Below, in pieces: positions 1 through 64,000 of a stretch of DNA of 64,000 bases; position 1 is the first letter of the stretch, and every line of letters starts with the position of its first letter. The DNA comes from Bispira polyomma (taxonomy: Eukaryota), in contig OZ287759.1 in assembly GCA_965649765.1 (NCBI GenBank), positions 12,586,001-12,650,000 on the forward strand, written 5' to 3'. Under the pieces are notes generated by a model that had not been told where the DNA came from, made no database searches, and saw only the letters and a list, made by a program, of their open reading frames with translations. The position numbers and the translations under genes are program-made.

Positions 1-184
1 ATAAGCCAAAGTTGCATTACAACTTTGGTAAAACTTTAAATAACATTGCTCATTATAGATAGATTACAGAACAATATGTTAAATGTTGACCATGTCATTA
101 CTATTGCAGTCGGTAGAAACTTTTCTAAAAATATTACTGTAAAGATCGTCAACATCTGCTGCTTGCATTATAATTGGGATGAAA

Positions 185-494
185 TTAACCCTTTCTGCCT
201 TATAGGTTGTTGGTAAGTAGAAAACAGCTTTTGTTACTCCTAGAACCTATGTCTGTCGGTAGAGCAGTCGACACCACAAAAAATAGTGTTGCATTTTCCT
301 TAAGTTCTGTGCAATAGGAAATTGTTAGCACTGCAGATTTCCCCATTCAAAAATTATTATATGTGAGGCTGTTATTGAATGCCGGAAGTAGTCTGTGGTG
401 TGTGTTTTAGTGACTCCAGCTATATGTAACCTTTTACCGAAACATTTGCTTCAGTTTTCCACAGATAGCTTTCTCTTGGGTTTAAAAGAGTTAT
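185..494 (+). mobile_element. piggyBac-like MITE (TTAA-CCC termini), dispersed family
   Basis: Starts TTAACCCTTT and ends in a degenerate AAAGAGTTAT. Diverged homologous copies at ~4732-5033 (-, ends AGGGTTAA), ~8395-8602 and ~42329-42632 (ends GGTTAA). Confidence 0.6.
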
Positions 495-1296
495 GGTAGC
501 CCTTTAAGGGGCATTTTAGCTCCACCGAGGATATAATGCTTTATCCTGGTTTTGTTAGGTGGTTCGTTTGTTCATTTGTCTGTTTTGTCGCCAGGATTAC
601 ACAAAAAACCAAATTGCTCAACATTTGTGGCAAGATGGGGGTACCCGGTTGAGTATTTGTTGGGGTATCTCCCAACACGGGTCTAAGTGTGTCGCAGTAA
701 TTACCCCGCCCCGCACCACCTATTGTACCCGCAGAAGTTCAACCCTGTCATGGAACGGGTCGGTGGGTGGTTGGTACTCTACAACCCGACCGCCCCCTTG
801 TCAGGCTTCTGCCATTGCCTGTTCACTTAGGCGGACACAATAAAGTATAGGACTTTAGAGTCAAGTAGCTGTCACCAGGTTAAATTATGGTTTAACCAAC
901 CACTAGAAATATCTTCCTTATTACCTGATTTCCGTATTAATTCATACCTGGAGAAGGCCAAACTCATTGCAACCTTATTGGTGGCTATTCCCCCTTTGGT
1001 TCCAGACCAACAGCTGTCCCCAACCACCTGGAAATCCCACCAAACCAGTCCAATTTTAATTTATACCACCTTACATCCCCCAACCTTGGTACTGTCTAAA
1101 TCATACGAAATCAGTATACTAGTTTGGATGTTCAAGTAAATGTGGTAGCGTGACACTTGAACATCCCCTGTTCTTTACACCTGCTGAGCTAAACTGTAGA
1201 GTAGGAAATCATGGGCAAGATGAGACTTTTGCAGCCTAGGCACTGAGATCTCAGCTAAGTTGTAGCATAAAAGAACGGCCACCATATATGGATCTT

Positions 1297-1560
1297 ACCT
1301 CAGAGTGAAACTTAAATTAAAGTAAAGGCCAATCAAGGTCACCTTAAAGTGAAACTTAAACTAAAGTAAAGGCCAATCAAGGTCACCTTAAAGTGAAACT
1401 TAAACTAAAGTAAAGGCCAATCAAGGTCACCTTAAAGTGAAACTTAAACTAAAGTAAAGGCCAATCAAGGTCACCTTAAAGTGAAACTTAAACTAAAGTA
1501 AAGGCCAATCAAGGTCACCTTAAAGTGAAACTTAAACTAAAGTAAAGGCCAATCAAGGTC
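1297..1560. repeat. 44-bp tandem repeat, 6 copies
   Basis: Unit ACCTTAAAGTGAAACTTAAACTAAAGTAAAGGCCAATCAAGGTC ends at 1340, 1384, 1428, 1472, 1516 and 1560. Copies 2-6 are identical. Confidence 0.97.
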
Positions 1561-3113
1561 ACACTACAGAATTGTTTTAAGTCAATATTATATATAACAC
1601 ATGTCAAGTAAAACACAAGATGTAATAATACTAATAATAAAGTTTTATTGATGAAATGGGATCCCCAGTTGGGTGTAACATGGTAAAATGTGTTTAAAAT
1701 AGATGGGTAATTAAGTGTGAATGAAATACCAGTTGACACCAGAGGTATCATGACATATTAATTTTAATGTGAACGACCACCGGTGGACGCAGCCAACATA
1801 CAAACAAACACAGACAAAAACATAACATGGAACCAAATTAAAATCATGAAATTAAAATAATTACACACAATGTTGTATGCAGAAAACAATATACTTTTAA
1901 AGAAAGGGAAGAGAATTTGATATGTACAATAATTTATAACCAAACTTGGTGGAAATATTTAAAACATTTAGAATTTGGAAAGGGGAAAATATCATGATAT
2001 CTTAGGTGACAACCAGACAATCAGGAGAAAAGTTTACATATTTGGAAACACTAATTTATAGAATAATTGTAAGAAACCTTGAAATAATTAAATAGAAAAA
2101 TAGAGATTTATCAGAAACCACACCAAAATAAATCATTTAAGGGTAAATATATTTAGTAAATGCAACCAAAAGTGCCAGAATTTAATATTAAAGGAAATTT
2201 AAGGAATAAAGAAATACAGTGATTAAAGCAAAAGTATAGGATTAATAACAGCAACCACAAATTAATGTGAGTGAGAAAACATTATTTAAAAGCAATTAAA
2301 TAAGGAAATTATATTAAGGTATTACACTTACGTATACATGTAGTTACGATAAAACAGAAAAAAAAGAAAACCATCACCAGAGAGAAGGGCTAACTATAGA
2401 TTGCAGAAATATGTGTCTGGTTATTAATTATCAGAACAATCCCACGGTTGATAATTTAGAATAACAGTCTAGTGAATAAGACAAACAACCAGTGAATTTT
2501 GCAAGGTGATAACCAAATTAGGTAGTAATAAGTTAAACAAATTCCTAAGTTAATTCCTATAATTAATAACGAAACCAGTTAAAATTTATAATAGGTTATA
2601 TATATATATAAATATATATACTTTTATATTAATAATGAGAATAATCAAAGATTATAATTTGTGATAAAACCCTATATTAATTGTAATAATGTGGAGAGAG
2701 AGACAAGCCTGTACTTGGTCTGCCCTGATACCACATAATTAAACTAGTCTTGAAGTGTGATCTATTAAACCACATCCGTAGAGCTTCCTGGTTAAAATTT
2801 ATGGGGGAATATATTTCCATGTAGAAACATTTGTACAGATGACACATATAATCCACAAAATATAATCAACACAAGATTTAAAAGGTACTTACAGTCATGT
2901 GATAATCCAACACAATACTTTTATAAAATTTATAATAACATTAAAATTAAAAGAGTCTCAGAAACTAAATTTGTAGTATTTACCAAATTAACTAATACTG
3001 TAATATCATTATGCACACCAGGGAAAAGAAACCTCACATGTGTTTATCGATTAACATAATTAATATATACAGGTCTACAATATATACAAACTATACCCAG
3101 CCCTACCGTTACC

Positions 3114-3376
3114 GGGGGCCGCGGTGGCCTAGTGGTTAGCAAGCATTGCACTTCACAATCACTGGTCTGTCACCTCTGGGCGGCGTGAATTCAAATCCCG
3201 TCGATGCCTATGTGGGAAAGGTGGTAGTTCCTTACTGTGGACCGCTGGTTTCAGTGCAGAACCTTGACCGACTGTATGCAGTGTTTCCTCCAGCGTTTCC
3301 AACTACCCGTCCCAATATAACCTACTAAAAGGTACTAGAGTGGACGTTAAATATCCAAATTCAAAATTCAAATTCA
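3114..3376 (+). mobile_element. tRNA-derived SINE family A, full length
   Basis: A box TGGCCTAGTGG, B box GAATTCAAATCC, (AAATTC)n tail. Perfect 13-bp TSD CCCTACCGTTACC (3101-3113 / 3377-3389). Three more copies in the window. Confidence 0.93.
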
Positions 3377-5407
3377 CCCTACCGTTACCATAACCATTTC
3401 CCAACCCATAAGAACCAATAACAGGACTAGTGGTAATAATGTCCCTCTGAGTGGTAACAGTGAGGAGATCACAGGAAGCTTCATTATGGCCGAAGCCAAG
3501 ATGAAGCTGGCCGAAATCTACCGGACTGTCCCAACCCAAGGGTTCCCACCGCTAGTACTGTATCCCACTCCGTAGATTTATAAGAGAGAGACCAAGGAAA
3601 TAACTCCATGAAATGAATGATGAATTAATAAATGATGAATAACTATTAAATGGGTGCAGGGTTCCAACCTGGGCAAATTGCAACAAAACCCTCATCGGCG
3701 ATGCTTTTAAGCCAGGGCCACCCTGGGTAAACTATCCGAGCCCCGTGACTGTCTAGGTATATTCCCCAGCCGAACCTCCAATGCACCTATCCCCCGGAAG
3801 TTAGCAACCAACAGGGGTGCAGTCATCTGTTTTATATGAATAATAAAAATACCAAGCCAGCCAATCTGCAGTATGGACATAAGTCCTTCCCCCTGGTCTA
3901 AACAGGGAAACTGACCCGCATAGGAAGACCAATCCTAGCCCTAAGTAATTTATATGAAATATAAAAAAATGTATGAAATCAAACTACAATTTTCAGACAT
4001 AAATGGAAATAGCCAATGGAGGTCAAGATCCCAAATAATGGCCATTACCTGAGAAATATATTCCTCCCCTACCAAATAAAAGTTTAAAATATTAATTTTT
4101 ATAACCCCCAAGTTTACATGATTTTATTATAATAAATTTCGAATAATGATGAGATGATTCCCTCATACCCCACGGCCCCACTATCCCCACCAAACATGAT
4201 AATAACTCGCCTATTAAAACTTTTAAAAAACCATACCTATGAAGTAATGCAGGTCCTTCCTCTCTAAAATCCATCTCTAGATGAAAGGGGGATTGTCATT
4301 CGTCAAGTACCAAAGCTATCTACCCATACTTTCCCACGGATCCCTATGGTTTATTTTAAACTCGTTTGCTCAGTCCGACGCCTCACTGCTATTTTTAGCT
4401 TGTTTACCAAATCTTTGTGACCTAGCGGTGAACCGGAAAACGGGATGGTACTAAAACTCGGAGTGCCGTACATCTCGGGAATCGGAAACCCTGGAATCGT
4501 CACAATTTGATGGATGGGGTTGCACATCAATTAAAGAGGAAACCATAAAATTCTATAATGGCAATACAGTGGTGCCTGTACTGGTGGCCACTCTCACACA
4601 GAGAGACCACTTCTACTTAAAGACCACTTTGAATTTTCCCATAAATTTTTCTTTGTAAATAGGCTCTATAGTAAGACCACCCCCAAGTTGTGACCAGAGG
4701 CTGTCTATATGATTCTAAACAACAGCAGTAAATAACACTTTTGCAACTGGTAGACAGTAACTGCAAGAAACTGACGGAAATATTTTAGATATGTTTCAGA
4801 TGGCTAAAGTTATTAAATCACACGCTACTTCTAGCATTAATTATCAACCTCCTGTATTATTTTTTGAGCAGGAGAATCTGCTGTACTAACAATTTCCTAT
4901 TGAGAGGAACTGCTAAAGGAAAATAAAATAATATTGTAGGGATGTCGACAGCTTGCCGATAGGAAAAGGTCCTGGGCGTAACAATTACTGTCGACTGCTT
5001 GTCGACAGCATAGGGGGTAGTCAATAGGGTTAATCTGTATAGGAGGGACCACTTCAAAATATCACAGGTCATATCACAAGTTTATATCAAAGTTATCCAT
5101 CATTTACATGATTCCTGCTTTCATATAGTATAAGCGGCCAGTTTCCAAACCAACAAGGTTTTACAAAACAAGCTGTTAATGTTATAACTTAACAAGATAA
5201 CAGTGTGGCAACAGCTTACCTAAATATGAGACCGTTTCCAAGCAGTCCTTTGAGCCGTCTTAATATACAAGTTTTACTGTCGTTAAGAAAAAGGTCGATC
5301 CAGGTCGTGTTTTCGCTATTTTGCACTGTGGCAACTTGGTAGAGGTATGCACTCTACTGTATACCCTTATGTAATTGTATGTATGTGGGCTTTGTTTGTT
5401 GTTTTAG

Positions 5408-8400
5408 GGATTTGAACCTAGAGGCACCTGTATTAGAGGCTGGGAGTTTGCCAACACTAAACTGATGGCACAAATATACTCACGAAATTTGTCTTACTTT
5501 CCTGGTGAAAGCCCAGCTACCCGTGGCAATGATAATGTGATTAACCCTTTGGCTGACACAGGTACAAGCATAGGAGATGTATCTTCAACCATGTCCACTG
5601 GAGATACAGAAGGAGATACCACAGAAACCTCAAGTATGTACTGTAGTGTAGATTGGATTTCGTTAACGTGCCTTTAATTGATGGGATGCATCTTCTAAAG
5701 TGCAAGAACAGGATCAATAAACTAGTGGACAAGTCTAAAAAACACATAACCATGGTCGTAAGGAAGGATGTAGGGGTGAGGGTAAATGGGAGGGAACTTA
5801 GGGAGGAGGGGGGTGGCAGGTGATCAAGTGTAAAGAGGTAGGTTTTTAAGTTTTCTCCTAAACACTGAAAGTTTTACTATCTAGTGATCGTAGCTACAAC
5901 TGGGAGATCTCTTCATATTTGTGACATATAGACATTTGTTTAATTATATTCTTGGAGGAGTTAAATGGAATATAGAGTAAGGAATCTAAAATTCACCACT
6001 GTGTCTAACATTCGCCACCCCTCACTTGCACAAAATATGACCCACAGTTCTACCAAAAACACAACATCTTAAAGGTGGTGAATTTCAGCTACAGTTGCAA
6101 ATTTGATATTCCTTACTCTATATTAACATCACTGTTTTTGGTAATTAGTAATACACACACCTATATTTATAATAACAATAATGTATAAACAAGATAATTA
6201 TGGTATACACAAGATTTTTTTTACATTCACTCACCTTCAACTCATATGCTGCAAACCAGGTTTTACTACTATATTTCTTTATACTACAATTTCACAAATA
6301 ATGATTACAAAGTGCCCTGTTCACAAATTGGCACTATTGTAGGCAGTACCAGAGGGTACTAGAAGGTACTGTAAATTGTATTTCTTGTGGGAAGTTATAG
6401 ATAGATTTCCCCATGCTACAAGGTAATTTTCATAACTTCCCTAGCTGCCTCTCCATGAAATAATACAATATTCAATTGAGTGTCTTATCTGATTGTGCAA
6501 GGACAAGGTAATTTACACAAAGATGTCTCTCTCTACCTAGGTGTATAAATAGGTGTATAAATAGCAGGGGAGTAGCCAGGGTTTATCATCTGGTACTCCC
6601 AAATTGAACCAATATATTAGGTTCTTTTTTGTCCTACCAAAAATAATTTAATTCGTGGGGGGGGGGGGGGGGGGAGGGGGGTGTCATTAACATAATATTG
6701 TGGGGGGGGGGGGGGGAGGGGGGTGTCATTAACATAATATTGTGGTTTAATTGGGGAGTACCAAATGAAATTTTATTTAACAACAAGAATCTATGTTACT
6801 AATAAAACAAACAGAATAAAAAGAAATTTAAATTAATTTCTTTTTTTTATTTGTTTTCTCAATTTTTTTTTTTTTATTTATTTATTTTTTTTTTTTCTTT
6901 CTTGTCATTAAATTGGTACGCCTGGGCGTACTGGCGTTAATGGTAGCTACGCCCATGAATAGGTACCTGGCTACTAATGGGTGTTAGTCTTTGTGCGCCG
7001 CATCTGACTGCAAGACTAGTGTATGTTTCCTGAGGGAGCTGAAACTGAAGAGTTGGTTGACAAGTGGAAGAACCCAGGCTGGGGATGTAAACTGTAATGT
7101 CGGCTGAGATCTCAATAGAGGTGATATTAGACCATAAACCTACACACAAATTGTACTTGTTTTTTTATGTTAGTGGGTGCTTTAATATTAGAACATTTCA
7201 GGTAAGGTTTACAGTCACATAACTACAATATACAACTGTATTTTATCTGATCTGATATTGTACGTGTGACACAGTTTTTAAAAAAACAATGTATTTTTAT
7301 TGATGTTATTGTACCATTTTATAGTTCGTGGGTGTCATCCGGAGGAGCTTGAAGGAGTTACATCTCGGGTACTGCCCCCTTCCTTACAAATAGGCAATAA
7401 CCTGCCAGGTAGATGAACTGAAGTTTTGTATTGAATTTTTAGCCTCAACCATAATTTGTGAGCAATTCTGTATTGTATCAAGTGGTCATCTATTGTGCTC
7501 TATTTTTGTGCATAAGAAAAAAATCTAAATTCAGATTACATGTACATATGTTGATTTTCTCTCTGAAAGCTTGTATTAAAATAAATGGCAAGGTTTCTAG
7601 GTTATACCATAACAAGATGATCTACAACAGCACCTCTGTTATCAAAACATGTTGGAAGAGTAAGATGATGTTTAAATAAATTTTAAAACTCGGGTTTTGA
7701 CTCCACAGAATTTATATGTGTGCTTTAAAAAGTGCCAATGTATTGTTTTGGGCTATTTGTTCGGTGCTCCGTAATGCTGAATGAAAATTACTAGTAACGT
7801 GCTGAAGGTTCATATATATGATAGTCTCTGTGGCCTAGTGTTGGACTTTGGATCCTAGAGATCTTAAGAACCCAGGTTCGATCCTCGCTGCAGGCCTGGA
7901 GATTGTAACCTTGGACAAGGTGCCTTACACAAAAGTTGTCCTTCTACCCAGGTGTATAAATGGGTACCTGGCCGCTAATGGGAGTTAATATTTGTGCGCT
8001 GTATGTGTCAGCACGGCTAGTATACTGCATCAGGGAGCTGAGACTGAACAATTTGTTGACAAGTGAAAGAACCTAGGCTGGGCTAATAATAGGTCAAAGC
8101 GCATTTGATAGCAGTTATGTTGAAAATGCGGTATATCAAATAAATGATTATTTTATTAATATTCATTATTAAGCGGGTGTAGATGTGCAATAGTTTAAAG
8201 TTGATTTTATAGAAAGTCAACGGCATCTGTCCAACTCAATTTTTTAAAATATTGCAATATCAGTGATGTGATGTTTAAATATCCATAAAAATACCTTATA
8301 AATCTGTATTTCCGCCCAATTTGATAAATACATGTTTGAGTTCTCTGCAATCATCATCTATATCTTAAGCAGTCAAGACACTAAAAATTTTGTTTGATTT

Positions 8401-11400
8401 TTCTTCGGGTCCTCACAATAGGAAACAGCAGTTAGTACAGCAGACTTTCCCATTTAAAATAAAAATTATATGTGAAGCCGTTATTGAAATGCTGGAATTA
8501 GTGTGGTATGTAATAGTGACTCCAGCTATCTGTAGCTTATTATGCGTAAAAATTCCTTCAGTTCCCGGCGACAATTTTCTCTCTCGGGGTCGAAAGGGGT
8601 TATGTTTTTGTATTGTAAATTGAAAAATTGACAAAGATCGATTCATCAACTAATGTATTGTTGGACTTTTGACCCACTTAGATTACTCAATATAATAGAT
8701 CTTGATCAGTCAGAATGAAATTCCTCCAAAAATATGACACATATACAGTAGAATCTTTATTGTCTAAACATGTGTTGGGAAAAGCAGCTTTTATTTTGAT
8801 TATTTCGATGTATAGAGTCACACAGTACATAGCACACAGCAATTACCAATATGAAGTTATACTTATTGACTGCTCTAACAGGTTCCAATAGAATATTGAA
8901 ACAAGTCCAGATATTAATTTTATCAGCTTTTTAACTGTTATCTTTTTATTGTTGTATTGTAGCCTCCGAAGCCTTGCCAAGACTAGTAGTTCAGCCAAAA
9001 GATGCAAGTCAGTCACTTTGGAGTGCCGAATATATGAAAGCTATCTGTGATATTGAAAATACCTACATTTTGTCGCCACTGGATAGATCGTGCCATGCCC
9101 ATTCCCTGCCGTACTACATAGGCTTGACAAGACACAAATCTTGTGGTGAACTAGTGCAAGAAGATCTGGATGAATTTATGTCTCTGCTAAAGGATTGTTC
9201 TGTGCACTACTTCAGCAATGACCTTGGACCTGCTCAGGTGTCCTCCTGTACAGGGGATGATGATCCCAAAACCTCTCTATGCGCCGGGGCGAATACAACT
9301 ACTCGGATACCTGACAAATGTAGAGACTACAACGCTGTGTATAACACTCTACACTTCCTGTCCGATGTTGACTTCATCGCAAAAAGTAGTAGCCAGGCAC
9401 TGGTGGAGGTTCCAGTGTTGTCCTATACTCAGATCATCTACCGGAGATCTTGGCAGGTCAGTGAAGAGGAGTTGTACGATTACTTCCTGAAGACATGGGT
9501 GGGGAAAACCTTGGAAAATGACCTTGTAGAGGTGAAGGCCATGGATATGAACATGATACAGAGGCAAGTCTCCAGATACTACATCATTAGTGATCTCCCA
9601 CTCTATGGTCTTGGTATGGCTTTAGTCATTGTGGTGCTGTTCCTTTACCTCCGTTCATTCGCCCTGATGCTTGCAGTAGTTCTCAACGTTGACATGTCGC
9701 TAGTCGTCGCTTACTTCCTCTACCATGTGGTGTGCCGGTTCACTTACTTTAGCTTCACCAATCTCTTGGCTGGTCTCTTGCTCATTGCAGTTGGTGCCGA
9801 TGATGTTTTCATCTTCTTCGACATCTGGCATAAAGTCAAGCGTGCTTATCCGGAATCAGATCCGCCGGTACACATAGAGGAAGTGACATGGCATACACTA
9901 CGTCATGCCACACTTTCCATACTGGTAACTAGTCTAACAACAGCGGCCGCACTGTTTGCCAATGGAATCAGTGATATCATCGCTTTGAGATGCTTTGGAA
10001 TATTTGGTGGCATATGTGTCCTTGTGAATCTGTTCTTCATGGTCACCCTCATTCCAGCGATACTAGTTCTTATGGAGAAGGCAGAACGTAAATATCCAAA
10101 GCTCTGCGGTTGCAGCTGGGCCACAAAATGTACAGAGCCATTTGCAAAATTGTCTAATTTTATGTGGAACACAGTAATGCCGAATGTTGTTATCAAAGTG
10201 TGGCCTCTGTGGCTTATTAGCTTGTTGGGTCTTGGAATTTATGGATTTGTAGCTGTTTTTTATCAACCCAAACTAGAGCTTCCTCAAACTGAAACAGTCC
10301 AGCAGTATTATTCAGAACATCCTTTTGAGGTCTACAAATTTCAAATGAGGGATCGATTTAGATTTGAAATTGAAAATACAGAGCAAAGTAGAGTGAAAAT
10401 CAGCTTAAACTTTGTGTTTGGTGTGGAGGGGGAAGACAATGGAAATATATTTGATCCAGATGATCAAGGGGTTTTAATGTTTAATCCATATTTTGAAATT
10501 TCTTCCCAAAGGAGCCAAATCTGGCTGCATAGATTTTGCCGTAACCTGTTAGAAAACGATTTCATCAGCTTTCCAGATCAATACATTTGCTTCAGTGAAT
10601 TATTTAAAAGAATTGCCACCTCTCCATGTTCTTACAACCAGCTCAATATTACAGTAAGTCCTCTATGCTGCAATACAAACTTTCCATTGCCCGAGGAAGA
10701 TGCCAAAATCTGCTTCCATGATATAGATCTGATACACCTGGTGCACTTTCTCTCAGACAATAAATCCTTAATAGGTGCTCCTGTGTATGACATGGATCAA
10801 AGTATGAAGGCCACAGTGTTCACAGTGGAGACGAAACAAAAGTGGAGTGCGCTGTATTCCGTCATGGATCCATTTTACAACCACTTCCATACCTTTATGG
10901 TGGACGAATTAGAAGATGCCCCAGATGGTGTGAAGGGGGGAGGCTTCACTGGCAGCCAAGGACGTGAACTCTACTTCTACGACCTACAGCGCAGCATGGT
11001 GAAAGGCGTGATATCGGGTATAGGCCTGGCTATGGGAATAGCCTTCCTTGTCATGTTAGTGACCTCTATGAATTTCTTCATCACAGTCTACGCCATGCTT
11101 ACCATCATTTTTGTGATCACTGTCACCATTGGTATCCTGGTACATCTGGGGTGGAACTTGGGGGTGTCTGAAGCCCTGGTCATCAATCTCACCGTCGGCC
11201 TGTCCATTGACTTTACCATCCACTTTGGTGTGGCCTATAAAATCAGCATTCACCAAGACAGAAAGTCGCGTGTGAGAGACGCCATCTCCTCGGTTGGATT
11301 TGCCGTCACCATGGCAGCACTGACCACCTTCCTGGCAGGGGCTGCACAGACTGGTGGGCGGCTGTTGTCATTTTACCGCTTTGGTTTGTTCCTTATGCTA

Positions 11401-11571
11401 GACATGGTGGTGAGCTGGGTGTACGCACTGTTCTTCTTTCTGCCGCTCTGTCTGTTCGTTGGTCCAGTGGGAAGAGTCGGCGAACTCGGACAGTTGATAA
11501 TTTGTTGCGGGAAAAACGGAAGAACAAAAGAAAAATATCAATTAGCCGTTATGTCTGATCGTGACAATTAA
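5408..11571 (+). CDS. disp: Dispatched-family RND / sterol-sensing-domain transporter, 5'-incomplete; exons 5408-5633, 7325-7408, 8963-11571
   Basis: Exon at 5408 begins GFEPRGT (Dispatched motif). All junctions are GT-AG and phase-compatible (1/1). The large terminal exon has C-x(3)-NAVY-x(2)-LHFL-x-D-x-DF, TM4 AVGADDVF and TM10 VGLSIDF, and two clusters of TM helices. The middle 84-nt exon is less certain. The first TM exon was not found and is probably upstream of the window. Confidence 0.9.
5971..6122. mobile_element. palindromic MITE
   Basis: TIR TATAGAGTAAGGAAT...ATTCCTTACTCTATA; related copy at ~38023-38249. Confidence 0.65.
6565..6957. mobile_element. non-autonomous DNA transposon nested in a CORE-like SINE
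   Basis: Imperfect TIRs CAGGGGAGTAGC / GCTACGCCCATG; 5-bp TSD AATAG (6560-6564 / 6958-6962). Removing it restores GGTGTATAAATAGGTACCTGG of the host SINE (~6480-7130), matching the copy at 7825. Confidence 0.8.
7825..8155 (+). mobile_element. tRNA-derived SINE family B (CORE-like central domain, LINE-like tail)
   Basis: A box TGGCCTAGTG, B box GGTTCGATCC, CCTTGGACAAGG...CCCAGGTGTATAAATGGGTACC core, AAGCGC...TATAT...(TTA) tail. Confidence 0.8.
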
Positions 11572-13384
11572 CAGTGCAATTAATTCACTCAGTCTCTCAA
11601 AAAGATGATCAATCTTGGAATCAAGACAGCTGTGAGACATTACGCGACATATCGATACTAATTACCTCCACGTCACTGCAAAAACCTCAAGGATAAATGT
11701 AGACTTAAGAAAATTTAAAGAATTGTATTCTAAGAATATTTGTGGATATGGCTCCTGAATATTGACAAAGGGCCTCAGTCTTTATTTTAGTCTCAAGCTC
11801 AACATTTATGTCTAAAATATTTAGGACGGCTGACTGCATGCTAGTTTTGGTGTTGAGTGTAAAGTAAAGGCTAATAAAGATCTGGTGTTACTGTCACTGG
11901 GACTAAGACCAAAATCCTAACCCTTTCTGCCAAAATCAACAAAGAACAAAATCGTACGCTTAAGACATCTTGGTTAGTTAGTATGTACTAGGTTAGTTTG
12001 TATATATAATATACACAGTCAATACACGGTCAAATCTTAGACAGCTCACTGTATTCAAACGTGGCTAAAAGTTAGTTCGGACCTCCTGTACGTGTGCACG
12101 GTTGTGTGAAATATCCCTGGATTAACATATTTGAATAATTTTTTTGGTTGACCAGTCGTAACTGAGGTGACTGTGATGTCATTGTAATGTGATGCAATTG
12201 TGGTTTTGTGTCATCACAGAACAATGGTTGGTCTTATTAGAGAGTTATTGCCATACCATATTGGTGATTGGTCATTATATGGATTTAAACATGGTTTCGC
12301 CGAAGAGGCTCATCAGATGCGTATTACCTAATTTTAACGGGGTTAGGTATAGGCTTACTCTGGTGGAAAATATTCCCTGGATTGGGGAAAATAGTACATT
12401 GTGAATGAGGTTTTGTGTACAATATGGGGTGATTTGTCCCAGTTCCACTTTTAGTGTGTGTCTCTTAGTACCATGGAATTGTATACTAAGGTTAATTGGG
12501 CATTTTGTGGGTGGGTGTCATAGAGTTTAGACGGCTCACTATGTAACAATCCTGTATTATTTTGTGTTAAACATTTTATAAATGGTATTTATAAATGCAG
12601 TTTCTTCTTTCAAATTACTGTGACAATATTGATAATCAACATTTACATGTGCTGCAAATTAATATAAACCATGTTTAAGTGGTTTTACTTTAACAAAATG
12701 ACATTAACTTTTATGAATTTAAACAAAGTCTCTAGAGTAATGTACTTTGTTAAGGGGCGAATATATACCTGGCCCATTTTGCTTCAGAATCATATGACGT
12801 CCGTTTCCGCAGATATACTACATCTGAAAAACGGGAAATTACTTCACCTTCCCGTCCGTCATACCCCAAAAAGTGGTCTTGGACCGATTTTGAACATGTG
12901 GCCCCTGGTTAGGAGGCGATGTCGGCCAGGTGTATCCTAATTCTCTGTTTCTGTAATTTTAATTTTTTCAGATGATGGAAAAGGACCGGCACTTTAAAGT
13001 TGACTCAAGGGGTTAGACTTTGGATATCTTACACAACTCGACAATTTCTTTGGCATTTACTGCCTAAAGGGCTTTACAAACTGCTGACTACATCACACTA
13101 TACACTACACGACACTACAGGGGAGGACAACTCACTGGACGACAGTAATAAACACACCAAAAATGACACCACACTACATAATCTCCACAGCCATGAGGGA
13201 GGGAGGGACAATATAACAATATAAGGGAAGAAATAATCAATATGCCTGGTGACACAATGTTTTACTATAGATTTCTCCAAGGCCAATTGTTGTGTTGTTC
13301 AGTGTAGTGTCATGCTGAATAATCAATATATATTGTCTTCTTTCTATTTTATGGTATTGGTATATAAATTTACCAATACCTGCC

Positions 13385-15046
13385 TAACAAAAACCTTGTG
13401 TCATAAAATACAGAAACATCAGCATATGAACAAATTTAGAGACGACATCCTGGAAACAAATCTCATCAAACATCCATGCAAAAATGCTGACAGCCTTGGC
13501 TTACAATACAATCACTGCCTTTCTACTATCCTTGATAAACATGTGCCTTGGGTATCTAAAACCCTTCCCCCAACTCAAACCCATGAATGGACCAACGCCG
13601 CCATTACAGAGCCCAAAAGACGCAAACGCCAACTTGAGCATCAATGGCGACGCACAAAATCCTCCTTTAACAGAAGTCGTTACCATATCGCTACAAACAA
13701 TTACAACAGGCTAATATCTGATGCAAAAAAGCAACATTATGACTCTATCATCAGTGAAAATCAGGATAATCCCAAAAGGTTATGGGCCTCCATAAACAAA
13801 ATTCTACATTGAACATCGGAGAAAGTTCTCCCCATAAACCACTGCCTAACTTTTTTAGCTGAAAAATTTGGAAAATTTTTTATAGAAAAAATCAGCGACA
13901 TTCGTCACGGCTTTCCAACGATGCATCACTTCAGTCCCCTAGCCCCAGGATATAAGGCTTCTAACCTGTTTCATTTCAGTACACTGTCTGAGCAGGAAGT
14001 TCTGAAACTGATAAAATGTTCTCTATTAAATCTTGTGAATTAGATCCCATCCCAGCAGCTATTCTAAATCAATGTCTTGACATTCTAGTCACACCCATAA
14101 CAAACATATTAAATTTTCTCCTTTGGGATGGTGTTTTTCCCACCTGTTTCAAGACGGCTAATGTTACTTCCTTGATTAAAAAACAAGGGCTTGGTAAAAA
14201 CCAGCTCAAAAACTACAGACTGGTGTCAAACCTCAGCTTCGTCTCAAAAGTCATCGAGAAAGCTGTAGCTCAACAAATTTCTGACCACCTTAATAGACAA
14301 AACATTGAAAATCGCCACCAGTCAGCTTACAGAAAGTTTCACTCTACAGAAAGTGCCCTTTCTTCCGTCAGCAATGACATCAATCTTGCACGGGACCGCA
14401 ATGATACAGTGGCCCTCACCTTTCTGGATCTCTCAGCTGCATTCGACACTATTGATCATGTCCTGCTCTGTGACACTCTCAAGCAGTGGTTCAGTATAAA
14501 TGGCTGTGTCCTTAAATGGATCAGATCCTACCTTACTCCTAGGGCTCAAAGAATTAAATTAGATTATCACCTATCATCTTCCATAAAGCTACCATATGGA
14601 GTACCCCAGAGGTACGTCCTTGGCCCTCTACTTTTTACCCTTTATACACATCCTCTCAGCAATGTCATCAATAAACACAGTATAAAACACCACATGTATG
14701 CAGATGACAATCAAGTCCATCTCTCTCTCAATCCAAAAAATGCAAATACAAACATAGACCTGCTTGCAGACTGTCTGGCAGACAGTCTTAACTCTGATAA
14801 TACAACTGAAACACACAGGAAGCAAGAAAAATAAACATTGAACTCCTCAAATCTTTGTTTCCCATCTCCCTGCTGGGAAAAGATATACTACCTTTCGAAA
14901 ATGCCAAAAACCTGTGTGTCACTTTTGATTCAGCTTTTTCGTTCGACACTCATGTTGCCAACATCAGTTACTCCTGCTATTACCATATACGCGACATCAA
15001 AAGAATCAGAAACCACTTGTCCATGGACACAGCGATAACTGTGCAT
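13385..15046 (+). pseudogene. decayed L2/CR1-group LINE ORF2 (reverse transcriptase)
   Basis: RT motifs KSCELDPIP, NYRLVSNLSF, QSAYRKFHSTE, LDLSAAFDTIDH, GVPQ and YADD, broken by a stop at ~13810 and by frameshifts. Confidence 0.92.
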
Positions 15047-16961
15047 TAAAAATCTATAATAATAATAGATAGATTTTTTTTGTTGTATTGACATGTAAAT
15101 ACAAAAAATTTAAACATAGAATGTTTTAGTTTTGTTTTTTACTCATCCCAACATAAGCTGTCACTTTAAACACATCTACATTATTTACAGGTCATATTTC
15201 AAATTCATTAATACTTTGTCATACATGTATGTAACCAATTTTAAACAATGAAATGGCTATTTAAATAAAATTTACTTATGCTCGAACAAGGTACTTTGAA
15301 AAATCTTTTTGGCAATTTTTGTTAACATATATAAATTTCTCTGTTGTCCATGGATGAAAAACCTTCAAATTGTGATGCTATATTGCAATACATTTGTTCT
15401 CGTAAGGAATTATAAACTGAAATATAAAGTATTATACATAAGTATGGTATGCACAGTGATTATTCTAATTATAATGAAAACTTATGTTGTGAGAATCAGA
15501 ATCCTAATATTGATGATGTTGCACATATATAAATATTATTCAGGACCTATTGATATATATATATATATATATATATTTGTGCATTACCAGTGTGTATGTA
15601 CATAAATGTCTCCATATTTATTATGTGTGGAATTTCCATGCAGCGAAAAAAAGAGACAAGTACAGTATTATTTCAAGTAACGGGTAGCCTGTGATTAGTG
15701 GATATCTATTTGTCATTTATTATATAACTGACAAATATGTATTGACTATCAGCACAATTAATTGTAGGATATTGATATTGTTACTTTTTGCCAAATAAAT
15801 ATATTTTGTGCCACGTGCAGATTGGTTTCTGTTCTCCTGATTTGGTTTGGCGACCATTGGTCACACTAAAACAACATAGGTTTTAATCATGCCTATAAAT
15901 GTTAGGTTCTGTGAATTTGGTTATAAAATGGTTTGGAAGACCATGACATGACCTAAATTTAAAAGATTGGCTGTGAAATATGGTAATAAATTGTAATTGT
16001 AATTAGACTTTTGTAGCGCTTAATCTCCCCTTTACAAAAGAGGACTCTAAGGCGCAACAGCACCAAGACAGTGATCCAATTTCAATATCCAGGGACAGAA
16101 AAAAGATCAAGCACCACAGAGAGGATGATTAAGACTAATAAGAATGTAAAGCCAACATCAAAGAAACGTATATATTATTATAAATTTTGGGGTGTAATTT
16201 TATTAGGTTAATAACTGTACAGTATTTTCAAAGAGGCCACCATGTGTCCTAACCAATACGTTTTTGTAGTTGAATAGAAATGTAACCAAAGCCTATGGGG
16301 GTTTGGACCCAGATTAAATTGCATATACAATTCTATTCATAGTGCTTGCAGTCCAGAAAAACATTAGGCCATATCTTTATGCTCACTTATAACACTTGAT
16401 ACACTGAATTTATATAGTTTTGACAATATAATATTGATAACAAATTTTCATTTTCATACTGTGGGTACATGAACAGGAGAAACATGATGACAAGGTTATA
16501 TAATATACATTATAATTAAAAGAAATATAATACACACAGCTAGCAGGTTGGAAATTATTAACATATACAAACAAAATTTAGCAAATAATTTATTTCTGAA
16601 GAAAAGAGCACATTCTCTTGTGTCTGATGTACAAAAGATTCATTATACTCCAACATTATGATAGTCGCCTTGGCAGGTGTAATTTCTTCCTCAAATCAGG
16701 AACTCCTTGTGCTAAAATCAAAAATTGTTGGATAAGGTTTATGACTTCCAACAAGGAGGTTATGTTTTTGCCAGATTCCATCTTGCATTAAACTTCTCAA
16801 TTCATTTTGTTGGAAGGAGAGATAGGCAAAGGTTGAATGTGTTAAATCTTAAAGTGGATCCGGGAGGAAGACCCAACAGGAATCATTATATTGTTTTTGG
16901 CATTGTGGCACTTTAGCCAAGGTCTAAACTCATAATAAGTACCCTAACAGTTTGAATCAGT

Positions 16962-19899
16962 TCAGTGTATGGTTTCCCATGTATTGTCAGTTTTTGCTCC
17001 ACTTTTTTTCTTTAGACATGGGCAACATTTCAGAAATAATACTAGGAAAAAATCCATCACTTCCATTATGCTAACAATACTTGCACCTAAGTACAAACCC
17101 AGCTGTCCACCAATGTTGGACAGAAGCTGTACAAGATTCATGCTAGGCTGTTGCTCCATGATGGTGTAATACATGTCTTCAAAGTACACATGTACTTGAC
17201 TGTAACGTGCTGCAATTTCCTGTTGATCTGTTATTGGCCAACCTCTTGAGCGGGCATAATGAGACACTTGGTTATTTGGAAATTTAGTGGATGACACTCG
17301 CTTTTCAAACTTCACACTGACACACTTGGGTAAGCAACCACAATCGAGTCCATTCTTATAAAGGTCAAGTATCTTGTCATATTGTAGTATTTGCAGATCG
17401 TACAAGCTGCATTCAGGATGTGTTTGATTTCCACCTGTCGATTCTTCTACACAAGACGGAGATGATATATGATTCATTAAGCAATGGTAATTGCACTCTT
17501 CTTTGGAGTACCCTGGCCAAGAGTCCATGTTGCCTGCAGAAACATCTGCATCATCTTCTACACAGTCTTCTTCAGAGAAAGGCTTTGGCAGTCTCTTTGT
17601 GACTTGCTTTTGCAGTGATATATATACCACTTGACCCGGTGCAATTGTTAAACCTTCAATGCTGACTTGGGGAAATACTGCCTGATCATGGATGAGAAGC
17701 ACAAAACCTTGGCCACTCTCCATAGCTGTGATGTAGTCATCTGGGTTTACATCCAGGGTGAGGCTAACTGTGTAAAGTAACCCAGGATATTTCCGTTCCA
17801 TGGGCTTTGTATGCCCTGTTCCAGTATTGAATGAATAACAAAATCCCCTGTCGGTCAACGCAGATGTGACATACTCGGAGCAGTTTAAATAGAACAGGTT
17901 ACTGTCACGACATTCGATGAAAGTTTCCACAATGGTCGGAGCTGTCCTCACATAGAAATCATAGAGTGCCGTTGTTGTCAGGGCCTTTATGACAGCCTCA
18001 TCTGAGAAGTAACTTGGGAGGTTGGAAGCATTTTGATAGAGATCCATATAAAATGGTTCGAGGTCAGGGAAGTGTTGTTTTATCTTACTTTTGCTGTTCA
18101 AGTTATAATTACATAGGGTGATCACTGGTAATGTCAGAGAATTGTTTGATTCTTTGATAATGCTAATTCTGGACTCATACCTGTAAACATAGATACAACA
18201 TTATTTTATAAGCACTTGTATATCATTAACCTAACGAGGAGATTGTTCTAACAACAGAGCATTTTTTACTTTCCACAGGCAAGGGTAGGCAAGGTTGCCT
18301 AGTGTTTAGAAGTGTCGAATCCTGCTTTTTCCTTCATGTCGGAAACTTTGTCAGGTACTTTTGCTGTTGTCCAGTAGTTTCTTCTACCATTAAATCTGGT
18401 AATCGATATGACATAAGCTGTTGAAACCCAGCTAAGTATTCCCAAAGGCAAATGGTGTGTAGGGATCTTTGCCAGGATGTTTAGTCTTAATGACCACTGT
18501 GACCAGGAGAGAACACACAGTCCAGTATAGCAATATAGTAATAGTATACACTTCTTGGTATTTGAGGAAATGGGACCTATAATGATATTTGAGTTACTTT
18601 GAATTATTTTTGTGGTGTATATCTTAATTCCTTCATGTATGTTGTGATATTATACCTCGGCGGTGAATCCACCGATCCTATTGGTTAAAATGCGATCATG
18701 TGACGTAAAATAAAACCTAATATGGACCTCTGATAATTTGTTATGGCCCTCTAAAAATTTGATATGGCCCCCTAAAAAATGCTTTGGTATAATAATATTA
18801 TGTTTCTATAATCTGACCAAAATCTTGCTCTCCCAAAATGGTTAGATGATAGAGGTTCTACTGTAACCACTTTCAGAACAAATCAATCCTGTTCTATAAA
18901 TATGCTTGTTTTCATTATAACTGAAACATCATCTATTCTTTAAAGGAAGTTGCCCCAAGTTACCCTTATGCAATGTGAATATTATTTCGGTTCATATTAT
19001 TTTTACCCTAAATTTGTGAAGATTTAGTTTTACCCCGCTTTCAACAAGTTAGGTCATATTGCAACGGTCATATTTAATGATGGACGGAACCAGTGCTGGA
19101 GTACTCTAAATCACCAAAGAAGTACCTGAAAAAATGTCTCACATGAAGATAAGAATGGGATTCGATCCCACAATGAATGAGAACACTGATTATTAGCAGG
19201 CACTTCTAACCACTAAGCCACTGCAGCCCCTATTTTTACCTAGAAGATGTAAGCTTTTACAGTTTATTAAATGTTGGAGGTTTTGACACTTAATCAAGGT
19301 TTAAATACAGAAAATTGTATACCTTAAGATGAAACTACATTCCAACTGTGTATTATTAAATGAATGAAATAGGGTATTTTTTTACAGCTCACAAACAGAA
19401 CACAGCATATTTTTAAATGCGCTTCCTCAAAAGCTGCCACTATGGGTGCCGAGGTTTACTTCAGGATGACCATTTATCAACATCCCTAAGGATCATTAAT
19501 ATGCAACTTGATGTTATTCCACCAAATGAAATAGAACCAGGGACCTTCTGATCATTAGACCAACACCCAAACCACTAGAGGGATCATTGTGTGTGTTATA
19601 GCTGGTATGTTATAAGCTAATACTAGTAGAGACATATAAAAGATTTACATACCCTATACTCTATTCTACTCTATACAAATTCTAGAGTCTATGCGGGAAA
19701 AAGGTACTTGCCTGTTATATTGCAATGCTGTATCAATAAGTGTCCAGAGAAACAGCACCGTCATTGCTAATAAAATTAGACACCAAACAATTCTTCTTAA
19801 TAAAAATGTTTTCTCGCAAGCTATCCTCACGCCGTGAAAAGTTGTTTCTGTTGAAAAATCTGCCATTTCTTTGCTCCATTTTATTTCTTCCTTCTCCAT
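16962..19899 (-). CDS. DEG/ENaC (amiloride-sensitive Na+ channel family) subunit, copy A, ~468 aa; exons 19899-19712 and 18180-16962
   Basis: TTFHG gating motif, TM1, LPVITLCN, GFCYSFN, Cys-rich thumb, TM2 LLSNIGGQLGLYLGAS. Phase-2 intron with donor AG|GCAAGT and acceptor TTTACAG. Confidence 0.93.
19030..19230 (-). mobile_element. older tRNA-derived SINE related to family A
   Basis: The reverse strand has TGGCTTAGTGG and GGATCGAATCCC. Similar decayed copies at ~18285-18435 (+) and ~58820-59035 (+). Confidence 0.65.
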
Positions 19900-20569
19900 T
19901 TTGGACTAGCTTGAACAAAATAATTTATATATTCATCTAAATGAAAAGATTATAAAAGCAAAATGTCTGAAAAAAGTTAAAAGCGGTAGTATTCAATATT
20001 GCAGAGTTGACATTTGCTCTGATGAAGTCATTTGTGATCAGGTAATGGCACATACCATACATAGTCCAAAATGGATTATTTATGTTTACTTCGTCAATAT
20101 CTGGAGCAAATTTCCCATTTGGTACCATTATGAAAATTAATTGGACTAAGTGCAGCAGGAACTAACAAGATATTAAAAAGTTTGATCATTTTTATTAGTT
20201 ATGTTAAGCTTTTAAAAAGCACCAAAATTGATAAATCAATCCTCTAAGGCGCTTGTCGGAGACTAGGGATCAATAGTCCTAAAACTTAACATCGATCATC
20301 ATCATAAGGCAATGGTGTGTTCACATCTTGCCCAAAGCTGTTCTACCCCAGTAACTGTTATTTAGAATAGAGTCAATCAATTTTTCGGCCAAAAGTATTG
20401 CAGTCTTCTTTAAACTTATTGTTTTGTCCAGGGTGCAGCTCGGTCTACTTTAATTTCGGATTTCACCTCTCTCTTTCAAAGCATGCCAAAAGTATAATTA
20501 TCTCAGTGCAGGAGTTCACAGGCTGCTTCTTTGTTCAACAATTCAGGTGAATGAATGTGGGATTAGAAG

Positions 20570-21060
20570 GTGTCAAAAACGTGCTGACAAATTATAGACC
20601 CGTCAGCTTTGTCTCTGAACTCACTGAGCAAGCTGTTGCAAAACCAATTTATGACCACCTTAACAAACAAGATATTCCTAACTCACACCAATCTGCTTGC
20701 TCAAAGTTTCACTCAATGGAAAAGTGCCCTCATTTCCATCAGTAATAACATAAACATTGCAAAACTGTAGCCCTCACCCTTCTAGATCTCTCAACAGCTT
20801 TTGATACCATGGACCATTGTCTACTTTGTTTTGGACTAAATAGCACCATTCTCAATTAGATTGTATCTGGCTCTCATAACCAAAAAAATCAACCCAGATG
20901 ATCACTTTTCATGCTTATTCAACCTACCTAAGAGTTTGGTCCTCCTCTGGCTTCCACCTTTTTACCCTATGCACACATCCAACCAGTACAGTCATCAATA
21001 ATCACAGTGTTAACGTGCTGACTACACTCAAATCTATCTCTCACTCAACACTTGAAATGC
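20570..21060 (+). pseudogene. highly decayed LINE RT fragment
   Basis: NYRP..FVS, HQSA..KFHS and LDLSTAFDT remnants, similar to the 13385-15046 element. Confidence 0.75.
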
Positions 21061-21189
21061 CCACAAATATCTTGGTCTTGTTTGAATTGGGTTTTGTATC
21101 ACAATAGGTGTCACTTTCTCTTGAGTGCAAGTGCCAAACACTCTGCCAACATTAATAATATTAATGCGGTGGCTCCTTAATTTTTTATT

Positions 21190-21830
21190 GCCTTGTCTTT
21201 GCACACATTTGTCTTATGGCTACCATTACACATTTCACAAGTGTGCTTGTAAAATTGATCCCCTGTGTTATGGGTACTAGAATACTTGTAAGTTCCTTCT
21301 TAAAAGAACCTGCAAGTAGTATAGCTCTTTTTGTAGCTACCCTTTTTCACATTTGCATTGGCAGTGCGGCCATTCGCCCCATTGAAATTTTTTAAACTGG
21401 AGATATGGTGTTGTGCGTGAGCCCCAGGTATTCTGTCGACTTTTTTGACACGCCTTAGCCGCCTCCCAAGAAAAATCATAGGCATCTTCCATTAGACCAC
21501 CCATGTAATCGAGCATGGGATTTTTGATTTCTAATGATTTCTCCTCGTGAGTGATTCTAGTAAGGCACAGACCCACTGTACCAAGGTGAGGTCATCATAG
21601 CTAGGTTCTGTTTTGGCACTACCCGTTAATACATAAGTTTGTGGCCATTCAACGAATTTTTTGACAAGTAATTTACTTCTTCCACTTCTCTCTGACTTTA
21701 ATTTACCTTGTGAGGGAGTCTCGTTAAGGGTTTTGAGATCCTTAATTCTCTGCTCTACTTGCCACTGAATTTGGGCATTATCTCTCAAAAATTGGGCACT
21801 ACGTACAACTGTCTTGGCCTGAACCTGAAC
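21190..21830 (-). mobile_element. DIRS/Ngaro-type retrotransposon gag-like ORF1 remnant
   Basis: Frameshifted pieces WPQ..V....PSYDDLT..QWV and MLDY...LMEDAYDFSW.AAK, followed by a C-terminal Cys/His finger (HTCEMC...H....C). The pattern is recalled from Ngaro-like ORF1 proteins. Confidence 0.6.
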
Positions 21831-22521
21831 GGCTGTTACTCATGTCAACAGAAACTACATTAGCCATAGAACTAGAAAGAATAGTGTGACTTGCCTGTCT
21901 ACTTTTTTGTCATCCAAAGTACAATTTTTTGAAAATACTAGTCGTTCTGTTGACAAAACGGTAAAAAAGCGAGAAAATTTTAAAAAGGAGGATGCTTATA
22001 TAGCCATCAATCCCATAATGATCAGACTGGTACCCCAGAACTGAGGCTGAGAACGCTGGGTGCGTTCGCTTACAGAATCAAAACAGACTGTGGGTGATGG
22101 GGAGCGAAAGAAAGGTTAAGAATTTCTATGAGACTGAATTGGGTTAACACAGAATATGCAATTTTGGGGATAATTTTTTCTTTAAATTCAAATAGTTGCC
22201 TGGGTTAAGTTATTCTAAACTGTACCATAAAAGTTCTGTAATCAAAACAAATTGACTTTTAAAAAAACAATGACCTCCTAACATTGTTACCAACACCAGA
22301 AATATTTTACTTTTTGAAAACAGGTAAACCATCTTTGAAACCTTCTTTTGGTAAAATTCACACGCATAATATTTTACATTAAAAAGTATTTATTGGCCTT
22401 TAAATTGTATTGTGATTTTAGCAAGAATGTATCTATACAGGTGTTGTAAAAAAAAATTTAATTTGAATATATATATTTGTTTCAAAAAGAATGTTTAGAA
22501 AAAATTAATAAAAAGTTTGTT

Positions 22522-24896
22522 TCAACTATGTTTAGGTAATTTAGGTAGAACTTTGATTTTTGTTACATGGCGATTGTTACGTTTTCTACTACAAGGGCAG
22601 TACTTTATGGCCAGTACAATAATAAAATCAAGCAATTCCAATATGCTGATGATACTACCACCTACATATAAAGCCATTTGTCCACCAATGTTTGAGACAA
22701 GCTGAACCAGATTCACTCTTGGCTTTTGCTCCAAAATAGTATAATCCATGTCTTTAAAGTATATATGAAGCTGAACATAGCGTGAAGAAATGGCATCAGC
22801 ATCAGTGATCGGCCAGCCTTGGGACTTCGCATAGGCAGGCACCTGCTGATTTGGAAACTTTGAGACGGTTATCATTTGTTCAAATTCATTCTTAACACAA
22901 GTTGGTGGACAGTCACAGTCAAGACCATGCTTGTATATGCTTATATATTTGTAAAATTCAGACACTTGTGCATGGTACAGTGAACAGGAGGTCTTAGATG
23001 TGTTTGAGTTGTGAGTTTGGAGTAAAGTGCAGTCCGGGGAAAGATAGTCCATAAGACACAGAAATTCACACTCTTCTTGGGAATAATTTGGCCAAGAATA
23101 CATTCCTTGTGGTAGGGCTTTCACGTCATCTTCACTTAAACAGTCCTGTGATGAGTATGGTTTGGATAAACTCTTTGTTACTTTCTTAAGCAGAGAAACA
23201 TGGACCTCCTGGCCTGGGCTGACAACAAACCCATTCGATGTTGGTCGGGGGTACACTGCTTGGTCATGGATCAACACCATAAATGCTTCACCCAGCTGCC
23301 AAGATGTCAGGTAGTCATGAGCTCTAGTATCTATTGTTAGCCTTATGTCATATATCAGACCGGGATATGACCTTTCTATAGCCGCCGTAGATCCATGGCC
23401 AGTATTGAAGGAGTAGCACAGTCCTCTTTCAGTAAGATGTGCTTGAGTGTATTCACTACAGTTCAAGGAATATGTCCTGCTGTCAATACATTCTATAAAT
23501 GTCTCTTTCACATTAGCAGATGTCTTATAAAACAAATCTGAAAGTGTTGTATTTTTCAGAGTGTCAATGACTGTTGCATTGGATAGATGATTTGGTACTT
23601 CAGAAAGGTCTGCGTTCAGGTCTGTGTAAAACTCCTCCAATTCTGGGTAATATTGCCTTATCTTGCTTTTACTTACAAAATTTGTATTACAGAGTGTTAT
23701 AACTGGCAGCGTCAGAAGTGAGCCATTGTTTTCTGTGGTAATGCTAATTGTAGATGTAAACCTGAAACATTAAAACAAGTTGATATTCATTATTTCATTT
23801 TTTTCAGCTTCATGATGGCTGCAAGTTTAAATGAAGTCCCAGAGTCATATTACAGTGTTAGGTCATTACACAATATATGTTTTATGTTTTGTTAAGAATA
23901 AAACGATGCAAGTGGTTCAGTTTTCACAAATTATGAGTAATTTGTGCTGCTGATCTAGAATTGTTGTGTTAAAAATGTAAAAACTTTTTCTGAGTTAACC
24001 TCATCCCAACACATCACCTCTTGACATAGATCTAGAATAATTTGAATTCAGTTGACTTTTAAACAGACGTCACTCTTCGCCTCAAGAAACTACACTGGTT
24101 TTCCATTCATTCTGGAATTTTGTTCAAAATTTGTGTTACCACATTCAAGGCTGTAGTCACTCAACAGCCCTCCTACCTCGCTTCCCTTCTGTCTTTCAGT
24201 AACCTGAAGAGTGGCAATACACTCTCTGTTTCTTCTGTTAAACCCACCAGGAAGGCAGGATCCAGAGCTTTCTTCATTGCAGCTCCCTTGTTATGGAACA
24301 GTCTCCCAGTTGACCTCAGATCGGTAGATACACTTATTGGTTTTACAAAAAAGCTCAAAACCTATCTTTTTAACCTTGCATACCCACCGTAGTTTCTTCC
24401 TGTACACCCCACATCTTTCCTTATGACCTTGCTATGCCCATAGACTTCCTGATTGGATAACTGATTCTGCTGTTGTGCTTTAGAAGATACCTAGCATCAA
24501 TTAAGCGTGTTAAAAATGCATCTAATAAGCCACCACACATAAGGATAATTAAGTACCAATCGTGCAAAAAAAGTAGCAATGATGGCAATGCTCTTTAAAA
24601 AGTCTAATAGTTTAAAATTCTAACAATTCTATTCACAATAAAAAATTGTGATGGTGTATATTTGGTTAAACAATTTTAATGTACCTGCTATATAACAGTA
24701 CTAGGTCTGTGACCAAGTAAACAAACATGCCAAACATCATCAGTAAAATGATTATCCATAATATCCTCCTGAAGAGGACAATCCTGCCACATAGGAGTCT
24801 TACTCCATGAAATGTTGTAAGCGAGGAAAATTCCTCTATGTCCTTCTTCAATGTAGGAGTTTCTTCGTCCATTGATGTAGTATGTGTATCTGACAT
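22522..24896 (-). CDS. DEG/ENaC subunit, copy B, ~483 aa; exons 24896-24685 and 23761-22522
   Basis: TTFHG, LPVITLCN, GLCYSFN, thumb cysteines, TM2 LVSNIGGQMALYVGGS. GT-AG phase-2 intron at the same position as in copies A and C. Confidence 0.93.
24070..24528 (+). mobile_element. L2-type LINE 3' end in the intron of channel B
   Basis: LKKLHW...FKI...GSRAF..AAP.LWNSLP...F.KKLKTYLF..AYPP followed by a tail. The tail alone also occurs at ~26795-26890, ~31462-31557 (-) and ~57803-57905. Confidence 0.85.
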
Positions 24897-25454
24897 AATA
24901 TGTGTATACCTGATTTCAATTTCAGTTCTAACTCACATACATCATGTCACTCTGGAATTACATCAGATAACATTTCACTAGCTGGCTTCACTTACATCCT
25001 GCTTTCATAGTGTTCACACTTGTTTTATCTTTTGTGTTGATTTAGTCATGCAGTTAAAGTTTTTGTTAGCTACAAACGGGTTTTGGCTTTTTCAAATCTT
25101 TTTCCAGTCAATATACATTATACTCTATGTAAAGTAAATATTTGACCATAAATGAGCCATTTAAGGTATTGATTGTCCTATTATCCTGCTAATGCATTCT
25201 ACCTGAGGCATTTTAAAAATAGATATTCTGGCTTTGATGAGTGAAGCCTTTACATTTCTGATTAATGAAATGGTAGTACGGATATATATATTAACAATGC
25301 AAATATGTAAATCAGTTCAGACCTTCCAACACTTTTAAACCCCCTAAACATGTCAAATATCAAATGTCTCCATCAACCAACTGCAACTCCCTTTTGTTTG
25401 GAGTAAAAAAGTCACAGATTGAAAATCTCCAGTCCATTTAAAACTACTTATGTA

Positions 25455-26793
25455 GGGTGATTTTTCGCATGGGCAGTCGTACCTATGTCACTCCATTCCT
25501 CAAAAACCTACACTAGCTTCCAATTCATTATAGAATTGTGTGACTTTGCCATGTCAATTTGCCAGGTGGTGCCCTTAAATGATATATGTCATATCTGTCA
25601 AATAGGTGTTGGTCTATAAAGATTTGCAGCGCTACATCTGTTCCAAGTATCCTGAAGTACAGGGTGCCACAGGGATCAGTTCTGGGCCCCATACAGTTTT
25701 CTATGTACACTGCACCTCTAGAAAAACTCATCTCTGCCTTTAAATCACTGAAATATGATTTTTATGCAGATGATACCCGGGTATATTGCCACATCACCCT
25801 GGATGAAACGGAAACCACCTTCAGCCATCTCGAGAAGTGCCTAAGTGACATCCAATCATGATTGAATTCAAACAAGCTCAAGCTTAATCCTTCTAAGACA
25901 GAGTTTATGGTGTTCGGAGCGGCAGCCATGCGAAAGAGGTTAGAACCTCTACTCCCAACCCACATACTTGGCAAGAGGTTTGAGGCAGCTGAATCAGTGT
26001 GGATCCTTGGTGTCATATTTGACTGTGATTTCTCTTTCAAAAAGCAGGTGGATGCTGTTTGCAGGTCATGTTTGTTAGTCTTTGAGACCTACGGAGAATC
26101 AGACAGTACCTACAAAGGACCGTGGCCATCTTGGCGGCAAACGCACTTGTCAGTAGCAGACTGGACTACTGTAATTCACTATATTGTGGTTTATCCTAAG
26201 GTAACCTGAGAAGATTGCAGTGTCTGCAAAATGCGTTTGCACGAGTTGTCACAGGTTCCCACAAGTGGTCCCACCTTATACAAGTGCTCAAGTCTCTACA
26301 TTGGCTCCCTGTTAAAGAGAGAATCGCTTTCAAAACTGCAACCCTCATTTACAAAAATTTTAACTCTGGGCAGCCGCAGTACTTCCATTAATACATAAAT
26401 TACTACACATCCTCTGTCAATACCAGACGTACTGTTGCTACAAAGAAATACCTAATTCTTCCCACCTTTAATCCTCTGACTCATAAGTCTAAAACTCATT
26501 TTGATGGATCATTTGCAAATAACAGACCTAGACTTTGGAACAGCCTCCCACTTGCTGTACGATCTGCCCCCACACTGTCATCTTTCAGGCGTAAGCTTAA
26601 GACTCGCCTGTTTCATGAAGCCTACCCCCCTTAGCACCTTTTCCTCTGGTTGCGCAAACGCTTTCTGATGCCGACCCTTTTTTCTTATGGATTTACGATA
26701 TTGCCTCTACCCCTTATGTTTTATCACGCCTTAAAATTCGATATACATTAAAATTAAGCGCACAAAATGTTTGTATATAATAATAATAATAAT
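25455..26793 (+). mobile_element. L2-type LINE 3' half, decayed
   Basis: VPQGSVLGP, YADDT, LKLNPSKTEF, SRLDYCNS, LHWLP and RLWNSLP motifs with stops/frameshifts; (TAA)n tail. Confidence 0.9.
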
Positions 26794-27123
26794 GTCCATG
26801 GATCAGTAACGATTGGATTACTTATTCTGTTGTTACGCTTAAGAAGATGCCTAGTATCAATAAAGTGCGTTAAAAATGCATAATAATAAAAATAAACAAG
26901 TTTAAAAAATAAATTAGCATACAGTGTAATTAACACCTCACCTCAGTTTGGCTAGGTCGATTGCTTCCAACAAATCCATGAAGGATTTGCATATTATTTT
27001 TAAAATAGTGGCTGTGCCCGATAATCGCCTGATAATATAAATGTGACACCTCTTAATTTTGCTGGGTTGATTACCTTCCAACCAATTCATGAATCTACTC
27101 TAATCAATTCCCATAATGGCACT

Positions 27124-27378
27124 TTGAATTTGAATTTGGATATTTAACGTCCACTCTAGTACCTGTTTAGGTTATATTGGGATGGGTACTTGGAAACGCT
27201 GGAGGAAACACTGCATACAGTTGATCAAGGTTCTGCACTGAAACCAGCGGCCCATAGTAAGGAACTACCACCTTTCCCACATAGGCATCGACTGGATTCG
27301 AAGTCACGCCGTCCAGAGGTGAGAGACCAGTGATTGTGAAGTGCAATGCTTGCTAACCACTAGGCCACCGCGGCCCCC
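27124..27378 (-). mobile_element. SINE family A copy
   Basis: Reverse complement of the 3114-3376 element along its full length. Confidence 0.92.
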
Positions 27379-28203
27379 CTAAATTGGCGCTTAATCTCCT
27401 CCGTATTAATGGATTCTAAGGCACAAAAAATCAGAATGGTTATTCAGTAATTCATAAATGCATTACATATTTCCAACATGGCCTTTTCAGCATGAAATCA
27501 ACATTTGTAAAGCACTAAATTGATGGCACATCCTCTTGAGGGCCTCACAGACTGCCGACTACACGACACATCACGACACTAAAGGCGACTGCACTGCACG
27601 ACAGTTACATACACACCAAACACCACACTACCACATAAGTGTGTTAATACAGAGAGCTCCCCCCCCCCCCCCCCCTAAACTTTTGCTAATATTACATATA
27701 TGAAAATCTAACGACACAATGGTGATTTTTCAAAGTCCATTTGCACTGTTGTACTGTGCAGTGTAGTGTAGTGTCCTGCTAGAAGCAGTCTGGATAATCA
27801 ATATTTATTCTCTTGTTCCTATATGTTTGTAGTGTCATCTACATACAGGTGGTGTGTGACCTTGAACTGAGAAGTGATTTTGCAAGGAGAGACAGTGTAT
27901 AATACGTACAAAAAGGAGACTCATCACCGACGCTTGTGGCACACCATAATGTGAGGAAAAGCTTCTAAGAGACATATTTAAATATATATATATGTATTCC
28001 TATTAACAAGAAAAGACAGAGTGCAATCAATGCGACACCAATGTTACTGACATTCAGAGACAGAACAGAGTGATCAATAATATCATAAGCTGCGGAGAGA
28101 TCTCGAAAAGTAAGACCTGTTACTTTTATTTTACACTATCTATTGTACGAGAGATGTCATTCTGTATCTTTAGAAGTGCAGATTAGTGGGGAACTTTGCA
28201 AGT

Positions 28204-28603
28204 TGAAATATCAGTGTATGTGAGCACATTAAACACTCAGGCTTCCGGGGTATCTCCTTTAGCTCAACTGTTAAATGGGCGACTATAAATCACAATACCT
28301 ACAAGAACCTCGGATCGAATCCCAGTAGAAGAAAGATTCTCTTTAATATTACATGGTCAAGATGCCTGAAGATCCCCCCACTCTCAACCAAGCGAGTTGC
28401 GTAGTAGATTCATAATGTAGTCATAGAAGACCTGAGGGCAGGTCTTAATGGGGGTGAGGCATGTAATATCAGTTTATATGAGCACATTGAACACTCAGGC
28501 TTTCAGGGTTTCCCCTGTAGCTCAACTGAGATGCTTGCGACTATTAATAGCAAGATCTATAGATGGAATTACAGCAAAACCAAGTTTACTCTTTAATATC
28601 ACA
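28204..28603 (+). mobile_element. TRIM (miniature LTR element) with tRNA-like cassette in its LTRs
   Basis: LTR1 28204-28353 and LTR2 28462-28603, both TG...CA. TGG-starting PBS-like site at 28354; purine-rich GGGGGTGAGG before LTR2; 4-bp TSD AAGT. LTR1 has A box TAGCTCAACTG and B box GGATCGAATCCC. Confidence 0.85.
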
Positions 28604-28804
28604 AAGTGGACTGAAGAACAGTAGAAGCAAATATGTAACCTCAGCAATGTGTTTGTTTACCTGCTTTACCACTACCTTCTCTATAAGTTTGAGATAAAAA
28701 GGTCTGACACTGGTCTGTGGTTTTTAAGACCATTCTTATCAAATTTAACATTCATATAATATTGATCAAATCCTAACTATTTTGAATAAAACTATCCCAA
28801 GAGT

Positions 28805-31200
28805 TTATTTATTTATTTTTTTATTGTTCTCTTTGGTTTACATGAATACAAATAAAAAAATACCACACATATTGAACCTTGGTGAGAAAACACATTTACA
28901 TTATTAATTTTCTATAAAGTCATTCAATTACATTCACATTACTAATTTTCTATAGTCATTTATTTACACCGGCAAAGAGCACAAGATAAAACTAATTGGG
29001 TACAACTACAAACACACATATATACAGGCAAAAAAACAATAATTCCATTACATGTCCAACAGTTCTTTTAAATTAATTTCTATCAAAGGTTCACAATACT
29101 GTAGACTATTTTACTGCTACAAAAGGAATTATATTTCAAAAAATATAGTATGCCAAATCAACTATTTTATTTTAAATCCCTCAGAGGGGCCGCGGTGGCC
29201 TAGTGGTTAGCAAGCATTGCGCTTCACAATCACTGGTCTCTCACCTCTGGGTGATGTGAGTTCGAATCCCGTCGATGCCTATGTGGGAAAGGTGGTAGTT
29301 CCTTACTGTGGGTCGCTGGTTTCTCTGTAGAACCTTGACCGACTGTATGCAGTGTTTCCTCCAGCGTTTCCAACTACCCGTCCCAATATAACCTACTAAA
29401 AGGTACTAGAGTGGACCTTAAATATCCAAATTTAAATCCCTCAGATGTTTTATTTATTTTGACAACAACTCCTGTTCAAAATATTTGGTTTTAGCTATTT
29501 TTTTTTGTAAATGATATATGTTAAGATCTCGGTTTTTCAGGCATTTGTTAAAATATAATTTCTCGTAGTTATTAAGATAAAATTTAGTGGCCAAAAATTT
29601 TGATGATCTTCTAGGGTACCTAATATTTTGACAAAATTTTTCTAAAAGGATTTTATTCCTAGTTTTGTTTCGATCAAGGTTATTACATTATTCCGGAACT
29701 AATGTACTATTAATTCAATACTCTGATTACACAGCCTACATTGATCACTATCAGACAGTTTATTTTAAATAACAATTCTTTTGTCTATAAAATTCAATGC
29801 AAAATTCGATATTGGAACCAATTAAAATCCATATCGTTAAAAGTATAAATACAAACTTTATATATTATTCTCCATATGTTTTGAATTGCTTCAATGTTTA
29901 AAACTAAACCCCATTTTGTTTCATTTTTTTTGGCAAATTGTCACATAATTCTTGCAATTTTAAATAAATATTATACCAGTATAAGAGTTTACTAAAATTC
30001 TTGTATAAAAAGGAATATATGGTTTTAGAAAAGGACAGACAATATTTTTCACACTTTGCACTAAAAAATGGCTGAACAGAACATTTTACCGTAAAGTAGT
30101 GAGATTTTCAATGACAAGTTGGATAAAGCATATGATTTCAGTAAGAAGAAGATAATGGCTGATCCTGCTGAAATATGTAGCTGGAGATTAAACAAAATTA
30201 TTTACTCAAGGGGGTGAGTGGTGTACTACTATAATACCAAGATTAAACCCCTTTTAGAAAATATTTCTTACTGATTTTAAAGAACTTTGTAAAGTTGCAA
30301 AAGTTCAGACACATCCAGACATATTTTGCAGCAGTATTTGGTTCAGTAGCCATATTGGCACGGATAAACTTTTCTTTCCAGATTTTTTTAATATGGTATT
30401 TATGTTATTGGAGATATTGTAAACTTAGAGGGCTGTATATTAACCCAAGAAGAGAATATACCTAAACCGGTGTTGGGATTGACAAGAACAAGTGGATCAA
30501 TTTTGATAATATTAGTGTCTTAAAAAAAGTCAGTGTCAGGTATCTAAATCTCCATGATTGAAGTGTGTGTTTTGTGTGTTAATTTTTAAAGATTTCTAAA
30601 TGAGAAGGCTTAATATTTCGGCTACCAACAAAAAAAAGATACAGAGCAATTAGGTCTCCTTGTCTACAGCCCCATTCTACTGGTATTGGATTAGATAAAA
30701 CTTATATCTCTATTAAAAAATTTTATCTAGTTAAGGAAATTTTTACTGAAACCAAAATACTTGAGTACTTCATGGATGAAAGCTGACTAGAAAGAATGGA
30801 ATGCTTTCTCAAAATCAATTAGCATTAATAGCCCTGGAATTGTGTTTTCTTCTGTATAGGTCATTAAATCATATATGTCTAGTAGTTTCTTCTATGCATC
30901 TGCCACTTATGAATGCAGATTAGTTTAGAGAGATAATATCCGCTAAAAGAGGTTTTAATCTTACGTCTATAGAAGAAGCTAGCTTAGATAGAACACACAA
31001 AAGTGATATAGGGCAGCAGTATTTTAAAAGTGTTCAATCCTCATCACCCTTTGGTATACAACTTATGATATCATGTCTCATTCAGATAGTTAGAAGGCCT
31101 GTAAAAACAAACAAATTTATAACATTAGTAATGCAATTGTATTGTCCCTTAATTCGCAGAGCTCAAAATAAATACAATATAGACATTGACAAACAAAAGT
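28805..31200 (-). mobile_element. decayed L1/Tx1-like LINE
   Basis: The minus strand gives YDLMTYTEENTIPGLLMLIDFEKAF (~30790-30900) and zf-RVT-like WFQYRILH...C..C (~29680-29820); A-rich tail near 28805. Confidence 0.7.
29186..29430 (+). mobile_element. SINE family A copy
   Basis: Full length; perfect 15-bp TSD TTTAAATCCCTCAGA (29171-29185 / 29431-29445). Confidence 0.93.
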
Positions 31201-32183
31201 GGTGGCTGTAAAACTTAGATTAGAATCCCTAAAGTTTAATGAAGTCACCTTAAAAATTACAATATTTTTTTTTCAATTGGTTAATTTTTATTTTGGCATT
31301 ACTATAGAATAGAACCTATAGGACCCCTTTTAGTATTTTACATCTTGTCAAATAGAACAGCAGATAGTTCATACAAGTAACTGAAAAACAAAGTATTTCA
31401 AAAGTATAGTAAATAGGATTTAAGCATTCTGAGGTTTAAGATAAATTTAACTTCAAATTAATATTATTATTACGCATTTTTAACGCGCTTTATTGATGCT
31501 AGGCATCTTCTAAAGCGCAACAGCTTAATCTGTGATCCAATTGTAAAATCCATGGGCAAAGTTGCAATGTAATTCAAATGATACAGAAATTATATTATTT
31601 AGGTTATACTGAATAAAAACTAGAAAGGCACCCAGAACGGTTTATACCTCTACAGAAACACCACAGTGGCAAAAAGTGAAAAAAAAAATTCTTGAATCAG
31701 CCACGGTCTACTCAGATCTGCTCTATAAAACTTTAATGGATTCTTTCCAGGCACTTGCGATATCCCCTCAAACAAATTTCATTCCATGTAAATCACTTTG
31801 TAAATTTAAGTGCAATCCTGGTGACAAACAAACCAATTAACATGGGCGAAAAAAACATAATCTCCATGACACAGGTAATAAAACACAATTTTACCTTCAT
31901 TGTAGTATTATTGCATCACTACATTCATACAATCAATTAAATTAAACTGTTACACACTGACACCCTTGTACATCAACACCTACAGTCAAAAACTAGTTGG
32001 GTATAACAAGATAATGCATCAAAGATATATATGTATGTAAATAATCCACCAAAATTGCATATATGTTTCCATTTAACAGACAAGTAATTGTGATGTTTCC
32101 ATCTTATATTTATTTCATACTGATAGGCTTAGATATCGGTCGTATTTCTCTTTAATAGTTGAAAATCTTGCACCTAGTAGGCT

Positions 32184-34577
32184 CTAAAATGAACCAGTTT
32201 TCTGCAATACTTGAACCTTATTCGTGGTTTTCTTTATTGTATTTTGTAGTGAAGGGCAATGTTTTATCACTGTGATGATAATGAAGTCAAGTAGTTCCAT
32301 TATGCTGACGAGACTTGCACCTATCCACAAACCAAGCTGCCCACCAACATTTGAGAGGAGCTGTACTAGGTTCATACTTGGCTGCTGTTGCAAGACAACA
32401 TACTGCATTTCTTCAAAGTACACATGTACCTGAGTATATCGTAAAGCGATTTCTGTGGCATTCATTACTGGCCATCCGTGTGCTCTGGCGTGCCCAGAAA
32501 TCTGTTGGTTCGGAAATTTGCCACGGCTGATTTTCTGCTCATAGCCTGTGTAGGAACATGCTGGTGAACAATTGCATTCAATGCCTTTCTCATACATCTT
32601 GACCATTTTAAGGCTATCTTGTTGAAAGATGCTGTATAAAGAACAAGGAGGGTTGTTATTTGTGGAATACACTGAAGGAATTGACCAACAGTCGTTGGAA
32701 CTGAAATAATTGAGCAGGCAACGATATTCACATTCTTCCTCAGAATTTCCAGGCCATATGTCTACTTCATCCTCGTGGATTTCTTCATCTCCATCTACAC
32801 AGTCTTGTGAGGAATAAGGACGTGGTAGTATTTTGGAAATGCGTTTCTTAAGAGAGATGAACACCTCTTGCCCAGGCCCAATCCCAAAACCTCTGGTGTT
32901 CATTTGCGGAAACACCTTCTGATTGTGTACCATCATGTAAAAACCTTCCCCCTGGCTTGATACTGCAAAATATTCTTCTGGATGAACATCCAGAGTGAGG
33001 CTTATTTGATAAAGCATGCCTGAGAATGATCGGTTGATAGCCTTTACCTGGCCCTGGCCAGAATTGAATGAAAAGCAAACTCCATTCTCAGTGATTTTTC
33101 GCAATACATATTCACTGCAATTCAGGGGAAACAGGTTGCTGTCTGTGCATTCAACAAAAACTTCATCAACCGTTGCCGCAGTTTTAAGAAAATACTCCTC
33201 AAGTGTAATATTTTTTAGCGCTTGAATCAGTGTAGCATTGGTAAAAACGTTTGAAATTTCATTGATATTTTCATAATACACCTTAAAGAACTCCTCCACT
33301 TCAGGGTAATATCTTTTCACCTTTGAATGGGTATAAATATTTATATTACAGAAGGTTAGAACTGGCAATGTTAGCGTGTCTGCAGTGTCTTTTGTGATGC
33401 TTATGGTAGATTCATAACTGAAACAACAAAAAAAAATATATATATATAAAATGTAACTTTTGGTGAAGTAAGGTCTTATCTCCTGCGAGTTTTTTTTTTA
33501 TAAGAATTATGCAACTAAATGCTAGACCTCTATAAATTTATATTGGAAAAAAAAACATGAAATATAAAAAAAACTGAAGTATATTCTTAAAAGTAATTAA
33601 TGATTATACTTTTTCTATATTTTTCATATCATCACAAACATTAGTCATTGTATCAGTTTAAAGTGACTTATAAACTCTCTGTGTGTATTTTTTTTTTATT
33701 GTATGTTGTTTAGGTTTATACACAGTCACTATAATAAATAAATTAAAATGAATATATAACTGAAACAAAGAAATTTACTAAGTCTGTGACAGGTTTTATC
33801 ATTGAAAAAAATCCATTCTATTTCCCTTTGACTTATGCTGTATATTCTTTCTTGTTAATTAGGAAAAAGAAATAGAATATTATGTGTAATATTTCAATAT
33901 TCAGTTATTCCACTAATCACATCACAAAACTATAAGAGATGCATTATTTGCTGTTATGGCCTGAAATTTATATTTCATCAATGCTAACAGCAAAAAGGCA
34001 CACACAATTTGTGCAGTTAAGTAAATCAGTTTTATAATTTAAAAAACCCCACAATATTTGTGACATAATTACAGATGAATATATTATTTAGCCAAGGTGT
34101 GCAAAGTATTTGATTTGGACACACTTAATACATATTAGATTATAAAGGTCAAACTGATGTCAGACTATATAGCAGACCTGAAGTTATATTCTTAAATTAA
34201 GTCAATGACTGTCTCTAATAGAAACCTCTCTAATAGAAGGTGCATTATTGTAGTAATTAAAGAACAAGAGCAAAAATTATAATTAAGGAAAGTGTAAAAT
34301 GACTTGTTCTGAGAAATATTATAGAATGTAAACCTGATATTCAAACCCGGCGACCCTCAATCCCAAGTTTGACCATGGACTAAAGAATATGTTAAAAAAC
34401 ATACCTATTGTATAGTACCATGGAATCAACCAGTGTGCACATGAAGAGTCCCAACATTGTAAACAAAATCGCGAGCCAGATTATTCTCCTTAAAATGAAG
34501 ATCTCTCCACAGACTATTCGGATTCCGTGAAAGGTGGTCTCCTGTGAAAACTCCCTAATTTCTTTCTTGAGGTTCAT
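32184..34577 (-). CDS. DEG/ENaC subunit, copy C, ~468 aa; exons 34577-34405 and 33417-32184
   Basis: TTFHG, LPVLTFCN, GVCFSFN, thumb cysteines, TM2 LLSNVGGQLGLWIGAS. GT-AG phase-2 intron; in-frame stop upstream of the ATG. Confidence 0.93.
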
Positions 34578-36916
34578 TTTATTTTAATATCCGAACCCTA
34601 TTTAGAACAAATGTAATTTAATATGCTTTAACTGCACTAGACATTAACCTAGATCAACTACAGCTAAAAGATTTACAGAACCCTTTAAAGGAACCAGCAA
34701 TTTTTTTCACTGGTCCCCCCCAAAAAGTGTGGCATTGATTCTGACTTTGTAACAAACAGTATCTGTTGGGACTGTCTTTCTGTTAACAAATCAAACAAGT
34801 TTAATGGCCATTAAATGAGCCATTCAGTGCGTTCACTATTATCATTCTAATATTAATGACACTCCTTTTATATACAATTAGCAATGTTTACCACGGCTTT
34901 ATTCATCTGTGAACAATTTCCTCTACTTTTAATTAAACAAATACAGGTGTATACCAAGTGTAAAACATCTTCACAGTTGTATGTCTGACATGAAACAAAC
35001 CAGACAAGCAATCATGAGAGAAACCAGAATTTTACCATAGACTAAAATTTCCTTATTAATATGAAAAACCTAGTCCATGGTATCAATAAGGATCCAATTG
35101 AATGTAGTACTTCTTAGGTGCTAAATCTTCCCTAGAAGACAACTCAAAGAAGCATATATATGGCATCCTAATCACAGCAAAATTCATCATAAAAATGACA
35201 AAACCAAAGTCGCCAACAAAATTACTAGCATTCACCCAAGGGAAAAGAAGGGCTATGCTGGAAAACTTGGTTAAAAAGATTCTCCAAAAGAGAGGATGCT
35301 CCTTGCTGTACTGATGTGGAGTGCAAGATTATTTCAGAGAGAAGGGGCCATATATGATGCAGATTTTTGACGAAATGGCTACTGTATATAGTTGGATTTG
35401 ATATATTTTGGGACCTAGAGAAAATTTTGATTAGGGTTACTCATAGGAGTCGTGCTGGATGAAGTGTGTGTCTAATTTATTTGAGGTATACTGGCTGGCC
35501 AAAACTTGTTTTGTTGGTCAGGAGGTGCATCTGTAATAATAATATGCATAGTAGTTCAAGGGGTTGTTTGCATTGTAGCACATTTTTGGGGGTATTCATA
35601 GAAAGTTTGGGTTTTAAAAACTGTTAAACTAACTTCTTTTTTTTTCAGGTTAGGCTTTATAGTCACAATTATAGCTTCAGAAAATGAGGTCAGATTAACT
35701 GAACATGTATATTTTATTGTGAAGGGCTAACCAAGAGTTTTATAAAATTTATGTTGTTTCACACAAAAACAGCGCTTACTTTGATCCATGTTACTTATAG
35801 GGTTGTGGCTTACACATACATCTGATGAAGCGATCTTTACATGTCACATTTTTTCAGTGGGTGGTTAAAAGTTTTCACGATCTGCTACCTGCAGATCAAA
35901 TTAGATTATTCTAGCTTAAGCAGTTTAGTCAAAAATGACCAAAGGCTATTATAGAAAAAAGTCACCAAGGCGGCCATCTTTATTTGTAGATTTGGTTGAA
36001 AACTTGTATCATGCATTGTATGAACATAATAAAGCATCATACAACATACCGGTATGACTATCATAAGTGCAACAATTTTACTCTAGTTAGACATTGGTCA
36101 CAAACGGACGAGCGGAAATGGCAAAATTCGACATCCCCTGCCCTGCGGAAGAATAATAACTGAAACCATTGCTACACTTTGTACATTTTATTATGTATTT
36201 TACATAACATATACAGCATTAAGATTGACTATCAAAAATATTAATTAAGAACTTTTAAAATGTGTCATGCCATATTCACTGTTATAATTAGTGAACTGTC
36301 TTTTTCTTTCTTTCTTCGACAAGTTATAGTTAGCAGCCACAGTATAAAACTACATTCGAAGACTACAAGCTTGTATCATCAGTTCTTTAGATCAATTAAA
36401 ACATGACAGAACAGTCATTTTGGAAACATTGTGGCTTGTATTGCCTAAACAATTGCTATTCTGAAGTACATCAGTAACACACTAAAATTATTTGGAGGGT
36501 ATAAAATGCCTTTGTACAAATATGATAGAATCTCTATTACCAGCACAGCCAAGGTACCACAGTGTCAAAAAGTCGGGAAAAAATCCTGGATCCATTGCAA
36601 GATTTACTGGATTCTTCCTTGGCCCATGCCTCATCTCTCCACCAAATTTCATGTAAATCAATTCAGTGGGGGTTTTTAGTGTGAAATAAGCAAACCGACC
36701 AGCCAATGGATAGAGGCAGAAAATGTTTGGTCGTTTGAACTGAGCTTAAGATTATAAAATGAAACATTAGGAGTTGCAATGAATCCCCAGAAACTAAAAA
36801 AAAAAACTAAACATTTGACTCATAGCACTTCAGATAGTCCACTGTGAAATCGGGCACCCATATTTATACTTAAAGGTCTTAACACTTAAAATAACTTCAC
36901 AACTCTGTCCTGCTCA

Positions 36917-37566
36917 GATGTAGGACAAAAAGTATTTGGACAAAAATATTGCACAAGAAAGAACCTAGACAAAAAGTATGTGGACAAAAAGTATCACACA
37001 TAGGACCAAAAGTATTTTATTTTTTTTTCTTATTAGGTATGAGTTTTTATTTGAATATCTTTTTCAAATCATAAATATTGTGCATTTTTAATAAATATTT
37101 TCAGTGTTAAGCATACCCTCCACGAAAATGCATGGCTTCTGACATGGCTTCAAACTTGATGCATCATGATTCCTTTGATGTATTTTACTAGTAGCATCAA
37201 AGCTACATAATGTAAGACAGGATTAAGGTTGAACTTAAAGGTTCTTTAAAGTTTGGCAACTTAAAAGCACGGTATGCATGAAAAGGGGGCAATAATGTAA
37301 TTGTAATTAAGGCCACCTCTGAAGGGGCAACTAATGGCATCGCATTTATGTTCAAATTAATTGCATATATATTAATAGTAATACTCATACACTAACAAAT
37401 GTTTATGTTCATACTAATATTCATATAATAACAAATGTTTATCAAAAAAAAAAAAATTTGTTTTTTTTGTCCTACATGTAATACTTTTTGTCCTACATGT
37501 GATACTTTTTGTTCAAATACTTTTTGTCCAGGTTCTTTTTGGTCCAATATTTCTTGTCCGTACCCC
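36917..37566. mobile_element. Mutator-like MITE with repetitive long TIRs
   Basis: Arrays of GGACAAAAAGTAT inverted at both ends; 10-bp direct repeat GTCCTGCTCA at 36907-36916 / 37567-37576. Confidence 0.8.
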
Positions 37567-38399
37567 GTCCTGCTCAATCTTTGTGTGTTCAATAACGATA
37601 TCTAAAATCTGACTACAGATTTGAGTTCCTCAATAAAAAAGCCTTATTAAAATGAATGGTAATGTGTCCAGGTTATATTTCCCACATCAATTAATAAGAA
37701 CATGGGTTTAAATGGTTTAAGACCATTGATTAATATGGCCACTTGGGTCTTTCTTGTAAAAAAAATAATCGTATTTTTAGGCATCAATTTAGATACCAAA
37801 TGCACACATTTTTTTCAAATTCTTCATTGACACACTAGCTAGACATGGCTCTATTTTGTCAAACACATTTGAGAGCACTGTGCACATATATTTCAACTAA
37901 GATTTTGTATTTTATGTTTCAAAGTTTGTATTGGCATAATCATGTCTGAAGCATCTTAATTGTGACGTTTAAAAACGTTTCAACTGAAAAGTGGAGTGGA
38001 CCAGATTTTGGAACAATGACTATATAGAGTAAGAAATCTAAAATTCCCCATTGTATCTTAAATTCGCGTCCTAGAAAATGATGTTTTTGGTAGAATTAGT
38101 GATAACACTTGCTGGAATGGAGATTTTTTAGACTATTTTGCCTTTCTTACCTAAATTCCAGTTTTCTTGTCAGTTTTTATCGATTAGGCTTAAATTTCAG
38201 AAGTGGCGAACTTCAGATACAGCGGCGAATATTAGATACCTTACTTTAGCTATCTTGCACACATAAATGCATCAAGGCATATTTTAAGCTTACGGCAGGT
38301 TCCAGTATAAAATCTTTCATAAATACACACATCCTCTGGTAGATTAAAACCTATACAAATACTACAGGTATTCGCATATGTACACACAAACATCGGCAT

Positions 38400-41300
38400 C
38401 TACATTAATGCCTTAAACCGCTGTCTCAGAGTGATTACAAAGGCTCGGAAGTTGTTGGTGTCATTCAACTTTTGGGCCAGTTCTTCCAAGTCATTCACTG
38501 GGGGTTCACAGCCAGAGACTGAAATGAACAAATAGAGAATAGTTTAACTTACCAGTACAAATAACTCGTAAAATTGACATACAGTGGAACCCTGTTAAGT
38601 CGAATCTAAAGGGACCATAATAAGTTATTCTACTTAACAGAAATTCTACTTAACAGGGTAAATTTTAATTAGAATTATAGCAATGGGATTGTAAAATCAC
38701 TTCTACTTAACAGGTAATTCCACTTATCAGAGTTCAGCCCTACTTAAAAGCTCTACTTAAAAACCTGCGCCAAAAACCTCTTCCGAAAATAGAATGTTTA
38801 CAAAAATGTAATTTTGACATGGCTGTTTTCAAAATGTATGTTTCAAAATGGTGCTATATATCATAAAAATTAAAATCAAAAACAGTTCTTCTAACATAGA
38901 TATAAAAAAAAAACAAACACATATTTATCATGTAATTGTATTGTATGATTAGCTTCTTTTTGCTATGATAGGAATAAGTATTCCGTTTTCAGAATGACTA
39001 TTCTGTTTTCAGAAGACCACCAGAAATGCGCCTACTGATAGTAATCTGGGGCCGTATATTCCAACAATCTCAAGTCAAATTTAAGCTCAAAAGACTCAAA
39101 ACCCCCACATCGAGTAGTGGTTTTATCATTTGCAAAAATCTACACAGCTTTCTAGGAGGTAAAAACAAACAAAATCCAGTGTATTTCACTCCAAAAGTAG
39201 CAGTGAGACAGGGCGCCCGGTTACTCGATTACGGGCTGAAATTGTGGGGATACCGGAGTGAAATTTGCGATTCGGGGACTCGTAAATGTATACGTTTTGT
39301 AGTAAAAATCTTACAATTATCGCCTATAATCCTAATTCACTTCACCAAAATACTAACTTTGGTTTAATTCTTGCACCTAACATTCATTTCCTTCTAATTT
39401 ACAATATTCCCCCAGATATTTGCCTTTATTTTTCGATAGATTCTGTTTACATAAGCCGCCATTTTGTTAGACTAAATTCTACGGTAACCCAGTATTAAAA
39501 CGGTTAGACGCTAGCGATTACTCAGGCTGAATTTTTAGTGCCTGCCTCACCCCTATTCATAAGACAGTCTTCTGGTAAAGTGTATATTAGATGTACATTA
39601 GCTAGAACTTTCAATAGGAAATACCATATCAGAACATTTAGGACTCATACACACAAACTATGTGCGTAATAATGCTGTTTTGTTTCAAATACTGTTGAAA
39701 ATTACATATATTTCAATGTTTTGAGGAAATATGATATGCATTTGAAGGTAAAATATTAACAATTTGTCAACCTGTTCTAAACACTTCATAGCAGTGATTG
39801 CCATATTTGTTTATTATAAAACGATGTGCGCCATGTAGGCTGGGGGGATTTTTTTTGAATTTGGATATTTTAACGTCCACTCTAATACCAGTTTAGGTTA
39901 TACTGGGACGGGTAGTTGGAAACGCTGGAGGAAACACTGCATACAGTTGATCAAGGTTCTGCACTGAAACCAGCGGCCCACAGTAAGGAACTACCACCTT
40001 TCCCACATAGGCATAGACGGAAGTCGAACCCATGCCAGCAGATCCCAGAGGTGAGAGACCAGTGATTGTAAAGCGTGCAGGCTGGGGGGTGTAAACTGTG
40101 AAATTGGATGAGACCTCAATTAGAGGGGATACATCAGACTATATACGTTAATACGAAAACATGAATACTGCAAATACTCACTTTCATAGGAATGGTCAGC
40201 TTTAATTTTGACAAAGCAGTAGAATATCTTTGCTGGGTCTTTGTAATCTATACAATTCAATACCATCTGCATACGACCACCTGAAAAAAAAGTGACACAG
40301 AAGCAATAAAATTTATTATTCAAATAATAGAGGTGTTACTGTCTTGTAAACAACTAAACAGCCTTGCCACTGTTGGGATTTGATTTATGGAATTTGCTGA
40401 TCTTGAGAATAATTGTCTAGTACACTAACAGTTAAGCTAAAGAGGAAATCCTGGAAGCACGAGTGTTTAATGCACTGATATAAATGGACATTACATGCCT
40501 CACCCCCACAAAGACCTGTCCTCAGGTCTTATACTATTTCATCAGGACTCTACTAACTCACTTGGCTAAAGAGAGAGGGGATCTTGCCACTGAACTGCAC
40601 TATGTCAACAACTAAACAGCTAAAAGATTTGATCTATGAACCTTGCAGATCTTGAGATTAATAGTCCGGTACATTAACAGTTGAGCTAAAGGGGAAATCC
40701 TGGAAGCATGAGTGTTAATGTGCTGATATACACAGATATTACATGCCTCTGCCCCATGAAGACCTGTCCTCAGGTTTTATACTACTTTTACATTAGGACT
40801 CTATTTACCCACTTGGCCTATGAGAGGGGGGATCTTGCCACCGAACTGCACTATGTAAACAACTAAGAAGGCTTGCCTTTGCTGAGATTTGATCCGAGGA
40901 CCTTGCAGATCTTGAGATTAATAGTTCAGGACATCAACAGTTGAGCTATAGTGGAAATCCTGGTAGTCTGAGTGTCTTATGCGCTGATATACACAAATAT
41001 TACAGTATTTACCCAAACTGCATTCAAAGCCTGAACCGATTTTGGTTTCCATTTGTCATTTTCACAAAATAATAATTAACAGTTTTTCACACACATTCAG
41101 ATACATTCTACGTCCACCACACAATTCACCTGAGACTTTCTTTAACTGGAGCCCCAGCCTGTCTTTAAAATAGTCTACTGCTTTCTCCAGCTCCTGACTG
41201 GTGTGCTGTGTGGCTTTACTTTGTGCCTCTAGTTCTAAAAACAAATATATAGTTATAACTAATACTGTACAATACTGCAAATTACATACATTTCAATGTT

Positions 41301-44300
41301 TTTAAATAAAATTTTTAAACTTCATATGTACAAAATATGTGTATAATATTATTAGTGAGATTTTTGTTTCATATATTGTACAAAATACATATATTTCAAT
41401 ATTTTGAAGAAATATGACAAGCAAGGTAAAATATTAAGGCCTAAAGTCAATATTACAAAAATGCCGATGGATCACCTAAAACTTTTTAATTTAAAACCAC
41501 AGAAAATTCATACTTAAAAGCATTTCTTTTATAATAAACAAACATTATACTTACAATTTATCACACAACAGTCTTACAGTCCAGTATATAAAGCAATATT
41601 TAACCAAACAAAAGTTATGGTCTCACACGGAATATCCGCTTTATTAAATTAATTAGGTCTACCTGTGGTGTACAGGTAGATGTCCGCTGTTACATTAGGT
41701 TGCTAAAACAAAATGCTATGAACATGTGCAGAAAAATATCCTGACATTATCAATTAGTCTGTCATTTAATTCAAAAACTAATAATAAGTAATTTTGACAA
41801 TATTTAACACTAGAAAAGGTTTCCTGTGTTACCTGTTCTTTCCTTTAGGTTTTCATCCACCATGTCCCTGTTTCTTTTGTTCAAGTGCTCTTTCTGTAAA
41901 AGCAAACTATCGGCCTCTTTTCTCACATTCTCCAGTGAAATCTTCAGCTTCTTTATATCTTCTGACAGTTCTTCCCCAGCTTTATGCACAAAAATATCAA
42001 ATTATTGGGGAGGTTTGTTTTTTTGAAGCATTTTTTAAAGTTCCCCCATTCATATATCATCCTCTAAGCCACTTGTTTTCTGAAATGGATAGTCCTACAA
42101 CATATACCCTTGGTTGTCATCAGTAGGCAATGGCTTGTTCACATTGTGCCCAAGGATGCTATATCCCACCAATGAACCTAGCAGCATTGGCGGAACTCGA
42201 ACCAGGGTCCTCCTGAACACGAGATCAACTCCCCGAACTGGTAGTCAAACCGGGGGTATTCTAACCACCAGACCAACTCCCTAACCACTAGGCCATGGGA
42301 GATAAAATTTTAAAATTTGGCCATTTTTGTAACTCTTAATGCTTCTGACATCCAGGTTGTCGACTAGCATCTAAAAGAATTTCGTACACCCAGAATGAAA
42401 TATCTCCCGACAAGCAGTTGACATGCCAAAAATACTATTTTCAATTTCCTTCAGTTCCTCGCAATATAGGAATTGTTATGTAAAAAACTAAATGTGAGGT
42501 CGTTATTGAATGCCGGAAGTAGTCTGTGGTGTGTGTTTTATTAGTGACTTCAGTTATTTGTAACTTATTACCGAAACATTTCCTTCCCTCCTCTTTCCGG
42601 CGATAGTTTTGTCTCAGGGTGGAAATGGTTAAGTAAAGCAGAGCATGACTCACCTTTTCTGTCTCTTGACTCTTTATCTCGCAAATCTGCAATACTGTCT
42701 TGTAGAACGGCCAGCTTACCTGGGGACATTAGACATAATCAAGTTATGTTATGAGGGTACAATTGTCATGGATATTTTTACTGCCGGGGTATCCACTATT
42801 CTTGCAAAGGCAGTGTTAAATAGTAGAAATTAAAAAAAAAATTAAAGTTACATAATATCAAATCTTTTATTCTTCTGGATAAATAATTGTAGTATAGAAG
42901 TATCCAAAAAATGGAATATGGCATGGGAAAAGAAGAATGATCTATCAAAGATGTGTATTTTATATCAATTTAGAAGATAAAAGGTATTGTAAATTTACAC
43001 CCAAAAATTTCAGTTTATGTACCTGATTGTTTATATACGATTAACATGTTTGTATTAGAAATGGGTATTCAGTGCATTCTTAATTCAGAACATGTTTGAA
43101 TGATGAGGCACATTAGATTTTATTAGATTAGTATTTGGTGTCAAAATTAATATGCTCTAGATCTGGAGTGGAGATATTTACATGTAACGCCACATCAATA
43201 TAATAATAAATTCATCTATCTATCTAAATCAGTTCAGTAGTTTTTGTGACAAACAAACTAACAGACATGGCTTAAACAATAGCCTGCATGGAGGATTAAA
43301 ACATAAGAGAGATAGAAGGTAAGAACAACACTCACTCTGAAGTGTTTTTGTATTCTCTCTCTGTTCAAGTTTGGCATTGTGAAGGATGCCTTCTAAATGA
43401 GATATACCTGTCCAATCTTGAACAAACTTGCTGGTCACTTCCTACAAAATTACAAATAATGATAAAATCAAACACAGTAGAATTTAAAATTTATTTTAGG
43501 TTTTTCAACAGTTTCAGTGATATTGCGCCTGTCAACTACCGACCTACGGCAAATACCTTACTTTTTTGGATGAAGAAAGAATCTGTGACACTCGATCCCC
43601 ACAGGTGAGGGGCCAATGATACCAAATAGATCAAATATCAAGGGACTGAAAAAAATGTGTCCCACTTAACAGAAATTCTACTCACCAGGGTAAATATAAA
43701 TTAGAATTATACCAATGGGATTTTAGAATCATTTCTACTTAACAGGTAATTTTACTTATCAGAGTTCAGCTCTACTTAGAAGGGTTTGACTGTATAATTA
43801 AAACCCCTTTAAGTAGGATTCTGTTCAGTCAATTTCTATTTTATGTAACCAAAAATGTAAAAAAAAATGTGAACCCACAAAGGTGTTATTTGAAATCTAA
43901 CCTGTTAAGTAAAAAGCATGATTGAATAAAGTTGTTTTTTTCTGGTGCCTCAAAGGTCGACTTAAAAGTATTTCAACAATAGGAACCTAAAATAACTTCC
44001 ACCTAACAGACAATTACCCTCAGCAAAGTTTTACTTAAAAAGGGTTTTGATTGTATATTATTAGTATTCGAACAAATGTTCTAAAAATGAAAATATTTTT
44101 ATATACATACCAAATGTAAAAGAAATTTGCTATGAATAAATATATCTACACATAATTACATATTATATGCAAAAGGAATGCTATATCTAATATCGTTTTC
44201 TATTCACTTAATGTGAAAATATAATACTTATGTAGTAAATATTAAAAAGATCCTCTTGTTAACAAGAATTCATTAAGATCACAAAAACATGATATTTTAT

Positions 44301-44787
44301 TAGTGGTTGTTGCGCCTGCTGCCTTATTTACTTCTGTCAACTTTTAATAATTGTAAGTGTTTCAATGCCTGTTTCTTTAATATCACTTGCAACAACTGTT
44401 TTCTATCATGACAGCCACTTTATTGGTTGAATCAAGCAGAATACAGTGGTTGGCAAAGGTTTGTTATACTGCAATATAAACCATCGGCCTTTGACAGCAA
44501 GTATACCACCAAAATGTCCTACATACATCATACATGGCATGGCTGAGAATCGACACCAAGACTATAGAGGTGAAAGGCAAGAGTGTTACCTCCACACCGA
44601 CTTGACCCTACCTTGACCCTCATATAAAGATACTAACGTCCTAACAAAATGCAGTTAAACCCTGTTACATTACATTCGAATTTCATGAAAAGCAAACCTT
44701 GAGTGATTCATTCAGCACCCTTAACTGTTCATCTAGATCAGCCTTGCTGGTTTGTCCACTGCTCATTGCTCTTAACACAGATGGCAT
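38400..44787 (-). CDS. SPC25: kinetochore NDC80-complex subunit Spc25, ~243 aa; exons 44787-44698, 43441-43336, 42719-42654, 41979-41833, 41234-41130, 40280-40182, 38518-38400
   Basis: All introns are GT-AG and phase-compatible (732 nt total). Coiled-coil N-terminus, then FKDRLGL.LKKV.G..MQ.V..CID.KDP and terminal CEP.V..LEEL..KLN.TNNF.AFV..LR..FK, the Spc25 RWD-domain signature. The 5' exons are less certain than the last three. Confidence 0.88.
38580..38760. mobile_element. Tigger/pogo-like MITE family (TA-CAGT...ACTG-TA; TTCTACTTAACAG repeats)
   Basis: Starts TACAGTGGAACCC. Related pieces at ~43640-44056, ~45285-45460, ~59190-59303, ~61714-62030 and ~63775-63962. Confidence 0.65.
39198..39555. 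mobile_element. hAT-type MITE (inverted copy of 60191-60568)
   Basis: TAGCAGTGAGAC...GCCTCACCCCTA; degenerate 8-bp TSD TCCAAAAG / TTCATAAG. Confidence 0.8.
39848..40075 (-). mobile_element. SINE family A copy, 5'-truncated
   Basis: Homologous to 3114-3376; ~14-bp TSD TG(T/C)AGGCTGGGGGG. Confidence 0.9.
40345..41004 (-). mobile_element. tandem-array TRIM (3 LTRs, 2 internal segments), related to 28204-28603
   Basis: LTRs at 40345-40495, 40603-40743 and 40854-41004, separated by ~108-bp internal segments; flanks GTCT / GTAT (4-bp TSD with one mismatch). Confidence 0.82.
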
Positions 44788-45004
44788 ACACGCTCACTCT
44801 GCTAAAACCTTTATAAGTACAGGTGTATCATGTGATTTAATTAAATAAATTTAATTGAATCAATGTAATTGAAGATTTTTTTAAAATCAGCAAATTGATG
44901 AAACTGTTACCTGCTGTTAGAGTAGAAATTGAAAGCACTTCTACATATCGTTATTGTTTTAAACGTTTTAAGGCAAACATCAATCAATATAAATATATCA
45001 TAGT

Positions 45005-45110
45005 AACATCCCGCCACCTGGAAGTATGTGCTTTTTTTCAATTTTTGTGTGGGTTAGTATTTTCTTGAACTGTAAACAAAGATGTCACTTCCAAGTCCCA
45101 CTTTATTGGT
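45005..45110 (-). promoter_or_regulatory. candidate Spc25 promoter
   Basis: E2F-like GGCGGGA (45015-45009) and CCAAT (45109-45105) lie just upstream of a putative 5'UTR donor CAG|GTAAC at 44910. Motif-level evidence only. Confidence 0.3.
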
Positions 45111-46068
45111 AAATGAAACTGTCTAACAACTAATTAAACAGGTGGTGCTGACTTTGACCTACTCAATACATCTCTTCAATTACGTACATTAATATGTTAT
45201 TTATTTTTCTTGGTGACCAAGACTAATAGGAGGCCTAAGCCAGCACCACCTGTGTACTAGTGGGTAGGGGAAGGGGGGTGTTGAGTCAAACCCCTTTAAG
45301 TAAAACTCTGTTAAGTCATTTTCCCTGTTATGTGGAGACAAATTTGAAGTCCCATAAAGGCATTTTCCATTCAAGTCTACCCTGTTAAGTGGAAATCCTG
45401 CTTAAGTAGAGGTATTATTCCTGGTCCCTTGAGGTTTCACTTGAAGGGGTTTAACTGTATATATAGCAAGGGGGAAATATGGAGGGGAAAGTGGTGTAAG
45501 TATAGTTACTTGGTGTTAATATCAATTAGTATATATATCATTGTTAGTTGAGGGGAAATGGGGAGGGGCAACAACTGGCGTAAGTTGGACAAAATTAAAT
45601 GGCCTAACTTTGATTAATATCAATTGGACTACAATATTTCTCCAAATGTGTCACACTTATGGCCTCTTTATTCTTGGTATGAGTTACTCTACAATGATTG
45701 GTGGTAGGGTAGGTTGGACTTAATAGAAAAATTAAATATTAAGTTTATATTTCTATTACATAACTGTATCAAAAATGTAATTAAATTCTTATGTTGTTTT
45801 TGGGAGCAAAGGAAAATGTTGTTTTATGGTAAAAGTTCCAAAAAATTCATTTCTCTGCGACACACATACTTGTTGGGGTTTTTTTTATGTTAAAAGTGAC
45901 CATTAAGCCTGATGGGTACAGAAATGTTATTGTATTTTATGTACTGTATCTATCTATCTGTCTATCTAAATTATAAAATAGCCCCTCCCGCTAGAGTTAA
46001 TAACGTACTTGTTTATGTGTGTATAATGAACTTGTACAATGGTAATTTTTATAAGTATAGTATAAAGA

Positions 46069-47251
46069 AAGGGCCAACTTTTTTTTTTTTGAATTGTCGA
46101 GATAATATCTCGATAAATCGAGATAATTTAGGAATTTTTTTTTTTTTTTTGAATTGTCGAGATAATATCTCGATAAAGATAATTTAGAAAAATTTTTTGT
46201 ATAATATATTTTATTTTCCAATGTACAATAGATAATAGCATGGCGATTGGGCATTTCAGTAAATTATGTATATAACGCATTTGTAACATATAGTACATAC
46301 TACAAATAATCCCTTAAATATAAATGGCATTTTATTTTGAAAGGTAGCCCTTAAGGTTGCCTTAACTAAACTGCTGAGTTACTAGTAAAGATTCAAGTAA
46401 CTTAAACAAAATATAAGATGACCTTAAGTCTCTTCTTTACTAGTAGTATGCTATAATAGGTAGATGACATTAAGTCATTCTACTTTTCTTAATTAAAGTT
46501 AACCTTAAAAGCGTGGTTATTATAGTTAATGTTAACCTAAAGTCACTCACATTATGGTGACTTTAAGTCACCCTTGGTAATTAAAAATGGTAATTCTCTA
46601 TAGTTTAGTAAAGTAACCTCAAAGTCACTGTATTATCTATACTCATGGCTAACTTAATTATGTTAAAGTGGCCTTAACTTCTCGGTCACCTAAAATTGTA
46701 ATTAGTAAGTGTTTTAACCTGACTAACCCTTTAGTGATTAAATATTAGATGTTAGTGATAGAATAAAGTGCCCAAAGTGTCATACGCCTTTCCTTTGTCA
46801 TTACCTCATATCACTTGCTTTCCATATCTGGGGTGGCCTGTAGACTGAGTTTATGTAAATAAAATGAGAAATACTGACCAATTTTGTTTAAATTGGCTTT
46901 TGTTAAAAGCCTGATTAACTACTTTTGACACTAGCTATGACTGTTTGTATCTTGTCCTGATTACCTACTTTTGACTTTATGACTGTTTGCTGATTAACTA
47001 CTTTTGACCTCTCTGACTGTTTGCTGATTAACTTTTGACCCGATGACTGTTTGTGCCCTTTTCCATGTTGGCTGTTTAGTTGGCCACTCACACACCTTCC
47101 TTCTCTTTGGTGGATAATTATCTCGATTTATCAAGATATTATCTCGACAATTCAAAAAAAAAAAATTTCTAAATTATCTCGATTTATTGAGATACTATCT
47201 CAACAATTCAAAAAAAAAAAAAAAAGTTGGCCCTTATACTCTTCCGTAGTG
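46069..47251. mobile_element. foldback-like non-autonomous DNA element with ~120-bp repetitive TIRs
   Basis: AAGGGCCAACT(n)GAATTGTCGAGATAATATCTCGATAAA twice at the left end, mirrored at 47112-47235. The right end terminates in TAGTG (CACTA on the - strand); the left tip is missing. Internal ~33-bp tandem repeat at 46910-47053. Confidence 0.75.
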
Positions 47252-47269
47252 GAATAATATTACCTTGGA

Positions 47270-48240
47270 ATGGCTACAAGTGGCGTAGAATGTCCAAGTG
47301 CGTCTCTCCCACTTATAGAGGTAGAAGACATCAATGATTTCATTCAAAGTCTTGAAAGTAAAGTTGTTATTGTTCCAAAGGAAGTTAAAGTAAGAAACAC
47401 CCTGAGTAAAGTAGTTGCCGAGAAGGCAATAACAGAAAGTGATGTTAGTTTGGCAGTTACAGAGCATGTCATGAAGGGTAAAACACGTAAAAATCCTGAA
47501 AAAGGTAAAAGAGAAGCACCATTTGTGCCCCCATTTAAGTCCAAAAAAACAATTCTGACAATTTTCAAACTAAATCAGTAAACATGAATACAGAGAGCAC
47601 CCTTGCAGGTCCTTCAGGTGTTTGAACAAACAATGATTGTAATAATGAACAGCAATCTGTCAATGAAAATGATGATGATTTGTGTTGTATATGCCAATCA
47701 TTTTCACCTCCACAACTCAAAATTACAGGAGTACTTGTGATTGTAGACTGGGCACAATGTGACAGGTGCAAGGACTGGACACACTTAAAATTTTGTACAA
47801 CTGTACAAAGAGTTGCTAGAAATGATATGTTTTTGTGCCCACATTGTGCCCCAAAGACAGCATGTGATGAAGAGTAATTTTGGCTCTTTTTGTTACTTTT
47901 GTTAGAGATATGGACTTCATAAATAGTACTAAGTACAATTTTTAAGGTGACAGACATAACTATAATCAAGTTTCTTTAATGGTAAAATAATTAAGAGGTG
48001 CCATGACTGTACTAATATTTAGAAAGGTTAATGATACTGTACATGATAGTGAAAGTGTTATTGTTGTCTTGGTAAATAAATGTAAAAGGTGAAATTTTGT
48101 TGTTATCCATATCCAGATGTTTTGAAAATGTGTTCTTAAAATTTTGAGAGGCACTTTTTATTTGATATTAGTGGCCTCCCTCCTCTAAATACATTCAAAA
48201 CAATCAAAACAACATTATCGCGAAAACAGGTGCTCCCCAT
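47270..48240 (+). pseudogene. 3' remnant of a pogo/DDE-type transposase with C-terminal PHD finger
   Basis: R.TLSKVV..KAITE..V segment frameshifted relative to an acidic linker plus CCIC...WAQCDRC..WTHLKFC...FLCPHC (PHD). No 5' part. Repeated ATTATCGCGAAAAC at 48214 and 48421 resembles subterminal repeats. Confidence 0.6.
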
Positions 48241-49663
48241 TTTGTGTAGAAAAAAAAGTTACTTCTGATAAATATTGTCCATGCTCTTTATGTTTTACCA
48301 TTATTTGTGTATCTTTTATGGAATATACATATATATATATGTGGACTACAAGGAATACTTTGAAATGATGGAATAAAGGATTACTTGCATATAAAGTGAG
48401 TTATATGGTGTTTATCACGTATTATCGCGAAAACTGGTACCGCGAGGATACCTATGCCATTTTTACGTGAATTAGACATTTATACTTGTTGCATAGTCCA
48501 TATAAAATTCACTACGCTACTTTAACACCACTTGGACTCTCATGACTAGCCCGAGCTTTAGTACGAACCGACATTGTGATACATGTTACACAATTTAAAT
48601 ATTTTGTAGAACTGCTGTGAAAGATTTAGTTAAAAGGAGTCGCTACTTGAAAAACCTGGATCCATGTTCTGAATGTCAGACAATTATATACATATATCCC
48701 AGTATATAGGTATTTTACAGGGCAAGCTATTCCGAAATTCACAGGGCGACATTTTTTATGGGGTGAGACGTCTCGAAATCGTTTTGAATGGGCGATAATA
48801 GACTAAGAGTATTGTAAACAACCTTCAAAACCACATTGTATCACAGGCATATAATGTTAATATGATACTGGATGAAATACACTAAATTGGGTGAAAATGT
48901 ATTTTTAATTATAGTGGAACATACAGGCTATAATACATGAAGAACACTGTTTACTTTTCGTATTTACCGCCAATGAATCTAGGAGATTTTAGTAATTTTA
49001 AATAAAATTTAAATCAGCCGTATATATGTAGTGCGGACCGTTTTCGGGGTCTCAGCGAGGCCGCACGTATAGCAACATACCGCGTATAGTAACAAATGAC
49101 TTGGACTATTTTATTGAGTATTACTTTAACCGTTCCAATTTTAGTATATGTACTACATATATATAAATTATTGACAATATTTGTGTGAAAAAAAATCATA
49201 TTTCTGCATAGCAATCTGTATTATTATATATGAACTAGAAATACAGGAAACAAACGAATTATATATAAAGAAAATGAAGTTCAAACAAAATTTTACACTT
49301 ATTGTGATATCCAAAAGGTGTCATGGTACAATACAGTATAATATCATATATGATCACATATAAAAGTCATTCCATATAATTGATATTTTACTGACCAGGG
49401 ACCTTAAGTCTGGGCTCCGTATACAAGTGAAAAAAATCCTTCAAAGTGGTATTCACAAACAAGTCAAAAACTCTTGATTCATAGGTTTTACTAACAATCC
49501 AAGTTAACTAAGTTTTTTCTTTTAAGTAACTAAGTTTTCGTTCTTGATTACCACTTGGATCAAGGTTAGTAAAATATCAAGAAAATATTTCTAATTTAAG
49601 TTGGGAATGGGATTTCACTTGTTCGTGAATACCGTCCCTGATTCTAACTCTAGTAATAAGGTC

Positions 49664-50827
49664 TGTAAAGGTCAAAACTTATTTTGTATATACAAGCAAT
49701 AAAATAATTAGTTCAATAATGAAAGTTTTAATTAGAGGTATGATTAGAATTTATAATTATGATATTTTCTTTGTGTTTAATATATATTATACATTAAAGT
49801 AACAGCCTTTTGAGTTTCAAAGCCTATTTAACTTAATGTCAAGAAATGTATCACAAATCCAATAGGTCATTTAAGTTCAGTCCAATCATTTCTGTAAAAA
49901 ACAGGATATCCAGCAAAACCAAAAATATGTGATTTGGTGATTCACTTCCTATGTGCAGGGATCTGTGTGTTAGTCTCAATACAGGCTTATATTTTGTCAC
50001 ATGTTTTTTAATTGTTTAATATTCATGTTTTATTAGACTTCTACTCTCTTATTATAAAGCTATTATATGTATTATATAGTGACAATGTATCTATTATGGA
50101 CAAAACATTGTTCAGTGATGTTTTTGTATCTTTGAATCTTTCTCAACTGATAATATATTGTTTTAACGCTTTCAGTATGTGTATTTATATTTTTTGCTAA
50201 TATTAAGTATTTTTTGGAAAGGCTATTCACCGCCCACTTCAATTTTGTGATTATAAAAGGACAGAGTATTTTCAATTATACTTCAGTTGAAGTCAGTTGT
50301 TTAAGGAAATTTGTTGTTAGTTGTAAAAAGGAGCTAGAATTAGCTAAAGGAAGCTACAAATGGTAAGCAACTTTATAAGTTATTATTACTGTAAGTTTTC
50401 TGTAAATTGATGTAAGTGATACCTTAAACTTAGTAATGTGTTTTAACTGTCTTATATTGAGATGTTATTGTCTGGGATTCATATAACCTAAAATATATTA
50501 CAGTAAATATCTTTTGTAATTAATTTGTAATATAAACTAAATATACTATAGATTTAGTTAATGATGCTGTAATGAAAAGCTAACATCAGTAATAGAATTG
50601 TTTTCTTAAGATTTTTAAGCTTTAGTAAGATTAGTCTTGGTTTAGAAATTTATTTAGAAATCTTGTCAAATGTATTTTATTCTTGTTTTGGTGTTAATTA
50701 AGTAAAAGGGTTATTTTATTTGTATTTCAGTCAATCTTGCAATCACCAGTTTAAACACATGTAAAGGAATAAAGGGTGTTTGTGTGAATTGGTGTTTGTT
50801 TCCTCTCAAAGGATATAGCTAACTACA
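49664..50827 (+). mobile_element. solo LTR
   Basis: TGTAA...CTACA termini; perfect 5-bp TSD AGGTC (49659-49663 / 50828-50832); TATAAAA at 50252; AATAAA at 50768. Confidence 0.8.
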
Positions 50828-51009
50828 AGGTCCACTAAGAACAGTTTAAAACAAGCATCAATAATTTCAATATTCACATTAAGGACTCAACTAGAATTAC
50901 CTGCAATTAGAAAAATATTACACAAACTTATTTTTAACCTACATAACAAAGTTAAAGATGTATCTGTAAAGAAATCTTAAACATATTGGAAATAAAAATT
51001 ATTAAAGGC

Positions 51010-51650
51010 TGTGATAGTGTTATTACGTAGCTAACTCTAAAATTGTTGTGAGGAATTGCTTAGTTTTAACTGGGATACATGCTTTGTCGACAACAATATT
51101 GATATACTGGTATCCCTATGGACAAAATCTTTCCTAAGCATTGTTCAGAACCACATCCCAAACAGAATGGTAGAAATCAGACCAAATGCAGGCACTTCTA
51201 TAATGGGGATCTATGTATACCTAGATTATAGCCTAAATGTGAGATGGCCTTTAAATTCGCTTATAAAAGACTAAGAACCTGTGGATTCCTTGTCGAAATA
51301 TTGAGGTATAAGGAACATGTTTTACAGAGAATTAGTTGAGGCCAAAGAAAAATATTAATGAAAACTAAGAAGGTATCTAGCTAAAGAATTAATAAGTTGT
51401 AAAAAAAGTAGCAAATAATGTTCATGATGAAAAATAAATATTTCACTACCTATTTTATTGATGGCGGAAACATTATTACCTACAATGGAACTAAAGCAGC
51501 AAACTTCTTTTTGCCACATTCTAAGTTGAATGCTGAGGTAAATCATTGCCACCTGAAGTTGATGGTATTTCTAGTGAGTTCTGTTATATTATAATAATAA
51601 AAACAAGCTGTTACTGACTTTCTGAAGCTGATAGATACAACCAAGGCTAT
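51010..51650 (+). pseudogene. decayed CR1-like LINE fragment
   Basis: NWD.CF....ID.....W...FL.....IP.R.V.IRPN, typical of the endonuclease-RT linker; many stops. Confidence 0.55.
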
Positions 51651-51693
51651 ATTTAAGTTGGTTTTTATATATAAGCTACATCAGAGACAACAG

Positions 51694-52057
51694 TAGTGGG
51701 TAAATTGTTTATCGATATCGGCAATTATTGTTTGGGCTTTTGCGTGCCCATATCGATGTATAATACCAACACATCGATATCATAAATGACACATATTTTA
51801 CTTTAGGATAATATTTTTACAATAATTTTAATGATATTTTCAGGTAAATTCCTCTTTAACTATGCATTATAATAATTTTATGTCCATTTCTACTTGTAAA
51901 CATATTTAGTGGTTCTTTCTTTCAGTTTCATTCGGGCAGGTTATTTTTTTTAGAGTCGTTGCGGTTACTTCACAACTTTCTTGCTATCTCTCGATATCGG
52001 CCTATATTGAAGTTATTTTACTATCGATCTCTACCAACCCAAACGATTTACCCACTA
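51694..52057. mobile_element. hAT-type MITE
   Basis: TIR TAGTGGGTAAAT / ATTTACCCACTA; perfect 8-bp TSD GACAACAG. Confidence 0.9.
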
Positions 52058-53285
52058 GACAACAGCTAAATAATTCTTAAGCAGTCAAGATTAACTTCTT
52101 GTGACTTCACAACTTATCAGCTGACACTTTACCTTGCTGAAGCACTGGACCAAAAATTTATGATTTAGTTCCGATTACAATGTTTATTGGAAGAAATAAA
52201 GAATCATTGTTTAAATAACCTGATATAGTGACACAATACCTAATATCTAAAGGTATATCTGTGATATTGAATTACTATAGGCTTTTAGGTCTTGCCATGT
52301 AACTGTTTTACAATTGAAATGTCACAATAACAATGTTTATGGTTTTGGCACTGCCTTACAAAAATAATACATTAAAGTGTCATTTACTGTGATGCAGCAA
52401 CAATCTGTGCTTAATGTTTAATGAAAAAGCAGTTATTTAATTGCCCTAAAGCACACTTTAAATATTTTTATCCATGTAGTATTGTCAATAATTATTGAGT
52501 TCTTGAACCAATTTAGTATATTAACTGTCTGTCAAATTCTTTTTCAGTATGAACTACGACTAAAAAACTGGTTTGGAAAGTACGGCCTTTTGTGAATATG
52601 CATTGTCTTTTTAAAAAACAGTGGAGATTTTTCTATTCATTTTACATGATCAAGGTAGTTTACCTCTGCCAGCTGTAACTTATAATTCAATTGAAGAAAA
52701 TCCTGTGACATTATTTGACCATTATACCTTAATATGTCTCTTAATACACATGTGCCTTTAAAATACAACTTAATTTTACATATTTACTTGAGGTTCCTAA
52801 TTTATACAGTCATTCACCAAATATGGTAATGCCTGAAAATAAGAATGTAGTCCTCCAAAAAACTTTACAAATATTTACCAAAAATAAGAACCAGAACAAA
52901 AGTGACCTACCAAAAAGAACTTACCTTTTTGATTAACGTGTACTTGCCCAAATGTTTAAAAGTTTTACAAGTATTATAATTACTTCTGAGCAGAACCATA
53001 TGTAAAACCTAGGAAATATAAGATTAAAGTGATTAAGTATTTAATAAAAGTATTGTCGAGGACAGAAAACTCCTTCTAAAAATACACCTGACATATTATT
53101 GGAAGTGAAATATACTAAGTTAAGTGTTGTCAAATTTGTTGAAGAGGTTAGTCGTTCTATTTTTAAAAGTCTGGACATAATGACGGTTCACATAAAAATT
53201 ACATACATTTGTGGATTTTATTTTCAGGCTTAATTCTTTCGGTTATAGACTAAACTAAACTAAAATGATCGGCCTAAAATTCAAG

Positions 53286-53293
53286 TGACGTCA
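53286..53293. promoter_or_regulatory. CRE palindrome upstream of Rab18
   Basis: TGACGTCA about 80 bp upstream of the Rab18 ATG. Confidence 0.4.
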
Positions 53294-53373
53294 TCAGTTT
53301 TGGTGTATTTTTCCTTAACATCTTTGTACTAGTTTGACTGCTAAAACGCAAATTGTGAATAAATGCCCACAGA

Positions 53374-56300
53374 ATGGAAGAACATGAAGTTTTAACCACG
53401 TTAAAAATATTAATAATCGGGGAAAGTGGTGTTGGTAAATCTAGGTGAATATGTTAAGACTTGTATCAATATTTGGGGTAATAGACACTAGACCAGTTGA
53501 CTCAGTTTTCAGAATACAGTTCGGGAAAGAGCAGAATTCGGGAACAGTTCCTGAATTCTGCAACCCTAAAGTTCTTGAATTCAGAAACGTTTCCAAATCC
53601 AGGAACTTTATAAAATTCATGTTTTAAAAAGAACAAAAAAGTGGTTAATTTTGCAACCATTTCTGGGTAAAATTTTGGTTTTTGAATTTCTTCACAAATT
53701 TTTAGTGAACTGTAACCTACTAATATAACGAAACAATGGATTTTTTTCAAGCAACACAAAAAGTTTTTCATTTAATAATGTATATTCACATAACAGTTAT
53801 CATAAATTAGCAATTTGTTTAGTTATTAATATTCCCAAAATTTCCAAATTCAGGAAATTCAGTGTTGCAGAATTCAGGAAGGCCTAAAATTTGGTGTATG
53901 ATGTTAAACGGGGTTTCCAATGTACCTAAAAAAAATTATATTTATCGTAAAATATGTACAAAGTAAATACAGTACGTCAAAAACCCCATTGTGTCGAAAA
54001 CATGATGCATGACTATACAATGCAGAAGTATTGCTTCTTTGTGAATTTATTTACATTATTGTTAAACAGGGTTGAGATGAAAAACCCACTCGGGTATTAC
54101 CCTCCCAGGAAAACCCGGTAAACCCGTACTGGGCAATACTCCCAAAAGTGGGCAATACTCCCAAAAGGGTGGGTAATACTCCAAAAAGTGGGTAATACTA
54201 GAAAATGTGGGCAATGCAATTTTTTATTTAAAAAAGACCTTTAATAATATTTTATATTCAATTTCTTCTATATAAGTCAATGTTAAACAATTTTTTTCCC
54301 CCACAAGTTGTAACTGTTCAGCAATTTATGGAAACTAATGAAGGGTTCAAATTATTTCCCTTTATATAAAGCACAAGTGTAAAATCATCATAATAAATGG
54401 CACCGTCAAAAGCACAGTATTTAAATAATTAAAAGCCAAGAAGCCACAGTACTAGGAATGTCTCTAATGTGACATGGTGTAATGTCAAGTAAAATGTATC
54501 TTGTGACAGAAAGGATTAGCCACTCAACTCAAACCTTATGTGAACAATTTATTGAAAATGCCTATTTTGTTTGTGTATGTGTGTGTCAATTTGTAAGTCT
54601 TTAGTGTTTGAGCTAGACATTGCTTTAAAGCATATATCTGAAATTGCATAAATTTTGCCTTAGTCTAAAAATATAATCTTAAAAGTGTTTTTGTTGTTTT
54701 TTAATGAAATTTAATAGTTTGTTGTCAGTGTAGGAACCACAACAGTAATTTAATGCATAGTCAAGTCTTAAATTTTATTAACTTACATATTTTTTTTGAT
54801 GAGAAAACCTATTTTATTGTGATTACTGTGCTTTTTGTTGCATCAAAATTCGTCGGGGAAATAGATATTCAAGTTTAAATACTGGTATCCATCTTTCTTG
54901 GTTTGAGGTACATGTATATCTGTTCAAGTGTCTTGTTTATGCTGGACGATTGGAACTAAGACTGTACACCTGATCTTTCCTCAGATCTACAAACCAGCTT
55001 TTTGGCAAGTAGTAAGAGCAATAAATAGCTATGTTAGTACTTCGATTTGGTATGAACAAAGCACTAAAAGTTAACTTAAACAGATCACGTGCATATTTTG
55101 TTACATTAATTGTTATAACGTAAAATTATTGTAAAAATGAAGTCGTAATCAGGAAGCTCTCATAAAACCTTTTCTGTAGATTGCCTATGTTAGTGTCCTT
55201 TTAAATGTTTCAATTTTTTTTAAATCTCAACTGAAAGGAAATTGCCGATATTTTGCGAGATTTGGACATACTCTGTCGCTATTCTATAGCACTCAAAATG
55301 CTGAATTGGCTTATTATGGACCATTATTTTTCAAAGCACTAATGTCATGAAGATGATGGTTGTTTAGTAATAGCAAATCAATCAAGATCACAACTAGTTT
55401 GGTCTTGTTGATTCATGGCCTTTTAAATTCGATATTTGGCAGCTTTTTTTTGTTAACCAAATATGGTTTATATTAATTACATGCCCAGATAATACTTTAA
55501 CATCTGTAGATTAAAGTACAGTTCTAATTTTTGCCTAAAACTTTATGAAATAAGTCCATAAAGACATAATTCAGCTAAAATATTTACGAGACGCAAGGCT
55601 ACTAGCATGGTCATGTCGCTAGTTTTCATGCCACTACTGTTTTTCATGTTTTTGCTTTTTATATAGTAAACAAACAGATCTTGTGACATGAGGTGTAAAA
55701 AGACAATTTAAGACAACATAGTGAATTAAGGCAACATATTAACTATGTTGCGGTTCACATCCAATACCGTTTACATCCAGTACCAGGGGTGTATACTAAC
55801 TTTTTCTCTTCAGTTTTATGTTTCTTCCAAGTTGCTACAGTATATATATTTGAAAATGACACATGATGTAATATAATGTAACTTGTAATGTTTACTTTTG
55901 TAATACTTTCAGCTTGTTGTTGAGATTCACTGATGACACATTTGATCCTGAACAGTCAGCAACAATTGGTAAAATTTGTTTGGATTTAACATCATTGCAC
56001 CTTAGGACCAATTCTTATTAGCATAAGTAGCAGGACTCATTTATTTATATTTTAGAGTATTTATGTAGCGCTGAATTTATATAATGCCTCCCCTAAAGCG
56101 ATTCTTCCCTGAGGATGAATAGTCTTGTAACAAAGCATTGGTTGTCACCAATGCGCATTACTAGGCAAATGCATCTGCACGTTTTGCCTGAGGATATAAT
56201 CGAGGAGTCGTACTACTGGGCCCTCAAAACCAAGGACCTTCTAATCACCAGATCATCTCGCGCCATGAAAGAGCAATGTTCTAGTCATAGTTTCTTGTTT

Positions 56301-59300
56301 GAAAGATCTTCTTTATTTTTTTATTACTTTTGTCACCATAAGTCAAACAGATTTATTTTGTTCTAGAGGAGTTGTTTTATTTTTAATGACACATTTTTGG
56401 TGTTTTTCTTTTTCAGGTGTTGACTTTAAAGTTAAAACTCTTGCAGTGGATGGGAATAGAGCATAAAAGAGTATTTTTTCTATTACTTTTGTCACCATGA
56501 GTCGAACAGATTTATTTGGTTCTAAACTAGTTGTTTTATTTTTAATGACACATTTTTGGTGTTTTTCTTTTTCAGGTGTTGACTTTAAAGTTAAAACTCT
56601 TGCAGTGGATGGGAATAGAGCAAAGCTTGCAATATGGGTAAAGTGTCACTCTGTCATTTTATTTTTAACATAGTGATGTAACTAATGCACCCAAACGTAG
56701 AACTTTACTTAAAAATCCACTGGAGATGCTTAATAAATAACCACTGTATGATAATGATAGTATAGACTGCAGTCTTGGGTACATAATTGTATCCACCGAA
56801 GTAATCTTCGTTGGATACTATGGATTAGTCATCGTTACGCCGCCGCCGCCGTGTCAGTGTGTGTAGAGATTTTACTGTTACTGCTCTCCCGGACAAACTT
56901 TTACACCTAGGCTCATGAAATTTACAGAAAATGTTCTTTATAACAAAACCTTGCCTGGGAATAATTTTGGCCTCATTTTGACAAACAAGATGGCCACCAG
57001 GGCATTTCTTTGAAAATAATCAGGCTTTTAACTGTGTGTTTCTATAGAAAATCATGGTCTGCTAATCTTTTGCTGTGATCAGATTTGACCTAGTTTGGGT
57101 ACAGCCGAAACTGTTTTGTCTTTGTGGTGGATACAAATATGCATTGGTTCTCCGATGCACTAGGTCTAGTTAAAAAAATAATGTATGGAAATATTGGTTT
57201 TTTACATGTCAAAAATATTTGCAATCACATCAGCTGGGTTCAAAATAACTACAGTTGAAGAATTGAAATGTTGTATTTTTTTTGTATAATGATGTGTTGT
57301 GATGTATGATAAATGTGTGGTAAAGGTTTTAAAGTTTCATTACCTGTCGTACCAACCGAGGGAAGAGGATATTTTGTTATTTAAAAGTATAAAGAATTAT
57401 GTGAAATGGTAATTGATTATTTGAGGGCTAAAGCATTATATTAATTCACAGTTCTCTGTTACGGTATGTTGTATCGTGATGGTTTCTAGGACACTGCTGG
57501 TCAGGAGAGATTCCGTACACTAACCCCAAGTTACTACAGAGGTGCACAGGGTTGTATACTGGGTAAGTTCTATATTCTGCCAAAGATGTCCAAAGACCAT
57601 TAATTAGAAAGTGTCACACTTTTGTTGAATGGTGTTTTTAACAATAGCTGCACTGAAGCGGGTTGGTGCACCAGTGGGACAATAAACAGAAAATAATCCC
57701 TTGGCAAACAAATATAATACTTGGCCTTTGCTTCAAGTAAACAAACTATTAAAAAAGTGACTTAAAATCAAAGAGTGTGACCTTGACATATGTTTGATTA
57801 TTTGCTATGCCCATGGACTCTACGATTGTATCACTGATTCTGCTGTTGCGCTTTAGAAGATGCCTGGCATCAATAAAGTGTGTTAAAAATTCATAATAAT
57901 AATAATTAATGCCTAATATTAAGTATCCAACTTTGAGTATTACCATATCCATGTATTTTGAAATGCTGGGAACATTTACAGTTGTTCTATTTACAACAAA
58001 AATTAGTAATAATCGAATTACACAGAGTCTACGATATCATTTCAACCATGGATGTAAATAAGGGTGTAACAATATATTGAAAACTCAATATATCCAAATA
58101 CAGTATAATGCAATACAAAATTGGAACCAAAATGTTTACAGTACTATCTTTAAAATTTCGGTTTTTACTGTATTTAGCTATAGCTAATAATTTGTAAAAA
58201 TTCACATTCATTTTGTACATTTGACTTGTGACAATATATTCTATATTTCATATTTCTGTTATTGTCATTAATATGTTACATTCTTTGCTAAAGAATACAC
58301 TTATACCAACAAATTTTTTATAGAGCTAAAGTTTACATAAGACGCTTATTCAAGTCAAAAGCCGACACAGTTTTGTATATATTTTGTGTTTTTTTTGTAG
58401 TTTACGACGTTAGCAGCAAATCCAGCTTCCAGAAGCTCGATCAGTGGCTCAATGAATTAGAAACTTTTGCTACTAAGCACGACATCGTGAAAATGCTTGT
58501 GGGAAATAAAATTGATAAGGTGAGGGTTGTTGTGTGACACTAATTTGTTAATGGCTACTTGCGCGAGATACCCTTGTCATATTGAAATTTATACTGTAAT
58601 CAATATCTCTATTTGCTTGGAAGTTAGGATTCAAAATAACATGAGAAATTTTTTAAGATCCCTTTAAGTATAACCTCAATGAACCGGGAGAAATGCCACT
58701 AGTTCTTAAGAAGCAGGATTTCCACTTCACCTTAAAAACCCTTTGTGGACTGTAGCTATATTTTTCTGTATATTATATGGAAATTGAATTTACAAAGTTT
58801 TAACTTCAAGGGGCTCTTAGGGGCCATGGTGGTTAAAAGCGTTTACTAATAATTACTGGTCTCATCAATGTGGATTTGAATCCCGTTCTTTCCTTTATGT
58901 GGGAAAGTTTGTTGGAAAGTTACCGTAGGTTGGTGGTTTGCAGTGCTTTAGCACTGGTGTCTTCCACCATTCCACCATCTGGCCGTTGTAATATGAACTA
59001 AGCTGTTGAAAGCGATGTAAAACCCACCTTAATTCAAGTTCAAGCTGCTCTTTTGTTACTTCTGTATTGGATAATAGAAGGGGATGTAATAGAGGTTTGT
59101 CAGTGTGGTGAGTACATGTGATGACCCCCTTTAACTCTAACGTTACAGGGACAAGGGGGATGTGCCCCTACTTAAGGTAGTCCTATATTTCAACTTGACA
59201 GGGTAGATTTAAAAGAAAAGGCCTTTTTGGAAACTACAAATTTGTATTCACATAAAAGTGAAATTTACATAACGGAGTTTTTACTTAAAGGGGTTTACCT

Positions 59301-62300
59301 GTATAATTAGATAATAAAATGTCAAGTAATAGGAGTTTTTACTGTGTACAGTTGATGAAGTTTGTGCCCATATTCTGCTAAGAAACTCACACTTAACGTA
59401 TTTTGGGGCTATTCTTTGCGCCGCCTAGCGACTGACACAGACATTACGGGGATTTCCCAGTATTTGTACTGCTGACATGTACTGGCACTGCCGCCCTGGT
59501 TTTGAAAGCTGGGTATTTGTATTTAAGTTTGAATATCTCAGCCGTTTCTCAACGGATGTTGATGCAATCAAAAGCTCAGGAATCGCAATAAAATAAGCTT
59601 TATTACTATATTTTTGTGCAAACTTTATCTTTAGTAACTTCTGAGTTATTAATAAATAATCATTATTTTGTTGAGTGCAAATCCGGCAAAAATGACTTTT
59701 TGAAAAGTAAATGTTCTGTAAATGTAGCCCTTAATTGTAATTGTCCCTATACAATTGCTATTATTATTGTTATTAAGTTAGTAGAGAATATATATTTGAT
59801 ATTTTCATAGTTTCACTCAGTTGCTACAATTTTAAACAGATGCGATCACTCCGAAATTATTTTAACAAAAACATTTTTTCAGACTTTGGTATGAAGCTAG
59901 ATATGGGACAAGATTGAAAGGTTATCAATTATTGTGACATGTCAAATGAAAATGAGACTGGTGACCCCTATTTTTTCATTATGATTCATTAATACATACA
60001 TCATAGCATATGTAGAAAAAAAATCTGTGGGTTGAAATTCTTTTTATTGTCCTTTTTATGTTAAATAATGGTCCTAAAAGCTCCATTTCCCTGTATTTTC
60101 AATAGGGAAGTGGAAATGGGACATACCATTTTGATGCTCATGTAATTTGAAAAATAGCGTGGTGACATGTACTTTTTTTAAAATTTTTGGTAGGGGTGAG
60201 ACGGGCCCAAAAAAGCGGCCCGAATAATCGCTAGCGTCTAAACGATCTGAAACCGGGTACCCGCGAATTTAATATGCACCAATCTCGGAAACCAGTCTAA
60301 CAAAATGGCGGCAGATGTAAACAATATCTATCGAAAAATAAAGGCAAATATCTTGGGGAATATTAGAAATTAGAAGGAAAACGTATGTTGGGAGCAGGAA
60401 TTAGACCAAAGTTATTGTTTTCACGAAGTGAATTAGGATTATACGCGATAATGACAGATTTTTACTATAAAACGTATACGTTTTCGAGTGCCCGAATAGC
60501 AATTTTGCCCCGGTTTTCCCAAAAATTCGACCCGTAATCGGGTAACCGGCCCCCTTGTCTCACCCCTAATTTTTGGTTTGTCCATTATATTATCTCTTAT
60601 ACCTGAAATTTTTTGGAAAATCTGTGGGACAGAAAAAATGGTAGCGTACTACCTTAACTCAAGTGTAGGCTATGTGTGTAAATGTTGTATACAGAGATAA
60701 CCTGTACTTGTGACTAGAGACGTCTTTGTGTACCGCGATATCGTGAAATCATCGAGAGAAGGTATAAGTTTAGGTATCGTGATTACAGTTTTGAAATCGT
60801 GATATTGTGGGGACTTTCCATTTCACTTCTTGTTTTAGGCACCTGGATACAAACCACTAAATTTAATGCATCAGTTCATTAATTTTAGAGCAATGTATAG
60901 ATTTAATAGGAAAAACATGACCAAGTAGAGCATAAACCTGTTGGTATTTCCTAAAATATAGCAAAAAAATTGACCAATAATCTTACAATGTAAATAAATG
61001 AAGCCAACAAAGATTTTAGAAAAGACTTTATGTACATATATTTAATCGTGATATTATCGTGATATCATCGTAAAAATCTAGTGATATCATGATGACAGTT
61101 TTTCAAATATACCGTCAGATTTGATGTCTCTTTTCTCTAGCCAGAGATATGGAGATATTAACATGAGCCTGAGAGATTTTAGGAGAATATATACGATCCC
61201 CTGTTAATTTGTCGCATCAGGATACACGGGAAGTGACGAGAGAAGAAGGGTTGAAGTTTGCCAGAAAGCACCACATGTTATTTATAGAAGCAAGTGCCAA
61301 GACCAAAGAAGGAGTCCAGTGTGCATTTGAAGAGCTAGTCGAAAAGGTTTGAATATAGCATTACTAAGTTTCTAGAAACTCTCCTTGGACCTACTATTTC
61401 AAAAAGGTCTTAACTCTAAACTTGAAGTAGGAGTCTGTAGTCACAGTGGATGTTTATTTTAACCCTAAAATATTGTTGGGTCTTGTTGATTAGAGGGTCT
61501 TGTAAATTCGATAATTGCCGTTTTTCTTGATTAAACAAATGTTTTTTGAGTCATTTACATTACAAAATCTTATTTTAACATCTATAGATTAAAATACACC
61601 CCGAATTTTCTCCAAGAACAATATTTGTAAATCTGAAATAAGCCCATAAAAAAGTGGTTAAAACTCGCAAATTTTTGAGACCCCCAGGCTACTGTAATAC
61701 ATGTAATTCATTATACAGTGAAAACCGGTTAACTGGAACCTTAAGGAACCATAACAATTTGTTCTGCCAATCAGAAATTCTACTTAATGGAGTAATTTTT
61801 AAATTAGAAATATAGTGATAAGAGCTTATAATAATTTTATACTTAAAGGCTAATTCCACTAACCAGAGTTCTACATAAATGGTTAATTCGAGTTTCAAGG
61901 GACCATAACAATTTGTTCTACTTAACAGGAAATTTATCATAACAGGGTAAATTTCACCTAAAAACATATAGTGATGGGACGTTACAAGAACTTCTACTTA
62001 AGAGATAATTCCACCTATCAGATTTTTACATGAATGAGCTATATTTAATGTGGCTATTTTATGTGGCTATTTAATGTGACTATGGCCGAGATGTCTGTTG
62101 AACATGGCTGTTGCAGGTGTGAGAGGTATTATAAAAGTGTCTGAAACTGAGTTTAATAAGCCCTTTGTGCAAATAGAATTCACTGCGATACCTCTCCACA
62201 GATAACGTGCTATCTCTAGTTTTTTGTCAGTAAATGGATGATTCAATGAATATTTAAGCATTCGTCGGTGTAAGCATCCATAAACTTTGATTTGTTCGGA

Positions 62301-62799
62301 AATTAATATAATTTTCAGGGTAAAAATGGTGTCAGGGTAAAAAAGGGTGTAATACTGGGCAAAATTGAAATTTTCTAAATTTTAGTAGTCATCTTCAATT
62401 TTCATGATTTTTCGTTCACAAATTGGTAATTATCTCAGAAACCTATATATCCAGGGCGGGGATTAGTACAATGTTTTATTGTCTTGTTTTTGTTTGGTTT
62501 TAAATCATAAACACAGCAAATATCTCAGAAATGGTAAAAGAGAAACTGATTTCGAGCCAACTTTGAACCTGTCAGGGTAAAAAGGGTGTAAATACATGTC
62601 AATATTGAAATTTTGGCAGCCATCTTGAATTTTCATTAAAGGGCGAATATTTCAGAAGCCATATGTTGTTCTTGTTTGCTTTCAGATCATCCAGACACCT
62701 GGACTTTGGGAAACAGATCAGCGAGGGTTTTCAGTGAGAGGGAAGGACATGTCAGGGAATCAGAATGGTGCTTGTGGTGGATATTGTGCACTTACATAG
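53374..62799 (+). CDS. RAB18: Ras-related protein Rab-18, 206 aa; exons 53374-53444, 55913-55968, 56576-56637, 57490-57562, 58401-58519, 61221-61346, 62686-62799
   Basis: [76 protein letters not shown] and C-terminal CGGYCALT. All introns are GT-AG; 621 nt in frame. Confidence 0.97.
56314..56622 (+). repeat. 159-bp-period tandem duplication of Rab18 intron 2 3' end plus partial exon 3
   Basis: ~56314-56463 vs ~56472-56622; the acceptor and the first 47 exon nt are identical. Confidence 0.93.
56787..57170 (+). mobile_element. Helentron-associated (HINE/DINE-1-like) non-autonomous element
   Basis: Subterminal inverted repeat TTGTATCCACC / GGTGGATACAA, (CCG)n microsatellite near the 5' end, 3' hairpin TGCATTGG-TTCT-CCGATGCA, terminal CTAGT. 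Confidence 0.7.
60191..60568. mobile_element. hAT-type MITE
   Basis: TIR TAGGGGTGAGAC / GTCTCACCCCTA; perfect 8-bp TSD ATTTTTGG. Confidence 0.92.
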
Positions 62800-63208
62800 A
62801 CACTCATTTCTATAGATTCTTAAATGCAAGCATGATGTGTTTGTTTCTTTGTTTTAGAATTTTTGTAAATTGGGAAAGTCAAACCGCATAGATGTGACCT
62901 ATTTTCATTGCTATACATGGGTAAAATACGGGGTTGGGGTGAAATCCTTTTAAAAGGATTTAAATCCAAATCCTGTGTCAGATATTGTCGTCTGGTATAA
63001 TTTGTTCGAACTGATTATCCTTTCAAATGCTTTAAAAAAAAGGATTTAAATCCATCAAATCCAAACCCTTTAACGATTTAACCTCAACCCTGGTTCAGTA
63101 AAAAAATATATAAGGGCAGTAAATTGATGTTGTAATAGTTTTGAATTGAGAGTGTGAATATTGCCTATGTATCGTGTTAGAGTAGGTATATTTTTTTTTG
63201 CTCCTCAT

Positions 63209-63600
63209 TAAACCTAATAATCTGTCCCTATTTAGCGAGATTTCTTAATGTTATTTTGACAACGGACTCACAAAAAGGGACATAATGGCTACCATAAGCA
63301 AAACGTTGCAAATCAAAATCGGTAGAAAAAGATATAGAATCTGGTAAAAATAAATACATCTCCTTATTCCTTATATTTGGTATAGTAGCGAATTTTCTGT
63401 TATTTCATGCCAACATAGTACATATCAATAAATATAAAATAAAAACTAAACCACAAACATAGCCACACCTTTGTCGGCCATGGTACGTCAAGCTAAATTT
63501 ATCAATTTTGCTTATGGTAGCCGTTCTGCCCCTTTTCGTGAGTCCGTCATCAAAATAACAGTAAGGAATCTCGCTAAATAGGGACTGATTATTCAGTCTA
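63209..63600. mobile_element. MITE with ~100-bp TIRs and 9-bp TSD (Mutator- or AcademH-like)
   Basis: 63209-~63310 is the imperfect reverse complement of ~63497-63600; TSD GCTCCTCAT (63200-63208 / 63601-63609). Confidence 0.85.
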
Positions 63601-64000
63601 GCTCCTCATGTAAACAATTTTCATCAACATGTGTTTTTTGCTGTGTTCATGGAACCAATTGCATGTTAATACCTATATTTGAGTGAATCATTCATATTGG
63701 ATCCAAGTGTTGAGTGCAGTGAGAAATATATCTGAGCAATTAAGAAGCCACTGTACAGCACATTGTATACAGTATAGTAGAACCTCTATTATGTGAACAT
63801 TTTGGAGAAAAGCAATATCTTGTTTGGATAAAAGAGTGTTTATAAAATAGATGAGGCTTTTCTGTATCAATCAATAGAAAAATGAAAATTTAGGAGAGTG
63901 AAATTGAGTTCGCAAAAGCAAATATTTGGTTAAATAAAGTTTGGATAATAGAGGTTCTGCTATACTTATCTTCATGTATTTTGAGCGATATATACAGGGA

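Follow-up and report, generated by a model that had tools for sequence, protein, structure and literature searches.

The principle of building a DEG/ENaC channel from different subunits is not new, with ENaC, HyNaC, FLR-1/ACD-3/DEL-5 and Ppk channels as independent heteromer precedents. In vertebrate ENaC the finger domain is long and contains furin sites, and the C-terminus bears a PY motif. HyNaC2/3/5 is a precedent for a three-paralog channel, its members being lineage-specific paralogs on the ASIC/BASIC side (454–507 aa, 29–65% identity; PMC4212090), and FLR-1/ACD-3/DEL-5, Ppk23/25/29 and Ppk11/16/1 provide three-subunit precedents (PMC10148893), which evolved independently in invertebrates and include leak channels. 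ASIC1/ASIC2 and BASIC are assigned to clade A of the family in two sources (PMC9822975, PMC10507113), and the annelid FaNaC/WaNaC channels (PMC9234716), also of the DEG/ENaC family, come from what is probably the same phylum as the host of the genes described here, a lophotrochozoan and probably an annelid itself.

The three genes of Bispira polyomma reported below (A, B and C) resemble the HyNaCs as lineage-specific paralogs on the ASIC/BASIC side, and HyNaC2/3/5 may be regarded as their best functional analogue; the HyNaCs, by contrast, are combinatorial and RFamide-gated (PMC4212090). The FLR-1/ACD-3/DEL-5 and Ppk channels belong to other lineages and have no close sequence relationship to the trio.

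Structure of the three genes

All positions refer to the window, which is the whole stretch of 64,000 nucleotides analysed. The trio occupies the minus strand, with two exons in each gene, as listed below.

16962..18180, minus strand: gene A exon 2, with extracellular domain, TM2, C-tail and stop (Pfam ASC match, frame translation)
18181..19711, minus strand: gene A predicted intron, phase 2, GC-AG type, 1531 bp; its site matches the GT-AG introns of B and C
19712..19899, minus strand: gene A exon 1, with N-terminus, HG motif and TM1; predicted start codon
22522..23761, minus strand: gene B exon 2 (Pfam ASC match, frame translation)
23762..24684, minus strand: gene B predicted intron, phase 2, GT-AG, 923 bp
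24685..24896, minus strand: gene B exon 1; predicted start codon
32184..33417, minus strand: gene C exon 2 (Pfam ASC match, frame translation)
33418..34404, minus strand: gene C predicted intron, phase 2, GT-AG, 987 bp
34405..34577, minus strand: gene C exon 1; predicted start codon
17115..17120 (A), 22690..22695 (B) and 32349..32354 (C), minus strand: SN at the degenerin site

The original prediction of three intact, co-oriented paralogs with the same structure and diverged proteins is borne out by open frames of 468 aa (A), 483 aa (B) and 468 aa (C), by a phase-2 intron whose position, after TM1, is identical to the codon in all three and by pairwise protein identities of 49.1, 46.5 and 44.5%; likewise, the L(L/V)SN(I/V)GGQ sequence noted earlier before the pore was recovered in translation as LLSNIGGQ in A, LVSNIGGQ in B and LLSNVGGQ in C. 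Splicing and start codons of all three genes were predicted from sequence, and the common gene structure requires a GC-AG intron in gene A (CAG followed by GCAAGT at the junction). Synonymous sites are saturated among the three (pS ~0.82, with pN of 0.32–0.34). The exons of A, B and C were covered by apparently genomic DNA reads from three runs (at most two samples, one study), which contained two synonymous differences in gene A, and no intron-skipping joint was found among the reads listed from these three runs. None of the three appears to be an obvious accessory subunit, because the HG motif and the full pore are kept in each of them.

Placement within the DEG/ENaC family

Each exon 2 matched the Pfam ASC profile (PF00858) at ~1e-60, with 201–205 bits against a curated cut-off of 23.6, and the trio displays the hallmarks of DEG/ENaC channels, namely the HG motif, two TM segments, the G-x-S belt and an ASIC-like extracellular fold. 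Profile scores (1e-55 for ASIC vs 1e-44 for ENaC) and fold both place the proteins nearer to ASIC than to ENaC; the structure model of gene A exon 2 (pLDDT 73.9) matches ASIC1 with an E value of 1.7e-27 and a TM score of 0.67; ASIC1/ASIC2 and BASIC are the best matches in sequence, profile and fold. The suggested placement in clade A rests on these profile and fold scores. Like ASIC and BASIC, the trio is of similar length, has a short finger domain and carries the GAS belt in A and C, but it differs from ASIC in showing ~22% structural-alignment identity, SN instead of GD and having one thumb cysteine pair fewer. The equivalent of ASIC H73 is Ser and that of K211 is Tyr/Tyr/Phe in alignments read by eye; both are proton-sensing residues of ASIC (PMC10507113), and non-ASIC members can be proton-sensitive without H73.

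With vertebrate ENaC the trio shares SN, a single non-glycine paralog out of three at the amiloride site and, in B, the GGS belt of beta-ENaC, yet it is ~170 aa shorter and has neither an extracellular furin site nor a PY motif. No R-x-K/R-R furin site was found in the extracellular domains of the six proteins (the trio and its orthologues in a second species, described below), the sole match among them lying in the cytosolic tail of the B orthologue, and a C-terminal PY motif was looked for in the trio and not found. Any likeness to ENaC is convergent. The reading of SN as the ENaC state, which had been part of the original prediction, did not hold, and SN was rejected as an ENaC marker; it occurs in 34 of 166 relatives and is present in Trichoplax, amphioxus, Platynereis, rotifer and Aplysia channels, including several clade A channels. 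Unlike FaNaC/WaNaC, the trio falls outside that clade with 100% support and matches FaNaC1 only around TM2; FaNaC-like genes are present elsewhere in the Bispira polyomma genome. The trio is placed as a new subfamily within DEG/ENaC.

Copy number and one-to-one orthologues

The statement that no fourth copy or pseudogene lies nearby agrees with tblastn, which found no fourth copy in the 64-kb window or in 10 kb on either side; the closest other family matches on the same chromosome are 1.2 Mb off, and a broken copy of gene A exon 2 with ~110 bp of intron (86% identical) lies on another chromosome (contig C5), where exon 1 was searched for and not found. This fragment was considered as a sign of dosage selection and rejected as such, since exon 1 is missing and the copy may never have been functional. 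The genome contains at least 66 other DEG/ENaC loci, many of them tandem and some broken, so three tandem copies alone are not special. Recent duplicates (a pair at 76–100% identity) occur in 13 of the 14 other tandem clusters compared, the highest identity in the trio being ~50%, and one other tandem pair is as old as the trio (46% identity).

A single orthologue of each gene was detected in a second, distantly related species (P0001 for A, P0155 for B and P0160 for C), with identities of 56–59% and tree support of 100/99 for every pair, and a separate triplication was rejected, since a tree constrained to unite A, B and C is worse by 173 log-likelihood units (p-AU 3e-86). P0101 and P0018, two fragments on other short records, fall in the A and C lineages. 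In each of the three orthologue clusters, records of 2,261,441 bp and 134,953 bp contribute one member apiece, and because of these equal record lengths the orthologues are probably linked on one contig. The orthology of all three genes concerns one other species, known from protein records. Within the trio, A clusters with C to the exclusion of B (88/90).

By protein comparison, the trio is anciently duplicated and kept one-to-one in two distant animals, and the variable copy number that had been set beforehand as refuting was not seen in the one relative with all three genes. Such stable retention of subunit classes, seen in one other species, is necessary but not sufficient for an obligate heterotrimer; the same one-to-one matching with outside proteins is seen for other old paralogs (L006/P0010, L026/P0047 and L028/P0052), and specialisation of each copy for a separate tissue or ligand would predict stable one-to-one paralogs just as well. 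A trio reached by chance, as one stage of birth-and-death turnover in a large receptor family, would fit the abundant tandem and broken loci, the dead A copy and the published DEG/ENaC expansion in an annelid (PMC4085046), but the frames are all open despite saturated synonymous sites, and the orthologues and the tree test largely refute this explanation, which we consider highly improbable.

Pore change in subunit B

Two neighbouring positions distinguish the pore of B, as listed below.

22672..22674, minus strand: Ala434 of gene B, at the pore/amiloride-site glycine position (alignment; kept in P0155)
22654..22662, minus strand: GGS selectivity belt of gene B, GAS in A and C (kept in P0155)

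Ala434 corresponds to G438 of mouse ASIC1a and to alphaS583/betaG525/gammaG537 of ENaC (PMC5962070). At the amiloride-site position (G439-equivalent), 161 of 166 aligned relatives have Gly, Ala and GGS occur together only in B and P0155 among the sequences aligned, and Ala was found at this site in none of 54 other motifs read from the Bispira polyomma genome; the GGS belt is present in five other alignment rows and in Trichoplax TadNaC5. Judged from the alignment, Ala with GGS seems to form a conserved pore asymmetry among the three subunits. ENaC itself is asymmetric at the amiloride site, where three Cys give a non-conducting channel and one Cys is tolerated, and the change carried by B, when made in beta-ENaC alone, yields an amiloride-resistant channel (PMC2217053).

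B need not have partners, because ASIC1a with Ala in all three subunits conducts (PMC5962070). A, B and C may be separate, mainly homomeric channels which came after duplication to serve different tissues, stages or ligands and whose linkage is merely unbroken, and we hold this to be a serious possibility, short of even chances. Each protein is complete, the extracellular regions are strongly diverged from one another, every gene has its own downstream set of poly(A)-type signals, and some Nematostella channels function as homomers according to one report (PMC9822975). This explanation is weakened by the confinement of a rare, conserved pore change to one member and by the fact that neither species retains a further intact copy of A, B or C, when 13 of 14 other clusters hold recent duplicates.

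Proposed heteromeric channel

The one-to-one orthologues of all three genes and the conserved pore change of B lend indirect support to the original suggestion of a heteromer, which loses its SN argument. In the proposed mechanism, the products would join in a heteromeric, trimeric cation channel, in the simplest case A+B+C, whose pore is predicted to receive from B an asymmetric face resistant to amiloride; the channel might act in an epithelial or sensory cell, as a sodium leak at rest, which external Ca2+ or pH would modulate, or as a channel opened by some chemical. Gating is the weakest step, with ASIC-type proton gating and ENaC-type protease activation both unlikely. For the second-species linkage, the co-expression, the co-assembly and the pharmacology, we infer what the proposal requires. 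Taken whole (an ancient one-to-one trio, a probable heteromeric trimer, the asymmetric, amiloride-resistant face of B and leak-type gating), the proposal stands about evenly balanced between being right and wrong. Its strict form, an obligate A/B/C heterotrimer from one tandem cluster whose copy number has stayed constant on both sides of a deep lophotrochozoan split, of ASIC/BASIC-side origin and converged on the ENaC pore design (a single subunit of the three without glycine at the amiloride site), is rather unlikely.

Combinatorial use as in Hydra, with a common subunit and alternative partners (A/B, B/C or a relative such as the intronless C11 gene L005), would be consistent with the 13 combinations formed around HyNaC2 (PMC4212090), the clustering of A and C against B, and L005 itself, which has SN and is 33–37% identical to the trio; but a long branch with full support separates the trio clade from L005, which keeps the thumb cysteine pair lost across the trio, and we judge this arrangement improbable.

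The A/B/C heteromer, if real, would be an additional independent origin of a DEG/ENaC channel with three different subunits, in a host group whose characterised members in the literature compared are peptide-gated FaNaC/WaNaCs and ASICs, and would offer a natural test of how homotrimers turn into obligate heteromers. The test would be unusually direct, with three short two-exon genes and with the natural Ala of B, which should work as an internal reporter, as ENaC becomes amiloride-resistant when only its beta subunit carries this change (PMC2217053).

Upstream sequences and further searches

No shorter relatives in the size range of 30–63 aa were found, metagenome contigs scanned with gene B yielded no relative, and ARAGORN (bacterial model) detected no mitochondrial tRNAs. 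No word of at least 10 letters common to the upstream sequences of A, B and C was found; B and C share an identical 13-mer, a weak candidate for a shared cis-element, given that a match of 13 letters arises in 45 of 2938 random pairs. This 13-mer speaks weakly for the heteromer, and its lack upstream of A speaks against it.

25149..25161, minus strand: 13-mer upstream of B, identical to the one upstream of C
34812..34824, minus strand: the same 13-mer upstream of C, with no match upstream of A

Structural organization of the gene trio

The three DEG/ENaC genes of the trio are arranged 5' to 3' in the order C, B, A on the minus strand, each with a short exon 1 encoding the N-terminus with the HG motif and TM1, and a long exon 2 encoding the extracellular domain, TM2 and the tail:

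Gene A, minus strand: exon 1 at 19899-19712, exon 2 at 18180-16962; 468 aa, no internal stop
Gene B, minus strand: exon 1 at 24896-24685, exon 2 at 23761-22522; 483 aa, no internal stop
Gene C, minus strand: exon 1 at 34577-34405, exon 2 at 33417-32184; 468 aa, no internal stop

The original prediction of three co-oriented, intact paralogs with one gene structure was borne out by these open frames and by an intron that, in all three, interrupts the corresponding codon in phase 2, and its absence of a fourth copy held for the window and the flanking 10 kb on each side. Splicing and start codons are predicted from sequence, with GT donors in B and C and a GC donor (CAG|GCAAGT) needed in gene A for the same intron position. 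Exon 2 of each gene matched Pfam ASC at about 1e-60, and the trio belongs to DEG/ENaC. Pairwise identities were 49.1, 46.5 and 44.5%, and the saturated synonymous sites together with a pN of 0.32-0.34 indicate old duplicates under purifying selection.

Orthologues in a second species

Protein searches recovered close outside relatives of A (P0001, 58-59%), B (P0155 and P0006, 58%) and C (P0160, 56%), and no fourth close protein was present among the matches listed. A tree of 13 proteins paired each trio gene with one outside orthologue at 100/99, the clade of all six receiving 100/100; a species-specific triplication was rejected (p-AU 3e-86). A 75-row tree, built without the rows of this genome below 250 aa, six copies that were identical and twelve loci that were partial or very long, placed two short fragments of other records in the A and C lineages; in it, several old paralogs outside clusters likewise had one-to-one outside partners. 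In each of the three orthologue clusters, the source ENA record is 2,261,441 bp long for one member and 134,953 bp long for another; the equal record lengths imply that the three orthologues probably lie on one contig, and the second-species trio would be within 135 kb if linked on the shorter record. P0155 begins with non-homologous residues immediately ahead of the boundary of exon 2, a sign that its gene may have the same intron.

Turnover of DEG/ENaC clusters

With A as query, the genome yielded at least 101 exon-level matches. Among these, 66 stretches were examined besides the trio and a fragment on contig C5, and a DEG/ENaC match was found in all 66, some of them broken or partial. Many of these stretches were tandem, so three adjacent copies are unremarkable by themselves. 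In 13 of 14 other tandem groups, comparing fetched members only, a pair at 76-100% identity was observed, the exception being a FaNaC-like pair on contig C4 (46%), and the highest identity inside the trio was 50%. Most clusters therefore turn over and the trio does not, yet it is not the only old cluster. The three genes are thus a genuine cluster of old, conserved members that make up a DEG/ENaC subfamily without a name, and it is very improbable that their number is a chance stage of turnover. The fragment on C5 (84.61 Mb) is a broken copy of gene A exon 2, 86% identical, with about 110 bp of adjacent intron, and is a duplicate at the DNA level rather than a retrocopy; a matching exon 1 was searched for and not found.

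Degenerin site and class membership

After 13 near-duplicate cluster members were dropped, TM2 could be aligned in 166 of 177 family proteins, a set biased to relatives of the trio, in which SN occurred at the degenerin site in 34, SD in 32 and GD in 15. In the alignment file of PMC10507113, LSNIGGQ appeared six times and LSNVGGQ four times, carried by TadNaC5, two more Trichoplax records, Hoilungia, amphioxus, Platynereis, a rotifer and Aplysia; clade A of that paper takes in TadNaC1-9 with BASIC and holds uncharacterised lophotrochozoan groups. The trio was nearer ASIC than ENaC by sequence, profile and fold. Since SN is this widespread, several clade A channels included, its presence in the trio is not diagnostic, and the earlier reading of it as the ENaC state gives no evidence for an ENaC-like channel. 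Within this genome SN was found in one of 54 other motifs, that of L005, an intronless gene on contig C11. As L005 is a close outgroup, SN in the trio is probably an inherited state.

The membership criteria of ASIC, ENaC and FaNaC/WaNaC place the trio outside all three. Equivalents of ASIC H73 and K211 were missing in an alignment read by eye, and extracellular R-x-K/R-R furin sites and a PY motif, looked for in the trio, were absent. Two thumb cysteines, presumably one disulfide, are lost in the trio and kept in L005 and the proteins P0002 and P0008. QVHVYF, LVQLLS and GQMAL had no match in the trimmed alignment file of PMC10507113, where line breaks may hide matches, and no description of this trio was found in the open-access literature searched.

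The pore of subunit B and the proposed channel

In an alignment of the six proteins, 372 columns have no gap. Of these, 76 were invariant and 22 were kept within orthologue pairs and differed between pairs; nine of the 22 single out B, two of them in the pore. B and P0155 carry Ala at a position that is Gly in 161 of the 166 relatives (the remaining exceptions being one Ala and two Ser), together with a GGS belt, found in 7 of 166, most relatives having GAS; the combination occurred only in these two proteins. The Ala site corresponds to mouse ASIC1a G438 and ENaC alphaS583, betaG525 and gammaG537 (PMC5962070). According to PMC2217053, the betaG525A mutation makes ENaC resistant to amiloride as G525C does (about 1000-fold), and a channel with Cys in each of its three subunits does not conduct. 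Homomers of ASIC1a G438A still pass current and are blocked less by diminazene (PMC5962070), so the Ala of B does not by itself require a heteromer. Such a change suits a single specialised subunit within a mixed pore and could serve as a pharmacological reporter; separate subfunctionalised channels, with which conducting homomers are compatible, remain a less than even prospect.

As a candidate heterotrimer the trio is a fair one and easy to test, and the grounds for it are better than those of the original prediction. The chances that the products form a heteromer seem evenly balanced, and a strict, obligate ABC assembly is rather unlikely. Most probably the three products, presumably made in the same cells, would assemble with one another, in the simplest case as A+B+C, and form a cation channel whose pore is asymmetric, gated neither by the ASIC proton sensor nor by ENaC-type proteolysis; as a guess, it might be a Ca2+/pH-modulated leak or be opened by a chemical ligand. 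A 13-mer common to B and C (265 and 247 bp upstream) and absent upstream of A may be a weak hint of a shared element, that length being reached in 45 of 2938 random window pairs, with three pairs tested. Combinatorial subunit use, in which the subunits would mix variously, is improbable. The kind of channel is already known: three-paralog channels arose repeatedly, as HyNaC2/3/5 (PMC4212090) and as FLR-1/ACD-3/DEL-5, Ppk23/25/29 and Ppk11/16/1 (PMC10148893), and a family expansion is published for leech (PMC4085046).

Neighbouring sequences and other loci

On the plus strand, 8935-11571 forms a single, apparently intronless open frame of 878 codons with sterol-sensing/Patched/MMPL matches, which we take to be a Dispatched-like gene. 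Decayed LINE-type reverse transcriptase fragments were observed at 13237-15049 (RVT_1 match at 13995-14831), 20551-21107, 24063-24392 and 25583-26634, some of them within the intron of B and between the trio genes. Short repeats of very high copy number lie near 27100-27400 and 29180-29400.

Elsewhere, seven DEG/ENaC copies with 100% identical proteins and a 13.3-kb period (L019-L025, contig C12, 5.79-5.87 Mb) reflect either a tandem amplification of very recent date or an artefact of the assembly. Two intronless frames (L058 and L059; 971 and 946 aa) are about twice the usual length and have a GCS belt. In the paralogs L009 and L011 (contig C3, 19.58 Mb), Ile follows the degenerin site where a polar Asp/Asn is usual, possibly altering Ca2+ block. 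An expanded FaNaC/WaNaC-like set (L065-L076), mostly intronless, of 540-620 aa and with several near-identical members, comprises candidate peptide-gated channels; a gene on contig C7 matched the solved FaNaC1 (8on7, presumably an annelid protein) at E 4.5e-179, against 1.1e-49 for another FaNaC (7yvb, Aplysia).

In the mitochondrial contig C75 (L032-L033, 15.5 kb), AGA and AGG read as Ser, AAA as Lys and ATA as Met, as in the invertebrate code, and the atp6-nad5-nad4L-nad4 block is, we assume, annelid-like. With the FaNaC1 match on C7, these features indicate that the host is a lophotrochozoan and probably an annelid. On C75, cox1, cox2, cox3 and nad3 are opposite in strand to the other protein genes, mitochondrial genes on both strands being unusual for most annelids.
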